The translations under genes and the position numbers were made by a program. Below, piece by piece: positions 1 through 64,000 of a DNA stretch of 64,000 nt. Source of the stretch: an uncultured Sangeribacter sp. (GTDB lineage Bacteria > Bacteroidota > Bacteroidia > Bacteroidales > Muribaculaceae). The notes under the pieces are model-generated. The model was given only the letters and a program-made list of their open reading frames with translations, searched no databases and had not been told where the DNA came from. The stretch covers positions 14,487 through 78,486 of the forward strand of contig CAZGEX010000007.1 in assembly GCA_964524385.1 (NCBI GenBank). The letters are read 5' to 3'. Numbering within the stretch: position 1 is the first letter of the stretch; every line of letters starts with the position of its first letter.

Positions 1-162
1 TTCCACTGTCATTAGAGTCATCTACAGTGAATGTTAAGAGTGTCTGCAGGATAATGATAATATAAACATTATATCTGACAATTATAAATGCAATCCCATT
101 ACATGATTTACTCGACTTATGTTAATCTAAAAGACAGTTCACAAAGATAGTATGTTTTTTCA

Positions 163-197
163 AAATAAAAAAGTCCTCGACATCTCGCCGAGGACTT
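163..197 (-). terminator. Rho-independent terminator downstream of the inositol-3-phosphate synthase gene
   Basis: Perfect 9-bp stem aagtcctcg/cgaggactt (171-179 / 189-197). On the minus strand it is followed by a T-run (the A-run just left of the stem on plus). It lies 29 nt past the stop at 226. Confidence 0.7.
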
Positions 198-225
198 TGA
201 CAGATTTATATTTAGGTAGAAAATA

Positions 226-1533
226 TTAATCGATTTCTTCGTCTGCTTCATAACCACCCATAACGCGGATAGCGTTTTTAAGCATAACATATTGTTGGAA
301 AAGATGATTAACAGGGATTTCATCTTGAGTATAGTCATGCATTGGGCTCTTAAGGAAGAAGCTGAGGAATCTTTGAGTTCCATACCAACCTGCACGAGCA
401 GCGAGGTCGCTGAGCAACACAAGGTCAAGACACAAAGGAGCAGCGAGGATAGAGTCGCGACAAAGGAAGTCGATCTTGATTTGCATTGGGTAACCCATCC
501 AACCAAAGATGTCGATGTTGTCCCATCCTTCTTTATCGTCGTTGCGAGGTGGATAGTAGTTAATACGTACTTTGTGATAGTAATCATTGTAAAGATCCGG
601 TTGATTTTCCGGTACAAGGATAGATTCCAAAGTAGAAAGTTTACTTACTTCTTTTGTACGGAAGTTTGCAGGTTCATCAAGTACAAGACCATCGCGGTTA
701 CCAAGGATGTTAGTAGAGAACCAACCGTTAAGACCGAGGCAACGAGTGCCAATAATAGGAGCAAAGCCTGATTTTACGAGAGTTTGACCTGTTTTGAAAT
801 CTTTACCGGCAATAGGCATTTTAGTTTTTTCTGCGAGTTCCCACATTGCAGGGATGTCAACAGTTGTGTTAGGAGCACCCATAATGAATGGAGCACCTTC
901 CATAAGTGCAGCATAAGCATAGCACATTGAAGGAGCGATATTTTCTTTATCATCAGCCTTCATTGCCGCTTCAAGATCAGCGATAGTGTAGTGAACTTTT
1001 TCATTTACCGGAACATACACTTCAGTAGAAGCGGCCCAAAGCACAACAACACGTTCTACGCCTGTTTCTTTTTTGAAGTTGCGAATATCTTCGCGAACTT
1101 GTTCTGTCATATCCCAACGGTCTTTGCATTCTTTTACATTATCGCCATCAAGACGTTTTGCAAAATTTTTATCGAATGCAGCTTTCATTGGAACGATTTT
1201 AACGAGTTCATCTTTTACCGGTTCAATATCTTTTGCTTTAAGCACTTCGCAGTGAACAGCTGATTCGTAAGCATTTGCAGGATATACATCCCATGCTCCG
1301 AACACGATGTCGTTAAGATCTGCGATTGGAACGATATCTTTATAGTGTAGATATTTTTTTTCTGCACCACGTCCTACGCGAATTTTGTCGTACTGAGTCA
1401 TTGAACCTACAGGTTTTGTCAAACCTTTACGAGCCATCAATACTCCGGTCATAAATGTTGAGCTTACTGCTCCAAGACCTACTACGAGTACACCTAATTT
1501 ACCATTAGATTTTTGTACTATACATTCTGCCAT
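226..1533 (-). CDS. ino1: myo-inositol-1-phosphate (inositol-3-phosphate) synthase
   Basis: 435 aa. The N-terminal Rossmann motif VVGLGAVSS and the overall sequence are typical of bacterial/archaeal MIPS. It heads a cluster with CDP-alcohol phosphatidyltransferase, HAD and NTP-transferase genes. Confidence 0.9.
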   Translation of the reverse strand: MAECIVQKSNGKLGVLVVGLGAVSSTFMTGVLMARKGLTKPVGSMTQYDKIRVGRGAEKKYLHYKDIVPIADLNDIVFGAWDVYPANAYESAVHCEVLKAKDIEPVKDELVKIVPMKAAFDKNFAKRLDGDNVKECKDRWDMTEQVREDIRNFKKETGVERVVVLWAASTEVYVPVNEKVHYTIADLEAAMKADDKENIAPSMCYAYAALMEGAPFIMGAPNTTVDIPAMWELAEKTKMPIAGKDFKTGQTLVKSGFAPIIGTRCLGLNGWFSTNILGNRDGLVLDEPANFRTKEVSKLSTLESILVPENQPDLYNDYYHKVRINYYPPRNDDKEGWDNIDIFGWMGYPMQIKIDFLCRDSILAAPLCLDLVLLSDLAARAGWYGTQRFLSFFLKSPMHDYTQDEIPVNHLFQQYVMLKNAIRVMGGYEADEEID

Positions 1534-1603
1534 AATTCTTTTTAATTTTATGTCGTTATTTGTTATTTCGTAATCCTAAAACTATGTTTTTAAAATTGCT
1601 CGC

Positions 1604-1611
1604 CAAAGTTA
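1604..1611 (-). promoter_or_regulatory. Candidate Bacteroidetes -7 promoter box (TAnnTTTG) for ino1
   Basis: Minus-strand TAACTTTG about 70 nt upstream of the ino1 ATG, inside a 253-nt intergenic gap. Matches the Bacteroides sigma-ABfr -7 consensus. Confidence 0.4.
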
Positions 1612-1786
1612 CTACTTTTTTACCGAATAAAAAAGTGTTTTTTACTTCTTTGACACATCCATTATGTAAAAGTTTCTTAAACAGCGGTCTTTTTAGTTAA
1701 ATTTTACAAATTTATATCCATTATAAACAAATTTGTTAAATTTTACAAAATAAGCACGTCGCTATTTTACTTATTATTCCGACAAA

Positions 1787-2518
1787 TCAGACATTCAAAA
1801 TTTTTTCTATCTCATTAAGTGAGGAAATGATATTTGAATGCATCTGTGCATCTTCTTCTGCCGTCCAACCTTTACCTTTTATCCACAACACTTGACAGCC
1901 TATTGTCTCTGCCGGGACTATATCTTTGCGATAGCTATCGCCAATAACCAACACTTGCGATGGTTCTAATTGAAGAGCCTCAACTCCTAATTCAAAAATT
2001 TTAGGATCCGGCTTTCTGACCCCCACTACTGCACTTTCGACAATTTCTTTAAAATATCTTTTCAAATCAAAGTCTTCAAGCACAGCTTCGACATTGCCAT
2101 AAAAATTTGAAACTAAAACAAGCGGATAATTATTATATAATTTTTCTATCACCGGACGTGCATCTTCTATGCTTGATTTTGCAGCTTCATAGCAATAGCC
2201 TGCTATTTCAATTGCTTTTGCATCCAATGATTGCTGATTTAGAGAGATTACATTCTGCTCTACTAATCTCTTCAACTCGATTTTCATTTTTATGAGTAAG
2301 AGATCATAGAATGTGTGATGAGGTAAAATATGCCGAGTTTTTGCAAGTTCACGCTCTGCATATACATACGCCTCTCTGAAAGCATCCTTTGGGATTATAA
2401 TTACTGCTTTTTTATAAGCATCCCATATCACTTCGCTCCAATGGTCGCCTCGACTATCTATTGTACCACCATAATCGAATATTATTCCGCGAAGTAAATC
2501 TTTATTAATATTTGCCAT
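1787..2518 (-). CDS. HAD-superfamily hydrolase/phosphatase (candidate inositol-phosphate or PI-phosphate phosphatase)
   Basis: 243 aa. HAD motif I-like IIFDYGGTI, motif III K (VRKPDP) and motif IV VIGDSYRKD. The specific substrate is inferred from cluster context only. Confidence 0.75.
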   Translation of the reverse strand: MANINKDLLRGIIFDYGGTIDSRGDHWSEVIWDAYKKAVIIIPKDAFREAYVYAERELAKTRHILPHHTFYDLLLIKMKIELKRLVEQNVISLNQQSLDAKAIEIAGYCYEAAKSSIEDARPVIEKLYNNYPLVLVSNFYGNVEAVLEDFDLKRYFKEIVESAVVGVRKPDPKIFELGVEALQLEPSQVLVIGDSYRKDIVPAETIGCQVLWIKGKGWTAEEDAQMHSNIISSLNEIEKILNV

Positions 2519-3473
2519 TATCTATTTCTTCTACAAAATTAGCACATATTTTCTCGTGACGCATCATCATGTAAATGAGCATCACATTGAGCACTGTCAA
2601 TTCAAATGCAAAATATAGCCACGGCATTCCAATGAATATTGCTGCGAATAAGGCAAAGCATCTGGTATTAAACGACAGCATATTAGTGTATTTCATCAGA
2701 GGCTTGCTCTTCAATCGGAAGTCATCTCTGAATGTTTGAGGTATTTTTTCGCCGAAACAATTTCTTATTCTGTCGCGAAGAACTTGCATTTTGGGCGTAC
2801 GTCGCTCTTGACCGACAGTATAATTCAAATAAAACATCATAAAGAATTTCTGTATGAAATCATTTTTCCAACTTAATGATGCATATTTCTCTTTCATAGG
2901 TTCTGAAGAATCAAGCTCGCTACCTTCTTTCCCTTTTAAAAAGAAAAGGTGGAATTGACGATAATAATCTGCCATCGCCGCTTGAGAAGCGTGACACACT
3001 CCGGTTATTACTGCTATCAGCCAAATCAGCCATGGGCGTTCGGCAAAGAATGGATTATTGAGGTTTTCTCTCATACAAATTGCAATGTAGATAGCAGCAA
3101 ACCAAAAATCTCCACTCACACCATCTAATATTCTCCCTAATCGCGAATATTGTCCTGTCATTCTCGCCAATTGGCCATCAGCACTATCAAATGAATTGGC
3201 CCACACTAACAACAAAACACCTATAAGGTTATAGCATACATCATTGGGATAAAACATAACTCCGGCACCTACACCAAGAAATATCGATGCTATTGTGATT
3301 GCATTAGGGGTTATGCCTAATTTCTTTGCAAGCAACGCCCACATATATCCTATTGGACGATAGAAAATCAAGTCGAAAGTTTCCTCAGTATCCATCGACT
3401 TTAAAGTCGATTTATAAGTTGATTCTTTTTTATCTGTTTTTTTCATTTTTTCCTCTCCACTCTTTGACTTCAT
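2505..3473 (-). CDS. CDP-alcohol phosphatidyltransferase family membrane protein (candidate phosphatidylinositol / PI-phosphate synthase)
   Basis: Signature DSADGQLAR...G...D...D and multiple TM segments. The start is uncertain: ATGs at 3473, 3446 and 3395. The longest form overlaps the upstream ATP-grasp gene by 44 nt. Confidence 0.85.
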   Translation of the reverse strand: MKSKSGEEKMKKTDKKESTYKSTLKSMDTEETFDLIFYRPIGYMWALLAKKLGITPNAITIASIFLGVGAGVMFYPNDVCYNLIGVLLLVWANSFDSADGQLARMTGQYSRLGRILDGVSGDFWFAAIYIAICMRENLNNPFFAERPWLIWLIAVITGVCHASQAAMADYYRQFHLFFLKGKEGSELDSSEPMKEKYASLSWKNDFIQKFFMMFYLNYTVGQERRTPKMQVLRDRIRNCFGEKIPQTFRDDFRLKSKPLMKYTNMLSFNTRCFALFAAIFIGMPWLYFAFELTVLNVMLIYMMMRHEKICANFVEEIDNGKY

Positions 3474-4314
3474 TTATTACACATTTTGCAATCATTGGGG
3501 CGGCTTCCATTCTGCATGGAGCGAAACTTGGCCAATCGTTAAAATCGATTATACGGATTGAGCCATCTGTACCGACAATACAATCACCACCATAAATTTT
3601 AACATCAAGGACATCGGATGCTCTTTGACATATTTCTTTTAGATATTCCTCATCGAATTTCAATCCTTGCGATTTACCATTGATTGCTTCATGTCCGTAT
3701 TTGCTATGTCCGCTTTCAAATGGATAGAACCAATGAAAGAACGGCATGCCACTGACACCATAGAATTTTATCAAATCGCCTTCAAGATGGCGATTAATTA
3801 CAGCTCGTTTGATACCTCGATAGAAATATTCTTGTAACACCTCTTGAGCTTCTTGTACATGGCGACAATAACTGACATCTTCTTTGTGCATGGCATGAAA
3901 ATCTCCTCTTTTTATCCAACACACATTGAAGCCACCTTCTTTAAGTTCTTCTCTGATTTCTTGGTTAGTGTCAACCATCAGACTTTCAGGATAAGGAATG
4001 TTATTGGCAAGTAAAAGTCGTGTCATTCGTTCACGTGTACAATTTTCAATACCATAGCCTGAATTAATCACTAATTTACCTTGATCCTCTAATTCCTGCA
4101 AACGACTGATCGAACCGGATTCTCTGCACATATTGAGAATTACCTCTTCTTCTATATCTTTTGTACGGAATTCTTCCTCGCTATATATATTTACTTCGCA
4201 TCCGCGTTTTCTAAGTTGCTCCGCCACTGCATTAAAGATTGCAGCGTCATTACCTATATGATTGGGAGAATATGCACCGGCTCTCATCACACCGGCTATT
4301 CTTATTTCTGCCAT
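3430..4314 (-). CDS. ATP-grasp fold protein of unknown specificity
   Basis: 294 aa. The layout resembles RimK / inositol-polyphosphate-kinase type ATP-grasp enzymes: central KRGDFHAMHKEDV, C-terminal GGDCIV...IRIIDFNDWPSF. Embedded in the inositol cluster. Confidence 0.6.
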   Translation of the reverse strand: MAEIRIAGVMRAGAYSPNHIGNDAAIFNAVAEQLRKRGCEVNIYSEEEFRTKDIEEEVILNMCRESGSISRLQELEDQGKLVINSGYGIENCTRERMTRLLLANNIPYPESLMVDTNQEIREELKEGGFNVCWIKRGDFHAMHKEDVSYCRHVQEAQEVLQEYFYRGIKRAVINRHLEGDLIKFYGVSGMPFFHWFYPFESGHSKYGHEAINGKSQGLKFDEEYLKEICQRASDVLDVKIYGGDCIVGTDGSIRIIDFNDWPSFAPCRMEAAPMIAKCVINEVKEWRGKNEKNR

Positions 4315-4327
4315 TTCTACAACTTTT

Positions 4328-5041
4328 TTATTGTGCTTCTTTTATAAATTTTTCTGCAGTTTGTATGTCACCGGCGTGATCTACATCTACTATTTTTTCA
4401 AATGGATACCCCTTGAGTTTAAGACCTGACGACACTAATGCCCGTTGATAATTTCTCATTCGACTTACGCCTTTTTCAATACATTCTTCAAGCACATCGA
4501 TTGCAGGCTCTGACAATCCATATATTCCACCTGAAATGTATTTTACTTCCGGCCAAGACTCATCTCTGAAGTTTAGTATATAATTTGCATCGTCGACTTC
4601 TATGTATAGAGGTTTTTCGTCATCAATAAATGATGTCATCGGCATCATTCCGTCAATTTCCGAAGATGACTCAAATGCTTCTACATATTGTTTAAATTCC
4701 TGCTCGCGAAATATTGTATCGACTGTGGTCAAAACAAACTTTCCACGTCCTTTCATCACTCTACTTAATTCGTAGAAACTATGCATCGAACTTGGAGTAG
4801 TTTTAACTACAATTTTAAGTTCCACTGAAATCTTAGTTTTAAGTTGTTCTAAGAAATCTCTTACCTGAGTCATCTGTTCGTTTACAATCACGCTGATTGA
4901 CTCTGCATTTGCAGCCATAAAAAGACGAATTAGACGTTCAATCATAGGGACTCCATTGAGTTCTACTAATGGTTTTGGCTTAGCTATACCTTCTTGTACT
5001 AATCTTGAACCTTCTCCGGCAGCAATTATTCCGTAATTCAT
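4328..5041 (-). CDS. Nucleotidyltransferase (NTP transferase domain; candidate inositol-phosphate cytidylyltransferase)
   Basis: 237 aa. N-terminal GIIAAGEGSRL...KPL sugar/alcohol-phosphate nucleotidylyltransferase motif. Function inferred from context. Confidence 0.75.
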   Translation of the reverse strand: MNYGIIAAGEGSRLVQEGIAKPKPLVELNGVPMIERLIRLFMAANAESISVIVNEQMTQVRDFLEQLKTKISVELKIVVKTTPSSMHSFYELSRVMKGRGKFVLTTVDTIFREQEFKQYVEAFESSSEIDGMMPMTSFIDDEKPLYIEVDDANYILNFRDESWPEVKYISGGIYGLSEPAIDVLEECIEKGVSRMRNYQRALVSSGLKLKGYPFEKIVDVDHAGDIQTAEKFIKEAQ

Positions 5042-5055
5042 AGTTATTCTCTTAA

Positions 5056-6159
5056 TTAAATTTCTTGATCGTCATCTTTTGTAAGGTCGAGTACTTCTTT
5101 ATCTCCACTTCTGTCAACATATTGTTTTTTGAGTGGATTTGCTTTACTTCCGATATAAGTCATTCGATTGCGATATAAATCGACTGCTTTATACACTGCT
5201 TCTCGCATTGATGTGGGATCTGCCATATTTTTCCCGGCGATGTCATACCCTGTACCATGTCCGGGCGATGTTCTTATAAATGGCAATCCCGCAGTTAAAT
5301 TCACTGAAGTTTCACATGCCAAGGCTTTAAATGGAGCTAATCCCTGGTCGTGATACATTGCTATCACTCCATCAAATTTTTCATACATTTTCGATGCAAA
5401 AAATCCGTCAGCAGAATATGGCCCGAATGTCACTATTTTCTGATTATTAGCTTCTTCTATTGCCGGAACTATACTTTCTTTTTCTTCACTTCCTATCAAT
5501 CCATTGTCACCCGCATGCGGATTTAACGACAAAACTGCGATTTTGGGTCGCTCTATGGCAAAATCCTTCCTGAGGGTATTGCTCATATTGCGTATTTTTT
5601 CCAAAACAGAATCTTTTGTTATGGCTGAAGCCACATCCTTAATAGGAAGGTGAGTTGTCACCAATGCTATTCTTAAGTCATCGTTAAAAAGCAACATCAT
5701 CGCCTTATAACCATTTCCATATTCTTGCTCTAAATATTCTGTATGACCTGCGAATTTAAATTCGTCTGACTGAATGGCATTTTTGCTAATCGGAGCAGTT
5801 ACCAACACATCTATATATCCCGACTTTAAAGCATCTACGGCAGCCGACAATGACAGAAATGCAGCTCTACCCGATTCCGGAGTAGCCTGTCCCATATCAA
5901 CTTTAAATTCTTCGTCGCTAATATTTATAAGATTGCACGTACCCTCCTCAATATCCTCAACTGACTTGACCGGAGTGTAATTGAAACCTTCAGCTTCTAC
6001 CACATTTTTATAGTAAGCAATAAGTTTTGCAGAGCCAAAGATGACAGGAGTGCATAGCTCCATCATTCTATCATCTGCAAAAGTTTTCATTATTACTTCA
6101 TATCCTATGCCATTTATATCGCCATGGGTAATCCCAACTCTTACTAATCTCGACATCAT
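5056..6159 (-). CDS. pdxA: 4-hydroxythreonine-4-phosphate dehydrogenase
   Basis: 367 aa. VGITHGDINGIGYEV, GHTEYL and TSPGHGT motifs typical of PdxA. Confidence 0.9.
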   Translation of the reverse strand: MMSRLVRVGITHGDINGIGYEVIMKTFADDRMMELCTPVIFGSAKLIAYYKNVVEAEGFNYTPVKSVEDIEEGTCNLINISDEEFKVDMGQATPESGRAAFLSLSAAVDALKSGYIDVLVTAPISKNAIQSDEFKFAGHTEYLEQEYGNGYKAMMLLFNDDLRIALVTTHLPIKDVASAITKDSVLEKIRNMSNTLRKDFAIERPKIAVLSLNPHAGDNGLIGSEEKESIVPAIEEANNQKIVTFGPYSADGFFASKMYEKFDGVIAMYHDQGLAPFKALACETSVNLTAGLPFIRTSPGHGTGYDIAGKNMADPTSMREAVYKAVDLYRNRMTYIGSKANPLKKQYVDRSGDKEVLDLTKDDDQEI

Positions 6160-6183
6160 ATTTTATTTATAGCAATTTTACTT

Positions 6184-7260
6184 TCAATTCTTTTTCTCTC
6201 CCTTGCCCGCAAGCATTCCGCAAGCAGCCATTATATCTTCTCCGCGAGAAGCTCGTATCGTACAAATAATACCTTTGGAATTCAAATAATTACGGAATAT
6301 TGCCATTTTTTCATCACTTGACGACACTAATTCCACACCCGGTATAGCATGAAAACGAATTAAATTGACGCGACAATCATTCTTTCCAATTAATGAAATC
6401 AACATATCTGCATGTGCCAAATCGTCGTTGACGTTTCGCCACATTATATATTCGAGTGACAATCGTCGTTGATGCGAAAAATCATAGCTTGATAATAACT
6501 TCATTACTGCCGAAATCGGAAATGCTTTTTGAATCGGCATCATTGATGCTCGCTGTTCCGGATCAGCAGAATGAACGCTTACTGCTATATGTACTTGTGT
6601 TTTATCCAAAAGGTCTTTTAATTCAGTCAGTTTTCCAACTGTTGATACAGTGATTCGTTTCGGGCTCCACGCCATCCCCCAAGGAGCAGTCATGATCTCC
6701 AAAACGGTCATCAATTCATGCAAATTATCCAATGGCTCACCCATCCCCATAAAAACCACATTGGTAAGTTCATTCATTGCATCTGACTCAACTGATTTCT
6801 TGGGAGGAATACTCAATATTTGGTTGATTATCTGTGCAGCAGTTAAATTCCCTTTAAAGCCTTGCTTTCCTGTCATACAAAAATAGCAATTCATTCTGCA
6901 CCCTACTTGTGATGACACACACAATGTAGCTCTTTCTTTATCAGGGATATAGACCGATTCAATTTTCTTGCCGCCTCCAACATCGAAAAGATATTTCACT
7001 GTGCCATCAGTTGATTTTAGATTAGAGACCGGCTCTTTGCGACCTATTTCATAATATTCTGACAACCACTCTTTATTCTTCTTGGATATGTTTGCCATCT
7101 CATCAAACGATGTAACACGCTTATCATAAAGCCATTGAGCTAATTGCCTAGCGACAAAGCGAGGCATTCCTCCTTCTTTTACGACTGCCTCCAATTCCGT
7201 CAACGTCATACCTATCAACGGACTTTTAACTCTCTTTTTGCTATTATCGTTTGATTCCAT
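6184..7260 (-). CDS. rlmN: 23S rRNA (adenine2503-C2)/tRNA methyltransferase, radical SAM
   Basis: 358 aa. CVSSQVGCRMNCYFCMTG radical-SAM cluster motif and RlmN-like N- and C-terminal regions. Confidence 0.9.
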   Translation of the reverse strand: MESNDNSKKRVKSPLIGMTLTELEAVVKEGGMPRFVARQLAQWLYDKRVTSFDEMANISKKNKEWLSEYYEIGRKEPVSNLKSTDGTVKYLFDVGGGKKIESVYIPDKERATLCVSSQVGCRMNCYFCMTGKQGFKGNLTAAQIINQILSIPPKKSVESDAMNELTNVVFMGMGEPLDNLHELMTVLEIMTAPWGMAWSPKRITVSTVGKLTELKDLLDKTQVHIAVSVHSADPEQRASMMPIQKAFPISAVMKLLSSYDFSHQRRLSLEYIMWRNVNDDLAHADMLISLIGKNDCRVNLIRFHAIPGVELVSSSDEKMAIFRNYLNSKGIICTIRASRGEDIMAACGMLAGKGEKKN

Positions 7261-7347
7261 ACTATGAAAATCTGATGTTTATTTTTAGTTAAAAGAGTAC
7301 CGACCTTTATTAAGGACGGTACTCAATTACTTTATTATATTTTATTT

Positions 7348-9255
7348 TTATTCAGAAACAAAATTGAAGATTTTATTTTCAATCTTTTTACCATCTCTGA
7401 GCAACAAGTTCAGATTTGGTTGGAATTTTTGAAGATATTTGTTCTTATATGCATCTTCATAAAACTCAGAAGTAACTGTATTTTGAGCTTTTACTTCGTA
7501 AGCATATACTCCGTCAGTTGCTTTAACGACTACAACTTTGCCCGGTTGTGTTCCTACCATTTTTCCTATCACTTTCGGATCACGAACTTCGCGACTTGCT
7601 ATACGGAATTGCTCTACACTTTGAGGTTCTACACCCATTGCCTCTGCTGTTGATTCGATAGATCCTTTGCCTGAGTATTGTTTTACCAATTCATCTCCTG
7701 CCTTAGATGCACGAACAGACATTTCCAATTGTTCTTTAACTTGCTTGTCTGTATATGGAACGTATTCATCATATTCATCCACTACAGCAGCCACATAGAA
7801 CATCGGAGCATTAGCATCACCATTATCATAGATTTCTGACACTTGCCCTTTTTCAGCATCCATAACAGCCCATTTTACAATAGCTTTTGTCGCCGGGTAG
7901 TAACCCATATAACCTTGCATAATTGCAGGTGTCGATGCTGTTACTTTTACAGGAGTGATGTTAGCATATCCTTCTTTCACTGCGTTTTCCGCGAATTTAG
8001 CGGCAGTATTGTTTGCAGTTATAAATTTTTGCAGCTTTGATTTTGCTTCGCTGACAGTCTTTTCACTTGGAACCAAAGAGTAAGATGCAACATCATAATT
8101 ATAAACTTCGATAGAATCTTTCATTTCTTTTGCTCCCATTCTAACTACAGTAAATCCAAGATTAGTATGACCAACCACAGCTACTGAATCTTGTGGTGCA
8201 GATTTTACAAAGTTTTTAACTGCAGGATTTTTGATGTCTGCTTCCGCGAATTTTTCTTTTTTCAATTCCACACCGGCACCTACGAGTTTCTTAGACAATT
8301 TAGCATTTTCGTCTAATTCACTTACTGTTTGTTTAGCAAGTTCTTGAGCTGCTTTTTTATCCTCGTCAGAAGGAGTAACACTTACTGCGATAAAGTCCAA
8401 TGATTTCATCGGCTCTACAACCTTGTAAAGATTTTTATCTTTTTCGTATTCAGCCTTAAGTTCTTCGTCAGATACTGTGTATTTCTTTTCATCAAGAGTC
8501 CCGAATGGTTTGAAAGCCATCACTACGTTCAATGAATTGTTTTCATCATCAAACATTGCTTTTGCATCAAGCTTGTTTGCTTTATAACAATTTGCCAACA
8601 ATGCTTGATAAGTCATTTGCTTAATCATGTCAGCAGTTTCAACTTCAAAAGCGAGCCACATACTTTTGTATGGAGCAACTTGTTCTTCAGTAAAACCACT
8701 ATTTTGTGGGTTAAACAACACTTCGTAAGCATTCGGAATTAAACCGATTAATGCATCTGAATATTCTTGATTTGCTTTTTGGATTGATTGTTCGTCGCCT
8801 GCTTCTACAAGCTTTTTAACATTATCTTCCACATTTTTAGGAAGCATCAACAATCCATTTTGTTGCATTTGAGCCACTAATTGAACAAGATTTTGATTGA
8901 TTGGATTTTCCAATGTATAATATGTAATTTGCTCATTACTTGCCTCGATGCCGAGTTCATCAAGTGATTGATCGAAAAGGCGTTCAAAAATTAAAGCATC
9001 AATAGCTTGTTGACTTAAAGTTTGTTCATCAACTTTTTGTCCGCGACTTTCTGCCATTTCAGAAATTTCGGAAATTTTGTTTTGATACTGAGTGATGTCG
9101 ATTTTTTCGCCATCTACATCTACTACTGTTGTTTGATCGCCAAGGAGGCTTCTGCCATTTGTCAAAGCATCACCAAGGATGAAAGCCAAGAGTGCCGCAA
9201 AAATTACTACGACAAGCAAGACTGATTTGTTTCTGATTTTTTCTAATGTTGCCAT
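7348..9255 (-). CDS. Periplasmic chaperone, PpiD/SurA-N-domain family, membrane anchored
   Basis: 635 aa. N-terminal IRNKSVLLVVVIFAALLAFILGD anchor typical of PpiD-like proteins. A rotamase motif was not clearly recognised. Confidence 0.7.
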   Translation of the reverse strand: MATLEKIRNKSVLLVVVIFAALLAFILGDALTNGRSLLGDQTTVVDVDGEKIDITQYQNKISEISEMAESRGQKVDEQTLSQQAIDALIFERLFDQSLDELGIEASNEQITYYTLENPINQNLVQLVAQMQQNGLLMLPKNVEDNVKKLVEAGDEQSIQKANQEYSDALIGLIPNAYEVLFNPQNSGFTEEQVAPYKSMWLAFEVETADMIKQMTYQALLANCYKANKLDAKAMFDDENNSLNVVMAFKPFGTLDEKKYTVSDEELKAEYEKDKNLYKVVEPMKSLDFIAVSVTPSDEDKKAAQELAKQTVSELDENAKLSKKLVGAGVELKKEKFAEADIKNPAVKNFVKSAPQDSVAVVGHTNLGFTVVRMGAKEMKDSIEVYNYDVASYSLVPSEKTVSEAKSKLQKFITANNTAAKFAENAVKEGYANITPVKVTASTPAIMQGYMGYYPATKAIVKWAVMDAEKGQVSEIYDNGDANAPMFYVAAVVDEYDEYVPYTDKQVKEQLEMSVRASKAGDELVKQYSGKGSIESTAEAMGVEPQSVEQFRIASREVRDPKVIGKMVGTQPGKVVVVKATDGVYAYEVKAQNTVTSEFYEDAYKNKYLQKFQPNLNLLLRDGKKIENKIFNFVSE

Positions 9256-9384
9256 TTTGTTATAGCTATAAATTTTTAATTATCTGATTGTTAGGCTCAA
9301 AACAGACGGCACAAATGCGATTTCACTGCACACTAATCCATTTTTAAGCACGCAAAGATAACATCTTTTACGGAATTAAACAAC

Positions 9385-10713
9385 TTATTTTAAGTTTTTT
9401 ATTCCAAATGCATCTTTCACCTTATCTACATAATCCAATTTCTCCCAAGCGAAAAGCTCTACCTCTATTGTTTTATCTGCCTCGTAACGGGAGCGGAATG
9501 TTTTAGTTATCACTTTCGGGGTTCGTCCCATATGTCCGTAAGCGGCAGTTTCTCTGTAGATTGGAGTCCTTAGATTGAAACGTCGTTCTATTGCAAACGG
9601 ACGCATATCGAAAATTTTACTTACTTTTTGAGCTATTTCTGCATCTGTCATATTTACTTTTGCTTTGCCATAAGTATTTACGCATAGGCTGACCGGCTCT
9701 GCCACACCAATCGCGTATGCAACTTGCACAAGCACTTCATCGGCAACACCCGCTGCCACAAGATTTTTCGCCACGTGACGTGCCGCGTAGGCTGCAGAAC
9801 GGTCCACTTTAGATGGGTCTTTGCCGGAAAATGCTCCACCTCCATGGGCTCCACGACCACCGTATGTATCCACTATAATTTTTCTTCCTGTCAATCCTGT
9901 ATCTCCATGAGGACCACCTATCACAAATTTACCGGTCGGATTTACATGTAATATCAGTTTGTCATCAAATAAGGATTTGATTTTTTTCGGCATCTTTGCT
10001 ATTACTCTTGGTAATAGTACTTTCTGAACATCTTCTCTGATTTTGTTCAACATTGCTTCATCTGCCGCTAATTGTGCTTCTCTACTATCGCCAATCGGAG
10101 CTACAAACTCATCATGCTGCGTAGAAACGACAATTGTATGAATTCTTTGAGGCACACCGTTTTCTGAATATTCCACTGTAACTTGGCTTTTGGAATCCGG
10201 GCGAAGATATGTAGCCAATTTGCCTTTACGTTCATACACCATTTCTTTTCCTTCTCTACGTATCGCAGCCAATTCTTTTAATAACACGTGCGACAATTCA
10301 AGTGTCAACGGCATATAATTTTCAGTCTCGGCTGTGGCATAACCAAACATCATACCTTGGTCGCCTGCACCTTGCAACTCTGCAGACTCACGTTCTACCC
10401 CACGATTAATATCATCGCTTTGTTCATGAACAGCTGAAAGCACACCGCAAGCATCGCCATCAAACATATAAGCACCTCTGTTATAGCCTATTTTATTGAT
10501 AACGTCCCTTGCCACTGTCTGCAAATCTACATAAGAATTGCTTTTCACTTCGCCTGCAATTACCACTTGTCCTGTGGTACACAGCGTTTCAATTGCCACT
10601 TTTGATTGCGGATCGTGTGCAAGAAATTCATCAAGCAACGCATCGCTGATTTGGTCGGCCACTTTATCCGGATGTCCTTCCGATACCGACTCTGATGTAA
10701 ACAAATAATTCAT
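9385..10713 (-). CDS. metK: S-adenosylmethionine synthetase
   Basis: [18 protein letters not shown] start and GGGAFSGKD motif. I place the start at the internal ATG 10713, which matches the canonical MetK N-terminus, not the ORF-track start at 10749. Confidence 0.95.
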
Positions 10714-10985
10714 CGTATATCTATAATTTATTTTACACAAAAAAAGCATTATCCTATAGCGGACAATGCCAAAACTCTATAATTTCATCCTAATAGGATA
10801 AAATTTTTATTGAGCAGTTTTAGCATTTTTTTCAGTGGTTGCAAGCAGCCAAATTTTTCCACTTCGTATATCCCTTCGGAAATTTGTTGCAAAGGTAGTA
10901 TTTTTTTTGCATTTAAACTCATTATTGGCATTATTTAACATTTACACCTATCTTTTTTATTCTCATTTTTATTATCTTTGCATTG

Positions 10986-11729
10986 ATGAAAGAAAAATTG
11001 AGAGGGATTGTCCTTGGCACCGTCAAACATTCCGACAAAAATAATATCGTAACAATTTATACTGCCGAATACGGACGAATGGCTTTCATTTCCAAATGTG
11101 GCAGTGGCACAAAAAGACATTCTCAAAATGCTCTTTTGATGCCGTTGTCTATTATTGAAATCAATACCTCTATTCACAAGAACAAAGACTTGCAACTGCT
11201 CGGACAGATCACACCATTGGCTGTCTATCGCGACATCTATTTCAATCCGATTAAAAATTGTATAGGCATATTTATTGCTGATTTCTTAAATCGAGTACTA
11301 AGAGACACTCCTCCGGACTCATTAATGTGGAAATATATAGCCGATTCATTATTATATTTCGATTTCACAAAAACAGGAATAGCCAATTTTCATATCGCTT
11401 TCATTTTCAGTCTTAGTTCATTCTTAGGCATACAACCCGACACTACCGGCTGGCAAGAAGGTTCCATATTTGATATGCAAGCCGGGAGATACACCACGTT
11501 ATCGCCTGTCCATTCCAACACAATCTGCGGAGAAGAAGCGAAAATGCTGTTAAAACTAAGTCGGATGAACTATGCAAATTCACATCTATTCAGATTTAAT
11601 CAAGAGATTCGCAATCGTATAATTGATCACATCTTACATTATTACGAACTACACATCCCCGGAGTAGCCGGTATGAAATCTACAGAAATTCTTCGCTCTC
11701 TATTTGATTTATCAACTCAAAACATCTAA
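10986..11729 (+). CDS. recO: DNA repair protein RecO
   Basis: About 247 aa. The N-terminal OB-fold region KLRGIVLGTVKHSDKNNIVTIYT is typical of Bacteroidetes RecO. The ORF-track start at 10983 is TTG; the ATG is at 10986. Confidence 0.85.
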   Translation: MKEKLRGIVLGTVKHSDKNNIVTIYTAEYGRMAFISKCGSGTKRHSQNALLMPLSIIEINTSIHKNKDLQLLGQITPLAVYRDIYFNPIKNCIGIFIADFLNRVLRDTPPDSLMWKYIADSLLYFDFTKTGIANFHIAFIFSLSSFLGIQPDTTGWQEGSIFDMQAGRYTTLSPVHSNTICGEEAKMLLKLSRMNYANSHLFRFNQEIRNRIIDHILHYYELHIPGVAGMKSTEILRSLFDLSTQNI

Positions 11730-11922
11730 ATCAGATACATAATTTATTTAAGCGAAATCACAAAAAACTTTAAATTCTGATTAAAATTTGGCAATTCAAT
11801 ATTTTTGAAGTAATTTTGTGGCGTAAAACATATTATGAAGGCGATAATCGCCCAAAAAGGGTCTTTCGAGGAGAAAAGATTCTTTTATTTTTTATTAATT
11901 TTAGAAAACACAATTATAAGTA

Positions 11923-12387
11923 ATGGCAACGTACCTAACACAAGAAGGTTACAACAAAAAGATGGAAGAATTGGCTGAATTGGAGGCACAGCGTCCTGCA
12001 ATTAAACTTGCCATAGCAGAAGCACGCGACAAAGGAGACTTGTCGGAAAATGCTGAATACGATGCAGCAAAAGAGGCACAAGGTATGCTCGAAATGAAAA
12101 TTGCTAAAATAAAAGAATTGATTGCTTCAGCACGTATCATTGACGACAGCAAGCTTAACACTGACGAAGTGCAATTACTAAATAAAGTCACTATCAAGAA
12201 CGTAGCTAACGGAATGACAATGAGCTACACCATAGTAACTGAAAACGAAGCAAATCTTCGCGAGCAAAAGATTGCTTCCAACACTCCTATTGCACAAGGT
12301 CTTTTAGGACACAAAGTCGGCGATATTGTCCAAGTAAAAGTCCCTGCAGGCACAATTAATTTTGAAATTCTTAAAATCGAAATTTAA
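11923..12387 (+). CDS. greA: Transcription elongation factor GreA
   Basis: 154 aa. Coiled-coil with DLSENAEYDAAKE and a C-terminal FKBP-like domain. Confidence 0.95.
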   Translation: MATYLTQEGYNKKMEELAELEAQRPAIKLAIAEARDKGDLSENAEYDAAKEAQGMLEMKIAKIKELIASARIIDDSKLNTDEVQLLNKVTIKNVANGMTMSYTIVTENEANLREQKIASNTPIAQGLLGHKVGDIVQVKVPAGTINFEILKIEI

Positions 12388-12399
12388 AACAATCTTATT

Positions 12400-12792
12400 A
12401 TGACTATTTTCAGCAAAATCATCAACGGCGAAATCCCATGCTACAAGATAGCTGAGAATGACAAATTTTTCGCTTTTCTTGACATCAACCCTGTCAATTG
12501 GGGACATACATTAGTTGTACCGAAACGCGAAGAGGACTATATTTTCGACCTCGAAGACGATGAATTGGCAGAAATGATGGTCTTTGCCAAACGTGTAGCA
12601 AAAGCTTTGAAAACCGCTATTCCTTGCAAAAAAATAGGCGTTACCGTTTTGGGTTTGGAAGTTCCCCATGCTCACATTCATCTTGTACCCTTGAAAGCTG
12701 AAGGGGATATGGATTTCAAGAACAAAATTTCTGACCCTGATTCGGAAAAGATGAAGCAAATAGCTTCTGCTGTCAGCGAATGTTTCGCCTGA
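12400..12792 (+). CDS. HIT (histidine triad) family protein
   Basis: 130 aa. HAHIHLVP histidine triad and FLDINPVNWGHTLVVPK. Confidence 0.9.
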   Translation: MTIFSKIINGEIPCYKIAENDKFFAFLDINPVNWGHTLVVPKREEDYIFDLEDDELAEMMVFAKRVAKALKTAIPCKKIGVTVLGLEVPHAHIHLVPLKAEGDMDFKNKISDPDSEKMKQIASAVSECFA

Positions 12793-12877
12793 AACAAGTA
12801 AATAGTAATTAATATCAATCTTGTCCGAATCTGTTTTCCTACGGAGACCGATTCGGATTTTTATCTTTATAAAACCA

Positions 12878-14056
12878 ATGGAAAACTTCATTTATTATTC
12901 TCCTACAGAATTTGTATTCGGCAAAAACACTCAATCTGAAACCGGCAAACTTGTCGCAAAATATGGTGGCAAACGAGTTTTAATTGTATATGGTGGAGGT
13001 TCGGTGGTCAAAAGCGGGCTACTTTCGACTGTCATTTCCTCGCTTGAGGAACAAAACATCTCATTTGTAGAGCTAAAAGGCATTAAGCCAAACCCAACAG
13101 ACGATCGCGTCTATGAAGGTATTGAATTAGCACGAAAGGAAAATGTCGATTTCATTTTGGCTGTCGGGGGTGGCTCGGTAATCGACACTGCTAAAGGGAT
13201 AGCTATCGGCACAGTCTATAACGGCGATTTTTGGGATTTCTATTCAAAAAAAGCCGTACCTCAAAAGTCATTACCAATAGGAGTTGTTCTTACTATTCCT
13301 GCAGCCGGCAGCGAAGGTAGTGGCAATTCAGTCATTACGAAAAAGGATGGACTTCACAAAATCAGTGTCCGCTACCCTATGATTTTACGCCCTCGCTTCG
13401 CAGTAATGAATCCGGAACTCACCTACACTTTACCATGGTTCCAAACTGCTTGTGGCATAGTAGATATGATTTGCCATATCCAAGAACGCTATTTTTCAAA
13501 CACCAAAGGAGCAAATTTGACCGATTCTATTGCTGAAACAATAATGCGTAATGTGATACAAAATGCTCGAATATTGAAAGATAATCCTAACGACTACGAT
13601 GCACGTGCAAATGTGATGTGGGCAGGCACACTCGCTCACAATGGTTTGTGTGGCAACGGCAAAGAAGAGGATTGGTCGTCTCACCGACTTGAACACGAAT
13701 TATCAGCCATCTACGACGTGGCTCATGGTGCAGGTCTTGCCGTTATGGTTCCGGCATGGATGAAATTCGTGGCTGCAAAAAATCCATGGAAGGTAAAAGA
13801 ATTCGCGACCAACATAATGGGAATTAGCACAGAAGGAAAAACCGATGAGCAAATCATAGCTGAAGGCATTGAAGCTCTCAAATCGTTCTATCACGAACTC
13901 GGTTTGACAACTTCTATCCGTGAGCTTACCGGAGTAGCCGAACCCGACATCGAAGCTTTAGTGAAATCTCTTAACGGAAATATGGGCGACACACTCGGTT
14001 TTTATGTGCCTTTAAGCATGGACGATTGTGCCGAAATCTATCGTTCAGCCCTCTAA
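12878..14056 (+). CDS. Iron-containing (group III) alcohol dehydrogenase, butanol-dehydrogenase-like
   Basis: GGGSVIDTAKG NAD motif and HGAGLA metal-site region. ATG at 12878 (MENFIYYSPTEFVFG) is preferred over the TTG at 12821. Confidence 0.9.
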   Translation: MENFIYYSPTEFVFGKNTQSETGKLVAKYGGKRVLIVYGGGSVVKSGLLSTVISSLEEQNISFVELKGIKPNPTDDRVYEGIELARKENVDFILAVGGGSVIDTAKGIAIGTVYNGDFWDFYSKKAVPQKSLPIGVVLTIPAAGSEGSGNSVITKKDGLHKISVRYPMILRPRFAVMNPELTYTLPWFQTACGIVDMICHIQERYFSNTKGANLTDSIAETIMRNVIQNARILKDNPNDYDARANVMWAGTLAHNGLCGNGKEEDWSSHRLEHELSAIYDVAHGAGLAVMVPAWMKFVAAKNPWKVKEFATNIMGISTEGKTDEQIIAEGIEALKSFYHELGLTTSIRELTGVAEPDIEALVKSLNGNMGDTLGFYVPLSMDDCAEIYRSAL

Positions 14057-14080
14057 CACCACTATTCTCAAATATAATAG

Positions 14081-14110
14081 AGCGGAGTATAGTTAACACT
14101 ATATTCTGCT
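14081..14110 (+). terminator. Hairpin downstream of the alcohol dehydrogenase gene
   Basis: agcggagtatagt/actatattctgct 13-bp stem with two G-U pairs, so it forms only in plus-strand RNA, and a TAAC loop. It starts 25 nt after the stop. The following T-tract is weak (ctcttt). Confidence 0.5.
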
Positions 14111-14328
14111 CTTTAAATTAATACACATAATTGTTTGGTTATAAATTTAGTTTTTGCTACCTTTGTCGGCGGATCGGAGTAATTCCGTCCGCAATTTTTT
14201 TGATTTATCGAAGCGTTATGTCTTCTTGTATGTGAAAAACGTAGGAAACTTAATCGCAATGAGTACAAGAGACGGCTTAACTGTTTTCACACATATCGGC
14301 GTGGGGACTGTTATTTCCACATCTGTAC
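14081..14328 (+). repeat. Direct repeat A, copy 1 (248 bp), left flank of AAA ATPase gene 1
   Basis: Hand alignment to 15855-16106 gives 9 substitutions plus two indels (1 and 3 nt). Contains the hairpin above, a TACCTTTG -7 box (14158-14165) and a second hairpin plus T7 run (14169-14201). Confidence 0.9.
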
Positions 14329-14497
14329 ATAGTAGTTTTCTTCGCATGATGGATTCTCCGCAATATTATCTGACTACAGCTTTCTTAAAAGCTCTCTCAA
14401 ACCCAACCTCAGCTCTTAGTATTACCGCATTAACATATTTTAAGATAGTTATGGGAATAAACTGGCATAAAAACTTGCCAATATGGGAATGAATCGA

Positions 14498-14505
14498 TAA
14501 CTTTG
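14498..14505 (+). promoter_or_regulatory. Candidate -7 promoter box (TAACTTTG) for AAA ATPase gene 1
   Basis: Exact TAnnTTTG match 44 nt upstream of the ATG at 14549. Confidence 0.4.
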
Positions 14506-14548
14506 CACCTGTAACAATATAATTGCAACTCACAAAAGCTCTTTCATT

Positions 14549-15820
14549 ATGACAATAGAACAATTCGTTCGCATAGTAGCAGAACAAAAGGAAGAACTGT
14601 TCAGTGAAGATTATTCACGCTTTTGTTCTCGTCCTGAGGAAATGCAACTTTCACTCACAAGTAATCTTGCACAAGTAGTGATAGGTGTTCGTCGATGTGG
14701 GAAATCCACTCTTTGCACAAAATTTCTTATGGATAAGAAACTGAAATGCGGATATGTAAGCCTTGATGATGAACGACTTGCAGAGGTCTCCGCAGAAAAT
14801 CTAAACAATCTTCTTGAGGCAATGTATATTGTGTACGGGACAGATATCGAGTACCTCTTTTTTGACGAGATACAAAATGCACAAGCATGGCCTTTGTTTG
14901 TCAACAGACTACTTCGCCAAAAGAAACATATATTTGTAACAGGGAGCAATAGCAAGCTTTTATCAAATGAGCTAATGACTCACCTTACAGGTCGCCACAA
15001 TGCAATTTCACTATATCCCTTTTCATATAGTGAATTTTGTAATATTAAAGGTATTGATATGAATGGCGTAACCACCAAGGCAGAAGCAAGGCGAATAGAG
15101 TATTTACATAAATACCTTAATCAAGGAGGTATGCCGGAGCTTATGAACGAACAAAACAAGAGAAAATACATATCATCTCTTTTGAATACAATAGTGCGTA
15201 ATGATATTGCCAAACGCTTTAAGATTCAGAATGTAGACGCACTACATAAAATAGCAACCTACCTTGTAGATAATTATGGTCAAGAGTTTGTTGCAAAAAA
15301 AATAGGTGAATTATTTGACATCAGCCACAAAACAGCCGCCAACTATTTTCGCTATCTTAAAGAAGCATTTTTATTAATAGGTGTCCCTAAATTTTCTTTC
15401 AAGGCACAAGAACGTATAAGAAATGAGAAATGCTATGTTGTAGACCTTGCTTTTCCTCAAGAACATGACAATTGCTTTTCACTTGAGAATCTTGGCTGGA
15501 AATTGGAAAATGTAGTTTGCGTCGAATTGTTGAGACGTTATAAGAACCGGCAAGCAGATGTTTTCTACTATAAAGAAAAAACTTTTGAGTGTGATTTCGT
15601 TATCGCTGACGGTTCTCGAGTTCTTGAACTCATACAAGTCAGCTATGACATATCGTCACCCAAAACTCGCAAACGCGAAATAAACGGACTTCTTCGTGCC
15701 GCTAAAGCACTGCACTGCAACAATCTGACTCTTATAACATTCTCATCCTCCAAAGAAATAGAGGAAGCCGGATTTAGAATTAAGGTGAGTGGAGCTTCAG
15801 ATTGGCTGAAAAATAATTAG
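14549..15820 (+). CDS. AAA+ ATPase with DUF4143-type C-terminal wHTH / restriction-endonuclease-like region
   Basis: 423 aa. Walker A GVRRCGKST and Walker B LFFDEIQ. The C-terminal ENVVCVELL...ECDFVI...ELIQVSY matches the layout of the AAA_14/DUF4143 orphan ATPase family. Confidence 0.8.
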   Translation: MTIEQFVRIVAEQKEELFSEDYSRFCSRPEEMQLSLTSNLAQVVIGVRRCGKSTLCTKFLMDKKLKCGYVSLDDERLAEVSAENLNNLLEAMYIVYGTDIEYLFFDEIQNAQAWPLFVNRLLRQKKHIFVTGSNSKLLSNELMTHLTGRHNAISLYPFSYSEFCNIKGIDMNGVTTKAEARRIEYLHKYLNQGGMPELMNEQNKRKYISSLLNTIVRNDIAKRFKIQNVDALHKIATYLVDNYGQEFVAKKIGELFDISHKTAANYFRYLKEAFLLIGVPKFSFKAQERIRNEKCYVVDLAFPQEHDNCFSLENLGWKLENVVCVELLRRYKNRQADVFYYKEKTFECDFVIADGSRVLELIQVSYDISSPKTRKREINGLLRAAKALHCNNLTLITFSSSKEIEEAGFRIKVSGASDWLKNN

Positions 15821-15854
15821 CAAACAGAGAAGAATTTAATTTTAACAATTTATT

Positions 15855-16106
15855 AGCGGAGTATAGTTAACACTATATTCTGCTCTTTAAATTAATACAC
15901 GTTATTGTTTGGTTATAAATTTAGTTTTTGCTACCTTTGTCGGCGGATCGGAGTAATTCAGTCCGCAGATTTATTTGATTTATAGAAGCGTTATGTCTTC
16001 TTCTTGTATGTGAAAAGCGTAGGAAACTTAATCACAATGAGTACGAGAGACGGCTTAACTGTTTTCACGCATATCGGCGTGGGGACTGTTATTTCCACAT
16101 CTGTAC
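15855..16106 (+). repeat. Direct repeat A, copy 2 (252 bp), right flank of AAA ATPase gene 1
   Basis: See copy 1. In this copy the second hairpin is weakened (attcagtcc) and the T-run is interrupted (gatttatttg). Confidence 0.9.
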
Positions 16107-16214
16107 TCAAAGGTATTCCTACCACCTTCACATTAAGACGTGGCATTCAGCTCCACGCTTCTGTTTTTGTAATTTAAATTCCTTTCGGGAGTTGGTGGAA
16201 TTTCAAAATCAATT

Positions 16215-16766
16215 ATGAAAAGATTATTACTGTTTTTATCAGTGCTTGCCATTGCAATTTCATTGCACGCACAAAATGATGTAACAAAATTCATGGGAAT
16301 TCCGGTAGATGGAACTAAACAAGAAATGATACGCAAACTCAAAGCTAAAGGATTCACTCCGGCTGAATCATACGAAGGAGGAGATTTAAAAGGAGAATTT
16401 AATGGTAAAAATGTAACATTAACTTTGCAAACCGTAAACGATAAAGTATGGAGGGTTATTGTGTTATATCTTATGACTGATAACGAATCAACAATTATCT
16501 CCACATTCAACAATTTAATCTATCAATTTGAAAACAACAGCAACTATTTAGCCGAAGATAATGAAGAAATACCTTCAAACGAAGATATTTCTTACGAAAT
16601 TTCTGTAAGAAACAAACGTTATCAAGCATCTTTCTATCAATTAGGCACAACGGACTTATTCAATAGCCTTGTTTGGTTTACAATAGGTGATGGTATATAT
16701 GATAGATTTTGTCTTGTCATTTATTATGAAAACGGATTCAATGCAGCTAACGGACAAGATTTGTAG
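16215..16766 (+). CDS. Hypothetical secreted protein
   Basis: 183 aa. Signal peptide MKRLLLFLSVLAIAISLHAQ. No recognisable domain. Its last ~57 nt are duplicated at 18509-18573. Confidence 0.6.
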   Translation: MKRLLLFLSVLAIAISLHAQNDVTKFMGIPVDGTKQEMIRKLKAKGFTPAESYEGGDLKGEFNGKNVTLTLQTVNDKVWRVIVLYLMTDNESTIISTFNNLIYQFENNSNYLAEDNEEIPSNEDISYEISVRNKRYQASFYQLGTTDLFNSLVWFTIGDGIYDRFCLVIYYENGFNAANGQDL

Positions 16767-16773
16767 CATCAAT
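16709..16773 (+). repeat. Direct repeat B, copy 1 (65 bp; 3' end and stop of the secreted-protein gene)
   Basis: 62/65 identical to 18509-18573 by hand alignment. A few more nt on the left may align if one indel is allowed. Confidence 0.85.
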
Positions 16774-16797
16774 TCTCGACAATAACAATAAACGTAG

Positions 16798-16824
16798 GAG
16801 GGTGTCTCAAAACGAGGCATCCTC
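16798..16824 (+). terminator. Terminator hairpin of the secreted-protein gene (member of a repeated hairpin family)
   Basis: gagggtgtctc/gaggcatcctc 11-bp stem with two G-U pairs, so it is plus-strand specific. The same two arms recur inverted at 57898-57927. Confidence 0.6.
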
Positions 16825-16866
16825 TTGTAGTTATTGTAAGCACATAAAAAGGGGAGAATTTATAAA

Positions 16867-18282
16867 TTATACGAACAAATCATCTAACGTGACCTCGCTT
16901 TGGACGATGCCTGAGTGAGAGTTCTGTCGCACACCATATATTGTTACCATCGTCAAGAGAACAGCTTTACGTGTTTTTGTCGCGTCGATGAATGTAGCTT
17001 TCTTATTGCGAAGGCTCTTTTCATAATCTGCATCTATAGCATACTCAGATAAAGAGTATTTCATTTCGCACAAATTAATTACTTGATCATTGCGATCAAT
17101 AAGCATATCAATCTGCACTCCGCTACTATATTCGTCAGCTTCTTTCCTCCATGAATAGACATTGCTTAAAACGCCGGCAATGCCTAATCCGACTTTGATT
17201 TGTTGCGTATGAGCCATACACAAACGCTCGAATGCCAATCCACTCCATGCACGATGCATGGATGAATCGATAGATACCGACCAGAAATGCTCATCGTTAT
17301 TATGGTTTTGCTGAATAAACTTAAAGTAGAAAAGCGTATAGTTATCGATTAGCTGATATATTGCCTGCTTGCTTTTCTTGCCATACCCATTATATTTACG
17401 CACGAAACCACAATACTCCAATTCGTCAAGCACCTTGCTCAATGCACCATTGCTTTGCTGATTGGTTGCAGTCATAATCTCTTCACGCGTCATACCTGCC
17501 TTTTTCTTGCCTAATGCTGTTACAATATTTATATATTGTCCCGGTGATCTGAATAACGAGGCATAAAGTTGATTAAACTCGTTTGATAGTTTGCCATTTC
17601 TTGAAAAGAATATTTTGTCGATGTTTTGAGCAAGGCTCAATCCTTTTTCCAACAAGCTCCAATAAAATGGGATGCCTCCAAGCACCATATAGCACTCTGC
17701 TATCTGATAACGACTCATTTCAAGACCTTTGCTTTGTGCAAACATTTCACACTCTCGCAATGTAAATGGTTGCAAAGCAATCTGCCGGGTAACTCGATTG
17801 TGCAAACCTCCATGGTCGTTAATCACTTTATTGATAATCCATGATGTGGCTGAGCCACAAATTATCAATACGATATCCTTGCGAGCTGAAGCCCAACCAT
17901 TCCAAAAATGTTCAAAAGCAGATATGAAGTTGGAGCGAGATGTATCCATCCAAGGCAATTCATCAAGAAATACAACCTTCTTCTCATCAGTTGAGTTTCT
18001 TAAGAAAACAGAAAGCATACTAAATGCTTCTAACCACGATTTCGGTACAGGACAATCATCATAACCGGCATCTCGCAAAGAAACAGCAAAGCTAAAAAGT
18101 TGTTCTTTGGTGTTTCCTTTAGCCAAACCTGTATGCTGGAAAGTAAACTTATAGCCAAACGTTTCGCGAATAAGATATGTCTTACCAATGCGTCTGCGAC
18201 CATAGACAGCAATAAATTCTGAATACTCTGACTGCACTGCTGAAAGCAATATATTCTGCTCCTCTTTTCTTCCGATTATCAT
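16867..18282 (-). CDS. AAA+ ATPase, archaeal-ATPase/DUF234 type, with C-terminal PD-(D/E)xK-like motif
   Basis: Walker A GRRRIGKT and Walker B VVFLDELPW. C-terminal QIDMLID...INLCEMKYS (D...E-x-K). Start placed at ATG 18282 (MIIGRKEEQ) rather than 18378. Confidence 0.8.
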   Translation of the reverse strand: MIIGRKEEQNILLSAVQSEYSEFIAVYGRRRIGKTYLIRETFGYKFTFQHTGLAKGNTKEQLFSFAVSLRDAGYDDCPVPKSWLEAFSMLSVFLRNSTDEKKVVFLDELPWMDTSRSNFISAFEHFWNGWASARKDIVLIICGSATSWIINKVINDHGGLHNRVTRQIALQPFTLRECEMFAQSKGLEMSRYQIAECYMVLGGIPFYWSLLEKGLSLAQNIDKIFFSRNGKLSNEFNQLYASLFRSPGQYINIVTALGKKKAGMTREEIMTATNQQSNGALSKVLDELEYCGFVRKYNGYGKKSKQAIYQLIDNYTLFYFKFIQQNHNNDEHFWSVSIDSSMHRAWSGLAFERLCMAHTQQIKVGLGIAGVLSNVYSWRKEADEYSSGVQIDMLIDRNDQVINLCEMKYSLSEYAIDADYEKSLRNKKATFIDATKTRKAVLLTMVTIYGVRQNSHSGIVQSEVTLDDLFV

Positions 18283-18508
18283 GTTGTTGATGTTTTGTAT
18301 AGTGCAAATATAATAAGAAAAACTCGTATAATCTGCCAAATCGTATAAAAAACATGAGATTTGGCAAACTATACGCATTTACCGAACTGATTTTGGAGCA
18401 AAATTGACTATTGCGACAACTTTTGAGAAAAAAATTTTCCTGTTATTATTTTGGCTATACTTTCAATTATATTGTTATCCGGTAAAAATTAATGAGTTGG
18501 TAATAGTA

Positions 18509-18573
18509 TTGTCTTGTCATTTATTATGAAAACGGATTTAATGCAGCTAACAGACAGGATTTGTAGCATCAAT
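18509..18573 (+). repeat. Direct repeat B, copy 2 (orphan copy of the 3' end of gene 16215-16766)
   Basis: Encodes ...LVIYYENGFNAANRQDL-stop in frame, with no upstream gene body. It is followed by its own hairpin, ggacagcc...ggctgccc. Confidence 0.85.
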
Positions 18574-18661
18574 CTTTATAACGATAATAAAATAGGACAG
18601 CCTAAGAGAATCGGCTGCCCTATTTTCATCGCTGAAATATTCAGTTTTAATTATTTCTATC

Positions 18662-19051
18662 TTATTGGTTTTCGCGGAGATGCAAATTCCATAAATCCTG
18701 ATATGTTATCTCACGAAGCCCCGGTGGAATTTCTCTACCTATTTTTGCATACGATGCTTCGTATCTTTTCAGAATACCCGGTTTATCATCGTTATTAAAA
18801 TTATCGGCATAGTAGGATATTTGAGCCGCATTATAAAGATGCTTAAATAATTCTTTATTTAATGCTTCGTAACATTCATCGATTTTACCTGTCGCATACA
18901 AGTATCGAGGTGTATCTGTGATTAATGTCTCTTCTTTAGCGACAACTTGTTTCAACCTTTTAATATCGTTGGTTGCCACCCAAATTTTAAAGAATAGAAT
19001 AATCACTAAAATCGACCATACTATGCTCAATATCAATAATAGTACATTCAT
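18662..19051 (-). CDS. Hypothetical small membrane protein
   Basis: 129 aa. Single N-terminal TM (LLLILSIVWSILVIILFF). No recognisable domain. Confidence 0.5.
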   Translation of the reverse strand: MNVLLLILSIVWSILVIILFFKIWVATNDIKRLKQVVAKEETLITDTPRYLYATGKIDECYEALNKELFKHLYNAAQISYYADNFNNDDKPGILKRYEASYAKIGREIPPGLREITYQDLWNLHLRENQ

Positions 19052-19068
19052 CTTGAGTTGAGTTTAAA

Positions 19069-20121
19069 TTATCGAAGTACCAACATAGCATCACCATAAG
19101 CTCCAAAAGCATATTTTTCTTTGATAGCTACGTCGTAGGCATTAAGCACATGTTCGTAACCACCAAAAGCAGCTACCATCATCAACATTGTACTGAGTGG
19201 CATATGGAAGTTGCTGACCAACGCGTTGCAAACAGTAAAGTCGTAAGGAGGGAATATAAACTTGTTGGTCCATCCTTCATAGGTCATTATATGTCCATTC
19301 ATACACACAGCACTTGCAATTCCACGAAGTACGGATGTGCCGACTGCACACACTTTTGATTCGCGATCTTTTGCAGCATTCACGATGTCGACCAAATCGC
19401 TGTCAACTACCATTTCTTCGCTATCCATACGGTGTTTTGTGAGGTCTTCCACATCTATTTCACGATAATTTCCGCGACCCGAATGAAGAGTAAGGAATGC
19501 ACGTTCCACACCTTTAATTTCCATACGTTTGAGCAATTCCCGGCTGAAATGCATACCTGCAGCCGGAGCTACCACTGCCCCCTCTTTTTGTGCAAATATA
19601 CATTGATAGCGTTCTTCATCTTCCGGCTCCACCGGACGGGTTATATAGTCCGGGAGGGGAGTTTCTCCCAACGCATATAATGCACTTTTAAACTCATCAT
19701 GAGGACCATCGTATAAGAAACGCAATGTCCGTCCGCGAGAAGTAGTATTGTCGATTACTTCCGCTACCATAGAATCGTCATTTCCCAAATATAGTTTATT
19801 ACCAATTCTTATTTTACGAGCCGGTTCGACAAGCACATCCCAAAATTTATGTTCTTTATTCAACTCACGAAGCAAGAACACTTCGATGCGAGCTCCGGTC
19901 TTCTCTTTATTGCCATAAAGACGAGCCGGGAACACTTTTGTGTCATTGAATATCATCACATCGCCTTCGTCAAAGAATTGTAATATATCTTTAAAGACAA
20001 GGTGCTGAATATCACCTGTTTTGGCATCTAAGACCATTAAGCGACATTCATCTCTGTTTTTTGAGGGATGCTGAGCTATCAGTTCATCCGGAAGTTTGAA
20101 TTTGAATTGAGACAGTTTCAT
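19069..20121 (-). CDS. queA: S-adenosylmethionine:tRNA ribosyltransferase-isomerase
   Basis: 350 aa. [19 protein letters not shown] start and typical QueA sequence throughout. Confidence 0.95.
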
Positions 20122-20173
20122 GTGGCAATCCTTTTTATATTGTTGATATTATATACTTATAGTTATCTCTTTA

Positions 20174-20887
20174 TTATTTCTGCCAATCTTCAGGGAAAGT
20201 TAATTCGACCTCATCAATTAGTTTAAGAGCATCATTTATACTTAAACAATCTGAAATCGAAATTTCACCTACACTAATACGTTGCAACCCGACAAGATGA
20301 GCTCCGCTACCGAGAGCTTCTCCGATATCGCGTGCAAGAGCTCGAATATATGTACCCTTGCTACACACCACTCTGATTTTAATAATGGGCAAACTAAATT
20401 CGAGCAATTCTATTTCGCTAATCGACAAAGGTTTGGCTTTAAGCTCCACTTCTTTCCCTTTTCGAGCATACTTATAAGCACGACGTCCATCGATTTTTAC
20501 AGCTGAGAAAATCGGTGGCACTTGCATTATAGCTCCTTGAAAACGGGCAAGAGCTTCATTTGTCATATCCTCTGTAATATGTTCGTACGGATACGTATTA
20601 TCCACTTCTGTTTCGAGATCATAACTTGGCGTAGTCGCTCCTAATCTGACTTCTGCCACATATTCTTTCTCTCCACTTTGCAACTCTTCTATTTTGCGAG
20701 TGGCTCGTCCGGTGCATACTATCAACACTCCTGTTGCAAGAGGATCAAGCGTACCGGCATGACCTACCTTGAATTTTTTTACACCTAACCGTCTTTGAAT
20801 AGCTCCTCGCAGACGCTTTACCGCATCAAAGGAAGTCCACTTCAATGGCTTATCAATAGCTATTATTTCACCTGAAACAAAATCCAT
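20174..20887 (-). CDS. truB: tRNA pseudouridine(55) synthase
   Basis: IDKPLKWTSFD and GHAGTLDPLATGVL catalytic Asp motif. ATG at 20887; the ORF-track start at 20890 is GTG. Confidence 0.95.
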   Translation of the reverse strand: MDFVSGEIIAIDKPLKWTSFDAVKRLRGAIQRRLGVKKFKVGHAGTLDPLATGVLIVCTGRATRKIEELQSGEKEYVAEVRLGATTPSYDLETEVDNTYPYEHITEDMTNEALARFQGAIMQVPPIFSAVKIDGRRAYKYARKGKEVELKAKPLSISEIELLEFSLPIIKIRVVCSKGTYIRALARDIGEALGSGAHLVGLQRISVGEISISDCLSINDALKLIDEVELTFPEDWQK

Positions 20888-20909
20888 CACACTACATTAA
20901 TTTATTGCT

Positions 20910-21743
20910 TTACCATATTATGCAAATCACTCCGACAATCAGGCAATATAGAGCAAACCAAATCAACTTGCCTTTTTTTACAATATTTATCATCCATTTG
21001 CACGCTGCACATCCTACTAAAAATGAGGATATAAACCCTATTATTAGTGGTACTATACCGACAGTTTGACTTGCTAATTCCGAAGTTTCAGCACCTAACA
21101 TATCTTTTAAGTCCAACAACGCTTCACCTAATATTGGCAACACGACCATTAAGAATGAAAATGAAGCTACTTGACCACGTTTATCGCCAAGCAATATCCC
21201 TGTGGCAATGGTAGTTCCGGAACGACTTAATCCCGGCAAGACAGCTATCGCTTGCGAGCATCCTATTATAAATGCATCCCACCATGATATATCTCTACCT
21301 TTGTCGGCCGAAACCACTTGTTTGGTTTTACGGTCAAATCCTGAATAATAAGCAAATGAGAGCAACATCGCTGTCACGCAAAGACAAATTCCAACAGTAA
21401 ACAAACCATTTCCGAAGAATTGTTCTACGTAATCTTTGAAAAACACGCCAACAATCCCCACAGGCACACATGACAGCAATATTTTACACACATAGTAAAA
21501 ATCATTGTCACGTTTAAATGTAAAAAAGCTTTTACACAATTTACTGAACACTGGCCAAAGAATTACCAACGTACTACACACCGTCGCAGCATGAACTATC
21601 ACATCAAACTGCAATGTTTTATCGGCAGGCAAATCTAAGCCAAGTATCTCTCTACATATTTCCAAATGTCCGCTTGAGCTAATCGGCAAATATTCCGATA
21701 GACCTTGCACTATACCTAAAATCAATGCTTGTAACCAATCCAT
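20910..21743 (-). CDS. uppP: Undecaprenyl-diphosphate phosphatase
   Basis: 277 aa. GLSEYLPISSSGHL and PGLSRSG motifs, polytopic membrane protein. Confidence 0.95.
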   Translation of the reverse strand: MDWLQALILGIVQGLSEYLPISSSGHLEICREILGLDLPADKTLQFDVIVHAATVCSTLVILWPVFSKLCKSFFTFKRDNDFYYVCKILLSCVPVGIVGVFFKDYVEQFFGNGLFTVGICLCVTAMLLSFAYYSGFDRKTKQVVSADKGRDISWWDAFIIGCSQAIAVLPGLSRSGTTIATGILLGDKRGQVASFSFLMVVLPILGEALLDLKDMLGAETSELASQTVGIVPLIIGFISSFLVGCAACKWMINIVKKGKLIWFALYCLIVGVICIIW

Positions 21744-21759
21744 GAGATTTCAGTTAAAA

Positions 21760-22074
21760 TTAGTTTTTACTCTTCTTGGGAGTATAAATTATTGCAAAAG
21801 CCATTCCTAAAAAACCTAAAAACGCCAATGACGGCGCTACTACTGTGCGTAGCGAACTGAATATATCCGGATTGAATCCCTCTTCTACACTGCTACCTTT
21901 ACCGACCATAAGTACAAAACCTATTACAATCAATGCTACACAAACAAGCATTAATATAATATTTATTCGTGAAAATGGGCGACAATTTTGCTGTATAATA
22001 TTGTTTTCGCCTCCGGATTGTTGTGAAGTCGCTGTGGATGTTCCACCCGACTTGCTGTTGTTTGTTGTTGCCAT
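21760..22074 (-). CDS. DUF3098-like small membrane protein
   Basis: 104 aa with two TM segments. Sits in the conserved Bacteroidetes position between ftsX and uppP. Confidence 0.65.
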   Translation of the reverse strand: MATTNNSKSGGTSTATSQQSGGENNIIQQNCRPFSRINIILMLVCVALIVIGFVLMVGKGSSVEEGFNPDIFSSLRTVVAPSLAFLGFLGMAFAIIYTPKKSKN

Positions 22075-22085
22075 TCTATCTAAAG

Positions 22086-22964
22086 TTATCTAAACAATTC
22101 GTCGTATTTTTTTCTAAGATATTTATTCGTTGCCATCCAAGCCGCTATACCACATATCAGTGAAGATAGAAGGAATAAAGCGACAAATATAATTAACACA
22201 CTTTCCCAATTCAAATAGTCGGAAAAATCAGGTATTCCTGAATCACTGACGTAAAACACCACACCTGACAACAACACACATGCCACTGCCGATGAGATAA
22301 GCCCTGCCAAAAGATTATTTTTGATGAAAGGACGTCGAATAAATCCATTTGTTGCACCGACAAGCTGCATTGTGTGAATTGTAAATCGTTTGGCATAGAT
22401 TGTCAAATGCACGGTATTATTTATCAGTACAAACGAAATTATAATCAGTGCCAACGCAATTACACCCATAATAATACTCCACCATTCTATCGTGCTATTC
22501 ATCTTATTTACCATTTCAGAATCAGGCACCACCACTTCTGCCACTTCTTCAAACGAGGCTAATTCGCTTTTGATGACTGCAATACTATCCGGATGCGTAA
22601 AATCAGCTTTTAGAGTCAGACTGATTTCCGGCGACAATGGGTTGCAACCTGCTATTTCCATAAGATTATCCCCTGTCTGCTTTTCCCAATCAGCCAATGC
22701 ATCTTCTTTGCTTATGAAATTACTTGAATTAACATAGCGTTTTGATTGTAACTCTGTCAACAATGGCATTGCTTGTTCGTTTTCGACATTATCTGCCATT
22801 ATCAGACTGATTTCTATCTGCTGTTTTATTTGCTTGGTGGCATTAGAGGCACTGATTGAAATCATTGCAATTACACCCACTATTATCAATACTAAACTGA
22901 CACTTATGATTGTCGGCAAATGTGCTGTGAAATATGATATTTTAGCTTCCTTTGTTTCTTTCAT
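22086..22964 (-). CDS. ftsX: Cell division protein FtsX-like permease
   Basis: 292 aa. N-terminal TM, periplasmic domain and a C-terminal 3-TM FtsX module. Confidence 0.85.
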   Translation of the reverse strand: MKETKEAKISYFTAHLPTIISVSLVLIIVGVIAMISISASNATKQIKQQIEISLIMADNVENEQAMPLLTELQSKRYVNSSNFISKEDALADWEKQTGDNLMEIAGCNPLSPEISLTLKADFTHPDSIAVIKSELASFEEVAEVVVPDSEMVNKMNSTIEWWSIIMGVIALALIIISFVLINNTVHLTIYAKRFTIHTMQLVGATNGFIRRPFIKNNLLAGLISSAVACVLLSGVVFYVSDSGIPDFSDYLNWESVLIIFVALFLLSSLICGIAAWMATNKYLRKKYDELFR

Positions 22965-23137
22965 TTTGATATAGAGATGGCTTTAATTTGCAAAGTTAAT
23001 AAATCAACACCCCCATTGTCAAGTATTTAACGTAAAAAAAACAAATTTAACATTCAAAAAAGATGTCGAATATGAATTTCGACATCTTTTTTACGGTATT
23101 AAAATATTGTATGTTTAGACTTTTTACTGTCTGTCAA

Positions 23138-23734
23138 TTATTTTTTACGGCTTTTTTGACCGGTTTTTGCCTCAATACCAACTGCTATTTCCGCAAATAT
23201 TTCATCCACAACACCTTTACCATTAATTGCGATATATTTACCTTCTGAGATATAATATTCCTTGAGAGGCATAGTTTGATTTCGATAGACATCCATACGA
23301 TTTTTTATTGTATCGATATTGTCATCAGCTCGTCCTGCTTGCTTTCCGCGTTTAAGCATTCTATCAAACAACTCTTCTTCAGGCACTTCCAACCCTATTA
23401 CGGCATGTAACTCAGTATCACGCTTTTTGAGGAGTACTTTTAAAGCTTCTGCTTGTGGAATTGTGCGTGGGAAGCCATCAAATACTACTCCCAACTTCCC
23501 GTTCATATTTTTTTCCAATACATCGTCTAATATCTGAATCATCAGTTCATCGGGTATTAAATTTCCCTTAGAGATGTATGAATCTGCTATTTTTCCGAGT
23601 TCGGATTGTTGCGAAATTTGAGTTCTAAGCACTTCTCCGGTCGAGATATGGTATAATCCATATTCGTCAATCAATTTTGCACTTTGTGTGCCTTTACCGC
23701 TTCCCGGAGCTCCGAATATCACTAAATTCAACAT
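23138..23734 (-). CDS. adk: Adenylate kinase
   Basis: FGAPGSGKGTQS P-loop and short-LID type. Confidence 0.95.
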   Translation of the reverse strand: MLNLVIFGAPGSGKGTQSAKLIDEYGLYHISTGEVLRTQISQQSELGKIADSYISKGNLIPDELMIQILDDVLEKNMNGKLGVVFDGFPRTIPQAEALKVLLKKRDTELHAVIGLEVPEEELFDRMLKRGKQAGRADDNIDTIKNRMDVYRNQTMPLKEYYISEGKYIAINGKGVVDEIFAEIAVGIEAKTGQKSRKK

Positions 23735-23746
23735 TTTTATATATTT

Positions 23747-24301
23747 TTAATCATCATAATCTTCTGTATTCACATATATATCCGGAAGGTTTCTAACTTT
23801 TCCGTCAAGATCAAGCCCATAACCAATAATAAATTTTGGTTCTATCGCAAATGCGACATAATCGGGGACAAATCCTGTTTTTGAACTTTCCGGCTTGTGT
23901 AGCAATGTGGCGAATTTTATCCTATTAGGATTTTTCTTTTGTAGTTCTTCCACCATTTTAACAGCAGTCAAACCTGTATCGACAATATCCTCTATTATAA
24001 CCACATCTTTTCCCTCAATATTTTCAGTAAGCCCAAGCATAGTTTTTACACTTCCTGTTGATGATGTCCCACTATAGCTGGAATATCTTACAAAATTTAT
24101 TGTTGACGTATTGATTCCAATCTCGCGATAGAGGTCGGCAGCAAACATAAATGCTCCATTTAGCACACAAACAAACACCGGAGAACTGTCAGCGAAATCT
24201 CTGCGGATTTCTTCAGCAACTCGCTTCACCTGCTTTTGAATCTCTTCCCGACTTATGTATGGGACAAAAGTCAGACCATTTACAGTCAATCGATTTTCCA
24301 T
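23747..24301 (-). CDS. hpt: Hypoxanthine phosphoribosyltransferase
   Basis: VVIIEDIVDTGLT PRPP-binding motif, 184 aa. Confidence 0.9.
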   Translation of the reverse strand: MENRLTVNGLTFVPYISREEIQKQVKRVAEEIRRDFADSSPVFVCVLNGAFMFAADLYREIGINTSTINFVRYSSYSGTSSTGSVKTMLGLTENIEGKDVVIIEDIVDTGLTAVKMVEELQKKNPNRIKFATLLHKPESSKTGFVPDYVAFAIEPKFIIGYGLDLDGKVRNLPDIYVNTEDYDD

Positions 24302-24420
24302 TTAGCATAAAAAAATTTGGCACAAAATTAACGAATATTTTTTAAATTTCCAATCACATCCTCGCTCTTTTATTATTCTTTAGCTTTTTAGTTACTATTT
24401 CATACCTATAATTCTTTGAT

Positions 24421-24460
24421 AAAAAAACAGTGTCGCAAGTTTGTTGTAACCTTGCGACAC
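24421..24460 (-). terminator. Rho-independent terminator after the C69 dipeptidase gene
   Basis: gtgtcgcaag/cttgcgacac 10-bp perfect stem (24430-24439 / 24451-24460), followed on the minus strand by T7. Confidence 0.7.
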
Positions 24461-24518
24461 AATCATCTATGATGTAAAAAAAATTACAATTTTGATTTAA
24501 CAATCCGATTCCGACAGA

Positions 24519-26198
24519 TTATTTTTTTAATGGTGCTATATTTTTGCCTTTGTTGATAAAATGTTCACCTGTTGCTTTCACAATATTTTCATAGTATTCC
24601 TTATTATATCCCGGGAAATCAGGAGTCAAAGCTACACCATATTCTGTGCGAAGGAAATTGCCTTTGTCATCGACTTTCTTTACATTTCCATCTATAAATT
24701 TCACTAATAAATATTGTCCTAATTCACGATAAGCAGTTGTTGCTTCTTTAGCCACATCCGCACCTTGTTTGTTGACTGCTGTTATAAATGCAGAATGGTC
24801 GGTTGCGAGCAATTTTTGCAATTCTTTTTCAACCTCTTCTCTGCCATTTTGGAATTTGCTTTCCAATCCGTTTTGCACCTTTCTCACATCAGGAATCATA
24901 AGGTCATAACGATTATATGCTTGATTTGCCACCCAATTTGTCATCCAAAAATTAGAATCCCAAGAGAATGTAAGCATATCTCCGTTGCCATGTCTCACTT
25001 CGTAAGGTATTTGTGTCATTGAGCAATAGAATGGCATATAAACACAAGTATTTGCATCATCTGTTCCAAACCAAACGACTCCGCCCACAGCATCGGGAAG
25101 ATAAGAACGAGATTGGCTCACGAAACTCCAACCGGTCTGTTGTGTAGCAATAGCACGCTCATGAACATATGTTCTACCGTCTACATCATAACCCATTGGA
25201 CGCCATCTGTAAGGCACTTTATTAGGACCGGCTCCAAGATCGTTATTCATATCGAAAGGAGTATCTTCAAAATGGTCTCTCATTCTCTCTTGCATATCGG
25301 CAAGCGATACTTTACGATCAGGTATTACATAAAGAGGCATCGGCTCGTCTGATTCACCATTACACCATGCAAAATATTTTTCAGCATCTTTATTGAATCG
25401 GCGGAAGAATGACCATACTCGAGCATCGCATTGACGTAATGCACCATAATCCCATTCGCCGTATGTCATTGCGAATGAAAAATCCTCTTTCTTACCATCA
25501 AACCATCCTCGTTTGCGAGCAAATTCTACTACATCCTTGGAATATCTGACATTATTTTTATCTTTCCAATCGATTTTATGAATTCGTGGATGATTGGCAT
25601 GTCCGGAAATTGCATTATCGGGAATTCGCACAGCTACCCACACAGCACCTTTTTCAGCACCTTTACCAATGAGTTCCATTACCCACACTTCATTTTTATC
25701 AGCAATAGAGAATGACTCTCCACTACTTGCATAGCCATATTTTTCCACTAAGTCGGTCATCACATCGATTGCTTCGCGAGCGGTTTTGGAACGCTGTAAT
25801 GCCACATAGATAAGCGAGCCATAGTCCATAATGCTATTTCCTGTAGTATCGACCAATTCCTCTCTTCCACCCCATGTACTTTCAGCAATTACAACTTGAA
25901 ATTCATTCATATTTCCGACCACATTATATGTCTGTTCCACTTCAGGAATTTCACCGAGAGGTTTACCGGTATCCCATTCTACAATTTTACGCATTGTACC
26001 CGGCAAATGTCGTGCTGCCGGCTGATGATATAGTTCGCCGTAGAGAGTATGTGAGTCTGCTGCATAAGTTACCATTACAGAAGAATCTGTTGTAGCATCC
26101 TTACCTGCTATCAAATTTGTACACGCATCGACTTCCACCATAGGAGACATTGTGAATAATACCAATATTGGCAATAATTGTTTTTTCATGATTGTCAT
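24519..26198 (-). CDS. Peptidase family C69 dipeptidase, secreted
   Basis: Signal peptide followed by the nucleophile context DACTNLIAGKDAT. Length and sequence are typical of C69 dipeptidases. An alternative start MKKQ is at 26189. Confidence 0.85.
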   Translation of the reverse strand: MTIMKKQLLPILVLFTMSPMVEVDACTNLIAGKDATTDSSVMVTYAADSHTLYGELYHQPAARHLPGTMRKIVEWDTGKPLGEIPEVEQTYNVVGNMNEFQVVIAESTWGGREELVDTTGNSIMDYGSLIYVALQRSKTAREAIDVMTDLVEKYGYASSGESFSIADKNEVWVMELIGKGAEKGAVWVAVRIPDNAISGHANHPRIHKIDWKDKNNVRYSKDVVEFARKRGWFDGKKEDFSFAMTYGEWDYGALRQCDARVWSFFRRFNKDAEKYFAWCNGESDEPMPLYVIPDRKVSLADMQERMRDHFEDTPFDMNNDLGAGPNKVPYRWRPMGYDVDGRTYVHERAIATQQTGWSFVSQSRSYLPDAVGGVVWFGTDDANTCVYMPFYCSMTQIPYEVRHGNGDMLTFSWDSNFWMTNWVANQAYNRYDLMIPDVRKVQNGLESKFQNGREEVEKELQKLLATDHSAFITAVNKQGADVAKEATTAYRELGQYLLVKFIDGNVKKVDDKGNFLRTEYGVALTPDFPGYNKEYYENIVKATGEHFINKGKNIAPLKK

Positions 26199-26395
26199 AT
26201 AAATTTGAATTTAGATTTATCAAAAAAATAAAATTTACCGTACGAAATTACAATATTTTACAGACTTCTCCAAAAAAGTTATAGATTTATAAAGATTTAT
26301 GATTAATTTTGTGGAGAATTATCAATTTGGAATAATATCGTCTTACCGATAATCGTGTGATTCGATAGTAATCCATTATCACCAAATTTAAACGA

Positions 26396-28321
26396 ATGAC
26401 GACATTTGACCATTTAGGAATTAGAGAAGACATCCTCAAAGCCATTAAAGAACTTGGTTTTGAAACACCAATGCCTATACAAGAGATGGTAATTCCACAC
26501 CTTTTGGAAAAGGACGGCGACGTAGTAGGCTTGGCTCAAACAGGGACCGGGAAAACAGCCGCATTCGGGCTGCCCGTACTACAACGCATCGATTATTCTA
26601 AAGAGATACCACAAGCCCTCATCATAGCACCGACTCGCGAATTATGTCTTCAAATAGCAGGCGACCTCGCAGATTTTGCAAAATATATTGATAATTTACG
26701 AATTCTTCCTGTCTATGGGGGGTCAAGCATCGAAAGCCAAATCCGCTCTCTAAAGAAAGGGGTGCAAGTAATAGTTGCCACTCCGGGTCGTTTGATCGAC
26801 TTGATTAAACGCTCTGTCGTCAATCTTTCAGACATACACACTGTGATTCTTGACGAAGCAGATGAAATGCTGAATATGGGATTCTTAGATGATATTAACG
26901 AAATTCTATCCTACGTTCCTTCAGAGAGAAAAATGTTGATGTTCTCTGCCACTATGCCCAAAGAAATTGCAGGCATAGCCAAACAATTTATGAACAATCC
27001 GGTGGAATTCGTTGCCGGGACAAGAAACGAAGGTGCAAAGAATGTAAAACACATTTACTATCTTGTAAAAGCCCAAGATAAATATTTAGCACTCAAACGC
27101 ATAGCTGACAACAACCCAAATATTTACGGCATAATCTTCTGTCGCACCCGTAAAGAAACGCAAGAAATTGCCGACAAACTTATCGCTGACGGTTATAATG
27201 CAGATTGTCTGCACGGCGACCTCTCTCAAGCCCAACGCGACTTTGCCATGAAAAAATTTCGCGACCACAACACTCGTTTGCTTGTTGCCACTGATGTCGC
27301 TGCAAGAGGGCTTGACGTCGATGACTTGACACATGTAGTCAATTTTGGATTACCCGATGATGTGGCTGTATACACTCACCGTTCGGGGCGTACAGGTCGA
27401 GCCAACAAAACCGGTGTTTCTATTGCAATACTACACTCTCGTGAAAAGGGCAAACTGAAAATTATCGAAAAGAAGATTGGCAAGACTTTCGAACTTAAGC
27501 AAGTTCCAACACCGGAGCATATCATCGAAAAACAACTTTACAATCTCGCTGACCGCCTTGAACGTGTGGAAGTCAATGAAGATGAGATGAGCAAATATTT
27601 TACCGGGGTAAAGAAAAAATTAGATTGGCTGACCGGCGAAGATCTCCTCAAACGTGTCTTGTCATTGGAATTTAATCGATTACTCCAATATTATAAAGAT
27701 ATGCCCAATATCGATTTAAACGACTCTTCAAAAAAAGAAGATAAGAAATCGAATGAAAAGAAAGACAAAAATCGACGTGTGGCAGAATCAGGCTATGAAA
27801 GAATATATCTTAACATAGGCAAATCTCAAGGTTTCTTCCCCGGCACCCTCATGGACACTATCAACAAAAATTGCAATGGAGGTCATCCGGAAATAGGTCG
27901 AATCGATTTGCTATCAGACTACATTCTTTTCGATGTAAAGAAATCTGATGCTCAAATGGTTATTAAAGGATTAAAAAATGCAGACTTCTATGGCACTCGT
28001 CTTTACGCAGAAATAGCTGACCCGATTAAAGACTATTCTAATTCAAAACAGAAAGGCAGAAATAGAAAATTCAACGACTCTCCTACTCGAAAAGGGGGTA
28101 AAGAATCACTTATCAACGAGAAAAGAACAAAATCGAATCAAACCGACAAAGCAAAAAACGTCAAAGAAAAATCTCGCAAACAAAATCAACTTCCACCAAT
28201 CGACTTTTTTGACGACTTTCCAAGAATATCGAAAAAGGCAAAAAAACGTCAAGACAAATCAGAGAAATCATCATCTAAGAAGCATGGCAATTTCGACATA
28301 TTTATAAAAAAGAAAAAATGA
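26396..28321 (+). CDS. DEAD-box ATP-dependent RNA helicase with DbpA-type RNA-binding domain and Lys-rich tail
   Basis: AQTGTGKT, DEAD, SAT and HRSGRTGR motifs, C-terminal DbpA-like domain, then a highly basic K/S/N tail. Confidence 0.9.
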   Translation: MTTFDHLGIREDILKAIKELGFETPMPIQEMVIPHLLEKDGDVVGLAQTGTGKTAAFGLPVLQRIDYSKEIPQALIIAPTRELCLQIAGDLADFAKYIDNLRILPVYGGSSIESQIRSLKKGVQVIVATPGRLIDLIKRSVVNLSDIHTVILDEADEMLNMGFLDDINEILSYVPSERKMLMFSATMPKEIAGIAKQFMNNPVEFVAGTRNEGAKNVKHIYYLVKAQDKYLALKRIADNNPNIYGIIFCRTRKETQEIADKLIADGYNADCLHGDLSQAQRDFAMKKFRDHNTRLLVATDVAARGLDVDDLTHVVNFGLPDDVAVYTHRSGRTGRANKTGVSIAILHSREKGKLKIIEKKIGKTFELKQVPTPEHIIEKQLYNLADRLERVEVNEDEMSKYFTGVKKKLDWLTGEDLLKRVLSLEFNRLLQYYKDMPNIDLNDSSKKEDKKSNEKKDKNRRVAESGYERIYLNIGKSQGFFPGTLMDTINKNCNGGHPEIGRIDLLSDYILFDVKKSDAQMVIKGLKNADFYGTRLYAEIADPIKDYSNSKQKGRNRKFNDSPTRKGGKESLINEKRTKSNQTDKAKNVKEKSRKQNQLPPIDFFDDFPRISKKAKKRQDKSEKSSSKKHGNFDIFIKKKK

Positions 28322-28995
28322 ATAAAATCTTTTTAATATCGACATTTCTGCTTTTTGCGTTTCTATCTTACGCAAAAACTTCCACAAATCCCGGTGACAC
28401 AAAATCAGGTCAATTACTCGCAAAGGATGTATTTATCAACATCACAACAAGCGAATACGAAATCTTAAAAAAGGATAACAGACTTGATATGTGCGACTAT
28501 TACACACAAGCCGACAGTATTTGGCACTCCCCAAACGAACTCGGTGGCACTTCGCATATTGATACCCTGACCACCGATTTTTGCAAAGTCAAAATATCGG
28601 ATGCAAGTTCTTTAACTATTCGCTTGCTTCCACAGGACAAAAAGGATTCTATTGTCGCAATTATAAACACCATTTATGGTCCGGCAGCAGATAGTAGTCT
28701 GTCGTTTGTAAATAGCTCCTTAGAGCCGCTACCGACAAAAAAATATTTCACTCAACCAAAGTTAAAGGATTTTTTCGATCTTCCCAAAGGATGTCTAACA
28801 ACTATGGACGAAATAGAAAATATGATCGGCTTCACAGCAATTGAATATTCTATCAATCCTGAATCTACCGATCTTATTGCACGCCTTTCAATTGGCGATT
28901 ATATCAATCAAGATGACTACAACATCATAAAAATATTCCTCATTGACAAATTAGTCTATAAATGGGATGGTAAAAAATACAAACAAGTAAAATAA
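28318..28995 (+). CDS. Hypothetical secreted protein (possibly DUF3256 family)
   Basis: 225 aa with a signal peptide. 4-nt overlap with the helicase stop. The family assignment is from memory only. Confidence 0.5.
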   Translation: MNKIFLISTFLLFAFLSYAKTSTNPGDTKSGQLLAKDVFINITTSEYEILKKDNRLDMCDYYTQADSIWHSPNELGGTSHIDTLTTDFCKVKISDASSLTIRLLPQDKKDSIVAIINTIYGPAADSSLSFVNSSLEPLPTKKYFTQPKLKDFFDLPKGCLTTMDEIENMIGFTAIEYSINPESTDLIARLSIGDYINQDDYNIIKIFLIDKLVYKWDGKKYKQVK

Positions 28996-29016
28996 CAATA
29001 TCAAGACAATTATATT

Positions 29017-30537
29017 ATGGAAAGAAAAGTAAGAGTAAGATTTGCACCATCACCGACAGGTCCACTTCACATAGGCGGTGTGCGTACAGCTTTATACAAT
29101 TATCTATTCGCCCGTCAAAATGACGGTGATATGATACTACGTATAGAAGACACCGACAGCCAACGTTTTGTGCCGGGAGCAGAAGATTACATCAACGAAT
29201 CGCTCAAATGGCTCGGAATCGGGATTGATGAAGGTGTAAGAGAAGGTGGCGACTATGGACCATATAAACAAAGCGAACGCAAGGAAATCTATAAGAAATA
29301 TGTAGACCAACTTCTTAATGACGATAAAGCATACATCGCATTTGATACTCCGGAAGAGCTAAACGCAGCTCGCGAGGCACAAGCCAATTTTCAATACGAC
29401 GCTTCAACTCGCAACTCTATGCGAAATTCATTGACTTTAAGTAAAGAAGAAGTCGAAGCCCTTATCAACGATGGCACACAATATGTGGTACGTTTTAAAA
29501 TTGAGCCAAACAATGATGTAGAAGTAGATGATTTAATTCGTGGCAAAGTAATCATTAATTCTTCAATTCTCGACGACAAAGTGCTTTACAAAAGTGCAGA
29601 CAATCTTCCAACTTACCATTTGGCAAATATTGTCGATGACCACTTGATGGAAGTCACTCACGTAATTCGAGGCGAAGAATGGTTGCCTTCTGCTCCGTTG
29701 CACAAACTATTGTACCAAGCATTCGGTTGGGAAGATACAATGCCACAATTTGTGCATCTTCCACTATTGCTAAAACCTGTAGGCAACGGCAAACTAAGCA
29801 AACGCGACGGCGATAAATTAGGATTCCCCGTATTCCCTCTCGAATGGCATGATCCTAAATCAGGTGAAATCTCAAGTGGATACCGCGAGAAAGGTTACTT
29901 GCCGGAAGCTGTAGTGAATTTCCTCGCATTGTTAGGTTGGAATCCGGGCGATGACACAGAATTGATGACAATGGATGAACTTATCAAAAAATTCTCGTTT
30001 GCACATTGTTCGAAAAGCGGAGCTAAATTCGACTATCAAAAAGGCATCTGGTTCAACCACGAATACCTTATCAAAATGGACGATGAAGCCCTCGCACAAT
30101 TGTTCATTCCTGTACTCATAGAAAATGGTGTTGAAAATCCCGACTTAACCTATACAGCAAAAGCTGTCAGCATGATCAAAGGTCGTATCAATTTCGTACG
30201 CGACCTCTGGGAACAAGGTGATTTCTTCTTCAAAGCTCCTGAAACATACGCAGAAAAAGATGTAAAAAAACGTTGGGGCGAAGACACTCCGCGAATTATG
30301 GCAGAACTTATCGAAGTGATTCGTCAAATTGACGATATGACATCAGCCAACGCAGAAAAAATCGTACTCGATTGGATTGCATCAAAGGAATATCATCTTG
30401 GAAACGTGATGAATGCATTCCGACTTGCAATAGTAGGTGCTTGCCGTGGACCTCACATGTTTGACATCACAGAATTGATGCCTAAAGAAGAGGTCATCAA
30501 ACGTATCAACAACGCAATCGACAACATTAAAAAGTAA
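29017..30537 (+). CDS. gltX: Glutamate--tRNA ligase
   Basis: [14 protein letters not shown] (HIGH) and KLSKRD (KMSKS) motifs. Confidence 0.95.
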
Positions 30538-30548
30538 CAAACGAAACG

Positions 30549-31838
30549 ATGAGATTTTTTGCTGATATACTACATTTTATCTCAAAATGCAGCCGACAAA
30601 TTTTCGAACCATTATTTTATGGCTTCGGCATTAGTATTTATGCCGGAGCCATCCGCTTTGCAAGTTTGTGGAATCACAAAGCCAAATTAATGATTTCAGG
30701 GCATAAAGAGATCCGGGCTAAATTAGAAAATGTAATCGACAAAAAATCTAAATATATTTGGATTCACGCCGCATCACTCGGAGAATTTGAACAAGGACGT
30801 CCATTAATCGAGAAACTACGAAGAGAGAAACCGGATTACAAAATAGTATTGACCTTTTTCTCCCCTTCAGGCTATGAAGTGCGAAAGAACTACAAAGAAG
30901 CTGATCTTGTGATTTACCTACCGTTCGACACCCGAAAAAATGCCCGAAAATTCCTTTATGCCGTAAACCCGGAGATGGCGATTTTCGTCAAATACGAATT
31001 TTGGCGAAATTATTTATTAGAAACCAGTCGTAGAAATATCCCATCCTATCTCATTTCTGCAGTTTTTCGAAAGGACCAACTTTTTTTTAAACGATATGGA
31101 GGTTGGTATCGTCGACTACTTCATCATTTCAACCATATTTTTGTACAAGATGAAGATAGCAGAAAACTGCTTCATAATATCGGAGTAGAAAAAGTCACAG
31201 TGGCAGGAGATACTCGTTTTGATCGCGTTACCGACGTAATGCGTCAAACAAGTGTCAAAATTCCATGGGCAGAAGAAAACAATTTCATTTTGGTTGTCGG
31301 CAGCAGCTGGGAAAAAGATGAAGAAATCTACATCGATTGGATTAATCGTCATCCTCAAATAAAAGCCATTATCGCCCCTCATGAATTTGACAACGACCGA
31401 TTACTAAAGCTACAAAATCGTCTTATTCAACCAAGTGTACGTTTCTCCGAACTATCCAAAAATTCCAACAATAATGATGTAACAAAAACACAAACTCTCA
31501 TCATCGATTGTTTCGGATTATTATCACAACTCTACCGTTATGCATCAGTTGCATACATCGGTGGAGGCTTTGGAGCCGGAATTCACAACATCAACGAGGC
31601 TGCAGTATATGGCAAACCTGTCATCTTCGGTCCAAAACATTATAAATTTATAGAAGCTCGTGAAGTGATTGATGCCAAAGGCGGGTTCTCTGTTACATCA
31701 AAAGAAGATTTCAATTCTATTATGGACAAAATATACACCGACTCTGAATTCAGACTTCGTAGCGGAGAGAATGCCGGCAATTATATCAAATCAAAATTAG
31801 GAGCCACAGAAAAAATTTACACGCATATATTTAAATAA
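30549..31838 (+). CDS. waaA: 3-deoxy-D-manno-octulosonic acid (Kdo) transferase
   Basis: WIHAASLGEFEQGRPLIE motif and GT30 layout. Confidence 0.9.
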   Translation: MRFFADILHFISKCSRQIFEPLFYGFGISIYAGAIRFASLWNHKAKLMISGHKEIRAKLENVIDKKSKYIWIHAASLGEFEQGRPLIEKLRREKPDYKIVLTFFSPSGYEVRKNYKEADLVIYLPFDTRKNARKFLYAVNPEMAIFVKYEFWRNYLLETSRRNIPSYLISAVFRKDQLFFKRYGGWYRRLLHHFNHIFVQDEDSRKLLHNIGVEKVTVAGDTRFDRVTDVMRQTSVKIPWAEENNFILVVGSSWEKDEEIYIDWINRHPQIKAIIAPHEFDNDRLLKLQNRLIQPSVRFSELSKNSNNNDVTKTQTLIIDCFGLLSQLYRYASVAYIGGGFGAGIHNINEAAVYGKPVIFGPKHYKFIEAREVIDAKGGFSVTSKEDFNSIMDKIYTDSEFRLRSGENAGNYIKSKLGATEKIYTHIFK

Positions 31839-31879
31839 TCATTAATTATCATCCACATAACTATAATAAAGAACGAATC

Positions 31880-33265
31880 ATGAAAAAACAGATCATTAGT
31901 TTTATGCTTGTGACATCAATAGCAATGGTGCTATCACAAGAAACAAGAAGTGAAGAATTCACACGAGTTTTCACTCCATTCGATTCAGTTGCATTTTATG
32001 ATGGCTACAACGAAACCATTGTAGATGCCGACCTTGATGACGGAATATTACGTCATCGCAACTCTCTTTATGCAAAAAAACTTACCGACACACAACTTGA
32101 ATGGTTTGGAGAAGAACTTGATTTAAAAATCACCATAGGAGCGTTATGCGACAATTATGACCGCATAGGTAATCTCAATTTGTCACTCGTACCCAAAGGC
32201 GAAACAAGCTACGACCCATTTAAAGTTGACCGCATAGAATTGGCTCGCTTTATCACTCCATTTATGGATAAGAACAAATGGCCGGATGAAGTCAGCTATA
32301 AATATGACATAACTTCTGCGAGCTATATTTTCCGCGATAAGACATTACGCGACAAATATGATTATTGGTTGGAATTTGAAGTATTTGGAATTCCTTATGC
32401 CGCAAACACACAAATTTTAGGATGTCGCGACCGCAACGATGTATTTAACGGAACAGTAGAATTCATCAGCTCAGAGACAGCAGCCGAAGCTACCGATAAC
32501 CACGTATTCGTGCCAATCGTTATGAAAAAGCCCGAATATATCAGTTCCAACCTCAACAATTACAACGAAAATGGAACTGACACCATTGGCAAATGCACAA
32601 AAACATATAAGTTCAACGTACCTCAAAAAGTATCCGACTCGCAAATAGTGCTTATAACATCCAATCATGGAGCAAATGCATACGGAGAGGAATATAATCG
32701 TCGTCTGCATTTAGTATATCTCAATGGCGAACTTATCACTACTTACACTCCCGGAGGCGTCAGCTGCGAACCATTCCGCTATCTCAATACACAAACTAAT
32801 GGTATTTATGGAAACTCAAGAAGCGAAGTCAGCTGGAGAAATCAATCCAATTGGTGTCCCGGCGACCTTATCCCTATCAGATACCTCAATTTGGGTGAAC
32901 TTGAAGCCGGCGATTATGAAATCATGATTCGCGTACCGGATGCAGTGTTCCCTGAATCACAAGGCGACATCCCCGTATCGATGTATTTTCAAGGATTTAA
33001 AGAAGGAAATCTCCCTGTCGAAGTAGAAAGTGTCGAAATCGATGATTCCAAAACAAGAGTTTACCAACGAGGTAATAATGTCTATATCGATTCTCCGAAT
33101 ACGGTAACTGAAATCAGCATTTATACCTATGACGGCAAATTTGTCTACGGAAGTCATAACTCAATCAACAACGTCGACCTCAACGAATTTGAACAAGGTA
33201 TTTATCTTGTCAATTTTATGACAGATGACGGAATGATAACAACATATAAAGCAATTCGTAAATAA
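31880..33265 (+). CDS. Peptide-N-glycosidase F-like protein with T9SS C-terminal sorting domain
   Basis: CDNYDRIGNLNL...RFITPF and NWCPGD resemble the PNGase F CDEWDRYANVYV...RFITPY and GWCPGM segments. The last ~70 aa (ISIYTYDGKFVY...GIYLVNFMTDDG...KAIRK) look like a type-A T9SS CTD. Confidence 0.7.
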   Translation: MKKQIISFMLVTSIAMVLSQETRSEEFTRVFTPFDSVAFYDGYNETIVDADLDDGILRHRNSLYAKKLTDTQLEWFGEELDLKITIGALCDNYDRIGNLNLSLVPKGETSYDPFKVDRIELARFITPFMDKNKWPDEVSYKYDITSASYIFRDKTLRDKYDYWLEFEVFGIPYAANTQILGCRDRNDVFNGTVEFISSETAAEATDNHVFVPIVMKKPEYISSNLNNYNENGTDTIGKCTKTYKFNVPQKVSDSQIVLITSNHGANAYGEEYNRRLHLVYLNGELITTYTPGGVSCEPFRYLNTQTNGIYGNSRSEVSWRNQSNWCPGDLIPIRYLNLGELEAGDYEIMIRVPDAVFPESQGDIPVSMYFQGFKEGNLPVEVESVEIDDSKTRVYQRGNNVYIDSPNTVTEISIYTYDGKFVYGSHNSINNVDLNEFEQGIYLVNFMTDDGMITTYKAIRK

Positions 33266-33268
33266 CCA

Positions 33269-33967
33269 ATGAAAGAGATATTCGATTTCTTACGCCGCTT
33301 GAAAGAAAACAACAATCGAGAATGGTTTAACAACAACAAATCAGAATATCTGAAAATACGGGAGAACTTCGACAAATTTGTCGAAGCTCTCCTTGCTATT
33401 ATATCAACATTCGACCCCTCGGTAGTCCACCTCAGTGTCAAAGACTGCACTTATCGCATCTATAGAGACGTAAGATTTTCTGCCGATAAATCTCCATATA
33501 AAACCCATATGGGGATATTTATAAATCCTCCCTATGGTAAAAAAAACAATACTTGTGGCTACTACATTCATTTAGAACCGAACAATTGCTTCGTATGTGC
33601 CGGAACTATCTGCTTGGAGTCTAAAATTATTAAGGCTATACGTCAATCCATTTATGATAACATTGACGAATACAGAGCAATTGTCGAAGATTTACAATTC
33701 CAAAAACATTTCGACAAACTCGGTGATAATTTTCTAAAAACAGCACCTAAGGGATTTCCTAAAGATTGGGAATTTATAGATTACATTCGCCCAAAAGATT
33801 TCTTGGCTTATCACAATCTTTCTGAAGATTTTTTTATCGACAATCCGGTAAAAAAACTATTACCTTATTTGCAACAAGCAAAACGCTTCAACGACTTCAT
33901 AAATTTCACTATCGAAGATTTCATCTCCGATAACAATGAATCGGAATTAATCCCCCATATATACTAA
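33269..33967 (+). CDS. DUF2461 (TIGR02453-type) family protein
   Basis: FLRRLKENNNREWF and YRIYRDVRFSADKSPYKTHMG are hallmark segments. Confidence 0.85.
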   Translation: MKEIFDFLRRLKENNNREWFNNNKSEYLKIRENFDKFVEALLAIISTFDPSVVHLSVKDCTYRIYRDVRFSADKSPYKTHMGIFINPPYGKKNNTCGYYIHLEPNNCFVCAGTICLESKIIKAIRQSIYDNIDEYRAIVEDLQFQKHFDKLGDNFLKTAPKGFPKDWEFIDYIRPKDFLAYHNLSEDFFIDNPVKKLLPYLQQAKRFNDFINFTIEDFISDNNESELIPHIY

Positions 33968-34287
33968 CATTTAGCAAATTAATGTTAATCTACCCACAAA
34001 CAACACTTAATACTGTTAAATGTTATTAATATTTAGCGAAAATTATATGTTTTATAACATTGTTTTAGAAAATATAATTAACTTTGCATTGAGTTTTCAT
34101 GGTATTAGATTTTAAGGTTAACACATGGATTGGTTGTCGTGAGACAATCAATTTTTTTTGCGACAACCATCAGGAGTTATTTTCACCATTTGAATCTGAT
34201 TATAAAACACACACGTAAAAATCAAATACAACTAAAAAAATCGTTACAATAAAATTCAAAAGATTAGGTAATTACAAAAAAAAAGAG

Positions 34288-34295
34288 TAATTTTG
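34288..34295 (+). promoter_or_regulatory. Candidate -7 promoter box (TAATTTTG) for the pseudouridine synthase gene
   Basis: Exact TAnnTTTG match 143 nt upstream of the ATG at 34438. Confidence 0.35.
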
Positions 34296-34437
34296 CATCA
34301 CAAAATTATTTTAGCTGACAATATTGAACAATTAATAATTATTGATGTTAAATTTTTAAATTTAGTTATAAACGAAAAACAATCAATCGCAAGCAACAGA
34401 GATGCTGTAAAGCGATAATTTCAAAATTTATTACGCA

Positions 34438-35916
34438 ATGGAAGAAAAAAAAGCAAAACGACCAAGAATCGGTGCTACATTAAGTGCTTCTGCATCTGAA
34501 AATGGCGAAGGGGAAACTCGCTACGAAAAAGTAAATTATCCTGCAGAACGTGCAGCACAATCGACTGAACGTCCTCAATACCGTTCAAACTACAACGACC
34601 GTCCTTACCAACCACGCCAACAACAAAACAACTATCAACGTCAAAGCGGATATAACAACAACCGATATAACAACTACGGTCAACAACAAAGCTATTATCA
34701 ACAACACCATAATTTTGAATCTCGTCAAGAGTTGTCATCTGAACAATCAGTAGCAACCGACAATATTCAATCAAACTTAAGTCAATCAGAAGGAGGCTAT
34801 ATCCCTCGTCAACAATATAACAACTACCAACAACGTCCTTATAACAACAATCGCCAAGGAGATTACAACAACTATCACAACAACCGATATAATAACTATC
34901 AGCGTCCTTACAACAATGATGGCGACATGCAAGACAATGGTTACACACCACGTCATAATCGTCAAGGAGGTTACAACAATAATCGCCAAGGAGGCTATAA
35001 TAATCGTCAAGGAGGTTACAACAATCGTCAAGGAGGTTACAACAATCGTCAAGGAGGTTACAATAACAATCGCCAAGGAGGTTATAACAATAATCGTCAA
35101 CAAAAGAACCGCAATAATGGAGACTACAATCCACAAGGAATGCGATTCACTCCACGCCCTAAAGCAGTGGAGTATGTACTTAACGACATCGATCCTAACG
35201 AACCAATTCGCTTGAACAAGTTCATGGCAAATTCCGGCGTTTGCTCTCGTCGCGAAGCTGACGAATACATTGCAGCAGGATTAGTAAAAGTCAATGGCGA
35301 AATTGTAACAGAACTCGGCACAAAAATTTCACGCTCAGATGTGGTAGAATACAATGAAAAAGTAGTAACCCCTGAACGTAAATGCTACATCCTTCTCAAT
35401 AAGCCCAAAGACTGCGTCACTACTACCGACGATCCTAACGGACGCAAAACAGTACTCGACTTAGTCAAAAATGCTTGTCAAGAAAGAATTTACCCGGTAG
35501 GACGTCTTGACCGTAACACCACAGGCGTACTTCTTCTTACCAACGACGGCGACCTCGCATCTAAATTGACTCATCCAAAATTTGTAAAGAAAAAAATCTA
35601 CCACGTTTGGACAGACAAAGACATCAGCGAAGACGATATGCAACGCATCGCCGACGGCATAGAACTTGAAGACGGCGAAATTCACGCAGATGCAATAAGC
35701 TATGTAACAGAAAAAGACCGCAACCAAGCAGGAATCGAAATTCACTCCGGACGAAATCGTATTGTTCGTCGCATTTTCGAATCACTCGGCTATCGCGTAA
35801 CAAAACTTGATCGTGTCTACTTCGCAGGATTAACTAAAAAGAACCTTCCTCGCGGAAAATGGAGATACCTATCACAAGAAGAAGTGAATTATCTTCGTCA
35901 AGGTTCATTCGAATAA
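34438..35916 (+). CDS. rluB: RluB/RsuA-family rRNA pseudouridine synthase with ~255-aa N/Q/R/G/Y-rich N-terminal extension
   Basis: S4 domain IRLNKFMANSGVCSRREADEYI and catalytic GRLDRNTTGVLLLTNDG. The N-terminus is low complexity, with six NRQGGYN(N) repeats. Confidence 0.85.
   Translation: MEEKKAKRPRIGATLSASASENGEGETRYEKVNYPAERAAQSTERPQYRSNYNDRPYQPRQQQNNYQRQSGYNNNRYNNYGQQQSYYQQHHNFESRQELSSEQSVATDNIQSNLSQSEGGYIPRQQYNNYQQRPYNNNRQGDYNNYHNNRYNNYQRPYNNDGDMQDNGYTPRHNRQGGYNNNRQGGYNNRQGGYNNRQGGYNNRQGGYNNNRQGGYNNNRQQKNRNNGDYNPQGMRFTPRPKAVEYVLNDIDPNEPIRLNKFMANSGVCSRREADEYIAAGLVKVNGEIVTELGTKISRSDVVEYNEKVVTPERKCYILLNKPKDCVTTTDDPNGRKTVLDLVKNACQERIYPVGRLDRNTTGVLLLTNDGDLASKLTHPKFVKKKIYHVWTDKDISEDDMQRIADGIELEDGEIHADAISYVTEKDRNQAGIEIHSGRNRIVRRIFESLGYRVTKLDRVYFAGLTKKNLPRGKWRYLSQEEVNYLRQGSFE
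34957..35100 (+). repeat. In-frame 21/24-bp tandem repeat inside rluB
   Basis: Six consecutive units aatcg(t/c)caaggagg(t/c)ta(t/c)aa(c/t)aa(t...) encoding NRQGGYN(N). Confidence 0.9.
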
Positions 35917-35970
35917 TCCAACAATTTTAAAACATTATGGTGAAAATCCACCATTCCAAATATAAAAAAA

Positions 35971-37374
35971 ATGAAAAATATAAAACGAATCAGAATATCC
36001 GAGCTTCTAAATAATGGCGATAGCCTTGTTGGACAAGAAGTTGATGTAAAAGGATGGGTACGAACACGTCGCGGAAACAAAAATGTGCAATTCGTGGCTC
36101 TCAACGACGGTTCTACAATCAAAAATTTGCAAATCGTATTTGACCTCACACAATTCGATGAAGAGACATTGAAACCTATCACAACCGGTGCAAGTATCCA
36201 CGTACAAGGAGAATTAGTGGCATCACAAGGGAAAGGGCAAAGTGTTGAGATTTCAGCAAAAGAATTGCAAATCTATGGCACAGCAAGCACAGAAGACTAT
36301 CCTCTTCAAAAGAAAGGACACTCACTCGAATTCCTTCGTGAAAAGGCACACCTTCGTCCTCGCACCAACACATTCGGTGCAGTGCTTCGTATTCGCCACG
36401 CATTAGCTTTTGCAATTCATAAATTCTTTAACGACAAGGGGTTCTATTATTTCCATACACCGCTTATCACTGCATCCGATTGCGAAGGTGCCGGAGCGAT
36501 GTTCCAAGTGACAACATTAGATATGGAGAATCCGCCTCGTACTGAAGACGGAAAAATCGATTATACTCAGGATTTCTTCGGCAAACAAGCAAGTCTTACA
36601 GTATCCGGTCAGTTGGAAGGTGAATTAGGTGCTACCGCTTTAGGATGCATCTACACATTCGGTCCTACTTTCCGTGCCGAAAACTCCAATACTCCTCGAC
36701 ACCTGTCTGAATTCTGGATGATTGAACCGGAAATGTCATTCTATGAGATTGCCGACAATATGGATTTAGCCGAAGAATTCATCAAATACTGTATCAAATA
36801 CGCTCTCGAACATTGTGCCGATGACATTCAATTCCTCAACGATATGTTCGACAAAGAATTGATTGAACGTCTTAAATTTGTAATCGACAACGATTTTGTA
36901 CGCCTTTCTTACACTGATGGTATTAAAATCCTTGAAGAAAGCGGCACAAAGTTCGAATTCCCTGTCTATTGGGGTGTAGACCTCGCATCAGAGCATGAAC
37001 GCTACTTAGTGGAACAACACTTCAAAAAACCGGTTATTCTCACAGATTACCCTAAAGAAATCAAAGCGTTCTATATGAAGATGAACGACGATAATAAAAC
37101 AGTACGTGCAATGGACGTATTATTCCCAAAAATCGGCGAAATCATCGGAGGCTCGCAACGTGAAGAAGATCTTGATAAACTCACAAAACGCATCGAAGAA
37201 CTAAATATCCCGATGAAAGATATGTGGTGGTATCTCGATACTCGTCGTTTCGGCACCGTACCTCACTCAGGTTTCGGACTTGGATTTGAACGTTTGATAT
37301 TATTTGTTACCGGAATACAAAATATCCGCGATGTGATTCCATTCCCTCGCTACCCGAACAACTGCGAATTTTAA
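35971..37374 (+). CDS. asnS: Asparagine--tRNA ligase
   Basis: 467 aa. OB-fold N-domain and class II motifs ([30 protein letters not shown]). Confidence 0.95.
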
Positions 37375-37472
37375 ACGCAGTTTCTACATATACAGTGGCG
37401 GAGGAGTTTGCTATAATTCAACTTCTCCGCCATTAATTTATTAGTATTATCACACTTCACTCATTAGCAATT

Positions 37473-38405
37473 ATGACAGACAAGAAAAATAATTTTTGGT
37501 TTCACATCATCGTAATTATCGTCGTATCAATTTGGGGTACAACTTACATTTCAACATCAATCCTTCTTGATGGCGGACTTGAAGACACCTCCTCCGGCGG
37601 ACTGAAACCGATACAAATCTACACTTTACGGAGCATCATTGCCTATATCGGCTTGCTAATTGCCTGTCATAAACAAATCTTGGTCTCAAGCCTTCGCGAC
37701 GAACTGACTTTCATAGTTTTGGGACTTACAGGAGGAACTATTTACTATCTGTGTGAAAACACTGCCGTAGAACTTGGAAACACATCTAACGTTTCGCTCA
37801 TTATCTCCACCGTTCCAATAGCGACAATGCTACTGACAGCCGCAGTGCATAAGAAGAAAATTTCATCCCTGATGATAGTTGGTTCGCTGATTGCACTCAC
37901 AGGGATTACGTGTGTTATCTTAGCCGACAACAATAAATTCAGCATCGGATTTGATGCATTCAGAGGCGATTTGCTTGCCCTCGCCGCCGTTGGTTCTTGG
38001 GCCATCTATAGCGTAATCATTCCTACGATGTTCGACCGCTACTCCTCTTTGTTTGTAACTCGCAAGGTATTTTTCTATGGGATGCTGTCAGCTGTAATTA
38101 TTTTGATTGTCTCCGGTCAAGATATATTCCCTATTGAAATCATTTCTCGCCCAATTGTGGCAAGCAATCTCCTATATCTCGGATTAATCGCATCTCTTTT
38201 ATGCTTTTGGGTATTCAATATTGCAATTCAAAGAATCGGGATAGTCGTCACCAACAACTATGGCTATCTTACACCGGTAGTTACCTTTATATTTGCCATT
38301 CTAATTCTCGGGGATGAATTTAATTGGTACGGAATTATCGGAATATCCATTACTCTACTCGGATTGTGCATCGCACAACGTAACGACACAAGCCTCAAAT
38401 CCTAA
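37473..38405 (+). CDS. DMT superfamily (EamA-type) transporter
   Basis: 310 aa, about 10 TM segments, two EamA-like halves. Confidence 0.8.
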   Translation: MTDKKNNFWFHIIVIIVVSIWGTTYISTSILLDGGLEDTSSGGLKPIQIYTLRSIIAYIGLLIACHKQILVSSLRDELTFIVLGLTGGTIYYLCENTAVELGNTSNVSLIISTVPIATMLLTAAVHKKKISSLMIVGSLIALTGITCVILADNNKFSIGFDAFRGDLLALAAVGSWAIYSVIIPTMFDRYSSLFVTRKVFFYGMLSAVIILIVSGQDIFPIEIISRPIVASNLLYLGLIASLLCFWVFNIAIQRIGIVVTNNYGYLTPVVTFIFAILILGDEFNWYGIIGISITLLGLCIAQRNDTSLKS

Positions 38406-38623
38406 CCTTCTAAGTAAATCCATAAGGCATATTTTATAAATTGAACGCTTTCAAATCGTTAATTTTCAATTTAGTATCCAGAGTGTATTCAGAACAATTT
38501 TTGAAACACAAAACCACATTATCACAAATTTTAAAAGAAGCTTTCACACTGTTCTAAATATCCTTTTTTTGGTCAATATAGAACAAAAAACATAAACGCT
38601 AATCATTTATTAAAAATCTTTAT

Positions 38624-38631
38624 TATATTTG
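38624..38631 (+). promoter_or_regulatory. Candidate -7 promoter box (TATATTTG) for the RiPP operon
   Basis: TAnnTTTG match 41 nt upstream of the precursor ATG at 38672. No ATG occurs anywhere in the 266-nt gap after eamA. Confidence 0.4.
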
Positions 38632-38671
38632 CCTTAGAATATATATTTCACAACTTTTAAATAATAATATC

Positions 38672-38956
38672 ATGAGTACTAAAAAAATTTTTGACATTCC
38701 TGAATTGACAAGGGATGAGGCAGGAAAACTTTTTGGAGGATTTGTATCATTAGATCCAAGTGGAGGTGTTGACTCTTCGGGAATAAACATTCTTTGCACA
38801 AACACTAATTGTAGCTGTCCGTCCAACCCGATTTCTACATGCGGAGAAACTAATTCTCAATCATGCACATCAAACCCCTCATCTTGCACTACCAACAATG
38901 GTTGTCCCACTAACTTTATCGGTTGTTCTACAAATGTAGTTGAAGGATGCGATTAA
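38672..38956 (+). CDS. RiPP precursor peptide: double-glycine leader plus Cys/Thr/Ser/Asn-rich core
   Basis: 94 aa. Leader MSTKKIFDIPELTRDEAGKLFGG, with a second GG at residues 31-32. The core has 9 Cys and no basic residue. It lies immediately upstream of a radical-SAM/SPASM gene and a C39-peptidase ABC exporter. Confidence 0.85.
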   Translation: MSTKKIFDIPELTRDEAGKLFGGFVSLDPSGGVDSSGINILCTNTNCSCPSNPISTCGETNSQSCTSNPSSCTTNNGCPTNFIGCSTNVVEGCD

Positions 38957-38991
38957 AATTTAACTAAATTGAACTCTATAATTTTTGTGTA

Positions 38992-40281
38992 ATGAAATGG
39001 AATAAATTCATTAGTGTTATAAAACAACCCCAAAACTCGAATAACAGCTACATTATAAACTATTATAACGGGCAGTTAATTTATGTTGTTGATAAATTAG
39101 CAGAATTAGTCATAAATAATACTAACAATATAGAAAACATATTTGAAACACATCCAACATTTGCACAAGAATTATATAAAAAGGGATTCATTGTAGATAA
39201 AAATTTAGACATCCCAAAGATGTGCATTGAAAAACTGAACAACTATTATACTGACAGAAGCGAAATTCGACTCACAATTAACCCTACCTTAGACTGTAAT
39301 TTAAGATGTTGGTACTGCTACGAGGAACACAAAAACGGTACAAAAATGAGTGCAGACATAATAGAAAGCATACTCAAATATTTAGAACTCCAACTTATTT
39401 ATCCTACGAAAAAGTTGATACTCTCATTCTTTGGTGGCGAACCTTTAATTTGTTATAATGATGTAGTTCTAATATTATGCTCCAAGATTAAGGAACTTTG
39501 TACAAGAAACAACATTGAACTGATTATTTCGTTTACAACAAATGGAACATTACTAACTAAATCAAGAATTGAGAAATTACTTTCAATCCACAACAATTTA
39601 TTTTTTCAAATCCCATTTGATGGAAGTGGCGACACTCATAATCTCACAAAACATTTTAAGAACAAAAATGGGAGTTACGACTTAATTTTAAAAAACGTAA
39701 AAAGTGCAATAACACATAAAGGAGTTGAAATTAATATTAGATGCAACTATACCTTAAATAATATTGAATCATTCCGCGAATTAATTAATGAATTTAAAAC
39801 ATATACCGATTACTCTAATTTTTATTTTGATTTTCATCGAGTATGGCAAGAAAAGGAAACCTCAATTCTTAAATCTAAATTAATTGAAATCCAACAATAT
39901 ACCATTAACACTTTAAGCAAAAATCATTTATTAACAATAAAACCCACTCGATGTTATGCAGACAATTATCATAACATCATAATAAACTATGATGGAGGCA
40001 TTTACAAGTGTACTGCCAGAGATTTCAACGACCGACATATTATTGGGCATATTAACAAAAACGGTACAATTACTCAAATATTTCGTAAAATTGAAGATCG
40101 AAATTCTAAATTTATTCTTCCTTGCTGCAAAGAATGTAAAATTCTTCCTATATGTAATATCTGCGGACAAAAGAAAGATGAGTTTATTGATGGTAATTGT
40201 CCATTTATAGATAACTCCGACTATCATCACCAATTAATTTACAACTACTTACAAAAACTATTAACTAATTCTATTTTATAA
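38992..40281 (+). CDS. Radical SAM / SPASM-domain peptide maturase
   Basis: 429 aa. CNLRCWYC (Cx3Cx2C) at residues 102-109. C-terminal C-x14-GGIYKC and CCKECKILPICNIC auxiliary-cluster motifs. About 90 aa precede the core and could be a peptide-recognition element. Confidence 0.85.
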   Translation: MKWNKFISVIKQPQNSNNSYIINYYNGQLIYVVDKLAELVINNTNNIENIFETHPTFAQELYKKGFIVDKNLDIPKMCIEKLNNYYTDRSEIRLTINPTLDCNLRCWYCYEEHKNGTKMSADIIESILKYLELQLIYPTKKLILSFFGGEPLICYNDVVLILCSKIKELCTRNNIELIISFTTNGTLLTKSRIEKLLSIHNNLFFQIPFDGSGDTHNLTKHFKNKNGSYDLILKNVKSAITHKGVEINIRCNYTLNNIESFRELINEFKTYTDYSNFYFDFHRVWQEKETSILKSKLIEIQQYTINTLSKNHLLTIKPTRCYADNYHNIIINYDGGIYKCTARDFNDRHIIGHINKNGTITQIFRKIEDRNSKFILPCCKECKILPICNICGQKKDEFIDGNCPFIDNSDYHHQLIYNYLQKLLTNSIL

Positions 40282-40284
40282 ATT

Positions 40285-42369
40285 ATGAATAGACATCTTT
40301 TATTTGTAACTACCATAATCATTTCTTTAAATGCGGTTGCAAAGTCTACCGACAATCATTCGAATGATACAACATATAAAGAATTAAAGGAATTTGTTGT
40401 AGAAGGACAATCTTCATTTATAACAGATAATGGAATGATATTTATTCCAAACAAACAAGTAAAAAATGCCTCTAATGATGCTATCTCACTCTTGAGGAAT
40501 ATGGCAATTCCTGTGCTTCAGATAGATCCATTAGGAAATTCTGTTAAAAACATTTCAAATTCTGATGTCAACATTTTCATCGATTTTCAACCTGCTACCC
40601 AACAAGAAATTTTGGGTATGCGTACAAAAGATGTAGTCCGAGTGGAATATTATGACAATCCGACAGACCCAAGATTCAAGGGTTCGAGAGCTGTTGTAAA
40701 TTTTATAATGAAGAAATATCAATATGGTGGTTATTTAAAACTAAATGCAGGACAATCATTTTTTTATAATGCCGGTGACTATCGTCTGTATTCAAAAATC
40801 AGTCATAAACGAATGACATACGACATTTCGTTAGGAGCAAAATATGCCATAGACAACGGTAAAAGAGTGTCTTCTCTTCACAACTATCATTTTGTTGATG
40901 ATTTTACCGAAAAATACACAATTCAAAGAATATCTGAAGGGGAGGGGAGGGATAAATCCAACACTGCATACGCATCTTTTAGAGCGAGATACTCTACCAA
41001 TAAAATATTAATATCCAACGAAATAGGCTTAACCGGGAACAAAAAGCCCTACTCTTTTATCAATGGGGAAGTCGCTTTTAACTCACTGCCATACAGCGAT
41101 TTCAACAACAACAATACATCTCAATCACTCTCCCCATATTTTAGCGGTAATTACTTTTTTGTTCTATCTAACAGAAGTACATTAAGTGCATCCGTAAACT
41201 TCTCTTACTCGAGAAACAAATCATGGCAAAACTACATTTCCGGTAAATCCGAACCTATTGTCAACAATTCTGACGAACACGTATATTCGCCTAACATTTC
41301 CATCAATTATAACTATAATCTCGGACATAACAATTCTTTTAACCTTGATATTTGGAGTGCAAATAATATTTACAAAAGCGACTATCGCGGATCTTTTGAA
41401 GGCAAACAGTCATTCATCACAAACGATAATTTAATAATCCCATCTTACACTCACAGAATTGGAAATAAAATAAATTTATATGCACGATTAGGACTGCTTG
41501 TTAGTACATTTGACGTAAACGGCAACAAATACTCTCAACTCAACCCACGCATAGGAGCACAACTATCATACACTATTAACAATAAAAATAACCTAAATTT
41601 TCAATTTTGGTTAGCAAGTTCAAATGTACCATTTTCATACATCAATGATGTACTTATGCAAGTCAACGAAATTGAATGGAAACAAGGGAACAATAGTCTT
41701 AAAGGTATGCCATGGTATATGACTACATTAGCCTATACATGGTTGCCAACAAATAAGTTTAGTCTTGCCACATCTTCTTATTTTGAATGCTACACAAATA
41801 AATTTATGCCTGTCTATAATCAATTCGACGACCATATGATTGTCAAATACATCAATAAAGGCGGATGGATAAGATTACGCGAAACCATACAAGCTACCTA
41901 CCGTCCAATAAAAGAAATCACTCTATCCGGATGGTGCCAATATGGCAACTATTTCTGTTACGATGGGAACTATGCAAGAGTTTCAAAAATAATGGGAGGA
42001 CTTAATGCCACCGGCTATTGGAAAAACTTTAGTCTCAATTTATTTTATAGGACTGAAATAACAGATCTAAGTACCCGCTCGGAAAAAGTAACCGTTCCTC
42101 ATCAATACGGATTAGTACTAAGTTACGGCAATTCAAATTGGTGGGCACAACTTAGTGTAATCAACATATTTGATTCTCAAAATTACCGCAATACAATTAT
42201 CGATGTTCCTAATTTTAATTCGAACGAAACCATCTACAGTAATTCAGGAGGGCGAAGCATCGGACTTTCTATTAGCTACACATTTGATTTTGGAAAGAAA
42301 ATAAATCATAGCGACGAATTAAAAGCCCCATCTGAAAACAAATCGGCTATCATGAAAGTAGCAGAATAA
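40285..42369 (+). CDS. Outer-membrane beta-barrel protein (TonB-dependent-receptor-like / OMP_b-brl_3-like)
   Basis: 694 aa. Signal peptide, plug-like N-region (KELKEFVVEGQS...VVRVEYYDNP) and alternating beta-strand pattern ending in SISYTFDF, then a 25-aa tail. Confidence 0.7.
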   Translation: MNRHLLFVTTIIISLNAVAKSTDNHSNDTTYKELKEFVVEGQSSFITDNGMIFIPNKQVKNASNDAISLLRNMAIPVLQIDPLGNSVKNISNSDVNIFIDFQPATQQEILGMRTKDVVRVEYYDNPTDPRFKGSRAVVNFIMKKYQYGGYLKLNAGQSFFYNAGDYRLYSKISHKRMTYDISLGAKYAIDNGKRVSSLHNYHFVDDFTEKYTIQRISEGEGRDKSNTAYASFRARYSTNKILISNEIGLTGNKKPYSFINGEVAFNSLPYSDFNNNNTSQSLSPYFSGNYFFVLSNRSTLSASVNFSYSRNKSWQNYISGKSEPIVNNSDEHVYSPNISINYNYNLGHNNSFNLDIWSANNIYKSDYRGSFEGKQSFITNDNLIIPSYTHRIGNKINLYARLGLLVSTFDVNGNKYSQLNPRIGAQLSYTINNKNNLNFQFWLASSNVPFSYINDVLMQVNEIEWKQGNNSLKGMPWYMTTLAYTWLPTNKFSLATSSYFECYTNKFMPVYNQFDDHMIVKYINKGGWIRLRETIQATYRPIKEITLSGWCQYGNYFCYDGNYARVSKIMGGLNATGYWKNFSLNLFYRTEITDLSTRSEKVTVPHQYGLVLSYGNSNWWAQLSVINIFDSQNYRNTIIDVPNFNSNETIYSNSGGRSIGLSISYTFDFGKKINHSDELKAPSENKSAIMKVAE

Positions 42370-42374
42370 AGACA

Positions 42375-44570
42375 ATGAAAAAGTTTACCTTTGTCAAACA
42401 AAAAGACTCGATGCAATGTGGTGTTGCTTGCTTGAAAATGATATGTCAACATTATGGTAAAAACATAAATATCGACTATCTTGAAAATCTATGCAATACT
42501 ACAATTCAAGGTGTGTCAATACTTAATTTATGTGACACAGCCGAACACATCGGATTTCATACTATTGCCGGACGTCTAACTATTCAGCAACTCATTGAAT
42601 CGACTAAACCGGTTGTCTTACATTGGCATCAAAATCATTTTGTCGTACTATATCGAGTGACCGGACAAGGTAAAAAATTCTATATTGCAGACCCGGGAAT
42701 AGGACTAATAAAATATTCACGCCACGATTTCGAAAAAGCGTGGATAAGTTCTAATACCAATAATGAGGATAGAGGTATTGCTCTACTATTACAACCTACC
42801 CCTTCATTTTTCTCTCACGACTTCAATCTTGAAAAGGTCGAAACACGATCATTCCGCTTTTTGTTTGGATACATCAAACAATATAAGCATTATTTTAGCC
42901 AAATTATTCTCGGGCTACTTATAGGTAGTGTTTTGCAATTAGTTTTCCCTTTTCTAACACAGTCTATTGTGGATGTCGGCATATTTGATAACGATATTAA
43001 CTTCATCCTACTTGTTCTTGTCGCACAACTTATGCTCACGCTTGGTTATGCATCTGTAGGATTCATACGTCGGTGGATATTACTACATGTCGGCATCAGA
43101 ATAAACATCTCATTATTAAGCGATTTTTTCATAAAATTACTAAAGCTCCCGATGAATTTTTTCGACACAAAATTAATGGGAGACATAATGCAAAGAATGA
43201 ATGATCACCAACGAATTCAAACCTTTCTTACATCATCAGTATTGGAAATCACTTTTTCAATAATTAGCTTTATTGTATTAGGCATTGTACTTTTCTTTTA
43301 TAATCCGATTATATTTAGCATCTTAATTCTCGAGAGCATTCTATACGCAATTTGGACTATTCATTTTATGTCAAGACGAAAAGTACTTGACTATATGCTA
43401 TTTGAAAAAAGAGCCAAAAACAGCAATAACACATATCAGTTCATTACATCTATGCAAGAAATAAAACTTCAAGATTGTGAACGTCGGCGTCGTTGGGAAT
43501 GGGAAGATGTACAAGCTGATATGTTTGAAGTTGACATTAAATTATTAAAATTACAACAAACACAAGAAGCCGGAAGTCTGCTTATTAACGAAATTAAAAA
43601 TATTGTTATTACTATATTATCCGCTATAGCTGTAATAGATGGGGAAATGACATTGGGGATGATGCTTGCCGTGCAATATATAATAGGACAACTTAATACC
43701 CCTGTAAAACAACTTATGAATTTCCTATATTCACTCCAAGATGTAAAAATAAGCCTTGAACGAATTAATGACATTCAAGGACAGACAGAAGAAGATGCCA
43801 AATATGGTAATAACACAGATTTTTCAAGAGGTGGTGACATCTGCCTTTCTAATATCTCATTTCGCTATGACCTTTCACTCAGAAAGAATATACTGAACAA
43901 TATTTCCATAATAATACCTGAGGGTAAAGTTACAGCAATAGTAGGAGCAAGTGGAAGTGGCAAAAGCACTTTATTAAAATTAATTCTTGGTTTCTACCCG
44001 GCTACTTCAGGCAACATTACAATAGGCGGTATAAATATTTTAGAATATAACATACGTTGGTGGCGACGACAATGCGGTGTTGTGATGCAAGATGGTGTTA
44101 TATTTTCCGAATCAATAGCACATAATATTGCAGTAAACGACGAGGAAATTGATATGCATCGTCTAGAAGAAGCCGCACAAATGGCCGGCATCACAGATTT
44201 CATAAATTCACTACCTCTAAAATATAACACTATAATAGGAAGAGATGGAATTGGAATAAGTCAAGGTCAACGACAACGTATATTAATAGCAAGAGCAATC
44301 TATAAGCATCCTAAATACATATTTCTGGATGAAGCAACAAATTCTCTTGATGCTAACAATGAACGTCGAATTACTGAAAATCTTGAAAATTTCTATAAAC
44401 ACAGAACCGTCTTTATCATAGCACATCGTCTTAGCACAGTAAAAAAAGCCGATCAAATTATCGTACTTGACAACGGAGAAGTAATTGAAACCGGCAATCA
44501 TAACCAATTAATATCAAAAAAGGGTAAATACTTTCATTTAGTCAAAGACCAACTTGAATTAGAAGCATGA
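42375..44570 (+). CDS. Peptidase-C39-domain ABC transporter (bacteriocin-processing exporter, PCAT type)
   Basis: 731 aa. C39 motifs QCGVACLKM (Cys), HFVVLY (His) and IADPG (Asp). Six-TM domain. Walker A GASGSGKST, signature LSQGQRQR, Walker B IFLDEATNSLD. Confidence 0.9.
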   Translation: MKKFTFVKQKDSMQCGVACLKMICQHYGKNINIDYLENLCNTTIQGVSILNLCDTAEHIGFHTIAGRLTIQQLIESTKPVVLHWHQNHFVVLYRVTGQGKKFYIADPGIGLIKYSRHDFEKAWISSNTNNEDRGIALLLQPTPSFFSHDFNLEKVETRSFRFLFGYIKQYKHYFSQIILGLLIGSVLQLVFPFLTQSIVDVGIFDNDINFILLVLVAQLMLTLGYASVGFIRRWILLHVGIRINISLLSDFFIKLLKLPMNFFDTKLMGDIMQRMNDHQRIQTFLTSSVLEITFSIISFIVLGIVLFFYNPIIFSILILESILYAIWTIHFMSRRKVLDYMLFEKRAKNSNNTYQFITSMQEIKLQDCERRRRWEWEDVQADMFEVDIKLLKLQQTQEAGSLLINEIKNIVITILSAIAVIDGEMTLGMMLAVQYIIGQLNTPVKQLMNFLYSLQDVKISLERINDIQGQTEEDAKYGNNTDFSRGGDICLSNISFRYDLSLRKNILNNISIIIPEGKVTAIVGASGSGKSTLLKLILGFYPATSGNITIGGINILEYNIRWWRRQCGVVMQDGVIFSESIAHNIAVNDEEIDMHRLEEAAQMAGITDFINSLPLKYNTIIGRDGIGISQGQRQRILIARAIYKHPKYIFLDEATNSLDANNERRITENLENFYKHRTVFIIAHRLSTVKKADQIIVLDNGEVIETGNHNQLISKKGKYFHLVKDQLELEA

Positions 44571-44770
44571 ACAAACAAAAAGAAAAAAATGAAATGCATA
44601 GTAGTAAGGTTCGAAACATTTTGCAACAACGTCCGATTTGGTTGGTTCGAAATGGTATCGCTATAATTTTTATAGTATTAATTATAATGCTTGCAATTGC
44701 TACTTTTATCAATTTAGATGATAATAAAACATTTATCGACAAAATCTTTATTCATAGCCATTTACTCTGA
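44567..44770 (+). pseudogene. Truncated HlyD-family periplasmic adaptor (N-terminal 67 aa only)
   Basis: ATGA overlap with the ABC gene. The sequence SKVRNILQQRPIWLVRNGIAIIFIVLIIMLAIATFI matches the N-terminal TM anchor of Bacteroidetes HlyD adaptors, but the ORF stops after 67 aa. Only 78 nt remain before the convergent GSCFA gene. Confidence 0.55.
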
Positions 44771-44848
44771 CGCCAATGAATTTTCACATTGCATATATTT
44801 TAAAACGACATACAATGGCGACTTTATAATAATCATTAAAATTGCTTT

Positions 44849-45826
44849 TTATTTTATTGCAGGGATATTTAGATAGGGATGGTTTGCTTTGAAATCGGTT
44901 AGCAATCGCATCGTTTCTGACTTAAATGCTTCGATTTTTAACGTATCATCTGTGATGGGACGATGGTGTATTCTCCTATATAATTTTAAAGCTTCCGACA
45001 TTAATTGCTTTGTCGATTGTGACATAAATTTGTCACAAAATTTTTGCCAAATGTAATCGATTGCCACTTGTGAGGGATGCAGCATATCCGATTCATAGAA
45101 ACGATAGTCTCGCAGATCATCAAGCATAATTTCATATGCAGGGAAATAATAAGCATTATCCACACTGTTTATCAGCGATTCGACAGCCATCAAAAGTGTC
45201 GATTTAGACAACGTGTTTTCGAATGCTCCATCTTTAAAATGCCGAATAGGACTTACGGTGAAAATTAGTTTTATATTCGGATTTATGCTACGTAATTCTG
45301 CGATGAGATATTTCCACTGCGACACAATTTCCTCAACGCTCATTTTTCGACGCACAAATTTAGATGACGGGAATTTATGACAGTTTGCAACGATTTCAGA
45401 TGTATCGACTAATTCATATATTCCGGCAGTGCCAAAAGTAACGATTAATGCCTGAGATGTTTGCAGATAGTCGGAGGTTAAATCTAATGCATCGTTCATT
45501 TTTTTCAAAGCATCGCCGGTAGACACAGAACTAAAATGTGAATCAAACAGCCACGACAGATATTTGTCGTCATGATTCACTAATTCTGATTCACTCACAG
45601 GTATTTTCCGCAATGCCCTTTGCAACAAAGCAACAATACTTGCCGGATTATACAACACCCCGCAAGGATTGGCGGCCACATTCCACATGACATTTTCGAA
45701 ACGCATCCCAACATTATCTGTAAAACACGACCCCATAAGGATTATTTTCTTATCCGGGACAAGTTCGAAATCGGCTTTGGATATTGGCACTATAGTGCGA
45801 AAAATCATATCGTCAGAACATTTCAT
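44849..45826 (-). CDS. GSCFA-domain protein
   Basis: 325 aa. LMGSCFTDNVG motif and SGNH-like layout. Confidence 0.8.
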   Translation of the reverse strand: MKCSDDMIFRTIVPISKADFELVPDKKIILMGSCFTDNVGMRFENVMWNVAANPCGVLYNPASIVALLQRALRKIPVSESELVNHDDKYLSWLFDSHFSSVSTGDALKKMNDALDLTSDYLQTSQALIVTFGTAGIYELVDTSEIVANCHKFPSSKFVRRKMSVEEIVSQWKYLIAELRSINPNIKLIFTVSPIRHFKDGAFENTLSKSTLLMAVESLINSVDNAYYFPAYEIMLDDLRDYRFYESDMLHPSQVAIDYIWQKFCDKFMSQSTKQLMSEALKLYRRIHHRPITDDTLKIEAFKSETMRLLTDFKANHPYLNIPAIK

Positions 45827-47798
45827 AGTCGATAGAAGTTACTTGAAATTCTGTACGGCGATTCACTTGGTCAGCTGCTTCTTGGTCCTCTTCTGAAAGT
45901 GTTTCAATAAATTCTTCCGTCAATTCCGTTCCCTCCGCGAATTGGGGATATTCGCGATTAATCTTCTTAGTCACCACCTTCGGACGACTTTCGCCATAAC
46001 CTTGGTGTTTTAATCTGTCGGGAGCCACACCGGCTTCTATCAAATAATCGACTACACTTTTTGCACGACGATGACTAAGGTCAATGTTATATTCATCTGT
46101 TCCCCAACGATCGGTATGTGATGACATTTCTATTGTCACATTCGGATTGTCATGGAGCATCTGAGCCATTTCGTCGAGGGCTTCTTTCGATTCAGGGCGT
46201 AAAGTCGCTTTATCGAAATCATAGAAAATATTTTCCACAACTTGAGGTTTATGAATAGCGGCAAGTATAAAATCCACACCATATTCTGCATCTTCCTCAG
46301 CTATATCCGATTCAAATTCCTGTTTTACATTCAAATAACCTTTTGCCCCCGCCATCATCACATATTTCACTCCTCTTTCGAGATTAAATTTGAATGAGCC
46401 ATCATCGCGAGCAATCTCTTTTTTATTTGAGCCATCATCTCCCACGATTCTTATTACAGCATTCGGCACCGGCTCTTCATCCTTATCTAACACCCACCCT
46501 GAAATAGTAATTTTAAGATCGGGTAACACAAACGAATATATATGGTCATATCCGCGACCATCGCCTCGGTTCGAGCTAAAGAATCCATCTTCACCGGCAC
46601 CAAATGTGATACCGAAATCATCGGCTTGAGAATTGATAGGCGTACCCATATTTTCTATGCTCCAGCGATCTCCTGTACTGTTAAGCCGAGCCTTAAACAA
46701 GTCTAATCCGCCAAAGCCGGGATGACCGTCTGATGCAAAATATAACACAGTGTCCATTCTTGAATATGGAAACATTTCATCGCCGGCTGTATTAATTTGC
46801 GGACCAAGATTTTCCAACGAGCCTACCTTATCGAGCAAATTTACTCTCCAAATATCTTTACCTCCATAGCCCCCCGGCATATCTGATGCGAAATAAAGGA
46901 ATTTACCATCGGGTGAAACTGCGGGATGACCTACGGCTGATATTGTATCATTGATTATTTCATACTTGACAGGAGCACTCCATGTCGCATCACTACGTTG
47001 TGATGTAAATATTTCCACAGATGTATTTGATGCTACTTCCCGACGTGCTTTAGTTAAATACATAGTCTGACCATCGGGAGAAAAGCTCATAATACCTTCG
47101 TCGAACTCTGAATTCAATTCGCCTTCGACCGGTTCGGGACGTTGCCACTCACCCAACTCATTTTTCTTCGCAAAATATATATCGGCTTTTTTCATCCCTG
47201 TAATTTCCGATTTGTTTTCGCCCATTACTTTTTCGTTGGTCGATGCAAAATAAAGTTGGTCGTAATTTTTATCTAAATACATCGGGGCAAAATCCGCCCT
47301 ACGCGAATTAAATAGTTTTGCATTTTTTACCACATAGCGTGTGGTTTTCTTCCCTTTATTTTCAATAGCTTTCCGGCATCCGGCAATCCCCTCTTTTGCA
47401 AGTTCATTTTCAGGCTTATAGGTCAAATACGTCTCATATGCCGTAATCGCTTGAGCATATTTTCCATCGGCTTGAAGAGAACGACCAAGATAATAAAACA
47501 CCACCGAATCAGGATAATTATATCTGACTGCATTTTGATATGCTGCTGAAGCCCGAGCAAACTGATTGAGCTTCGTGTAACACGTTCCGAGTTGATATGC
47601 CACCTCACCACGAAGTGGTCTATCTTCTTTCTTCGTCATCTTGTTATACACCTTTCGATAGGTCTTCGATGCATCGTGATATTCCCCTCGCTCAAATTGT
47701 TCATGGGCTGTCGACAGTTTTGCTCCCTTACAAGCAGGCAAGCCTACTATTGCCACTATCGACACAAAATATAATATGTAGATTAATTGCTTTTTCAT
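45813..47798 (-). CDS. OmpA-family protein with TPR and PD40/WD40-like beta-propeller repeats
   Basis: Lipoprotein-like signal (start MKKQLIY at 47798), TPR region, PD40-like repeats (SPDG...LYF), and a C-terminal OmpA peptidoglycan-binding domain (NIDLSHRRAKSV...NRRTEF). Confidence 0.85.
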   Translation of the reverse strand: MKKQLIYILYFVSIVAIVGLPACKGAKLSTAHEQFERGEYHDASKTYRKVYNKMTKKEDRPLRGEVAYQLGTCYTKLNQFARASAAYQNAVRYNYPDSVVFYYLGRSLQADGKYAQAITAYETYLTYKPENELAKEGIAGCRKAIENKGKKTTRYVVKNAKLFNSRRADFAPMYLDKNYDQLYFASTNEKVMGENKSEITGMKKADIYFAKKNELGEWQRPEPVEGELNSEFDEGIMSFSPDGQTMYLTKARREVASNTSVEIFTSQRSDATWSAPVKYEIINDTISAVGHPAVSPDGKFLYFASDMPGGYGGKDIWRVNLLDKVGSLENLGPQINTAGDEMFPYSRMDTVLYFASDGHPGFGGLDLFKARLNSTGDRWSIENMGTPINSQADDFGITFGAGEDGFFSSNRGDGRGYDHIYSFVLPDLKITISGWVLDKDEEPVPNAVIRIVGDDGSNKKEIARDDGSFKFNLERGVKYVMMAGAKGYLNVKQEFESDIAEEDAEYGVDFILAAIHKPQVVENIFYDFDKATLRPESKEALDEMAQMLHDNPNVTIEMSSHTDRWGTDEYNIDLSHRRAKSVVDYLIEAGVAPDRLKHQGYGESRPKVVTKKINREYPQFAEGTELTEEFIETLSEEDQEAADQVNRRTEFQVTSIDYEMF

Positions 47799-47997
47799 TA
47801 ATATTTTAACGTCAACAAACACTTTATATTGTATAACACAATCTATATTAAGCGACTACAATCTATATTCGCCATGAAATCATCGGTTGTCTATATTGTC
47901 ATAGTTCATTACCTTTGCCGAAAAATTGGTGCAGGAATTGAACTATGATTCGAGGGGAGGGATGTGAAATTTATTTGGTAATTTCGTCGGTCTGCAC

Positions 47998-48005
47998 TAA
48001 CTTTG
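47998..48005 (+). promoter_or_regulatory. Candidate -7 promoter box (TAACTTTG) for murF-alr
   Basis: Exact TAnnTTTG match 27 nt upstream of the ATG at 48032. A second match, TACCTTTG, is at 47910-47917. Confidence 0.45.
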
Positions 48006-48031
48006 CATCGTAAAAATCAAGGTAACGGATT

Positions 48032-50515
48032 ATGAATTACAAAATTTCTGACATTGTAGATATTATCAATCCTAAATACGCCATTGGCAATACTAATTCC
48101 GATAAAGAAATATCAATTTTACTGACAGATTCTCGCTCGTTGACTTATGCCGAATCTTCATTGTTTTTTGCTCTATGCGGCAAGGGAAACGATGGGCATA
48201 GATACATAGAATCTCTTTATAATGAAGGTGTTAGAAGCTTTGTAGTTACATCTGTCCCGGAGCATCTTATTTCAACCAAAGATGCTTGTTTTATTGTCGT
48301 CGATGACACGACAAAAGCACTTCAACGTTTAGCGTCATTCCACCGAGGAAAGCATAATTGCCCTATGGTGGCAATCACCGGCAGCAAAGGAAAAACTACC
48401 GTCAAAGAATGGATTTACCAACTTCTTGAGAAGGATTTCAAGATAGCGAGAAGTCCACGAAGCTATAATTCTCAGATAGGTGTACCATTATCTTTGTGGG
48501 AATTGAACTCCGATTCGCAGTTAGCCATTATAGAAGCCGGTATATCCAAACCGAACGAGATGACATCGTTAGAACAAATGATTCGCCCCGATATAGCAAT
48601 TATCACTAATATCGAGGTTGAAACTTCCGACGAATTTAGCAACATCGAAGAAAAGGCTAACGAGAAAGCTATAATAACCCGCAAATGCAAATCTGTGATT
48701 TACAATTCCGACAATGTTCTTATTGAAGCTGCCGTTAAAAATAATGCTTCCAACGATTGCAATTTGCTCGGATGGTCGAGAATAAAAAAAGATGCTACTC
48801 TTTATGTAGAAACCACTCAAGATAATGTCGATTCTACAACAATCAGATACGTTTACAACGACATAAGCGGCACTTTACAACTACCATTCACTTTAAGTGA
48901 GGATGTAGAAAACGGCATCAATGCTCTTGCATTGTTTCTGTTCCTAAACATTGAACCCGACAAGATAGCCGAACGCTTTTCTAAATTACATCACATCGGC
49001 ACTCGACTTAACGTAATAGAAGGAGTCAACAATTGCTCGCTTATTTTTGATTCTTACACAAGTGATTTCAGTTCATTATGGTCGGCACTCGACTTCATGA
49101 AGCGTCGCACCACCAACGACAAAAGTCTCACATTGATACTAAGCGACTTAAATCCGGAATCGTCGACCGATGATAGAATCTACTATCGTATAGCCGAACT
49201 AATCAAAATTACAGGCATCACACGTCTGATTGGCATTGGAGAAAATCTATCGGCAAACGCAGATTGTTTCGACGGCAATGCGAGATTTTTCAATACCACT
49301 GAAGAATTTGCCAAGACACTTTCTACATCCGATTTCAACAACGAACTTATTTTAATCAAAGGTTCGCCTCAATTTAAGTTTGGAGAAATTGCCGAAAATT
49401 TAGAAGCACGCAAACACGAAACCGTATTAGAAGTAAATCTTGACTCGGTGGTAAAAAATTTTAATTACTTTCGTCAACAACTACCTACCGGCACAGGCTT
49501 AGTGGCTATGGTAAAGGCTTCAGGCTACGGAGCCGGCAGCTATGAAATAGCGAAATCCTTGCAAGCTCAAGGTGCTACATATCTTGCGGTGGCCGTACTT
49601 GATGAAGGCATTGACCTCCGAAACGCCGGTATCACTATGCCTATTATGGTAATGAACCCGAAAGTAGTGAACTATAAATCAATGTTTGCCTACCACCTCG
49701 AACCGGAAATCTATAATATGGAAATGCTACAAGATGTCATCAAAGAAGCCGCAAAATACAATATCCGCCAATATCCGGTTCACATCAAATTAGACACCGG
49801 CATGCACCGCATGGGATTCATAGAGAGCGAATTATCTGAACTAATGCAACTCCTTAATAACCAAGACAACATCGTGGCTTCTTCCGTATTTTCACATCTC
49901 GCCACAGCAGATTGCATTGATATGGACGACTACACACTTTCTCAATTGAGAAAATTTGACCGATTGACCACATATATGCAGTCAAATTATTCTCGTCCTA
50001 TCCTTCGACACATTCTTAATTCTGCCGGCATTCTTCGTTTCCCTCAATATCACTACGATATGGCACGACTTGGCATAGGTCTATATGGAGCCAACACACT
50101 CCCGTCGGAAATCGAACGACCATTAGCCACTGTATCCACTCTACGCACAGTGATAATCGGCATCAGAGAATGGAATGAAGGTGAGACTATCGGCTACGGC
50201 AGAAAGGGTGTGCTAAAACGTAAATCTCGCATTGCCACCATTCCTATAGGATATGCAGACGGTATGAATCGACATTTTGGCAACGGCAATAGTCGCGTTT
50301 ACATCAATGGAGAATACGCACCGACAATAGGCAACATCTGTATGGATGCTTGCATGATAGACGTTACCGACATCCCTTGCTCAGTTGGCGACCACGTGGA
50401 AATTTTTGGAGAACACGTCAGTATTCAAGAACTTGCAGATACACTTCAGACCATACCTTACGAAATACTGACATCTGTATCTCCACGAGTGAAACGCATC
50501 TACTTCCGCGAATAA
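48032..50515 (+). CDS. murF-alr: Bifunctional UDP-MurNAc-tripeptide--D-Ala-D-Ala ligase / alanine racemase fusion
   Basis: 827 aa. N-half is a Mur ligase (ITGSKGKTT). C-half is an alanine racemase (VKASGYGAG PLP-Lys motif, ...GYADG...). Confidence 0.9.
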   Translation: MNYKISDIVDIINPKYAIGNTNSDKEISILLTDSRSLTYAESSLFFALCGKGNDGHRYIESLYNEGVRSFVVTSVPEHLISTKDACFIVVDDTTKALQRLASFHRGKHNCPMVAITGSKGKTTVKEWIYQLLEKDFKIARSPRSYNSQIGVPLSLWELNSDSQLAIIEAGISKPNEMTSLEQMIRPDIAIITNIEVETSDEFSNIEEKANEKAIITRKCKSVIYNSDNVLIEAAVKNNASNDCNLLGWSRIKKDATLYVETTQDNVDSTTIRYVYNDISGTLQLPFTLSEDVENGINALALFLFLNIEPDKIAERFSKLHHIGTRLNVIEGVNNCSLIFDSYTSDFSSLWSALDFMKRRTTNDKSLTLILSDLNPESSTDDRIYYRIAELIKITGITRLIGIGENLSANADCFDGNARFFNTTEEFAKTLSTSDFNNELILIKGSPQFKFGEIAENLEARKHETVLEVNLDSVVKNFNYFRQQLPTGTGLVAMVKASGYGAGSYEIAKSLQAQGATYLAVAVLDEGIDLRNAGITMPIMVMNPKVVNYKSMFAYHLEPEIYNMEMLQDVIKEAAKYNIRQYPVHIKLDTGMHRMGFIESELSELMQLLNNQDNIVASSVFSHLATADCIDMDDYTLSQLRKFDRLTTYMQSNYSRPILRHILNSAGILRFPQYHYDMARLGIGLYGANTLPSEIERPLATVSTLRTVIIGIREWNEGETIGYGRKGVLKRKSRIATIPIGYADGMNRHFGNGNSRVYINGEYAPTIGNICMDACMIDVTDIPCSVGDHVEIFGEHVSIQELADTLQTIPYEILTSVSPRVKRIYFRE

Positions 50516-50579
50516 AATCGTAAAACACCGAGGTATCATATCCCTTAATAGGGATATAATCGCTTTTTAACTCTATTAC

Positions 50580-51575
50580 TTAGAAATTCAACATTTTACA
50601 ACGATAAACAAAAGACAACCAATATTGTTTTTGTAATTCAGGTGTAAGGAAAGAACGTTTAAGCAAATCTTTTACTGCAGATTGTTCAGTAGCAAACTTA
50701 TCAATCTCTTGCTTTATTACTTTTTCCGGAAGCCCTATACGTCGTCCAAATTCCTCAAAATCAGACCTGCGAATTGTTCGTGTATCAGAAAACGACATAC
50801 CCTCCTTAAACAATCCTTTATCTAAAGCAAAAATATGCGGTTCACGCAATTGCAATGAAGTATTAATAAGATCGTAAGCCGGTGATAGACGATATTCGCC
50901 ATTACGTTCAATTAACGAAAAATTTTTAATGTGAGCATCATCATTTAGTGTAACAAAGTTGAATAATATTAACCGGAAGAATCTGCGAATATCAATCATT
51001 GCAGCTTTAACATATCGATGAATCACCTCGGCACACTCTTCATAACTCGCCCTATCATATTTATAGTTAGACCCTGCATTATCTTTTGTGTACCCCATTA
51101 ATGCAGCAAAGTCCTCTTGCTTATATTTCCCTTTGCTATGCACATCAAAACGACGAGTAATATACCCCGGCACACCATTATCGAAAAAACATAGTGCATT
51201 TGTGGCTGTCTCAATACCATAAACTTGCGATGCAATTTGCATTGTCACATGCTCATTAGCCACACAAAATTCTTTATTTATAATTTGATAACCGTCAGGT
51301 CGAGGTTTGAGGATGAATGTTCCTTGTTCTCCACTACGAGCATAACGCATTCTATCGTTATCTACTACGACAGAGAATTTTGATTGCACCCCGGAAAGCG
51401 ATACTCGCGTTACACTTTTAATAGCCATATAAGCATCTTCATTTTCTGCATCCGGATACGGCTCGGAAAAGATATGAGAAACATCTTTACCATCAAATAG
51501 TACTTTTTGTGCCATCCGCGAATAAGTAGTATAGCCATCTTTAAGTAATGACGGACAAACTTTTATCTCTTTCAT
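50580..51575 (-). CDS. hipT: HipA-family Ser/Thr kinase toxin lacking the N-subdomain (HipT-like)
   Basis: 331 aa. Gly-rich loop SLSGVQSKF, catalytic DDAHIKNFS, and AYDLINT. Confidence 0.8.
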   Translation of the reverse strand: MKEIKVCPSLLKDGYTTYSRMAQKVLFDGKDVSHIFSEPYPDAENEDAYMAIKSVTRVSLSGVQSKFSVVVDNDRMRYARSGEQGTFILKPRPDGYQIINKEFCVANEHVTMQIASQVYGIETATNALCFFDNGVPGYITRRFDVHSKGKYKQEDFAALMGYTKDNAGSNYKYDRASYEECAEVIHRYVKAAMIDIRRFFRLILFNFVTLNDDAHIKNFSLIERNGEYRLSPAYDLINTSLQLREPHIFALDKGLFKEGMSFSDTRTIRRSDFEEFGRRIGLPEKVIKQEIDKFATEQSAVKDLLKRSFLTPELQKQYWLSFVYRCKMLNF

Positions 51576-51898
51576 TGCGTTACAGGTTTTACTGTGATTG
51601 CACCTATAGTATCAAATTGACAAGTTGACAATAAAATTCCAAAATCATCGTCTGCATCTATACGCATTAATTGCGATTGAACTTTACGATTCGCTCCTTC
51701 CGAAAGCATATTGGCAAACACTGAGAATAAATATGGCGAATGATATGGTTCCAAACGAAGAGGAAGAGTCAAACTCACTGCTTCGCAATTATCACTCAAA
51801 AGATAGGTCTTGTCGTAGGAGAAAGTAAACTCCCGACTATCACTCTCAGTCAAAATGCCGACCATAATTCCATGTAGATAAACCTCACATTGTCGCAT
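51572..51898 (-). CDS. hipS: HipA N-terminal-subdomain protein (HipS-like)
   Basis: 108 aa from ATG 51898 (MRQCEVYLHGIMVGILTE...), the classic HipA N-terminal coupling-domain start. 4-nt overlap with the kinase gene. Confidence 0.75.
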   Translation of the reverse strand: MRQCEVYLHGIMVGILTESDSREFTFSYDKTYLLSDNCEAVSLTLPLRLEPYHSPYLFSVFANMLSEGANRKVQSQLMRIDADDDFGILLSTCQFDTIGAITVKPVTQ

Positions 51899-51903
51899 AA
51901 TTT

Positions 51904-52101
51904 TTAACCCTTTATTTTTGTTATAAGTTGTAAACCAAGCACATTGCAAACAGACAATACTGTCGCAATTCGGGGATTACCGACTCCTCTTTCTACGGCA
52001 ACTATCGTATTTATGCTTACTCCCGCCAAATCAGCCAATTCTTGCTGAGTAATTTTAAGGACGAGCCTACGATGTTTAATATCTTTGCCTATTTCTTCCA
52101 T
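51904..52101 (-). CDS. hipB: XRE-family HTH regulator (HipB-like)
   Basis: 65 aa from ATG 52101. ITQQELADLAGVSINTIVAVERG helix-turn-helix. The longer ORF-track form (to 52281) would run through the operator repeats. Confidence 0.75.
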   Translation of the reverse strand: MEEIGKDIKHRRLVLKITQQELADLAGVSINTIVAVERGVGNPRIATVLSVCNVLGLQLITKIKG

Positions 52102-52102
52102 A

Positions 52103-52275
52103 TTCACAACATATTGGGATTTTTTGCAAATATAATAGATATAATTCATAACCGCAACACAAAAATCACAATATATTGGGATTTTAGCTATTTTTTCTAC
52201 TTTAGCAGATATTTCTAATGACAAAATCCCAATATATTGTGATTTTATCATTAGAAAATTCACAATTTTGGGTAT
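52103..52275. promoter_or_regulatory. Operator array and promoter of the hipBST-like operon
   Basis: Motif TCACAA(C/T)ATATTGGGATTTT at 52103-52123 and 52165-52185. Its exact inverse is at 52223-52243 and a partial copy at 52259-52275. Minus-strand -7 box TATATTTG at 52127-52134, 26 nt upstream of hipB. Confidence 0.65.
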
Positions 52276-52422
52276 AAACAACTTGCACTCAGGCCGGTTC
52301 TATTTATAAAGCCTGCTTAGGAAACATTCAATCACATAAAAAAAGCCAAGTCGCAAAAATCTCACGATTTCCACGACCTGCTGTAAATAATAAACTTAAT
52401 TAAAAATTCACGTGAATTTATA

Positions 52423-52770
52423 TCATAAGATTGGATAACAAGATAATAGTCGTTCCCATTTTCTATCGCTTTTCCATACCTTTTTCGCTTCCATAACTCC
52501 TATCAAAAAATCTGTTTCTGATATTGTATTTGTTTCAGAGTAACCGGCTTTCTCATTTTTTTGCTTTAATTCTATAAGCTTGAATACATACTCAAAGTCG
52601 TCCGGCAATTCGATGCTAATTTCCAACATTGTAAGAATATCAAAACTCTTATCTTTTGTCAAACCTCTCATTTCCCGCCCGGACTGAAGACCAAGACAGA
52701 ATATCAAGCCAAAAATTCTGCCACTATACCTTTCACACGATATTTTATTATTCTTGTTAAGCATTATCAT
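52423..52770 (-). CDS. Hypothetical protein (start uncertain)
   Basis: 115-aa ORF with no recognisable domain. A minus-strand TACCTTTG -7 box lies at about 52789-52796, just upstream. Confidence 0.35.
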   Translation of the reverse strand: MIMLNKNNKISCERYSGRIFGLIFCLGLQSGREMRGLTKDKSFDILTMLEISIELPDDFEYVFKLIELKQKNEKAGYSETNTISETDFLIGVMEAKKVWKSDRKWERLLSCYPIL

Positions 52771-52886
52771 TTTGATGATTCTTAGGGCAAAGGTAGACAG
52801 AAATTACGGGTTTACCCCCCCCGAAATGTTAATTATTGTTAAATATGTTATACAACATATTTTCCTGCTTCTTGTCGCTATTCGAC

Positions 52887-52920
52887 ACAAAAAAACCTTG
52901 CGAGATGATGTCGCAAGGTT
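52887..52920 (-). terminator. Rho-independent terminator after the coiled-coil protein gene
   Basis: aaccttgcga/tcgcaaggtt 10-bp perfect stem (52894-52903 / 52911-52920), followed on the minus strand by T7. Confidence 0.75.
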
Positions 52921-52978
52921 AGAGATATGCAAGTATATGCTTGGGAAAAGTTCTATAAATAGGACCTGTCCCGGATGA

Positions 52979-53905
52979 TTATTTGTCCTTTACAAATTTA
53001 CGAGTAGCAAGGCGATTGTCATCGCAGAATATTTCGACAGTGTACTCACCTTTTGTCAATGAAGTGTTTACATCCCAATAGATGGTAGTAGAGAGTTCTT
53101 CGTTGGCATATTCCACTTGTCGTTTGGCAGTGTATTCTATCATTGCACCATCAAACTCGAAACTTCCATTCCCTTTGAGAAGATTGCCTTCCGGCGAAGT
53201 GATTCTGACGTAGACATTCTTCAGACCGGGTTGAGCCGTATTGTTAGGAGAAATTGTAAAGCTGACGCCGAGACTTTTGGCTTTATGGATTTTCTTTTCG
53301 TTTTTTCCTTTTTTGTTATAAGCATTCAGCGACACCCCTGTTACGTTTAATTTTTCTGCGAGCTGCACCTTCTGAGATAATTCTTCATTCTGTGCAGTTG
53401 CTGATGACACTTGCGAAGCAAGCTGTTCGTTTTGCTGTTTTACTTGCGCATTTTCTTGACGAAGTCCTTCATTTTCTTCGTTGAGAGCGGCAATTCTTGA
53501 CAGCAAATCTTTGCAATAGTTTTTGAGCGAAGATATTTGCCCTTCCAACTGCTTTATTTTCTCGCGGTTGCGAGAGTTTGATTTTTTCTCAGCATTCAAC
53601 TCTTTGAGCAAACCTTCGATTTTGTTGCGAGCTTCATTATATTTAGCCACGATAGAATCGTTGCCTAAGGAGATATTTTTACCTTCGGCAAAATCCAATT
53701 GTGAGGGCAAGCTATCCAAGGAATGGGTGAGATTGGCAATTTGAAGTTGGTCGTTGGCAAACTGCACGCTGTCTAATTGAGCCTGCATACGCTCCATTTC
53801 CGAATTACTTTTCGAATTCCCCACTATTAAAAATATCACCATTGCAATCAGAGCCACACCGACACCGATTGCCGCAAACAAAATCATTTTCTGCTTCTTA
53901 TCCAT
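52979..53905 (-). CDS. Membrane-anchored coiled-coil protein of unknown function
   Basis: 308 aa. N-terminal TM (ILFAAIGVGVALIAMVIFLIV), about 150 aa of heptad-like Q/E/L/N-rich sequence, and a C-terminal beta-rich domain. Confidence 0.6.
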   Translation of the reverse strand: MDKKQKMILFAAIGVGVALIAMVIFLIVGNSKSNSEMERMQAQLDSVQFANDQLQIANLTHSLDSLPSQLDFAEGKNISLGNDSIVAKYNEARNKIEGLLKELNAEKKSNSRNREKIKQLEGQISSLKNYCKDLLSRIAALNEENEGLRQENAQVKQQNEQLASQVSSATAQNEELSQKVQLAEKLNVTGVSLNAYNKKGKNEKKIHKAKSLGVSFTISPNNTAQPGLKNVYVRITSPEGNLLKGNGSFEFDGAMIEYTAKRQVEYANEELSTTIYWDVNTSLTKGEYTVEIFCDDNRLATRKFVKDK

Positions 53906-54001
53906 AATGCTTAATATTTGGAGACAAAAGTAGTTAAAAATATTGACGATACACCAATATTCGTGAGCAATTTATCTTAATATTCGTTAATATTGTTCGG
54001 A

Positions 54002-54346
54002 TTAACGAACGTAATGAGGCATTTCTTCCGGAATAATCATAGAAATTTCCACCATACCTGCAATTTTTCCATCTTTTCGCCAAGGAGATTGATATATCAT
54101 TTTTCTCAACCCGCCTTTAGAAATGGTATAGGCATTGCTATTACCGGAGGTCAACATTTCATGGATTTTATCTTTGGAAGACTGTTTGTGGCAATTCATC
54201 AAATTTTTTCCGATAAGATCGCCATGAGCGGCAAAAGTTTCACGAGCTTTTTCGTTCATATACAGAATTACACCATCAGCATCGCAAACAGTGATAGCAC
54301 AATTCATTTGCATAGCCCAATCGGGAATATTTTCAACAAAATTCAT
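54002..54346 (-). CDS. Stand-alone PAS domain protein
   Basis: About 114 aa from ATG 54346. ITVCDADGVILYMNEKARETF...GKNLMNCH is typical of a PAS fold. Confidence 0.7.
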   Translation of the reverse strand: MNFVENIPDWAMQMNCAITVCDADGVILYMNEKARETFAAHGDLIGKNLMNCHKQSSKDKIHEMLTSGNSNAYTISKGGLRKMIYQSPWRKDGKIAGMVEISMIIPEEMPHYVR

Positions 54347-54420
54347 AGTAATCAAAATTAAAAAATAAACCGACCCTATCACTGTGACAGAGTCGGTTAA
54401 ATTTTCCTTTTTCGCTATAA

Positions 54421-54669
54421 TTATTTAGCAACTTCTTCAGCTTTAGGAGCTTCTTCAGCTGGAGCTTCAGTTGTAGCTTCTTCAGCTTTAACTTCTTCAC
54501 CTTCAACAGCAGGAGCAACTTCTTCAGCTTTAACTTCTTCAGCTGGAACTTCAGTTGTTGCTTCAGTAGCAGCAGCTTCTTCAGCTGGAGCTTCTTCTTT
54601 AGCTGCGTTGTTGCAAGATACCATAGCTACGCTGAATAATACAGCGAGAGATAAAATTACTTTTTTCAT
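54421..54669 (-). CDS. Small lipoprotein with Glu/Ala/Lys/Val-rich repetitive tail
   Basis: 82 aa. Signal peptide plus lipobox (AMVSC), then AEEVKAEE-type low-complexity repeats. Confidence 0.6.
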   Translation of the reverse strand: MKKVILSLAVLFSVAMVSCNNAAKEEAPAEEAAATEATTEVPAEEVKAEEVAPAVEGEEVKAEEATTEAPAEEAPKAEEVAK

Positions 54670-55066
54670 TTCCTTAAAATTTTAAAATAATAAAACAATA
54701 TTTTTTGCTATCAAAAACGATGCAAAGTTAATGCTTTTTTTTTACGTGCAAGCATTTACCCCTAAAAAAAACAAAAAAAACATCACATTTAACATTTTTA
54801 AACCTCTACTGTTAATCCTTGCTGTATTTTTAACAATTTTATCACCGACAATCACAGACAAACCAACAGACATAATTCAAATTATCTTGATTTATACTAA
54901 AAAAATCAGCCAAACATCGCCCTTTATCTATTACCAAATTATATATATTACAGATTTTGCCTATTCCGAATATTTTGAGTAATTTTGCATCGCAGTTCAA
55001 CTACCATATCAGCATTATGCAAAGAATAAAAAACAACAATAACAACAACTTTAAAATTTAGCTTAA

Positions 55067-57808
55067 ATGAAATCTTACATTTCGACGCTACTAATAATAG
55101 TAGCAGCTGTATTCGGAGTAAAAGCACAAGTTGTAACAACAACTCCGACACCTCTACAAGAGAACAGCGAAAACGTAGTGATCTATTTTCATGCCGACCA
55201 AGGGAGCAAAGGACTAAACAACCAAGCATCAAGTGCGGCAATTTATGCACACACAGGTGTAATCACCGACAAAAGCACATCAAGCGGCGACTGGAAATAC
55301 GTTCCTGCCGATTGGACTGTAAACATCGACAAATGCAAAATGGAATATGTCAGTGCCAACCTTTGGAAACTTAACATTGGTAATATTCGCGAATATTATG
55401 GAGTACCCGAAGGAGAGACAGTCAATCAACTTGCATTCGTATTCCGTAGTGCAGACGGCAAAAAAGAAGGTAAGACAGCTGAAGGTGGCGACATCTTTGT
55501 AGAAGTATTCAAAGAAGGTGTTCACGTGACTTTATCATCTGACAACGAAGGCACAATCATCACAGATTCTAAAAAGACTGTTACATTCACAGCATCTTGC
55601 ACCACAAAAGCCAATCTTTCAATTCTTGTCAACGGTACAGAAATAGCTTCTCAAAGCAACACTACATTTGTATCAAAAAGTTATACATTCAGCGAACGTG
55701 CCAACTATACAATAACCGCAAAAGCAGTTGTCGGTGGAGAAGAATACGTTGATGAAGCAGTTTATTGCTATCCTGTAGCTTCTACACAAGAGAACTATCC
55801 CGGTGGAGTTCCTAAAATGGGTGCCGTTAAAAATTCAGATGGCTCAGTCACATTCTGTCTCGCCGCCCCCGGAAAAACATCCGTTATGCTTGTTCCATCA
55901 TGGGATGACTATGCACAACTCAACGAAAACGTAATGAAATATCAAGACTACAATGGCAATCGCTATTTCTGGATTACAGTAAAAGGTCTTGAAGCAGGCA
56001 AGCAATACCCATACTATTACTATGTGGACAACACATACAAAGTAGGCGACCCATATGCGAAACTTATCCTCGACCCATGGAATGACAAATACATAAAATC
56101 AGAAGTATATCCTGACCTTATCCCATATCCGATTCAACTTGGCAACGTGATGCTCGCTGTCTATGACGATGACATCAACGATTATAATTGGGAAGTAAAA
56201 GATTTCAAAGGTGTAGACAAAAACGACCTTATCATCTATGAGCTTTTATTCCGCGACTTTACAGGCACCGAAGGCAAGTCAGAAGGTAATGGTACTATCC
56301 AAATGGCACTTGACAAACTTCCATATCTCAAAGAACTCGGCGTGAACGCAATCGAATTGATGCCAATTATGGAATTTAACGGCAACAACTCATGGGGCTA
56401 TAACACTAACTTCTATTTTGCTCCTGACAAAGCATACGGAACACCTGACGATTACAAAGAATTCATCGATGCTTGCCACAAAGAAGGTATTGCAGTGATC
56501 CTTGACATCGTATTCAACCAATCAGACGGTCTGCATCCATGGTATCAGATGTATCCAATTGCATCCAACCCATTCTACAATCAAACTGCACCACACGACT
56601 ACAGCGTACTTAACGACTGGAAACAAGATAATGCACTTGTACAACAACACTTTAAGGATGTATTGAAATATTGGATTGAAGAGTATAAAATCGACGGCTA
56701 TCGTTTTGACCTTGTAAAAGGGCTTGGCGACAACAACAGCTACGGTTCAGGCACAGAAGCATTCAATCAATCACGTATCAACCGTATGAAGAGCTTCCAC
56801 GACGCCATAAAAGAAGTTAAACCGGATGCATATTTCATCAACGAGCATCTTGCCGGATATCAAGAAGAAAATGAAATGGCAAAAGATGGCGAGATGAATT
56901 GGGCTAACGTTAACCACGCGGCATGCCAATTCGTTATGGGCTATTCTTCAGAATCAGATGCAAATCGTTTCTATGCACCAAAAGATTCTCGCACATGGGG
57001 CAGCACAGTATCTTACTGCGAAAGCCACGACGAAGAACGTATGGCATACAAACAAAAACAATACGGAGCAGCGGGTGTCAAAGGCAACCACGCAGCTTCA
57101 ATGCTTCGTCTTGCAAGCATAGCCGGACAAATGATTCTTTCACCGGGAGCTCACATGATTTGGCAATTTGGCGAACTTGGTAACGACCAAACTACAAAAA
57201 AAACCGATGGAAGCAACAATACTGACCCTAAATTAGTGAAATGGTCAGACTTAGATGATACTGACCGCAAAGGGCTTTACGACAGCTATCGCGACTTCAT
57301 TTACATCAGAAATGAAAATCCTGATTTGTTTAAAGAAAGTGTTACACCGACAATGTCATGCGGAGCATCTAACTGGGCAAACGGACGTTACATCTACCTT
57401 AGCAATGACACAAAAGAACTTATCTTCGTAGTGAATCCAAATACTTCAGGTTCCAAGAAATTCTACGCTACATTCAAAACTAACGATAATGCCAACTATA
57501 AGCTTGCATCAAAAGGCTATAACACAGAAGTATCGTTTGATGCAGCAGCAGGCACAGTAACAGTACCTGCCAATAGCTATGCATTAATCGTCAGCAACAG
57601 CATCAGTGGCATTGAAGGCATAGTCAACGACTACGACCAAAATGCTGTGGCAGTTCATGGACTTGAAGGAGAAATCGAAATTACAGGTGCTTACGACAAT
57701 GTTGAAATCTACAATGCAGCAGGCGTTCGTTACAATACGACAAATGTGCCTGCAGGCATCTATATCGTCAGAGTTGACGGCAACATCTACAAAGTAGCAG
57801 TACGCTAA
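55067..57808 (+). CDS. GH13 alpha-amylase-family glycoside hydrolase with T9SS C-terminal sorting domain
   Basis: 913 aa. Signal peptide, GH13 regions DGYRFDLVKG, FINEH and CESHDEERM. The last ~70 aa (VEIYNAAGVRY...GIYIVRVDGNIYKVAVR) are CTD-like. Confidence 0.85.
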   Translation: MKSYISTLLIIVAAVFGVKAQVVTTTPTPLQENSENVVIYFHADQGSKGLNNQASSAAIYAHTGVITDKSTSSGDWKYVPADWTVNIDKCKMEYVSANLWKLNIGNIREYYGVPEGETVNQLAFVFRSADGKKEGKTAEGGDIFVEVFKEGVHVTLSSDNEGTIITDSKKTVTFTASCTTKANLSILVNGTEIASQSNTTFVSKSYTFSERANYTITAKAVVGGEEYVDEAVYCYPVASTQENYPGGVPKMGAVKNSDGSVTFCLAAPGKTSVMLVPSWDDYAQLNENVMKYQDYNGNRYFWITVKGLEAGKQYPYYYYVDNTYKVGDPYAKLILDPWNDKYIKSEVYPDLIPYPIQLGNVMLAVYDDDINDYNWEVKDFKGVDKNDLIIYELLFRDFTGTEGKSEGNGTIQMALDKLPYLKELGVNAIELMPIMEFNGNNSWGYNTNFYFAPDKAYGTPDDYKEFIDACHKEGIAVILDIVFNQSDGLHPWYQMYPIASNPFYNQTAPHDYSVLNDWKQDNALVQQHFKDVLKYWIEEYKIDGYRFDLVKGLGDNNSYGSGTEAFNQSRINRMKSFHDAIKEVKPDAYFINEHLAGYQEENEMAKDGEMNWANVNHAACQFVMGYSSESDANRFYAPKDSRTWGSTVSYCESHDEERMAYKQKQYGAAGVKGNHAASMLRLASIAGQMILSPGAHMIWQFGELGNDQTTKKTDGSNNTDPKLVKWSDLDDTDRKGLYDSYRDFIYIRNENPDLFKESVTPTMSCGASNWANGRYIYLSNDTKELIFVVNPNTSGSKKFYATFKTNDNANYKLASKGYNTEVSFDAAAGTVTVPANSYALIVSNSISGIEGIVNDYDQNAVAVHGLEGEIEITGAYDNVEIYNAAGVRYNTTNVPAGIYIVRVDGNIYKVAVR

Positions 57809-57830
57809 TCTTAACATAGCATCGACCGAC

Positions 57831-57870
57831 AAAATGAGGGTGTATCGAAATTCTGATGCACCCTCATTTT
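57831..57870 (+). terminator. Rho-independent terminator after the GH13 gene
   Basis: aaaatgagggtg/caccctcatttt 12-bp stem (57831-57842 / 57859-57870) ending in TTTT. Confidence 0.75.
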
Positions 57871-57897
57871 GTACACTGCTTAAAGCCATAAAACAAA

Positions 57898-57927
57898 GAG
57901 GATGCCTCTTTTTGGAGACACCCTCAT
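57898..57927 (-). terminator. Terminator hairpin after xseB (second member of the repeated hairpin family)
   Basis: The minus strand reads gagggtgtctc-caaaaa-gaggcatcctc followed by tttgtttt. Both arms are identical to 16798-16824. Confidence 0.65.
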
Positions 57928-57960
57928 ATTCTTAGTCAAGCAAGATTTAATTTGAAAAAT

Positions 57961-58158
57961 TCAGCCTAATTCCGCGAGTATTTTTTTTAACTCATCGTCT
58001 GTTTTTAGCAATTTGGCTTTACACACCTTAAGCAATTCTAGCGACCGAGCTGTGTAGGCAGCCAAATTATCTATATCGCAATTATCTGACTGCATTTTAG
58101 CCAAAATTTGTTCTAATTCGGCAATTGCCTGATTGTAGGATAATTCGTTTGTTCCCAT
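57961..58158 (-). CDS. xseB: Exodeoxyribonuclease VII small subunit
   Basis: 65 aa. SYNQAIAELEQILAKMQ is typical of XseB. Directly downstream of xseA. Confidence 0.9.
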   Translation of the reverse strand: MGTNELSYNQAIAELEQILAKMQSDNCDIDNLAAYTARSLELLKVCKAKLLKTDDELKKILAELG

Positions 58159-58171
58159 ATCTTAAATTCAT

Positions 58172-59554
58172 TTATTTTACAATTGATGTTATTTTGCCAT
58201 CAGACAAGGTCGTAGTAATGACATCTCCGGGCTTAATTTCAGATTCGGATTTGACAGCTTTGCCATTAATTCTTGTAATGGAGTATCCACGTTTAAGCGT
58301 GTTATGCGGCGAAAGGATTTCCACCATATTTTCCGCCTGTCGCAACTTCTGAGATTCTCTTTGGATAACCATATTTACCGACTGTGCAATCGATTGTCGC
58401 TTTAAATCCAGACACCCATTCTCTTTAATCAATATCTGTTTAGCCGACATTTGAATTTTCGAAGACAACGCATCTAAAGTCTTATCAACACTGACTAAAC
58501 GGTTTTTTATAATCAGAGGTAAGGACGAAGCAAGATTATCAAGGCGATTTCTATTTACTGACAGTTGTTTTGCAACAGCCAAAGGAATCATTCCCTCCAA
58601 ATATGAAAGTTGCTGACGACTACCACTGATTTTATCAGTTGCTACGCGTGTGATATTTTCGACTAACGAGCAAGTCCGTTCGAAAACATCTTGTAAGCAA
58701 GAAATCAAAAATTCTGCAGCCGCTGTGGGAGTCTTAACTCGGGTATGAGCAATTTCATCAAGAACAGTTCTATCGCGTTCGTGGCCGATACCGACTACTA
58801 CAGGCAACTGAAATGTGGCTACTCTTCGTGCCAATTCAAGATTGTCAAAACCCTCAAGGTCGCTTGAAGCACCACCCCCTCTTATAATCACCACATAGTC
58901 CCATAAATCGATCGACATTTCTATCTCATCTAAGGCATTGAGGACAGAAGCAGCGGTACGCTCACCTTGTACAACCGCCTCAAATAGATGTGTATAAAAT
59001 ATAAAGCCAGCTTGATTCGACACCAACTGATTCATGAAATCACCATAGCCTGCCGCTTGTGGAGCTGATATAACAGCAATCCTTTGTGGAGCAATCGGAG
59101 CAGGAAGTGCTTTATTATTGTTAATCACACCTTCACGAGTGAGTTGCATGATGATTTCTCGCCGAATTCGTTCCATATCTCCCATTGTGTAGGACGGATC
59201 AATGTCTGTGATATTAAACGACAGGCCGAATTGTTCATGGAAATTCGCCGAGCCACAGACCATTACCTTTATACCTTTGGAAAGGGGCTTACGTGTGGCT
59301 GATTCAAATTTTGGTTTCACATAATTTGCAAACCTCGATGCCCAAATAGTGGCTCTTAATTTTGCGATAGTCGTCCCGGCATCATCCTTTTCAATCAACT
59401 CCAAATAGCAATGTCCACCTCTGACAGCGACGTCACTAAGTTCGGCAATAACCCACCGATTTTGCGTGATTTGACTGCTATGAATCAACCTCGCCAAATC
59501 AGATGTGAATTGGCGAAGAGTGGACGCTTGGGAATTTAATGAGTTTGAAAACAC
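58172..59554 (-). CDS. xseA: Exodeoxyribonuclease VII large subunit
   Basis: 460 aa. OB-fold N-domain (GHCYLELIEKD), catalytic region (IRGGGASSDLEGFDN) and coiled-coil tail. Confidence 0.9.
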   Translation of the reverse strand: MFSNSLNSQASTLRQFTSDLARLIHSSQITQNRWVIAELSDVAVRGGHCYLELIEKDDAGTTIAKLRATIWASRFANYVKPKFESATRKPLSKGIKVMVCGSANFHEQFGLSFNITDIDPSYTMGDMERIRREIIMQLTREGVINNNKALPAPIAPQRIAVISAPQAAGYGDFMNQLVSNQAGFIFYTHLFEAVVQGERTAASVLNALDEIEMSIDLWDYVVIIRGGGASSDLEGFDNLELARRVATFQLPVVVGIGHERDRTVLDEIAHTRVKTPTAAAEFLISCLQDVFERTCSLVENITRVATDKISGSRQQLSYLEGMIPLAVAKQLSVNRNRLDNLASSLPLIIKNRLVSVDKTLDALSSKIQMSAKQILIKENGCLDLKRQSIAQSVNMVIQRESQKLRQAENMVEILSPHNTLKRGYSITRINGKAVKSESEIKPGDVITTTLSDGKITSIVK

Positions 59555-59571
59555 TATCTAACAGGTTTGGA

Positions 59572-60666
59572 TTACTCTTCAGATACATTAACGACTCCTA
59601 TATCTTCGATAGCACCTGTAGTAGGGTCAAATATTACATAGGAAGGTTCCTTTTTAGAATTGAACAACGACGGATTTAGTCCGAAATTAACGCCAAATTG
59701 TGAGAAAGGATGCACTTCATCATATAAAGTCTGACCGAGAAAAGAGATATTGACCGATGCCTCTCCCGGCAGTGTATAGATCACAGCATCTTTAGGCAAT
59801 TTTTTCTCTTCTCCTTTTTCATTTACAGGCAATTCTGCACGTCTGACAATATCGACATCAATATAGACAGGATCGCCCGAATAGTCATCTGCATCGACAA
59901 AACCGGCGAAATCACTTAGACGGAATAGTACGACTTTCGAATCTGACGTATCTGAAGGTACATAGACAAATTTCTTCACAACTGTTTCAGTTTGTACTGT
60001 TCCTACAAAAGCGTCGGTAATTGATTGTTCTTGCTGAGCCAACGAGGCGAGCATCAACTCCAACTGATGGCCATCAGTCGGCATAGATTCAGCCGTACCA
60101 CGCGATAAGCTCAATTTTGCATCACGAATTTCCATTAGTGATTGTGCCAAAATTTGAGCTTTTTTCGCCGATGATTGGCTTACCAAAAAATCTTCAGTAA
60201 CATATTTTAAATATTCATTATCATCGAGTGATGACGGTTGCATTTTTTTAGGGGTAAAACCGACGTTATCGGGCAATTCTTCCGGCTCAACGTTGATGGA
60301 ACGAATCATGCCCGATTCATCTACATAAATCGATGTTAACGCCCCGGATTTCAACTGCATCAGATAGTCTTGCCCGCTATTGATACCGAAGCGACGCACA
60401 TTAAGTCCGGTCAAAGTCCAACTTTCTTTGTCTGCAATTATAACATCAGAAGTACCTATATATTTTTTTGCATAGCTATAAAACGGACCGGATTTTTCCA
60501 CACGATGAGTCACTTCCACTTCAATTTCCAAAGCGGTGGAAGGCAGAGAATAGACTAACCCATATTCGTTATGTTTATCTGCAGTCAAACGTTTAGTCTG
60601 TTGAGCTGAGACAGAACAGAAGATTGATGCAATCACAGCCAACAAAAATGCAAACCTAATTTTCAT
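59572..60666 (-). CDS. Secreted protein, probably DUF4831 family
   Basis: 364 aa with a signal peptide. The family assignment comes from memory of the conserved neighbour of xseA in Bacteroidales. Confidence 0.55.
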   Translation of the reverse strand: MKIRFAFLLAVIASIFCSVSAQQTKRLTADKHNEYGLVYSLPSTALEIEVEVTHRVEKSGPFYSYAKKYIGTSDVIIADKESWTLTGLNVRRFGINSGQDYLMQLKSGALTSIYVDESGMIRSINVEPEELPDNVGFTPKKMQPSSLDDNEYLKYVTEDFLVSQSSAKKAQILAQSLMEIRDAKLSLSRGTAESMPTDGHQLELMLASLAQQEQSITDAFVGTVQTETVVKKFVYVPSDTSDSKVVLFRLSDFAGFVDADDYSGDPVYIDVDIVRRAELPVNEKGEEKKLPKDAVIYTLPGEASVNISFLGQTLYDEVHPFSQFGVNFGLNPSLFNSKKEPSYVIFDPTTGAIEDIGVVNVSEE

Positions 60667-60820
60667 ATCAATAATTTATTTAAGGCAGTTTCCATAAATA
60701 GAACGCTGCAATGTTTAATTTTCAATTTAGTTTTATATCAAGTTTATGGTCGCTTTTGATTTTTATCGATAGTTTTTTTAAAACTCAAAATCTTACCAAA
60801 ATTATTTTATAAAACCTACC

Positions 60821-62347
60821 TTAATTGTTTTTATTCTCAAAAATTTGACGAATGGCAATTCCAATATTATCAATAATATCTGTTGCAATCAGCCCGAACT
60901 CACCTACTTTTTCGGCGGCGATGTCTCCGGCTTTTCCATGCACAAACACACCGATAGCGGCAGCCATCTCAGGCTTATATCCTTGCGAAATAAACGCTGC
61001 AATCACTCCTGTCAAGACATCCCCTGAACCGGCAGTTGCCATACCCGGATTGCCTGTCGGATTGAAATAGACATCTCCGTCCGGACGTATTATTGCAGTG
61101 TAACGACCTTTTAATACAATTATAATCTTGTAATATTGAGCCATTTCAATAGCTTTCTGCAGACGCTCTTCAGAATTTAAATGTTCTCCAAACAATCTGT
61201 CAAATTCGCCGGCATGCGGAGTGATGACGCTCATCGTAGGAATCATCGTCAGCAAAGCCGGACGTCGAGCGATGCAATTTAGTGCATCGGCATCAAGCAC
61301 AAGAGGATTCTTCGAATTTTTTAATAGTCCTTCCAATGCATTTATAGTGTCATCATACACGCCGATACCCGGACCTACGGCTACAGCTCTATGGTCATGA
61401 TGAATACGCATATCGACAATATTACGTTCACTCCTGTCAGGTTCAAACATCACTTCAGGCATAGCAGTTTGAAGCGTATTCATGCCTGTTCTGGCACTAT
61501 GCACAGTGACCAATCCGGCACCGGCACGCATTGCGGCTTTTGAAGCCATTACAGCCGCCCCCATCATTCCCATACTTCCGGCAAACATCAAGACAGAACC
61601 GTAATCACGCTTACCGGAAAATTTTGCTCTCGGTCGCAGCACATTCTTAATCTCCTTCTCTTCTATCAAATAGAAATCGGTTGGAGTAGTCTTTTTAGCC
61701 TCTGCATCAAGTTCTAAATCGATATATTTAATTTCTCCAAGCACATGTTCATACTCTTTGAAAAAGAATGAGAGACGAGGAAATTCAATAGCCAAGGTCA
61801 AATCAGCATGAATCATATATCTTTGACTACACTCACTATTCCATTCTCCAAACATTCCCGAAGGGACATCTATCGACACGACATAAGCACCACTTTCATT
61901 TACATATTCCACAAGCGACTTGAATCCGCCTTGCAAAGGTTCTCTGAGCCCGGAGCCGAACAAACCATCAAGCACCACATCATTTTTGCTTAAATCAGGT
62001 GGAGAAAATTCACGTGTCACCTCGGTGAAATCCACATTATCAAGTGTAATCAAGCGTTTACGTTCCTCATCACAATCGTGCGATAATTTTCCTTTTACAT
62101 TAAACAAAAATATCTCGATATTTCTAAAACCTTGTTCTATCAACATTCTTGCAGTAGCAAGAGCATCTCCACCATTATTCCCCGGTCCGGCAATCACGAC
62201 AATCCGTTTTCCGGGTCGAAATTTAGACATTATTTCGACGCTGATTGCCGATGCTGCTTGCTCCATTAATTCTAAAGAATCAATATTTCGGGCATTGCAA
62301 GTGGCTTTATCTATCTGTTTTATTGCTTGTGAAGTAAATATTTTCAT
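60821..62347 (-). CDS. nnr: Bifunctional NAD(P)H-hydrate repair enzyme (epimerase / ADP-dependent dehydratase)
   Basis: 508 aa. YjeF-N motif AGPGNNGGDA and C-terminal carbohydrate-kinase motif GSGDVLTG. Confidence 0.9.
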   Translation of the reverse strand: MKIFTSQAIKQIDKATCNARNIDSLELMEQAASAISVEIMSKFRPGKRIVVIAGPGNNGGDALATARMLIEQGFRNIEIFLFNVKGKLSHDCDEERKRLITLDNVDFTEVTREFSPPDLSKNDVVLDGLFGSGLREPLQGGFKSLVEYVNESGAYVVSIDVPSGMFGEWNSECSQRYMIHADLTLAIEFPRLSFFFKEYEHVLGEIKYIDLELDAEAKKTTPTDFYLIEEKEIKNVLRPRAKFSGKRDYGSVLMFAGSMGMMGAAVMASKAAMRAGAGLVTVHSARTGMNTLQTAMPEVMFEPDRSERNIVDMRIHHDHRAVAVGPGIGVYDDTINALEGLLKNSKNPLVLDADALNCIARRPALLTMIPTMSVITPHAGEFDRLFGEHLNSEERLQKAIEMAQYYKIIIVLKGRYTAIIRPDGDVYFNPTGNPGMATAGSGDVLTGVIAAFISQGYKPEMAAAIGVFVHGKAGDIAAEKVGEFGLIATDIIDNIGIAIRQIFENKNN

Positions 62348-62460
62348 TATCTTCGATGCTTTTTATAATTTCAAACTACAAAGATAATCAATCGATTGCA
62401 CTTTGCAAAATCATTTTTAAGGCTTCGGATTCTTTTTGAGAATATTGCTCCTCGCCAAAT

Positions 62461-62497
62461 ACAAAAAGAGGAAAAAGCATTTCAACTTTTTCCTCTT
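62461..62497 (-). terminator. Rho-independent terminator after tRNA-Leu
   Basis: aagaggaaaaag/ctttttcctctt 12-bp perfect stem (62466-62477 / 62486-62497), followed on the minus strand by tttttgt. Confidence 0.75.
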
Positions 62498-62501
62498 GCG
62501 G

Positions 62502-62583
62502 TACCCAGACCCGGGATCGAACCGGGATGGGTTGCCCCACTGGTGTTTGAGACCAGCGCGTCTACCGATTCCGCCATCTGGGC
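62502..62583 (-). tRNA. tRNA-Leu (anticodon CAA), class II with long variable arm
   Basis: The reverse complement folds by hand into a cloverleaf. Acceptor GCCCAGA/TCTGGGT (G1-U72 wobble), D-arm GCG-GAATCGGTAGA-CGC, anticodon arm CTGGT-CTCAAAC-ACCAG, 13-nt variable arm, T-arm CCCGG-TTCGATC-CCGGG, discriminator A. CCA is not fully encoded. Confidence 0.9.
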
Positions 62584-62652
62584 TTTTGCGAGTGCAAAGT
62601 TAGTGAAAGTTTTTTATTCCTACAACTGTTTTGCTACTCTTTTTTGCATTTT

Positions 62653-63447
62653 TTATTTTTTCGAATGATTTTGAGATATTTCGTTCATCCAATCATCAAT
62701 CATTTTTCGGGCTAAACTTGGATATGACGGAATTTCAGGGAGATGTTCGACATCGAAAAATTCACCTGCATCAAGTTCTTCATCTACGAAATTAATTTCA
62801 CCATTTTTATAGTCGGCAGTAAAGCCAATCATTAAATTCGCAGGGAATGGCCAGGGCTGACTTCCCACATACTTCACATTTTCTATTTCGAGGGAGGTCT
62901 CCTCTCTTACTTCTCTGACCACACACTCTTCGAGCGATTCTCCCGTTTCTACAAATCCTGCTACGAGTCCGAAAAATGGTCGTGAAAATGTTTTTGCATG
63001 TACGAGCAATGCTTTTTCGTTTTTTCTCACCAACACAAGGATAGCAGGTGATAGTTGTGGAAATATTTCATTATGACAATTATCGCAAATTTTGCTGATT
63101 TCTGTATGACGATGCATTGGTGTGCCACATCTTCCGCAAAATTTATTCTGTTTATGCCAAAAGATTAATTCTCGTCCTTTGCCGGACATTCGGTATTCTT
63201 TTGGAGAAATATTTGGATAAGAAGAACGAAGTTCAATCAGACACATATTGTTGTCACGAATAAAATCTTCATCGACAGAACGCAGTTCGGCAGCACAACA
63301 ACAGCACTCGCTATCTCCGACATTAAATATTTCATCATCCACATCTAATGGAGGTCTATCCCATTGCGGTAGAGAATATTTTCCGTCCTTAATTTTCACC
63401 AAGAGATTACCTCCATTAAATAATACCCAATTTTTAATTTCAGACAT
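62653..63447 (-). CDS. nudC: NADH pyrophosphatase, NUDIX hydrolase with zinc ribbon
   Basis: Zinc ribbon CGRCGTPM...CDNCHN and Nudix box GFVETGESLEECVVREVREETSL. Start placed at ATG 63447 (MSEIKNW). Confidence 0.85.
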   Translation of the reverse strand: MSEIKNWVLFNGGNLLVKIKDGKYSLPQWDRPPLDVDDEIFNVGDSECCCCAAELRSVDEDFIRDNNMCLIELRSSYPNISPKEYRMSGKGRELIFWHKQNKFCGRCGTPMHRHTEISKICDNCHNEIFPQLSPAILVLVRKNEKALLVHAKTFSRPFFGLVAGFVETGESLEECVVREVREETSLEIENVKYVGSQPWPFPANLMIGFTADYKNGEINFVDEELDAGEFFDVEHLPEIPSYPSLARKMIDDWMNEISQNHSKK

Positions 63448-63515
63448 AAATACAAATTTTAAAAGCACAGGAGACTGCAATGCAATCTCCTGTGATATAG
63501 TTTATTATATAGTAT

Positions 63516-64000
63516 TTATTCACCTCGACCGTGACAATTCTTATATTTCTTACCCGAACCACAAGGACAAGGATCGTTTCTTCCGATTTTCGGACCTGCC
63601 TTAATCGGTTGAACTTTTTGATTTGCTCCCGGCTGATTGTTGGCAGCGGCACGCTGAGCATTTTGTCCTTCGTAAGATTCTCGAGTAGTGGAATAGTTTG
63701 CATAGTTAGTTGCATTTGAAGGAGCATATTCTCTGCGGATTTGCTGCTGTTGCTGCTTTCTGCGTTGTTCAGCTTCTTTTGCTTCCGCTGCGGCTTTAGC
63801 TTCTTCAAAATCCGGAATATTTAATTTACCTCTGAGCAAAGTAGCCACTGCTTTTGCATTCATATCTTCAAGCATCTTCTTCCAAAGCTCGTAAGCTTCG
63901 AGTTTATAAATCACGAGCGGATCTTTTTGCTCATAGCTTGCATTTTGCACAGATTTACGCAGTTCATCCATTTCACGAAGTTGTTCTTGCCATGCTTTAT
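63516..64000 (-). CDS. secA: Preprotein translocase subunit SecA, C-terminal part (runs off the window)
   Basis: C-terminal zinc-binding tail [17 protein letters not shown] and [19 protein letters not shown]. The frame stays open to position 64000. Confidence 0.9.

What the first reader, a model, noticed from the sequence alone, without database searches (positions are those of the whole stretch)
14081..18573. Two orphan AAA+ ATPase / nuclease-like genes, each bracketed by long direct duplications of the local sequence
ATPase 1 (14549-15820, DUF4143-type) lies between two copies of a ~250-bp segment (14081-14328 and 15855-16106; 9 substitutions plus 2 indels). ATPase 2 (16867-18282, DUF234/archaeal-ATPase type, opposite strand) lies between two copies of a 65-bp segment (16709-16773 and 18509-18573; 62/65 identical) that is the 3' end of the secreted-protein gene. 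The pattern reads as an ancestral adh - leader - secreted-protein gene - terminator locus into which two single-gene cassettes were inserted, each with duplication of tens to hundreds of bp of target. No transposase, integrase or inverted terminal repeats accompany them. Both proteins combine a P-loop with a C-terminal PD-(D/E)xK-like block. ATPase 2 has D...EMK. ATPase 1 has ECDFV...IQVS, where E-x-K would be expected. These families are patchily distributed and functionally unassigned. Their behaviour here hints at self-mobility or at recombination-driven shuffling of defence-like genes.
Basis: partly seen in the sequence, partly recalled or inferred. Interest (0 to 1): 0.7.

Follow-up and report, generated by a model that had tools for sequence, protein, structure and literature searches.

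The report
Defence-candidate genes inserted with long target duplications
Two single-gene ATPase-nuclease cassettes from very common but untested "phage-defence candidate" families were each spliced into a housekeeping locus of a gut Bacteroidales bacterium, copying 65-250 bp of the target on both sides; a related strain still has the intact empty site, and about one in six related genes elsewhere shows the same footprint.

Summary
Repeat A is 14081-14328 and 15855-16106, with 9 substitutions and 2 indels. Repeat B is 16709-16773 and 18509-18573, 62/65 identical.

Four contigs of a related strain (about 92-93% nt identity) read adh, one A, leader, secreted-protein gene, one B, orf129, queA, with neither ATPase.

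Both copies of each repeat are equally distant from the empty allele and closer to each other. So each duplication arose in place when the cassette went in.

The genes belong to PADLOC candidate families PDC-S01 (AAA_14+DUF4143) and PDC-S27 (ATPase_2 plus a D...ExK block). Both are under strong purifying selection (dN/dS 0.03-0.06).

No recombinase and no terminal inverted repeats accompany them.

The footprint is general. In 958 tested ORFs, 12 of 74 PDC-S01-type genes are bracketed by direct repeats of 38-388 bp, against 6 of 871 other genes.

This matches "insertion with long target duplication", described for restriction-modification genes (Nobusato 2000; Furuta 2010). Its mechanism is still unknown.

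Verdict: real, and a new member of a known kind. Self-mobility is possible but unproven.

The parts
12878..14056 (+). Fe-dependent alcohol dehydrogenase gene (adh), the left anchor of the target locus
   Evidence: Pfam Fe-ADH and ADH_Fe_C. The exact protein is found on Logan contigs L001 and L002. The greA-HIT-adh order is conserved in Muribaculaceae relatives.
14081..14328 (+). Repeat A, copy 1 (248 bp). It contains the adh terminator hairpin (14081-14112) and a copy of the secreted-protein gene promoter (TAnnTTTG-type box TACCTTTG at 14158-14165), which now points into cassette 1.
   Evidence: Its left flank matches the left flank of the empty site.
14329..15854 (+). Insert X1 (1526 bp), absent from the empty-site strain. 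Its parts are: a non-conserved 5' segment (14329 to about 14425); a conserved cassette 5' region with two TATGGGAAT boxes 32 nt apart (14449-14458 and 14481-14490) and a promoter box TAACTTTG (14498-14505); the ATPase 1 CDS; and 34 nt of 3' tail.
   Evidence: Empty-site alignment. There are no terminal inverted repeats.
14549..15820 (+). ATPase 1 (423 aa): an AAA_14 ATPase, a helical/winged-helix middle part and a DUF4143 (PD-(D/E)xK-superfamily) C-terminal domain. It belongs to PADLOC candidate family PDC-S01.
   Evidence: Pfam 1.5e-32 and 7.6e-21. PADLOC PDLC04787 at 1.4e-99 over the full length. AlphaFold model with pLDDT 81, with AAA+/STAND top fold hits. dN/dS is 0.03-0.06.
15855..16106 (+). 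Repeat A, copy 2 (252 bp). Its hairpin sits 34 nt after the ATPase 1 stop codon, and its promoter copy (15932-15939) serves the secreted-protein gene.
   Evidence: Its right flank matches the right flank of the empty site.
16215..16766 (+). Gene for a 183-aa protein with a signal peptide ('sec183'). It is the target gene lying between the two insertions and is intact.
   Evidence: ORF. No Pfam or NCBIfam hit. A 93%-identical orthologue, P0121, sits in the empty-site strain.
16709..16773 (+). Repeat B, copy 1 (65 bp): the last 58 nt of sec183, including its stop codon, plus 7 nt downstream. Weaker similarity continues to about 16792.
16774..18508 (-). Insert X2 (1735 bp), absent from the empty-site strain. 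In gene orientation its parts are: a non-conserved 5' segment (18508-18381); a conserved 5' region with a palindrome (18380-18320); the ATPase 2 CDS; and a 93-nt 3' tail with a hairpin terminator (16794-16828), which now also follows sec183.
   Evidence: Empty-site alignment. The palindrome is I6. There are no terminal inverted repeats.
16867..18282 (-). ATPase 2 (471 aa): an ATPase_2/AAA_14 P-loop domain with a C-terminal block carrying invariant E352, D392 and E406-x-K408. It belongs to PADLOC candidate family PDC-S27.
   Evidence: Pfam. PADLOC PDLC04984 at 4.7e-213. Invariant columns in the 17-sequence alignment. dN/dS is 0.04.
18509..18573 (+). Repeat B, copy 2 (65 bp): a detached fragment of the 3' end of sec183. 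It is followed by the original hairpin terminator (about 18596-18622) shared with the convergent orf129.
   Evidence: The junction is independently assembled in L189 and L190.
18662..19051 (-). orf129 (129 aa, unknown function), the right anchor of the target locus. It is followed by queA, truB and uppP.

Best explanation
Two independent, horizontally acquired single-gene cassettes were inserted at the two ends of a small secreted-protein gene. One is a PDC-S01-type gene (AAA_14+DUF4143). The other is a PDC-S27-type gene (ATPase_2 plus a D...ExK block). Each carries its own promoter and operator. The route is the one known as 'insertion with long target duplication'. The incoming DNA is joined into the chromosome and the target stretch between the two joining points is copied onto both sides: 248/252 bp at site A and 65-79 bp at site B.

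Shown: the insertions; the target origin of the repeats; the duplication arising in place; the absence of any element-encoded recombinase or terminal inverted repeats; the recurrence of the footprint in the gene family; and strong purifying selection on both genes.

Inferred: the enzymology. I think the most likely route is host repair or replication. Either two widely and variably staggered nicks are filled in, or replication switches template twice across a break, capturing a linear or excised cassette. Breakage by the cassette's own ATP-dependent nuclease may stimulate this.

Because each duplicated segment carries a terminator, a promoter or a gene end, the neighbours stay intact. adh keeps a terminator, sec183 keeps its promoter and its 3' end, and the cassette gains flanking expression signals. 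This would explain why such insertions survive.

The proteins themselves most likely act as nucleic-acid-targeting ATPase-nucleases, such as candidate anti-phage or anti-plasmid effectors. They are probably autoregulated through the boxes upstream of their genes.
For: Empty site. L174-L177 come from four SRA runs and are 92-93% nt identical to the window over 14 kb. They have adh, one A, leader, sec183, one B, orf129, queA, and no ATPases. The alignment blocks overlap by 199 bp at A and 79 bp at B.

Duplication in place. A1-to-empty is 8.1%, A2-to-empty is 7.6% and A1-to-A2 is 3.5%. Private changes number 4 (A1), 3 (A2) and 12 (empty). B shows the same pattern.

The junctions are seen in independent assemblies. 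There are no terminal inverted repeats and GC content is ordinary. All surrounding genes are housekeeping genes, collinear with the empty strain.

Mobility of the family. Homologues at 88-91% aa identity sit in unrelated housekeeping contexts. One of them (L088 and L089, two assemblies) is again bracketed by a 151-bp direct repeat at 92.7% identity.

Survey. 12 of 74 PDC-S01-type ORFs are bracketed, against 6 of 871 other ORFs (odds ratio 28, p=3e-10). In a matched control, 13 of 65 loci share an exact string of at least 16 nt between the upstream and downstream flanks, against 0 of about 388 mismatched pairs. There are 11 independent loci with unrelated repeat sequences. One PDC-S27 homologue (L087) also has a 40-bp repeat.

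Selection: dN/dS is 0.03-0.06.

Precedent: Furuta et al. 2010, PMC2853133.
Against: Nothing here shows how the duplication is made. The donor sequences are unknown, so microhomology at the junctions could not be tested.

Only the two window insertions have a matching empty site. In the survey loci the repeats are inferred to be target duplications. At least the L157/L169 pair share a hairpin next to the cassette, which may be a multi-copy or element-borne repeat rather than a target duplication.

About 80% of family members show no flanking repeat.

The inserts have rather discrete ends. The 5' end usually lies 130-245 nt before the ATG. The 3' end lies within 14 nt of the stop codon in 4 of 11 independent loci, and homology between copies stops exactly at the stop codon. 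Capture of random fragments does not predict this, and it leans towards an element-specific process.
Confidence: 0.8

Rival explanations
1. The cassettes are autonomous single-gene mobile elements. The AAA+ ATPase-PD-(D/E)xK protein binds the box array at the 5' end of its own cassette, makes widely spaced breaks in a target and catalyses or directs its own insertion. This produces long target duplications of variable length.
For: The footprint is strongly enriched for this gene family. It also appears at another PD-(D/E)xK singleton, a DUF1016/YhcG gene in L033.

The inserts have fairly discrete ends. The 5' end lies about 130-245 nt upstream of the ATG. In L162, L163, L166 and L170 it coincides with the start of a box array with exact 32-nt period. 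The 3' end lies at or within 14 nt of the stop codon in L088, L156, L157 and L170.

Homology between copies ends exactly at the stop codon in both families. Two different cassettes landed 0.6 kb apart at similar relative age. The proteins combine an ATPase, a DNA-binding-like middle part and a nuclease-fold domain.
Against: The box arrays are at one end only. There are no conserved terminal sequences and no target consensus.

The sequence between repeat and conserved core differs between related copies, at 97-138 nt.

Nearest homologues are saturated at synonymous sites (dS at least 0.8), so there is no sign of recent bursts. About 80% of copies have no repeats.

In the ATPase 1 clade the canonical ExK lysine position is not conserved. 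The motif reads E360-L-I-Q363-V.

There is no biochemical precedent. The same footprint in restriction-modification genes has never been shown to be self-catalysed.
Confidence: 0.15
2. Campbell-type integration. A circular molecule carrying the cassette plus a copy of A (or B) from a related strain recombined with the chromosomal A (or B) by a single homologous crossover. This leaves the homologous segment on both sides.
For: A single crossover would give exactly this topology. The repeat copies are not identical (95%), as expected if one came from another strain. In k=31 assemblies the A-X1-A arrangement is a loop, which is also the signature of a circle.
Against: A1 and A2 are equidistant from the empty allele. 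They share 12 derived states and carry similar numbers of private changes, and B behaves the same way. Neither copy looks imported.

The model only moves an existing repeat-flanked cassette between alleles of one locus. It does not explain the first duplication or the 11 unrelated target repeats.
Confidence: 0.07
3. Assembly artefact. The chromosome has a single A (and B), and the cassette sequences come from a co-existing strain variant or a small circle that the assembler threaded into the locus.
For: The window comes from a metagenome-type assembly. Short k-mer contigs break exactly at the ends of A.
Against: The two A copies differ at 11 sites spaced at most about 57 nt apart, so ordinary reads can phase them.

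The orf129-B2-X2-ATPase 2 junction is contiguous at 100% identity in two independent Logan assemblies, because the B copies share no 31-mer.

The same architecture recurs at other loci and in other assemblies, for example L088 and L089.
Confidence: 0.04
4. Site-specific integration by a recombinase supplied in trans, as for an integrase of a conjugative or mobilisable element, with the repeats being att sites.
For: Bacteroidales carry many integrative elements. A PDC-S27 homologue sits in an island next to HTH_17 (excisionase-like) genes.
Against: The repeats are target-derived and unrelated in sequence between loci. Their length ranges from 38 to 388 bp. There is no integrase within the collinear 18 kb. 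There is no shared core sequence at the junctions.
Confidence: 0.03

Closest known systems
Insertion with long target duplication of restriction-modification genes (Nobusato et al. 2000 Gene 259:99; Furuta, Abe & Kobayashi 2010 NAR, PMC2853133)
   Same: A nuclease-encoding defence-type gene unit is inserted without any transposase or integrase. It is flanked by direct repeats of tens to hundreds of bp (46-423 bp, about 90-100% identical in that study). The repeat is present once at the empty site of a related genome, varies in length and sequence between events, and often spans the start or stop of the neighbouring gene so that gene stays intact. All of this is seen here.
   Different: The cargo is not a restriction-modification system. 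It is a single AAA+ ATPase-PD-(D/E)xK gene with no methyltransferase. The host is Bacteroidales, which is absent from their list. Two different cassettes flank one small gene. In my sample the footprint is present in about 16-20% of one gene family. The cassettes show discrete ends and a periodic box array, which were not described for restriction-modification units.
PADLOC phage-defence candidates PDC-S01 and PDC-S27
   Same: Full-length HMM matches at 1.4e-99 and 4.7e-213. Both are described as an ATPase fused to a PD-(D/E)xK-superfamily domain, are very abundant, and lack experimental validation (PMC12988326; PMC13356809).
   Different: Those surveys treat the families as defence-system counts. 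I found no description of their mode of insertion or of flanking target duplications.
Classical DNA transposons / insertion sequences
   Same: Insertion creates a direct duplication of target sequence.
   Different: Their target duplications are short and of fixed length (2-15 bp), and they have terminal inverted repeats and a transposase. Here the duplications are 38-388 bp and variable, and there are no terminal inverted repeats and no transposase.
ATP-dependent nucleases that cut at a distance (McrBC-type Type IV restriction; STAND/AAA+ nuclease defence proteins)
   Same: An AAA+/STAND-like NTPase module is joined to a PD-(D/E)xK-type domain. Fold hits to the ATPase 1 model include Apaf-1 NB-ARC and the McrB AAA+ domain.
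   Different: The hits have low TM-scores and cover only the ATPase part. There is no sequence-level membership, and no activity has been shown.

Membership tests
Insertion with long target duplication (criteria of Furuta et al. 2010) | The repeat flanking the insert is present once, with the same outer flanks, at an empty site in a related genome | tested here: met
   L174-L177 have one A and one B with the expected flanks.
Insertion with long target duplication (criteria of Furuta et al. 2010) | The target duplication is longer than 30 bp | tested here: met
   248/252 bp and 65 bp, the latter up to 79 bp.
Insertion with long target duplication (criteria of Furuta et al. 2010) | The insert is shorter than 20 kb and has no other mobility genes | tested here: met
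   The inserts are 1526 and 1735 bp, with one gene each. The flanks are collinear housekeeping genes.
Insertion with long target duplication (criteria of Furuta et al. 2010) | The insert carries restriction and modification gene homologues | tested here: not met
   Each insert encodes only an ATPase-nuclease-like protein, with no methyltransferase. The mode of insertion is the same but the cargo class is different.
PADLOC PDC-S01 | Full-length match to a PDC-S01 HMM, with AAA_14 + DUF4143 architecture | tested here: met
   PDLC04787 at 1.4e-99, residues 31-422. Pfam AAA_14 and DUF4143.
PADLOC PDC-S27 | Full-length match to a PDC-S27 HMM | tested here: met
   PDLC04984 at 4.7e-213, residues 2-470.
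Anti-phage defence system (functional sense) | Protects against phage or plasmid when expressed | not testable with these tools
   The literature states that validation of these candidates is pending.
   ATPase_2 matches at 1.2e-11, but there is no DUF234 hit on the whole protein or on the C-terminal 141 aa at E<=10.
PD-(D/E)xK nuclease superfamily (C-terminal domains) | Conserved acidic residues and an (D/E)xK motif on an alpha-beta-beta-beta-alpha-beta core | tested here: inconclusive
   ATPase 2 has invariant E352, D392 and E406-x-K408, and the predicted secondary structure fits, but the model is unreliable at pLDDT 37. ATPase 1 has a DUF4143 match and DUF4143 is listed in the superfamily, and its model has the right strand order. 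However, its ExK position reads E360-L-I...Q363.
Insertion sequence / DNA transposon | Terminal inverted repeats, a transposase, and a short fixed-length target duplication | tested here: not met
   The terminal inverted-repeat score is at or below the shuffle mean. There is no transposase. Duplications are 38-388 bp.
Integrase-mediated integrative element | An integrase gene and a constant att core shared by insertion sites | tested here: not met
   There is no integrase in the collinear region. Repeat sequences are unrelated between 11 loci.

The most novel reading that the evidence does not exclude
PDC-S01/PDC-S27-type AAA+ ATPase-PD-(D/E)xK genes would be the smallest autonomous DNA elements yet seen. 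A single protein would recognise the periodic box array at the 5' end of its own cassette and insert the cassette through widely staggered breaks. This would explain both their extreme abundance in 'defence' censuses and the unsolved mechanism of insertion with long target duplication.
Probability: 0.15. Interest if true: 0.9.

Novelty: new member of a known kind. Interest (0 to 1): 0.55.

Why it matters
PDC-S01 is reported as the fourth most common 'defence system' call in prokaryotes and the most frequent single locus in rumen genomes. Neither its function nor the way it spreads is known.

This locus gives a clean filled/empty pair for two such genes at once. The small survey suggests that the long-target-duplication footprint, described 25 years ago for restriction-modification genes and never explained, is common in this family.

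That provides many natural events, with discrete cassette ends, from which the mechanism could be worked out. It also raises the question of whether part of the abundance of these genes reflects selfish spread rather than defence.

The duplication of terminators, promoters and gene ends also shows how accessory genes can enter tightly packed housekeeping regions without harm.

Tried and rejected
- Rfam scan of 13.5-19.5 kb found no RNA family in repeat A, only chance-level hits.
- The GTDB species-representative scan with adh found no genome closer than 85% aa. None had sec183, A or B. It did show that the adh-to-queA junction is specific to this lineage.
- Exact-protein look-ups for sec183 and for both ATPase 2 start variants found nothing.
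- Viral-contig scans gave 0 hits for ATPase 1 and 3 for ATPase 2, so there is no phage link.
- The ATPase 2 structure prediction failed (pLDDT 37) because all available homologues are 87-93% identical, so no fold search was run on it.
- The fold search with the whole ATPase 1 model returned only AAA+/STAND hits at low TM-score and could not test the C-terminal domain alone.
- PDB sequence searches gave no hit.
- The literature search for 'DUF234' was swamped by DUF2345.
- I first thought the 87-93% identity of thousands of ATPase 2 homologues meant recent spread. I rejected this because synonymous sites are saturated (dS at least 0.86) with dN/dS of 0.04.
- I looked for short (12-16 nt) target duplications at family members lacking long repeats and found no clear excess.
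- I looked for a target-site or cassette-end consensus and for terminal inverted repeats and found none.
- I tried to resolve the nested repeats of L157 and could not.

Full report
**Observation**

A1 (14081-14328) and A2 (15855-16106) differ by 9 substitutions and two indels. B1 (16709-16773) and B2 (18509-18573) are 62/65 identical. The boundaries are sharp, and neither repeat occurs elsewhere in the 64-kb window.

A begins with the adh terminator hairpin and contains a Bacteroidetes-type promoter box (TACCTTTG, 14158-14165 in A1). B contains the last 58 nt of the 183-aa signal-peptide protein gene (sec183), including its stop codon, plus 7 nt downstream.

ATPase 1 is 14549-15820 (+). ATPase 2 is 16867-18282 (-), and the 471-aa form is the real one because all homologues are 471 aa.

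**What the genes are**

ATPase 1 is AAA_14 + DUF4143. It matches PADLOC candidate PDC-S01 over its full length (1.4e-99).

ATPase 2 matches Pfam ATPase_2/AAA_14 and PADLOC PDC-S27 (4.7e-213). It has no Pfam DUF234 hit, even when its C-terminal part is scanned alone at E<=10. Its C-terminal block has invariant E352, D392 and E406-x-K408.

DUF4143 and DUF234 are both listed in the PD-(D/E)xK superfamily (PMC3424549). A 2026 survey describes PDC-S01 and PDC-S27 as ATPase domains fused to PD-(D/E)xK-superfamily members. [quoted passage not shown]

The ATPase 1 model (pLDDT 81) has an AAA+/STAND-like N-terminal part. Its top fold hits are Apaf-1 NB-ARC and, further down, the McrB AAA+ domain. It also has a C-terminal alpha-beta-beta-beta-alpha-beta unit. 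The ATPase 2 model was unusable.

In the ATPase 1 clade the canonical lysine position is not conserved, reading E360-L-I-Q363-V. Nuclease activity there is therefore uncertain.

**The empty site**

The organism is an uncultured Muribaculaceae-like Bacteroidales bacterium with no close species representative (best adh match 85% aa).

A 93%-identical orthologue of sec183 (P0121) lies on four Logan contigs from runs SRR17049898 to SRR17049903 (L174-L177). Their gene order is recO, greA, HIT, adh, sec183, orf136(-), queA(-), truB, uppP, and onwards. This is the window's order without either ATPase.

L174 is 92-93% identical to the window over 14 kb. It aligns in three blocks:
- L174 1-3938 with window 10334-14328;
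- L174 3740-4623 with window 15904-16792;
- L174 4545-14598 with window 18513-28570.

The empty allele therefore has one A, with A1's left flank and A2's right flank. It has one B, with B1's left flank and B2's right flank. The inserts are X1 = 14329-15854 and X2 = 16774-18508.

Over the shared columns, A1 and A2 are 8.1% and 7.6% from the empty allele but 3.5% from each other. Private changes number 4 (A1), 3 (A2) and 12 (empty). B behaves the same way.

So each duplication arose in place in the window's lineage, at roughly half the age of the split between the two strains. Neither copy was imported.

**Is it an assembly artefact?**

Independent Logan assemblies of SRR14307657 and SRR14307658 match the window at 100% (99.9% for two of the six contigs).
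- L001 and L002 stop exactly 30 nt (k-1) into A.
- L083 and L084 consist of X1 plus 30 nt of A on each side.
- L189 and L190 run from orf129 through B2 and the 5' part of X2 into ATPase 2.

At k=31 the A region is a loop and could in principle be a circle plus a single A. However, the 11 differences between A1 and A2 are close enough together to be phased by ordinary reads. The B2 junction is unambiguous. I rate an artefact as unlikely.

**Anatomy of the cassettes**

Nucleotide homology between the window's cassettes and their relatives at other loci has the same limits in both families. It starts about 100-125 nt (ATPase 1) or 90-98 nt (ATPase 2) upstream of the ATG. It ends at or within a few nt of the stop codon.

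The conserved 5' region of ATPase 1 holds two TATGGGAAT boxes exactly 32 nt apart (14449 and 14481) and a TAnnTTTG-type promoter box (14498-14505). In other subfamilies the box sequence differs, but 2-4 copies recur at the same 32-nt period. The ATPase 2 5' region holds a 23-nt palindrome (18320-18342 / 18358-18380).

These look like operators, probably for autoregulation. That is an inference.

Between the conserved core and the target repeats lie non-conserved segments: 97-120 nt and 34 nt in X1, and 128 nt and 93 nt in X2. They match nothing else I fetched.

There are no terminal inverted repeats. GC content is ordinary. No recombinase gene lies within the collinear 18 kb.

As a result of the duplications, adh keeps a terminator and ATPase 1 sits behind a copy of the sec183 promoter and in front of a copy of the adh terminator. 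sec183 keeps its promoter and its complete 3' end. The X2 terminator (16794-16828) now follows sec183.

**Generality**

Homologues of ATPase 1 at 88-91% aa identity lie in unrelated housekeeping contexts: lpxA|MR_MLE, LRR|sufB, and next to a glucosamine-6-phosphate isomerase gene. The lpxA copy, seen in two assemblies (L088 and L089), is again bracketed by a 151-bp direct repeat at 92.7% identity.

I fetched 80 metagenome loci with family members at 48-62% identity. I then tested every ORF of at least 250 aa in all loci held at that point for a bracketing direct repeat of at least 35 bp and at least 80% identity, within 700 nt of each gene end.

Of 958 ORFs, 20 were bracketed:
- 12 of 74 PDC-S01-type genes;
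- 2 of 13 ATPase 2-type genes (the window copy and L087);
- 6 of 871 others.

For PDC-S01-type genes against the others the odds ratio is 28 and p=3e-10. The six others include an IS200-like Y1 transposase and a DUF1016/YhcG PD-(D/E)xK nuclease singleton.

In a matched control, 13 of 65 loci share an exact string of at least 16 nt between the upstream and downstream flanks, against 0 of about 388 mismatched flank pairs. There is no excess of shorter repeats.

The positives fall into 11 independent loci with unrelated repeat sequences, 38-388 bp long and 81-100% identical. The upstream repeat usually ends 130-245 nt before the ATG. The downstream repeat starts within 14 nt of the stop codon in 4 of the 11 independent loci.

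Caveats. Only the window's two insertions have an empty-site partner. L157 and L169 share a hairpin next to the cassette that may be a multi-copy or element-borne repeat. The control genes are mostly core genes, so part of the enrichment may reflect recent acquisition as such.

**Selection and age**

dN/dS is 0.03-0.06 for ATPase 1 and 0.04 for ATPase 2, similar to adh at 0.05. dS to the nearest homologues is 0.8 to saturated, against 0.28 for adh between the window and the empty strain.

The genes are therefore functional and strongly constrained. The uniform 87-93% identity of ATPase 2 homologues reflects constraint, not recent spread.

**How it most likely works**

Shown: two insertions of foreign single-gene cassettes, with duplication in place of 248/252 and 65-79 bp of target, and without element-encoded recombinase or inverted repeats.

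This is the pattern named 'insertion with long target duplication'. It was found for restriction-modification genes of types I-IV in Helicobacter, Haemophilus, Neisseria, Campylobacter and others. In that work the repeats are 46-423 bp, often span the start or stop of the neighbouring gene, and the mechanism is unknown, with double-strand breakage by the encoded enzyme suggested (PMC2853133).

My best guess is host repair or replication. One route is fill-in of two widely and variably staggered nicks. The other is two template switches at a broken fork that capture the cassette DNA. Either may be provoked by the cassette's own ATP-dependent nuclease. This is inferred.

The discrete cassette ends and the periodic boxes at the 5' end keep open a self-catalysed mechanism, which I rate at about 0.15. 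Campbell-type integration of a circle carrying a foreign copy of A is disfavoured, because A1 and A2 are equidistant from the empty allele. Site-specific recombination in trans is disfavoured by the unrelated, variable-length repeats.

**Novelty**

The gene families are catalogued and the insertion mode has a precedent. I found no report linking the two.

What is new:
- the cargo is a single ATPase-nuclease gene with no methyltransferase;
- the host clade is Bacteroidales;
- the footprint is frequent in one family;
- the cassette ends are defined and carry a 32-nt-period box array;
- this locus is a clean double filled/empty pair.

I rate it a new member of a known kind, with moderate interest. 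It would be high if the proteins turn out to drive their own insertion.

Noticed in passing
window 14449-14490; L163 5797-5878; L137 5850-5958; L166 1064-1177; L170 543-619; L157 5780-5856: Every PDC-S01-type gene examined has 2-4 copies of a 10-18-nt box at an exact 32-nt period just upstream of its promoter. The box sequence differs between subfamilies (TATGGGAAT, TGCATTTTAGCGTGATAG, CTGCATTCTATCG, TTTTATCGTATTT) and the copy number varies. In L162, L163, L166 and L170 the array starts right where the flanking repeat ends. It is probably an operator for the protein's own DNA-binding part, but it could mark the cassette end.
   Followed up: partly
window 14512-14525 (+) and 18464-18477 (-): The 14-mer TAACAATATAATTG occurs only twice in the 64-kb window (0.09 expected even with one mismatch allowed). 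Both copies lie in the 5' regions of the two unrelated cassettes, each in gene orientation and each about 6-7 nt after a TAnnTTTG-like box. In cassette 2 it lies in the non-conserved outer segment.
   Followed up: partly
window 14070-14128 versus L174 about 3730-3740: The adh terminator hairpin (AGCGGAGTATAGTTAACACTATATTCTGCT plus about 25 nt) is a roughly 57-nt indel. It is present in both A1 and A2 but absent from the empty-site strain, so it entered or was lost independently of, and before, the duplication.
   Followed up: partly
window 9385-23000 versus L005, L006, L012, L027, L044: In other Muribaculaceae the block ftsX-uppP-truB-queA lies upstream of greA-HIT-adh on the same strand. Here, and in the empty-site strain, it lies downstream of adh and is inverted, and recO precedes greA. 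The interval between adh and queA is therefore a lineage-specific rearrangement junction that later received two insertions.
   Followed up: partly
L033 13276-14572; L026 13878-15267: A DUF1016/YhcG PD-(D/E)xK nuclease singleton is bracketed by a 40-bp direct repeat (97.5% identity). An IS200-like Y1 transposase gene is bracketed by a 67-bp repeat. The first suggests that the long-repeat footprint may extend to other nuclease-fold singletons.
   Followed up: no
L178-L187 (protein P0274): One identical PDC-S27 protein is recorded in 37 collection blocks. It sits in a defence-island-like setting (AbiJ, AbiEii, HipA, a metallo-beta-lactamase-fold protein with a faint Apyc1-like Pfam hit, DUF6922) with at least two different upstream neighbourhoods, and has no flanking repeats.
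   Followed up: partly
L047 13652-14908 (-): Another Muribaculaceae genome carries a 60%-identical PDC-S01 gene about 2.5 kb downstream of its adh, on the opposite strand and without detected flanking repeats. This may be a recurrent insertion neighbourhood or a coincidence.
   Followed up: no
L157 4956-8499: There are nested repeats around a PDC-S01 gene: three copies of a roughly 200-bp segment, two copies of a 160-bp segment and three copies of a hairpin-plus-GTGCCGTTTTCCGTACCTTT motif. This suggests repeated insertions or amplification at one site. I could not resolve the history.
   Followed up: partly
window 16797-16826 and 57896-57925; also 57831-57866: The terminator hairpin in the 3' tail of cassette 2 (GGAGGGTGTCTC...GAGGCATCCTC) resembles, at 93% over 30 nt, a hairpin elsewhere in the window. 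GAGGGTG...CACCCTC-type hairpins seem to be a recurrent terminator type in this genome.
   Followed up: no
window 34600-35115 and 54435-54628: There are two coding low-complexity repeat tracts. One has 21/24-nt units encoding (N)RQGGYNN-like repeats inside the 492-aa ORF 34438-35916. The other has 12/15-nt units further downstream. Neither is related to the finding.
   Followed up: no

What the first reader, a model, noticed from the sequence alone, without database searches (positions are those of the whole stretch)
38624..44770. Compact radical-SAM RiPP operon: GG-leader Cys-rich peptide, SPASM maturase, OM barrel, C39-ABC exporter
Five ORFs on one strand are separated by 35, 3 and 5 nt and a 4-nt ATGA overlap. 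They encode a 94-aa peptide with a double-glycine leader, a radical-SAM enzyme with SPASM-type auxiliary Cys motifs, a 694-aa outer-membrane beta-barrel, a peptidase-C39 ABC transporter and a stub of an HlyD adaptor. This is the architecture of a ribosomally synthesised, post-translationally modified peptide (RiPP) that is processed and exported after a GG site. From memory, a computationally defined 'GG-Bacteroidales' rSAM maturase/precursor family exists in TIGRFAMs/NCBIfam. I know of no experimentally solved product or chemistry for such Bacteroidales clusters. No dehydratase, cyclodehydratase, methyltransferase or immunity gene is present, so all tailoring would depend on the one rSAM enzyme.
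Basis: partly seen in the sequence, partly recalled or inferred. Interest (0 to 1): 0.9.

Follow-up and report, generated by a model that had tools for sequence, protein, structure and literature searches.

The report
Rare Cys/Asn-rich radical-SAM peptide operon
This is a real, intact five-gene operon in a gut Bacteroidales (Muribaculaceae-like) bacterium that makes, probably cross-links and exports a cysteine/asparagine-rich peptide. It is a rare member of a large, widespread family that has not been studied experimentally, and it pairs the modifying enzyme with a TonB-type outer-membrane barrel and a miniature adaptor protein in place of the usual TolC/HlyD export parts.

Summary
Five same-strand ORFs (38672-44770) sit 35, 3 and 5 nt apart, with a final 4-nt overlap. 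They encode a 94-aa double-glycine-leader peptide with 9 Cys, a radical-SAM/SPASM maturase, a 694-aa barrel, a C39-ABC exporter and a 67-aa membrane protein.

The RiPP reading holds, with four corrections:
- **No curated family fits.** Neither enzyme nor precursor reaches any NCBIfam cutoff, so GG-Bacteroidales membership is not supported. The enzyme belongs to a large uncurated Bacteroidales family (at least 241 loci in reference genomes). Its closest solved structure is the thioether synthase CteB.
- **The barrel has a TonB-dependent-transporter fold, not a TolC fold.** It is the enzyme's most faithful neighbour (55 of 65 loci).
- **The "HlyD stub" is a conserved mini-adaptor.** Versions of 48-75 aa recur in at least nine clusters.
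- **Cores carry Asn three residues before Cys (NxxC), family-wide.** The window adds a CxxN repeat tail seen in only one other locus. This suggests Cys-Asn thioether rings.

The barrel's transport direction is unresolved, because one relative has the barrel plus a full HlyD and TolC. A sibling strain carries a decayed copy. I found no experimental study. I rate it a new variant of a known kind, of moderate interest.

The parts
38624..38631 (+). Candidate Bacteroidetes-type -7 promoter element (TATATTTG = TAnnTTTG), 41 nt upstream of the precursor ATG
   Evidence: This is weak evidence on its own (110 matches in the window against about 76 expected). Its position in the 266-nt intergenic gap after the EamA gene fits an operon start. 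No convincing internal + strand terminator was found.
38672..38740 (+). Leader region of the precursor (residues 1-23, MSTKKIFDIPELTRDEAGKLFGG), a double-glycine leader
   Evidence: One search gives the translation. L-12, E-8, A-7, L-4 and GG match the canonical double-glycine pattern (established knowledge). IPEL...L.GG|F is invariant across the four related precursors. The ...xEGxLxGG|F leader is shared by more than 100 family precursors.
38741..38956 (+). Core region of the precursor (71 aa, 9 Cys, 10 Asn) plus stop codon. It has a conserved head, G-x-N-x-x-C-x-N-T-N-C-x-C, followed by a tail of C-x-x-N repeats
   Evidence: All 9 Cys, with near-identical spacing (5,2,8,8,7,6,7,8 against 5,2,9,7,7,6,6,8), are conserved in the 47%-identical L002 peptide. 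In these two cores, Asn sits at +3 of Cys in 10/17 cases (z 4.8) and at -3 in 9/18 cases (z 4.1).
38992..40281 (+). Radical-SAM/SPASM peptide maturase (429 aa): N-terminal RRE-like beta3-alpha3 domain (about residues 1-87), rSAM core (C102-x3-C106-x2-C109) and a 7-Cys SPASM-type domain
   Evidence: invariant Cys. CteB 5WGG, E 7.5e-25. AF2 pLDDT 90.8, and CteB at TM 0.68 over 449-473 alignment columns.
40285..42369 (+). Outer-membrane protein with a TonB-dependent-transporter fold (694 aa): signal peptide, conserved LKEFVVE TonB-box-like motif (residues 34-40), plug-like domain and large beta-barrel
   Evidence: L34 and V39 nearly invariant. (pLDDT 84.7, pTM 0.79). (all top PDB matches are TBDTs, E down to 6e-18, TM 0.48-0.58). 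Relatives carry PF14905, some with CarboxypepD_reg. A barrel lies next to the rSAM gene in 55/65 and 34/48 loci.
42375..44570 (+). Peptidase-containing ABC transporter (PCAT, 731 aa): C39 domain with Q9/C15/H88/D106, six-helix ABC membrane domain, and an ATPase with intact Walker A, signature, Walker B and H-loop
   Evidence: PF03412 E 9e-33; TIGR03796 439 bits and TIGR01193 378 bits, both below their cutoffs. The motifs were read from the translation.
44567..44770 (+). Mini membrane-fusion-protein (67 aa): the cytoplasmic N-terminal motif plus the single TM helix of an HlyD-type adaptor. It is translationally coupled to the PCAT by an ATGA overlap
   Evidence: Homologues of 48-75 aa follow the PCAT in at least 9 distinct clusters, and homologues of 117-168 aa in about 10 more. 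The same N-terminal motif heads a full-length 437-aa HlyD_3 protein in L030.

Best explanation
This is an intact, horizontally mobile operon for a ribosomally synthesised, radical-SAM-modified peptide.

**Shown by the analysis**
- One transcription unit encodes a 23-aa double-glycine leader followed by a 71-aa Cys/Asn-rich core.
- The maturase has an RRE-like leader-binding domain, a CX3CX2C SAM cluster site and a 7-Cys SPASM domain.
- The transporter is a catalytically intact C39-ABC transporter.
- The outer-membrane protein has a TonB-dependent-transporter fold.
- The last gene is a conserved 67-aa remnant of an HlyD adaptor.

**Inferred**
1. The maturase binds the leader and uses 5'-deoxyadenosyl radical chemistry. 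With auxiliary-cluster activation of Cys thiols, it installs several intramolecular thioether rings. The most likely links are Cys-S to an Asn side-chain carbon, in the NxxC head and the CxxN repeats. Each ring would cost 2 Da.
2. The PCAT cleaves after Gly23 and pumps the cross-linked core across the inner membrane. The adaptor has no periplasmic domain and no TolC is encoded, so the peptide is released into the periplasm.
3. The TonB-type barrel then handles the peptide at the outer membrane. Export, in the manner of Oar/PopC, is slightly favoured over re-uptake.

The product's biological role (bacteriocin, signal or metal binder) is unknown. The locus is accessory: it has low GC, sits in a variable site, and is decayed in a sibling strain.
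For: - **Operon and domains:**
- **Conserved synteny:** the same five genes occur in a different context in L002.
- **Enzyme motifs:** invariant rSAM and SPASM cysteines across 26 homologues.
- **Closest curated relatives:** all are Cys-rich-peptide or thioether maturases (TIGR04463 134 bits, geopeptide, CefB, PapB 118 bits).
- **Closest solved structure:** CteB by sequence profile (E 7.5e-25) and by fold (TM 0.68, with the N-terminal RRE-like domain aligned).
- **NxxC motif:** Asn at -3 of Cys is enriched family-wide, at 188/255 (z 23), 82/170 (z 12) and, in the independent metagenome set, 88/264 (z 8.5). In the window plus L002, CxxN is 10/17 (z 4.8).
- **Chemical precedents:** NxxcB forms a Cys-Asn beta-thioether in an NxxC motif (PMC9389541). 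PapB forms Cys-Asp/Glu thioethers (PMC9413430).
- **Barrel:** TBDT fold and tight linkage to the rSAM gene.
- **Mini-adaptor:** conserved across clusters.
- **TBDT-mediated secretion:** demonstrated for Oar (PMC6434023).
- **Accessory status:** GC of 31-34% against 37-42% in the flanks; decayed sibling copy; variable site.
Against: - No chemistry has been measured. Thioether formation and Asn as the acceptor are inferred from homology and motif statistics.
- In the window peptide only 3 of 9 Cys have Asn at -3, so the ring topology is ambiguous between NxxC and CxxN.
- The enzyme is below every curated family cutoff and is only about 18% identical to CteB.
- The Bacteroidales enzyme is probably not an orthologue of NxxcB. 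SuiB, a streptococcal RaS-RiPP enzyme, matches poorly (TM 0.42-0.45), but NxxcB itself was not compared.
- L030 encodes a PCAT, a full HlyD and a TolC-like OEP, and still has the TBDT-like barrel. This argues that the barrel does something other than replace TolC.
- The window barrel lacks the CarboxypepD_reg extension found in Oar.
- There are no expression data. A sibling strain has lost the cluster's function.
Confidence: 0.6

Rival explanations
1. The RiPP operon is as described, but the TonB-type barrel is an importer or receptor for the mature peptide. It would take up a signal or a metal-loaded peptide, as TonB-dependent transporters do for siderophores and, from my own knowledge, as MbnT does for methanobactin. 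Alternatively it confers self-protection. Export across the outer membrane would then use host components encoded elsewhere.
For: - Every characterised structural neighbour of the barrel is an importer (BtuB, FpvA, Cir, XusA, FepA).
- A TonB-box-like motif is conserved.
- L030 carries the barrel alongside a complete PCAT + HlyD + TolC-like set, so the barrel is not redundant with an exporter.
- The barrel is more tightly linked to the enzyme and precursor (55/65) than the PCAT is (29/47).
- A core with 9 Cys could bind metal if not all thiols are consumed.
Against: - In the window, and in about 20 other clusters, the adaptor is cut down to its membrane anchor and no TolC is encoded. The cluster would then have no way across the outer membrane other than the barrel.
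- No inner-membrane importer, periplasmic binding protein, regulator or sensor is encoded in or beside the operon.
- Secretion through a TBDT has a precedent in Oar (PMC6434023).
Confidence: 0.3
2. The radical-SAM enzyme performs chemistry other than thioether formation, for example epimerisation, C-C or C-O cross-linking, or alpha-carbon sactionine links. The cysteines would then form disulfides or stay free.
For: - The enzyme is below all curated cutoffs.
- SPASM enzymes with similar folds carry out varied reactions. TigE (8vpo) matches at TM 0.65 and, from my own knowledge, is a cyclopropyl synthase. Other matches are ChlB, SuiB (Lys-Trp) and EpeE (an epimerase).
- The periplasm would allow disulfide formation after export.
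Against: - The best sequence and fold matches are thioether-forming or Cys-rich-peptide maturases.
- Cys is the most conserved core residue. Its positional coupling to Asn is very strong across more than 100 precursors, as expected if both residues are reaction partners.
- An alpha-carbon (sactipeptide-type) link is a sub-variant of the main hypothesis and not really a rival.
Confidence: 0.25
3. The operon in this genome is a silent or decaying relic that no longer makes a product.
For: - The sibling strain L087 (about 95% nucleotide identity, same site) has a 711-bp deletion in the rSAM gene, a 1125-bp deletion removing the PCAT ATPase domain and most of the small ORF, a split barrel gene and a frameshifted precursor.
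- The subtype is extremely rare.
- No regulator or immunity gene is present.
Against: - All five ORFs in the window are full length with intact catalytic motifs.
- A third strain, L091, keeps an intact precursor whose three amino-acid changes all lie outside the Cys/Asn-rich region of the core. Its rSAM gene is also intact.
- The tight spacing and the ATGA coupling are preserved.
Confidence: 0.07
4. The radical-SAM protein is a non-peptide enzyme such as an anaerobic sulfatase maturase, and the small ORF is fortuitous.
For: anSME appears among the structural and sequence matches (E 3e-11; TM 0.52-0.56).
Against: - Peptide maturase families score far higher.
- No sulfatase gene is nearby.
- A GG-leader Cys-rich ORF is conserved next to the enzyme across the family.
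- An RRE-like domain is present.
Confidence: 0.02

Closest known systems
PapB / freyrasin-type ranthipeptides (Cys-Asp/Glu thioethers in repeated CxxxD motifs; PMC9413430)
   Same: - A single rSAM/SPASM maturase acts on a precursor with a repeated short Cys-x-x(-x)-acceptor motif, which would give a string of small rings.
- PapB is among the best NCBIfam matches (118 bits).
   Different: - The score is far below the PapB cutoff of 340.
- The acceptor here would be Asn, not Asp/Glu, and the spacing is CxxN or NxxC.
- The host is Gram-negative Bacteroidales, with a PCAT, a TBDT-like barrel and a mini-adaptor.
CteB / SCIFF-thermocellin maturase (PDB 5WGG)
   Same: - It is the closest solved structure by sequence profile (E 7.5e-25) and by fold (TM 0.68).
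- It has the same three-part layout: RRE, rSAM core and SPASM.
   Different: - Identity is about 18%.
- The SCIFF precursor family and the TIGR03974 model do not match.
- CteB links Cys to Thr C-gamma (as summarised in PMC10352776 and PMC9389541).
NxxcB / NxxcA streptococcal RaS-RiPP (Cys-Asn beta-thioether in an NxxC motif; PMC9389541)
   Same: The NxxC motif is the dominant core feature of this Bacteroidales family. It occurs three times in the window peptide (NILC, NTNC, NNGC).
   Different: - Enzyme orthology was not tested. SuiB, a streptococcal RaS-RiPP enzyme, matches poorly (TM 0.42-0.45), and NxxcB's relation to SuiB is from my own knowledge.
- There is no shp/rgg quorum-sensing context.
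- There are many motifs per peptide rather than one, and the window adds CxxN repeats.
Bacteroidales rSAM RiPP clusters surveyed by Fernandez-Cantos et al. 2023 (PMC10352776)
   Same: They share GG-motif precursors, a PCAT and an OMP with 'no MFP identified', in Bacteroidales. All were predicted bioinformatically only.
   Different: - That paper does not mention TonB (zero text matches) and identified no MFP in those clusters.
- I found no mention there of an Asn/Cys motif, but I did not search for one.
- Its detailed cluster, BGC8, also carries a YcaO.
- I could not check whether any of its nine clusters belongs to this rSAM family, because the sequences are in figures.
Oar, the TonB-dependent transporter needed for PopC secretion in Myxococcus (PMC6434023)
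   Same: It is a TBDT-fold outer-membrane protein with a TonB box that acts in two-step secretion. Relatives of the window barrel share Oar's CarboxypepD_reg N-terminal extension.
   Different: - The window barrel lacks that extension.
- The cargo here would be a 7-kDa cross-linked peptide delivered by a PCAT, not a protease.
- The function is untested.
Classical PCAT-MFP-TolC type I secretion of class II microcins such as colicin V (PMC12219008, PMC10352776)
   Same: It uses a double-glycine leader, and a C39-ABC transporter cleaves and exports the peptide.
   Different: - The adaptor is reduced to 67 aa.
- No TolC-type protein is encoded.
- The outer-membrane partner is TBDT-like.
- The peptide is enzymatically modified.

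Membership tests
Radical-SAM/SPASM RiPP maturase superfamily | CX3CX2C radical-SAM cluster motif | tested here: met
   C102-N-L-R-C106-W-Y-C109 is invariant in 26 homologues. PF04055 hits at E 1e-14.
Radical-SAM/SPASM RiPP maturase superfamily | C-terminal SPASM domain with about 7 Cys (CX9-15GX4C ... CX2CX5CX2-3C ... C) | tested here: met
   C321-x13-G335-x4-C340, C379-x2-C382-x5-C388-x2-C391 and C403 are all invariant. The Pfam SPASM model PF13186 does not reach threshold on the window protein, but it hits homologue P0007.
Radical-SAM/SPASM RiPP maturase superfamily | N-terminal RiPP-recognition (RRE-like) domain and an adjacent precursor gene | tested here: met
   The AF2 model shows beta3-alpha3 in residues 7-63, and CteB aligns over 449-473 columns. 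The precursor lies 35 nt upstream.
Ranthipeptide maturases (PapB NF047865; SCIFF maturase TIGR03974) | Score above the curated family cutoff | tested here: not met
   PapB scores 118 bits against a cutoff of 340. TIGR03974 is not among the 25 best hits.
Ranthipeptide maturases (PapB NF047865; SCIFF maturase TIGR03974) | Product contains Cys-S to non-alpha-carbon thioethers | not testable with these tools
   This needs MS/MS and NMR of the modified peptide.
GG-Bacteroidales rSAM system (NCBIfam/TIGRFAM; maturase, precursor and pseudo-rSAM models recalled from memory) | Maturase matches the family model above its cutoff | tested here: not met
   No such model appears among the 25 best NCBIfam hits, all of which have E<=2e-7. 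None appears for four other family enzymes at E<=1e-20.
GG-Bacteroidales rSAM system (NCBIfam/TIGRFAM; maturase, precursor and pseudo-rSAM models recalled from memory) | Precursor matches the family leader model | tested here: not met
   The window precursor and four of five other family precursors have no NCBIfam hit at E<=10. The fifth has only a spurious weak PyrD match. HMMER's filters may hide very weak matches.
GG-Bacteroidales rSAM system (NCBIfam/TIGRFAM; maturase, precursor and pseudo-rSAM models recalled from memory) | Accompanying pseudo-rSAM protein | tested here: not met
   There are only five genes in the operon and none resembles a second rSAM-like protein.
NxxC RaS-RiPP (NxxcA/NxxcB) | NxxC motif in the core peptide | tested here: met
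   3 of 9 Cys in the window peptide have Asn at -3. Family-wide the figures are 188/255, 82/170 and 88/264, with z from 8.5 to 23.
NxxC RaS-RiPP (NxxcA/NxxcB) | Enzyme orthologous to NxxcB, in a streptococcal shp/rgg context | not tested
No regulator genes flank the operon.
Type I secretion (PCAT-MFP-TolC) | PCAT with a catalytic C39 domain and an intact ATPase | tested here: met
   PF03412, PF00664 and PF00005 all hit. Q9/C15/H88/D106 and the Walker motifs were read from the translation.
Type I secretion (PCAT-MFP-TolC) | Full-length periplasm-spanning membrane fusion protein | tested here: not met
   The protein is only 67 aa, comprising the N-terminal motif and one TM helix. No HlyD Pfam domain is found.
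Type I secretion (PCAT-MFP-TolC) | TolC-type outer-membrane channel | tested here: not met
   The cluster's OMP has a TBDT fold. No OEP gene was found among the 15 genes examined (26396-47822).
TonB-dependent transporter | Plug domain inside a 22-strand barrel | tested here: met
   The AF2 model has pLDDT 84.7. The 50 listed matches are all TBDTs, with E from 6e-18 to 1e-15. This rests on a model only, and strands were not counted rigorously.
TonB-dependent transporter | Match to the Pfam Plug / TonB_dep_Rec / OMP_b-brl_3 models | tested here: not met
   The window protein has no Pfam hit even at E<=10. Relatives in other clusters hit PF14905.
TonB-dependent transporter | Functional TonB box | tested here: inconclusive
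   An LKEFVVE motif follows the signal peptide. L34 and V39 are nearly invariant in 31 homologues. Interaction with TonB has not been tested.

The most novel reading that the evidence does not exclude
Bacteroidales have evolved a TolC-independent, two-step secretion route for peptides. A PCAT, held by a membrane-anchor-only mini-adaptor, releases a radical-SAM cross-linked peptide into the periplasm. A dedicated TonB-powered, Oar-like barrel then moves it across the outer membrane. The cargo would define a new RiPP class built from multiple Cys-Asn thioether rings (NxxC/CxxN). The window peptide, with up to nine cross-links, would be its most elaborate known member.
Probability: 0.3. Interest if true: 0.8.

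Novelty: new variant of a known kind. Interest (0 to 1): 0.55.

Why it matters
Bacteroidales dominate mammalian gut communities, yet no modified peptide of this kind from them was found characterised in the literature searched here. This operon belongs to a family present in at least 241 loci across species-representative genomes. Hosts include Prevotella/Segatella, Muribaculaceae, Alistipes, Phocaeicola and Tannerellaceae. The family has no curated model and no known product.

Three features give concrete, testable hypotheses:
- A family-wide Asn-x-x-Cys motif points to a specific cross-link chemistry.
- A TonB-type barrel is the maturase's most constant partner.
- The HlyD adaptor is progressively reduced, from 437 aa to about 160, about 130 and about 60 aa. 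This suggests that a peptide can cross a Gram-negative envelope without TolC.

Cultured strains carry family members, so the questions can be addressed experimentally. They include Segatella salivae DSM 15606, Prevotella falsenii DSM 22864, Phocaeicola sartorii DSM 21941 and Muribaculaceae isolates. The window's own subtype has a 71-aa core with 9 Cys. It is a good substrate for in vitro chemistry but is too rare to matter ecologically.

Tried and rejected
1. **Family libraries for the precursor, barrel and small protein.** Pfam and NCBIfam gave no hits, even at E<=10.
2. **Literature on the best-matching NCBIfam families.** A search for OhkG, FlmE, Cys-every-fifth, TIGR04463 and geopeptide returned only noise. 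Five other searches found no experimental work on this family. The held library lacks most subscription journals, so absence is not proof.
3. **dN/dS of the precursor.** L091 differs at only four codons, and L087 is frameshifted, so no estimate was possible.
4. **Sigma-70 promoter and terminator scan.** It is uninformative for a Bacteroidetes genome (45 sites against 35 expected). I used only the TAnnTTTG motif, and only as weak evidence.
5. **More members of the window's subtype.** An exhaustive phmmer search of 1.84 billion representatives found only L002's peptide and one partial relative. The metagenome scan found no enzyme closer than 41% identity.
6. **A clean empty site in relatives.** None was found. 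The region after EamA holds other cargo instead.
7. **Naming the organism.** No source names it. AsnS relatives at 92-93% identity are Muribaculaceae MAGs.
8. **Anaerobic sulfatase maturase reading.** Considered and rejected.
9. **"The barrel simply replaces TolC".** Weakened by L030, which has both.

Full report
**1. Observation**

The five ORFs are exactly where the finding puts them:

| Gene | Coordinates (+ strand) | Length |
|---|---|---|
| Precursor | 38672-38956 | 94 aa |
| rSAM enzyme | 38992-40281 | 429 aa |
| Barrel | 40285-42369 | 694 aa |
| C39-ABC transporter | 42375-44570 | 731 aa |
| Small protein | 44567-44770 | 67 aa |

- The gaps are 35, 3 and 5 nt, and the last junction is a 4-nt ATGA overlap.
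- The finding's start (38624) coincides with TATATTTG, a match to the Bacteroidetes -7 promoter motif, 41 nt before the ATG. The motif alone is weak evidence.
- No convincing internal terminator was found.
- The flanking genes are housekeeping: DEAD helicase, gltX, Kdo transferase, pseudouridine synthase, asnS and EamA upstream; GSCFA and an OmpA/TPR protein downstream.
- The operon has 31-34% GC against 37-42% around it.
- AsnS is 92-93% identical to Muribaculaceae MAG proteins, so the host is probably an uncultured Muribaculaceae-like Bacteroidales species.

**2. The genes**

*Enzyme.*
- It hits Radical_SAM and Fer4_12 in Pfam.
- In NCBIfam its best matches are all peptide maturases of Cys-rich substrates: TIGR04463 (134 bits, cutoff 525), geopeptide maturase, CefB, PapB (118 bits, cutoff 340) and Clo7bot. 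It is far below every cutoff.
- An alignment of 26 homologues shows an invariant CX3CX2C motif and a 7-Cys SPASM pattern.
- A profile search of the PDB puts CteB first (E 7.5e-25).
- The AF2 model (pLDDT 90.8) has an N-terminal beta3-alpha3 RRE-like domain. It superimposes best on CteB (TM 0.68), ahead of TigE (0.65) and anSME (about 0.55).

*PCAT.*
- It has Peptidase_C39, ABC_membrane and ABC_tran domains.
- The Q9/C15/H88/D106 residues and the ATPase motifs are all intact (read from the translation).

*Precursor.*
- The leader MSTKKIFDIPELTRDEAGKLFGG fits the double-glycine pattern.
- The 71-aa core has 9 Cys and 10 Asn.

**3. The family**

- The enzyme has one exact copy in the protein collection, one relative at 51% identity, and then a large family at 35-41% identity. 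In total, 3688 proteins reach E<=0.001.
- Family motifs found 241 confirmed loci in 185,579 species-representative genomes. Nearly all are Bacteroidales: Prevotella/Segatella, Muribaculaceae, Alistipes, Phocaeicola, Tannerellaceae and Porphyromonadaceae.
- The 51% relative (L002) has the same five genes in a different genomic context.
- I mined 71 distinct candidate precursors (two look spurious) from the session loci, mostly genome contigs, and 43 more from metagenome loci. They share a leader of the form ...xEGxLxGG|F and have Asn/Cys-rich cores.
- Three layouts occur:
  - upstream precursors with a 4-Cys core such as ...NGNC.GGGW.DTNTNC..C..C;
  - precursors placed downstream of the enzyme, with many NxxC repeats and hydrophobic C-terminal tails;
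  - an 'IESLP' leader type.
- None of the six precursors tested matches a relevant NCBIfam model. Four representative enzymes from other subgroups are also below every cutoff.

**4. The motif**

Asn three residues before Cys is strongly enriched over shuffled cores:

| Set | Asn at -3 of Cys | z |
|---|---|---|
| Downstream-type cores | 188/255 | 23 |
| Other upstream-type cores | 82/170 | 12 |
| Independent metagenome set | 88/264 | 8.5 |

- The window peptive shares an invariant head, G-x-N-x-x-C-x-N-T-N-C-x-C, with its relatives. It then adds a tail of C-x-x-N units: CPSN, CTSN, CTTN, CPTN and CSTN.
- In the window plus L002, Asn at +3 of Cys is 10/17 (z 4.8) and Asn at -3 is 9/18 (z 4.1).
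- All 9 Cys and their spacing are conserved between two peptides that are only 47% identical.
- NxxC is the motif in which the streptococcal enzyme NxxcB makes a Cys-Asn beta-thioether (PMC9389541). PapB makes Cys-Asp/Glu thioethers in repeated motifs (PMC9413430).
- I therefore infer multiple Cys-Asn thioether rings. The chemistry is not shown, and the ring register (NxxC or CxxN) is open.

**5. The subtype is rare**

- An exhaustive HMMER search of 1.84 billion representative proteins found only L002's peptide and one partial relative. That relative sits in a cluster with glycosyltransferases.
- A scan of 241 million metagenome records found no enzyme closer than 41% identity.

**6. The barrel**

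- It has no Pfam hit, but the AF2 model is confident (pLDDT 84.7, pTM 0.79).
- Every top PDB match is a TonB-dependent transporter: BtuB3, FpvA, Cir, XusA, FepA and OprC (E down to 6e-18, TM 0.48-0.58).
- An LKEFVVE motif after the signal peptide is conserved and looks like a TonB box.
- Relatives in other clusters carry PF14905, and some also carry CarboxypepD_reg. That is the Oar architecture (PMC6434023).
- The barrel follows the enzyme in 55 of 65 genome loci and 34 of 48 metagenome loci. A PCAT lies within 8 kb in only 29 of 47.
- Barrel size tracks precursor type: about 690-790 aa with upstream precursors and about 920-1000 aa with downstream ones.

**7. The 'stub'**

- A profile built from the small proteins finds homologues of 48-75 aa directly after the PCAT in at least nine distinct clusters. 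It finds four longer versions of 156-168 aa.
- By position, proteins of 117-146 aa follow the PCAT in about seven more clusters.
- The same N-terminal motif heads a true 437-aa HlyD_3 protein in L030.
- The 67-aa ORF is therefore a conserved mini-adaptor. It keeps the cytoplasmic segment and the TM helix and has lost the periplasmic part. This addresses the open point in PMC10352776 that 'no MFP was identified' in such clusters.

**8. Mechanism and its weak point**

- With no periplasmic adaptor and no TolC, the PCAT should release the peptide into the periplasm. The barrel is then the only cluster-encoded route across the outer membrane. Oar shows that a TBDT can secrete (PMC6434023).
- Against this, L030 has a PCAT, a full HlyD, a TolC-like OEP and the barrel as well. 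The barrel therefore cannot be just a TolC substitute. Re-uptake, sensing or self-protection remain live alternatives.
- I put export at about 0.4 and import or receptor at about 0.3.

**9. Population data**

- A sibling strain (L087, about 95% identity) carries the cluster at the same site. It has a 711-bp deletion in the enzyme gene, a 1125-bp deletion removing the PCAT ATPase domain and most of the small ORF, a split barrel gene and a frameshifted precursor.
- A third strain (L091, GCA_052830485.1) is intact over the part covered. Its precursor has three amino-acid changes, all outside the Cys/Asn-rich region of the core.
- In more distant relatives, the site after EamA holds a type I restriction-modification system or other genes.
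- The operon is thus an accessory island that is gained and lost.

**10. Verdict**

- It is a rare, elaborated member of a large uncharacterised Bacteroidales family. The distinctive traits of that family are the NxxC cores, the TBDT-like barrel and the mini-adaptor. I found none of these three traits described in the literature I could search.
- It is a new variant of a known kind and not a new category. The chemistry and the barrel's direction need experiments.

Noticed in passing
L087:4538-8734 (sibling of window 38672-44770): A strain about 95% identical has the same operon at the same site, but every gene is damaged. The rSAM gene has a 711-bp deletion, a 1125-bp deletion removes the PCAT ATPase domain and most of the small ORF, the barrel is split into 431 + 220 aa, and the precursor has two 1-nt deletions. 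The 1-nt indels lie in homopolymer runs and could be assembly errors. The large deletions are more reliable.
   Followed up: yes
window 38672-40274 compared with 37473-38405 (L091); window 40055-43558 compared with the flanks (L087): The operon is less diverged between strains than its flanks. Against L091, the rSAM gene differs at 7 of 427 codons and EamA at 25 of 311. Against L087, the operon is 97.9% identical and the flanks about 95-96%. This hints at recent transfer or recombination of the island.
   Followed up: partly
L030:342-9206: An Alistipes MAG cluster encodes a PCAT, a full-length HlyD (437 aa), a TolC-like OEP (446 aa) and the TBDT-like barrel (786 aa, PF14905 + CarboxypepD_reg), followed by the precursor and the rSAM gene. 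It is the only full adaptor seen in the family, and it bears on what the barrel does.
   Followed up: partly
L041, L045, L046, L055, L070, L080, L084, L108, L128-L136 (precursors just downstream of the rSAM gene): Many downstream-type precursors end in a Ser/Thr/Pro-rich linker and a hydrophobic, aromatic C-terminus (...SLLF, ...MSMLF, ...FSFVF, ...NLIF). This resembles the C-terminal beta-signal of outer-membrane proteins. The window peptide lacks such a tail. I did not investigate it.
   Followed up: no
L005, L006, L017 (Muribaculaceae): One family member sits on what looks like a mobilisable element with Mob_Pre relaxases, ParA, a resolvase and a ThiF-like gene. Its rSAM protein (P0078) is listed for 750 contigs and 1123 index blocks, so this version is common and mobile.
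   Followed up: no
L003 / L007:1-11742 (Prevotella MAG): Two clusters of the family lie in tandem. The first has a precursor, rSAM, a 963-aa barrel, a PCAT and a 168-aa adaptor. The second has a precursor, rSAM and a 774-aa barrel, and apparently shares the first cluster's PCAT.
   Followed up: no
L088 / L089:6500-17771: The only other partial relative of the window precursor lies in a cluster with two glycosyltransferases (GT2 and a Branch family enzyme) and has a Ser/Thr-rich tail. This suggests a glycosylated variant of the family.
   Followed up: no
window 10810-10868 (-): A SAM-II riboswitch (long-loop type), 62 bits against a gathering score of 44.
   Followed up: no
window 34091-34161 (+): A Bacteroidetes FopS-family small RNA (RF04319, 68 bits), in the gap before the pseudouridine synthase gene.
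   Followed up: no
window 31880-33265 (+): A PNGase F-like protein (N-glycanase N- and C-terminal domains), unrelated to the operon.
   Followed up: no
L092:12492-21326, L093:12492-15628: In Muribaculaceae relatives with 93% AsnS identity, the position after EamA holds a DUF1016/YhcG gene, an MFS transporter and, in one of them, a type I restriction-modification system. The site looks like a hotspot for accessory genes.
   Followed up: partly
window 40285-42369 compared with 38992-40281: The operon may be a mosaic. The enzyme and leader are closest to the upstream 4-Cys subgroup (39-40% identity). By phmmer, the barrel matches only barrels from the 'IESLP'-leader subgroup (L053, L058, L069, L081, L082). 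This is weak evidence.
   Followed up: no

What the first reader, a model, noticed from the sequence alone, without database searches (positions are those of the whole stretch)
38672..38956. Precursor core carries a reiterated C-x(0-3)-[ST]-N module, nine Cys, no basic residues and two candidate GG cleavage sites
Read from the translation, Cys occur at residues 42, 47, 49, 57, 65, 72, 78, 85 and 93. Seven of the nine are followed within 1-4 residues by Thr/Ser-Asn (CTN, CPSN, CGETN, CTSN, CTTN, CPTN, CSTN), so the core looks like a string of about 7-residue modules. After Gly32 there is no Lys, Arg or His, only D34, E59, E91 and D94, so the mature peptide would be anionic and very polar, unlike typical cationic bacteriocins. 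The leader (IPELTRDEAGKLFGG) fits the double-glycine type, but a second GG (SGG, 31-32) lies 9 residues later, so the true cleavage point is ambiguous. The reiterated Cys/[ST]N pairing suggests one crosslink per module. Candidate chemistries are sactionine (Cys-S to C-alpha) or ranthionine-type (Cys-S to C-beta/gamma of Asn/Thr) thioethers, as known for SPASM maturases. This chemistry is inference.
Basis: partly seen in the sequence, partly recalled or inferred. Interest (0 to 1): 0.85.

Follow-up and report, generated by a model that had tools for sequence, protein, structure and literature searches.

The report
Nine-cysteine, nine-asparagine modified-peptide precursor
This small gene encodes the precursor of a ribosomal peptide that a neighbouring radical-SAM enzyme probably staples into about nine small sulfur-bridged rings; it is a rare, expanded member of a large, uncharacterised family in gut and rumen Bacteroidales.

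Summary
ORF 38672-38956 encodes 94 aa with Cys at 42, 47, 49, 57, 65, 72, 78, 85 and 93, seven C-x(1-3)-[ST]-N strings, two GGs and an acidic core with no basic residue.

It is a real RiPP precursor. It heads a five-gene cassette: precursor, CteB-like rSAM/SPASM maturase, outer-membrane beta-barrel, C39-peptidase ABC exporter and a small membrane protein. The cassette's G+C is lower than its flanks.

- Cleavage is after the first GG (G22-G23). The family leader L(-12) E(-8) L(-4) G G F(+1) matches it. The second GG is absent in the closest homologue.
- The conserved core residues are all 9 Cys and exactly 9 Asn. The Ser/Thr before Asn is replaceable.

Across 74 precursors of the maturase family, Asn is enriched upstream of Cys (-3, z=+13) and depleted at +3. 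The register N-x(2-4)-C pairs all nine Cys with the nine invariant Asn.

The most likely product carries nine in-line Cys-S-to-Asn thioether rings, NxxC/freyrasin-like. The chemistry is still inference.

The nine-Cys form is very rare: two close lineages in 1.84 billion representatives. I rate it a new variant of a known kind.

The parts
38624..38631 (+). Candidate Bacteroidetes-type -7 promoter box TATATTTG (TAnnTTTG), 41 nt upstream of the precursor ATG
   Evidence: Pattern found once in 38401-38671. Assignment rests on my recollection of the Bacteroides promoter consensus, so it is inference. The sigma-70 scan is uninformative here.
38672..38740 (+). Leader peptide, residues 1-23 (MSTKKIFDIPELTRDEAGKLFGG), ending in the conserved double glycine
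   Evidence: The family leader logo is L-12 79%, E-8 65%, L-4 75%, GG, F+1 54%. I9-P10-E11-L12, L20, G22, G23 and F24 are invariant in the four closest precursors.
38741..38953 (+). Core peptide, residues 24-94 (71 aa, net charge about -5). Nine Cys and nine invariant Asn are arranged as N39xxC42, N44xxC47, N46xxC49, N52x4C57, N61x3C65, N68x3C72, N75xxC78, N81x3C85, N88x4C93
   Evidence: The stop codon is 38954-38956.
38992..40281 (+). Radical SAM/SPASM peptide maturase, 429 aa. It has an N-terminal RRE-like domain (three strands then three helices), C102x3C106x2C109, and eight further family-invariant Cys for auxiliary clusters
   Evidence: Pfam Radical_SAM and Fer4_12. NCBIfam hits only RiPP-maturase families, all far below cutoff. 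The AF2 model has pLDDT 91.4. Best PDB matches are CteB 5wgg/5why, by profile E=6e-25 and by Foldseek TM 0.64-0.69 over the full length.
40285..42369 (+). 694-aa outer-membrane beta-barrel family protein with a signal peptide; a divergent PF14905-like protein
   Evidence: The window copy has no Pfam hit of its own. Five of 8 aligned family members hit PF14905 OMP_b-brl_3, best E 1.2e-13. The orthologue in L170 carries a precomputed PF14905 hit. The same gene position in Segatella salivae holds a clear PF14905 protein, E=2.5e-38.
42375..44570 (+). Peptidase-containing ABC transporter (PCAT): C39 domain with Cys15 in QCG, a transmembrane domain and an ATPase
   Evidence: Peptidase_C39 E=8.5e-33, ABC_membrane and ABC_tran. 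NCBIfam bacteriocin/NHLP exporter models score below cutoff.
44567..44770 (+). 67-aa single-pass membrane protein whose start overlaps the PCAT stop. It is conserved after the PCAT in related cassettes
   Evidence: Translation. Homologous 71-aa ORF in L081. A 159-aa version with the same N-terminal helix follows the PCAT in L004. Its role is unknown.

Best explanation
The ORF is the precursor of a thioether-crosslinked RiPP. Steps 1-5 are the proposed pathway.

1. The 23-residue leader (IPELTRDEAGKLFGG) is bound by the N-terminal RRE-like domain of the adjacent CteB-like radical SAM/SPASM enzyme.

2. That enzyme uses 5'-deoxyadenosyl radical chemistry to join each of the nine core Cys thiols to a carbon of a nearby Asn. 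The most likely target is the Asn beta-carbon, as NxxcB does in its NxxC motif.

3. The pairing that fits the data best is Asn upstream of Cys: N39-C42, N44-C47, N46-C49, N52-C57, N61-C65, N68-C72, N75-C78, N81-C85 and N88-C93. This gives nine small rings of 4-6 residues. They lie in line, except for the two interleaved rings in N44-T-N46-C47-S-C49.

4. The C39 domain of the PCAT then cuts after G23 and exports the 71-residue, acidic, highly polar product. The co-conserved outer-membrane barrel probably carries it across, or back across, the outer membrane.

5. Status of each step. Shown here: the gene is real; the cassette is conserved; the first GG is the family site; Cys and Asn are the selectively conserved residues in 9:9 stoichiometry; Asn sits upstream of Cys family-wide; the maturase has the fold of a thioether synthase. 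Inferred: that crosslinks form at all, that they are thioethers, which carbon is attacked, the exact pairing, and the biological activity.
For: Cassette and synteny.

Closest precursor homologue (P0122/P0128, 47-49% identical): all 9 Cys and 9 of 10 Asn are invariant against 13/52 other core residues (Fisher p=1.9e-4), with Ser 1/13.

Family-wide analysis of 74 non-redundant cores next to rSAM homologues:
- Asn at -3 of Cys z=+13.1, -1 z=+7.6, -5 z=+6.8, -4 z=+4.5.
- Any Asn within 5 residues upstream z=+9.1; within 5 downstream z=-2.4.
- NxxC is present in 57/74 cores; C.[ST]N in 7/74.

Leader consensus.

Maturase: CX3CX2C plus SPASM Cys are invariant. The best NCBIfam neighbours are all Cys-rich-peptide rSAM/SPASM maturases, including PapB. 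The best solved relative is the thioether synthase CteB by profile and by fold.

Chemical precedent: NxxcB makes an Asn C-beta thioether in NxxC (PMC9389541). PapB makes six in-line thioethers in reiterated CX3D motifs and tolerates 0-6 spacer residues (PMC9413430).
Against: - No chemistry was or could be tested here.
- The sequence is periodic, so both registers exist in it. In the window peptide C-x2-N spacing is actually more regular (5 of 7 modules) than N-x(2-4)-C.
- Of three indels between the two lineages, two preserve N-to-C spacing and one preserves C-to-N spacing. That is only weak discrimination.
- The maturase reaches no curated family cutoff and is about equally distant from several families of unknown or different chemistry.
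- It has eight invariant non-rSAM-motif Cys. Both auxiliary clusters could therefore be fully ligated, as I recall for anSME, rather than leaving an open site for the substrate thiolate as I recall for CteB.
- In the wider family not every Cys has an upstream Asn (76%).
- A second precursor subfamily shows Asn at +2 (G-x-C-x-N).
Confidence: 0.5

Rival explanations
1. Each Cys is linked to the Asn (or Thr/Ser) 2-4 residues downstream, the PapB orientation (Cys-Xn-acceptor). This gives seven rings and leaves C47 and C93 free, disulfide-bonded or otherwise used.
For: C-x2-N is the most regular spacing in the window peptide and its homologue. PapB works in this orientation on reiterated motifs (PMC9413430). 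The rSAM hits the PapB model at E=3.8e-34. P0122 ends in C-E-N-D, so its last Cys does have a downstream Asn. A second family subgroup shows C-x-N.
Against: It leaves two invariant Cys (C47, C93) and two invariant Asn (N39, N46) unexplained. Asn at +3 of Cys is depleted across the family (z=-2.5), and C.[ST]N occurs in only 7/74 cores. The Ser/Thr is not conserved. The PapB score of 118 bits is far below the 340-bit cutoff.
Confidence: 0.2
2. It is a sactipeptide-type product. Thioethers go from Cys sulfur to alpha-carbons, of Asn or of other residues, possibly with nested hairpin topology.
For: SPASM thioether synthases of both types share this architecture. The Foldseek list also includes SkfB. 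From memory, Asn is an alpha-thioether acceptor in ruminococcin C. Sequence alone cannot tell the alpha-carbon from the beta-carbon.
Against: Cys and Asn alternate along the whole core. They are not split into a Cys-rich half and an acceptor half, as I recall for hairpin sactipeptides (subtilosin, thurincin H, ruminococcin C), though not for non-hairpin ones such as GggB/QmpB products (PMC10288494). The best solved relative, CteB, is listed among the ranthipeptide maturases that make gamma-thioethers to Thr, not sactionines (PMC9389541, PMC10352776).
Confidence: 0.13
3. The rSAM performs a different modification (for example epimerisation, a C-C or C-O crosslink, or Cys oxidation as in anSME). 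The Cys then form disulfides or bind metal, and Asn is conserved for turns or solubility.
For: The maturase belongs to no characterised family. anSME is the second-best structural match. Eight invariant auxiliary Cys are compatible with fully ligated clusters. SPASM enzymes are chemically diverse (PMC9389541).
Against: Nine is an odd number for disulfides. The 9 Cys: 9 Asn invariance and the fixed Asn position relative to Cys across the family point to a pairwise relationship. No aromatic residues recur as they would in cyclophane or C-C systems.
Confidence: 0.12
4. It is a spurious ORF, or an unmodified class II bacteriocin that merely lies next to an rSAM gene.
For: No Pfam or NCBIfam model hits the peptide.
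Against: The position directly upstream of the rSAM is conserved in dozens of loci with a shared leader. A homologue sits in a syntenic cassette. There is strong selective conservation of Cys and Asn.
Confidence: 0.03

Closest known systems
NxxC subfamily / NxxcB (Streptococcus RaS-RiPP; Caruso et al. 2019, as summarised in PMC9389541)
   Same: The acceptor Asn lies upstream of the donor Cys, and four of the nine proposed pairs are literally N-x-x-C. An rSAM enzyme with auxiliary Fe-S clusters is predicted to make the link. Small in-line rings are expected.
   Different: NxxcA is described with one Asn-Cys link; nine are predicted here. The host is Gram-negative Bacteroidales. The system has a GG leader, a PCAT and an outer-membrane barrel. 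No sequence relationship to NxxcB could be tested, because no model or sequence was available. Spacings here extend to x3 and x4.
Freyrasin / PapA-PapB ranthipeptide (PMC9413430)
   Same: The core is built from reiterated short Cys/acceptor modules with one thioether per module, mostly in line. The maturase is a SPASM rSAM. PapB is among the best NCBIfam neighbours (E=3.8e-34).
   Different: In freyrasin the acceptor is Asp in CX3D, downstream of Cys. Here no Asp pairs with Cys, the conserved partner is Asn, and family statistics put it upstream. The PapB model score (118 bits) is far below its cutoff (340).
CteB (PDB 5wgg/5why), thioether synthase of Clostridium thermocellum
   Same: It is the best solved structural and profile match over the full length: N-terminal RRE, rSAM barrel and SPASM.
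   Different: Sequence identity is only 18%. CteB makes a Cys-Thr gamma-thioether (PMC9389541, PMC10352776) on a SCIFF-type precursor; I recall a single link. The precursor here is unrelated to SCIFF.
Single-rSAM + PCAT clusters of Bacteroidales noted by genome mining (PMC10352776)
   Same: These have the same kind of cassette (GG-leader peptide, rSAM, PCAT, sometimes an outer-membrane protein), are abundant in Bacteroidales and are uncharacterised.
   Different: That survey gives no chemistry and no motif analysis. I could not establish whether its BGC1/BGC2 belong to this rSAM family.

Membership tests
Double-glycine (GG) leader peptides processed by C39 PCATs | G-G at -2/-1 with hydrophobic -4, acidic -8 and hydrophobic -12, plus a PCAT with a catalytic Cys in the cluster | tested here: met
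   L12, E16, L20, G22 and G23. The PCAT has Peptidase_C39 at E=8.5e-33 and Cys15 in QCG.
rSAM/SPASM RiPP maturases | CX3CX2C, a C-terminal Cys-rich SPASM region, and an N-terminal precursor-recognition (RRE-like) domain | tested here: met
   C102/C106/C109 are invariant, as are C251, C321, C340, C379, C382, C388, C391 and C403. The model shows three strands then three helices at the N-terminus, and the full-length match is to CteB. Pfam's SPASM model itself is not hit in the window protein, although it is in homologue P0008.
PapB-family ranthipeptide maturase (NF047865) / freyrasin | Score above the curated cutoff; reiterated Cys-X3-Asp motifs in the precursor | tested here: not met
   118.4 bits against a cutoff of 340. 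The core has no CX3D motif.
SCIFF-type ranthipeptides (TIGR03973 precursor; the antiSMASH rule) | The precursor matches the SCIFF model | tested here: not met
   No NCBIfam hit for the precursor even at E<=10. Ranthipeptides detected by this rule are nearly absent from Bacteroidota (PMC13289728).
NxxC / NxxcB beta-thioether RiPPs | An N-x-x-C motif in the core | tested here: met
   N39xxC42, N44xxC47, N46xxC49 and N75xxC78, all invariant. NxxC is present in 57/74 family cores.
NxxC / NxxcB beta-thioether RiPPs | Maturase homologous to NxxcB; product carries an Asn C-beta-S-Cys bond | not testable with these tools
   No NxxcB sequence, model or structure was available. The chemistry needs MS and NMR.
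Sactipeptides | Cys-S to C-alpha bonds; I recall an N-terminal Cys block pairing with C-terminal acceptors in a hairpin for several members | tested here: inconclusive
   The hairpin layout is absent, because Cys and Asn alternate. Bond position cannot be tested. SkfB is only a distant fold match.
Curated Cys-rich-peptide maturase families (TIGR04463, geopeptide TIGR04280, CefB NF038107, Clo7bot TIGR04334) | Score above each curated cutoff | tested here: not met
   134, 122, 121.8 and 117.1 bits against cutoffs of 525, 400, 600 and 600.

The most novel reading that the evidence does not exclude
The window peptide is the most reiterated member of a very large, unnamed Bacteroidales RiPP class. 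That class comprises more than 3,600 maturase clusters with the cassette precursor - rSAM - outer-membrane barrel - PCAT. Its defining feature would be an Asn-upstream-of-Cys motif (N-x-N-C / N-x2-4-C). Its crosslink would be either the first Gram-negative multi-ring Asn-Cys ranthionine ladder, with nine rings in 55 residues (N39-C93), or a Cys-Asn linkage of a chemical type not yet described. The dedicated outer-membrane barrel would indicate a dedicated export or re-uptake route rather than a simple bacteriocin.
Probability: 0.3. Interest if true: 0.8.

Novelty: new variant of a known kind. Interest (0 to 1): 0.6.

Why it matters
No class I (modified) bacteriocin or RiPP from Bacteroidales had been characterised as of the 2023 mining survey (PMC10352776), although these bacteria dominate gut and rumen communities. 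Standard ranthipeptide detection rules find almost none in Bacteroidota (PMC13289728).

This locus gives a concrete, testable substrate-enzyme pair. The precursor has 9 invariant Cys and 9 invariant Asn, with a defined leader and cleavage site. The pair is linked to a family of thousands of related cassettes that share an Asn-before-Cys motif.

If the predicted poly-thioether ladder is confirmed, it would:
- extend radical thioether chemistry with an Asn acceptor to a major Gram-negative group;
- supply a maturase that processes many sites on one substrate, which is useful for peptide stapling;
- open the question of what these acidic, highly polar peptides do in gut ecosystems.

Tried and rejected
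- A word-indexed search with the precursor found only itself. The exhaustive HMMER search was needed to find P0122 and P0125. A profile search added only P0126.
- A metagenome scan for closer maturases gave nothing above 41% identity. The genome scan gave at most 40%.
- Pfam and NCBIfam scans of the window precursor gave nothing at E<=10. NCBIfam scans of six family precursors at E<=10 gave only two chance-level hits (E about 0.5).
- A single-sequence PDB search with the rSAM gave only BtrN at E about 1e-3; the profile was needed.
- The 694-aa protein had no Pfam hit alone and no PDB sequence match even as a profile. hhalign against the Segatella outer-membrane protein was insignificant, with probability 5.8%.
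- DNA tandem and direct repeat searches in the ORF found nothing meaningful, so I rejected recent module duplication.
- The sigma-70 promoter and terminator scan is uninformative in this AT-rich Bacteroidetes DNA.
- Cluster look-ups returned no organism names.
- Literature searches found no experimental work on this family.
- I considered N-glycosylation sequons and rejected them by reading the translation: among the nine invariant Asn only N68-P-S has Ser/Thr at +2, and Pro at +1 excludes it.
- I considered Thr as the acceptor and rejected it on stoichiometry: 5 conserved Thr against 9 Cys.

Full report
**1. The observation.**
ORF 38672-38956(+) translates to a 94-residue peptide. A script confirmed every stated fact.
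- Cys lie at 42, 47, 49, 57, 65, 72, 78, 85 and 93.
- The strings CTN, CPSN, CGETN, CTSN, CTTN, CPTN and CSTN are present.
- GG occurs at 22-23 and 31-32.
- There is no K/R/H after K19. Acidic residues are D28, D34, E59, E91 and D94.
- The Cys-then-[ST]N association is far above chance for this composition: 8 observed against 1.8 +/- 1.3, p = 2.5e-4 over 20,000 shuffles.

There is no DNA tandem repeat in the ORF. The modules are therefore maintained at the peptide level and are not recent duplications.

**2. Context.**
The ORF heads a same-strand, tightly packed cassette.
- Precursor, 38672-38956.
- Radical SAM enzyme, 38992-40281.
- 694-aa protein, 40285-42369.
- C39-peptidase ABC transporter, 42375-44570.
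- 67-aa membrane protein overlapping the PCAT stop, 44567-44770.

Pfam finds Radical_SAM and Fer4_12 in the enzyme, and Peptidase_C39, ABC_membrane and ABC_tran in the transporter. The cassette lies between an EamA transporter gene and a GSCFA-family gene. Its G+C is 33% against 39% in the flanks. In four metagenome contigs carrying the same locus, the cassette is 99-100% identical and the flanks about 97%. The window is from a Bacteroidetes genome: it has a FopS sRNA and a SAM-II riboswitch, and all relatives of the cassette come from Bacteroidales.

**3. The maturase.**
NCBIfam returns only peptide-modifying rSAM/SPASM families: TIGR04463, geopeptide, CefB, PapB and Clo7bot. All score 117-134 bits against cutoffs of 340-600. 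It therefore belongs to no curated family.

It has more than 3,600 homologues at 30-51% identity, from Prevotella, Segatella, Muribaculaceae, Alistipes, Bacteroides and others. In an alignment of 27 members the invariant residues include the CX3CX2C Cys (C102, C106, C109) and eight further Cys (C251, C321, C340, C379, C382, C388, C391, C403).

A profile search of PDB sequences gives CteB (5wgg) as best hit, E = 6e-25. An AlphaFold2 model with mean pLDDT 91.4 matches CteB over its full length (TM 0.64-0.69). The match includes an N-terminal domain of three strands then three helices, typical of precursor-recognition elements. anSME, TigE, SkfB, ChlB and SuiB follow. The enzyme thus has the architecture of a SPASM thioether synthase, but its chemistry cannot be read from homology.

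**4. The rest of the cassette.**
The 694-aa protein has no Pfam hit of its own. Five of eight aligned relatives hit PF14905, the outer-membrane beta-barrel family (best E 1.2e-13). Its orthologue in locus L170 carries that hit too. In typical family loci, such as Segatella salivae DSM 15606 (L004), the same position holds a clear PF14905 protein at E = 2.5e-38.

The family cassette is therefore precursor - rSAM - outer-membrane barrel - PCAT - small membrane protein. The 67-aa ORF has a homologue in L081 and a 159-aa counterpart in L004.

**5. Precursor relatives.**
The word-indexed search found only the peptide itself. An exhaustive HMMER search of 1.84 billion representatives found two small-peptide relatives.
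- P0122 (95 aa, 47% identical) lies upstream of the closest maturase (51%), a 56%-identical barrel and a 61%-identical PCAT.
- P0125 shares the leader and the first motif N-I-I-C-S-N-T-D-N-C-x-C, then continues with a Ser/Thr-rich tail. Its cluster carries glycosyltransferases.

A profile search added only P0126. Cluster look-ups gave the minor variants P0127 and P0128. The nine-Cys design is thus confined to two closely related lineages and is very rare.

The next-closest maturases (41-43% identical) have ordinary 4- or 5-Cys precursors such as ...SNGNCQGGGWGDTNTNCTGTCSKC....

**6. Which GG.**
I extracted 80 GG-containing, Cys-containing small ORFs directly upstream of maturase homologues in the fetched loci (L001-L167). 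Their leaders share L at -12 (79%), E at -8 (65%), L at -4 (75%), G-G, and F at +1 (54%).

The window peptide matches with L12, E16, L20, G22-G23 and F24. The second GG has Pro at -4 and is replaced by F-G in P0122 and P0128. Cleavage after G23 by the C39 domain is therefore the supported site. The mature core is F24-D94, 71 residues, with net charge about -5.

**7. What is conserved in the core.**
In the alignment of the window peptide, P0127, P0122 and P0128, the invariant core residues include all nine Cys and exactly nine Asn: N39, N44, N46, N52, N61, N68, N75, N81 and N88. N76 is not conserved.

| Residue class | Conserved |
|---|---|
| Cys | 9/9 |
| Asn | 9/10 |
| All residues other than Cys/Asn | 13/52 |
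| Ser | 1/13 |
| Thr | 5/9 |

The Asn-versus-other contrast gives Fisher p = 1.9e-4. The residue before each conserved Asn is S or T in most cases, but I, V, H or N in others. Selection therefore acts on Cys and Asn in 1:1 stoichiometry, not on the Ser/Thr. This argues against a Thr/Ser acceptor and for a pairwise Cys-Asn relationship.

**8. Which register.**
The peptide is periodic, so both C-x(1-3)-N and N-x(2-4)-C can be read from it. The opposite register pairs every invariant Cys with an invariant Asn: N39-C42, N44-C47, N46-C49, N52-C57, N61-C65, N68-C72, N75-C78, N81-C85 and N88-C93.

Independent evidence comes from 74 non-redundant family cores, with the window peptide and P0122 excluded. 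Z-scores are against 1,000 shuffles.

| Asn position relative to Cys | z |
|---|---|
| -5 | +6.8 |
| -4 | +4.5 |
| -3 | +13.1 |
| -1 | +7.6 |
| +1 | -4.7 |
| +2 | +3.7 |
| +3 | -2.5 |

- Seventy-six per cent of Cys have an Asn within five residues upstream (z = +9.1).
- Forty-six per cent have one within five residues downstream (z = -2.4).
- NxxC occurs in 57/74 cores and N-x-N-C in 38/74.
- C.[ST]N occurs in only 7/74.

The family hallmark N-x-N-C-x-C can be read as two interleaved NxxC motifs. It is present in the window peptide as N44-T-N46-C47-S-C49.

There are caveats. C-x2-N is the more regular spacing within the window peptide. Of three indels between the two lineages, two preserve the N-to-C distance and one the C-to-N distance. 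A second precursor subfamily, with leader RIxxFIESLP...GG, shows G-x-C-x-N repeats.

**9. Mechanism proposed.**
By analogy with characterised enzymes, the maturase most likely abstracts a hydrogen from each Asn and couples it to a nearby Cys thiol.
- NxxcB forms a Cys-S to Asn-C-beta thioether in an NxxC motif (PMC9389541).
- PapB forms six in-line thioethers in reiterated CX3D motifs and tolerates 0-6 spacer residues (PMC9413430).

The product would carry nine small rings. The PCAT removes the leader and exports it, and the conserved barrel handles outer-membrane transit in one direction or the other. All of this paragraph is inference; none of the chemistry was testable here.

Eight invariant auxiliary Cys mean a fully ligated auxiliary cluster cannot be excluded. 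That keeps the last rival alive.

**10. Comparison with the known, and novelty.**
The system works most like NxxC-type and freyrasin-type ranthipeptides, and its enzyme looks most like CteB. It is not a member of the PapB, SCIFF, TIGR04463, CefB, Clo7bot or geopeptide families, because each model was tested and its cutoff not met.

Literature searches found only a bioinformatic survey. It notes that single-rSAM plus PCAT clusters are abundant and uncharacterised in Bacteroidales (PMC10352776). Another study reports that rule-based ranthipeptide detection finds almost none in Bacteroidota (PMC13289728).

I rate this a new variant of a known kind. It is a rare nine-module expansion within a large, unnamed Bacteroidales rSAM-RiPP family whose Asn-before-Cys motif I did not find described in the searched literature. 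Interest is moderate to high (0.6). The prediction is sharp and directly testable, but the chemistry is inferred and the general category (radical thioether RiPPs) is established.

Noticed in passing
window 34091-34161 (+): Rfam match to the Bacteroidetes FopS sRNA family (68.3 bits, gathering score 56), just upstream of the 34438-35916 ORF.
   Followed up: no
window 10810-10868 (-): SAM-II (long-loop) riboswitch aptamer, 62.1 bits against a gathering score of 44. The downstream gene was not examined.
   Followed up: no
window 34438-35916 (+): This 492-aa ORF has a long low-complexity N-terminal half rich in N, Q, Y and G, with reiterated 'NNRQGGY' units. The C-terminal half reads like an S4-domain pseudouridine synthase. 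That is read from the translation only.
   Followed up: no
window 38672-44770 versus flanks: The cassette has 33% G+C against 39% in both flanks. It is 99-100% identical to four metagenome contigs whose flanking genes are only about 97% identical. This suggests a mobile or recently swept island.
   Followed up: partly
L047, L052, L056, L063, L075, L076, L079, L113, L116, L141, L163: A second precursor subfamily sits next to related maturases. Its leader is 'RIxxFIESLP...(L)L...GG' and its cores carry 5-7 repeats of G-x-C-x-N. Several of these loci (L047, L052, L056, L063, L075, L076) have a 22-26% identical homologue of the 694-aa barrel protein.
   Followed up: partly
L166 7001-7279 and L167 4999-5277: Precursors P0125/P0126 share the window peptide's leader and first Cys/Asn motif but end in a Ser/Thr-rich tail. 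Their cluster adds a GT2 and a 'Branch' glycosyltransferase and a 951-aa unknown protein. This suggests a glycosylated relative.
   Followed up: partly
L135 1411-2446 and L140 1753-2771: These loci carry four tandem precursor genes ('...EELNELVGG' leaders, cores with C-x-C and C-x-C-x-C motifs) upstream of one maturase homologue.
   Followed up: no
L003, L007, L023, L027, L056, L079 (about 400-800 bp upstream of the precursor); L168 2060-2413: A recurrent ORF of about 120-150 aa with a signal peptide lies just upstream of many family precursors. Examples end in '...GYLTF', '...GYIVL' or '...GYISF'. It has no Pfam hit where tested (L056:5096-5515). It may be a further conserved cassette component and is absent from the window.
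   Followed up: no
L006 and L080: Contigs labelled Flexilinea sp. and Lactococcus garvieae carry Bacteroidales-type maturase homologues. This is probably binning contamination in those assemblies.
   Followed up: no
window 44567-44770 (+): The 67-aa membrane protein after the PCAT looks like a shortened version of the 159-aa protein in the same position in Segatella salivae (L004 11846-12325). No HlyD-type membrane fusion protein matched among the cassette proteins scanned against Pfam and NCBIfam; the 67-aa ORF was scanned against Pfam only.
   Followed up: partly
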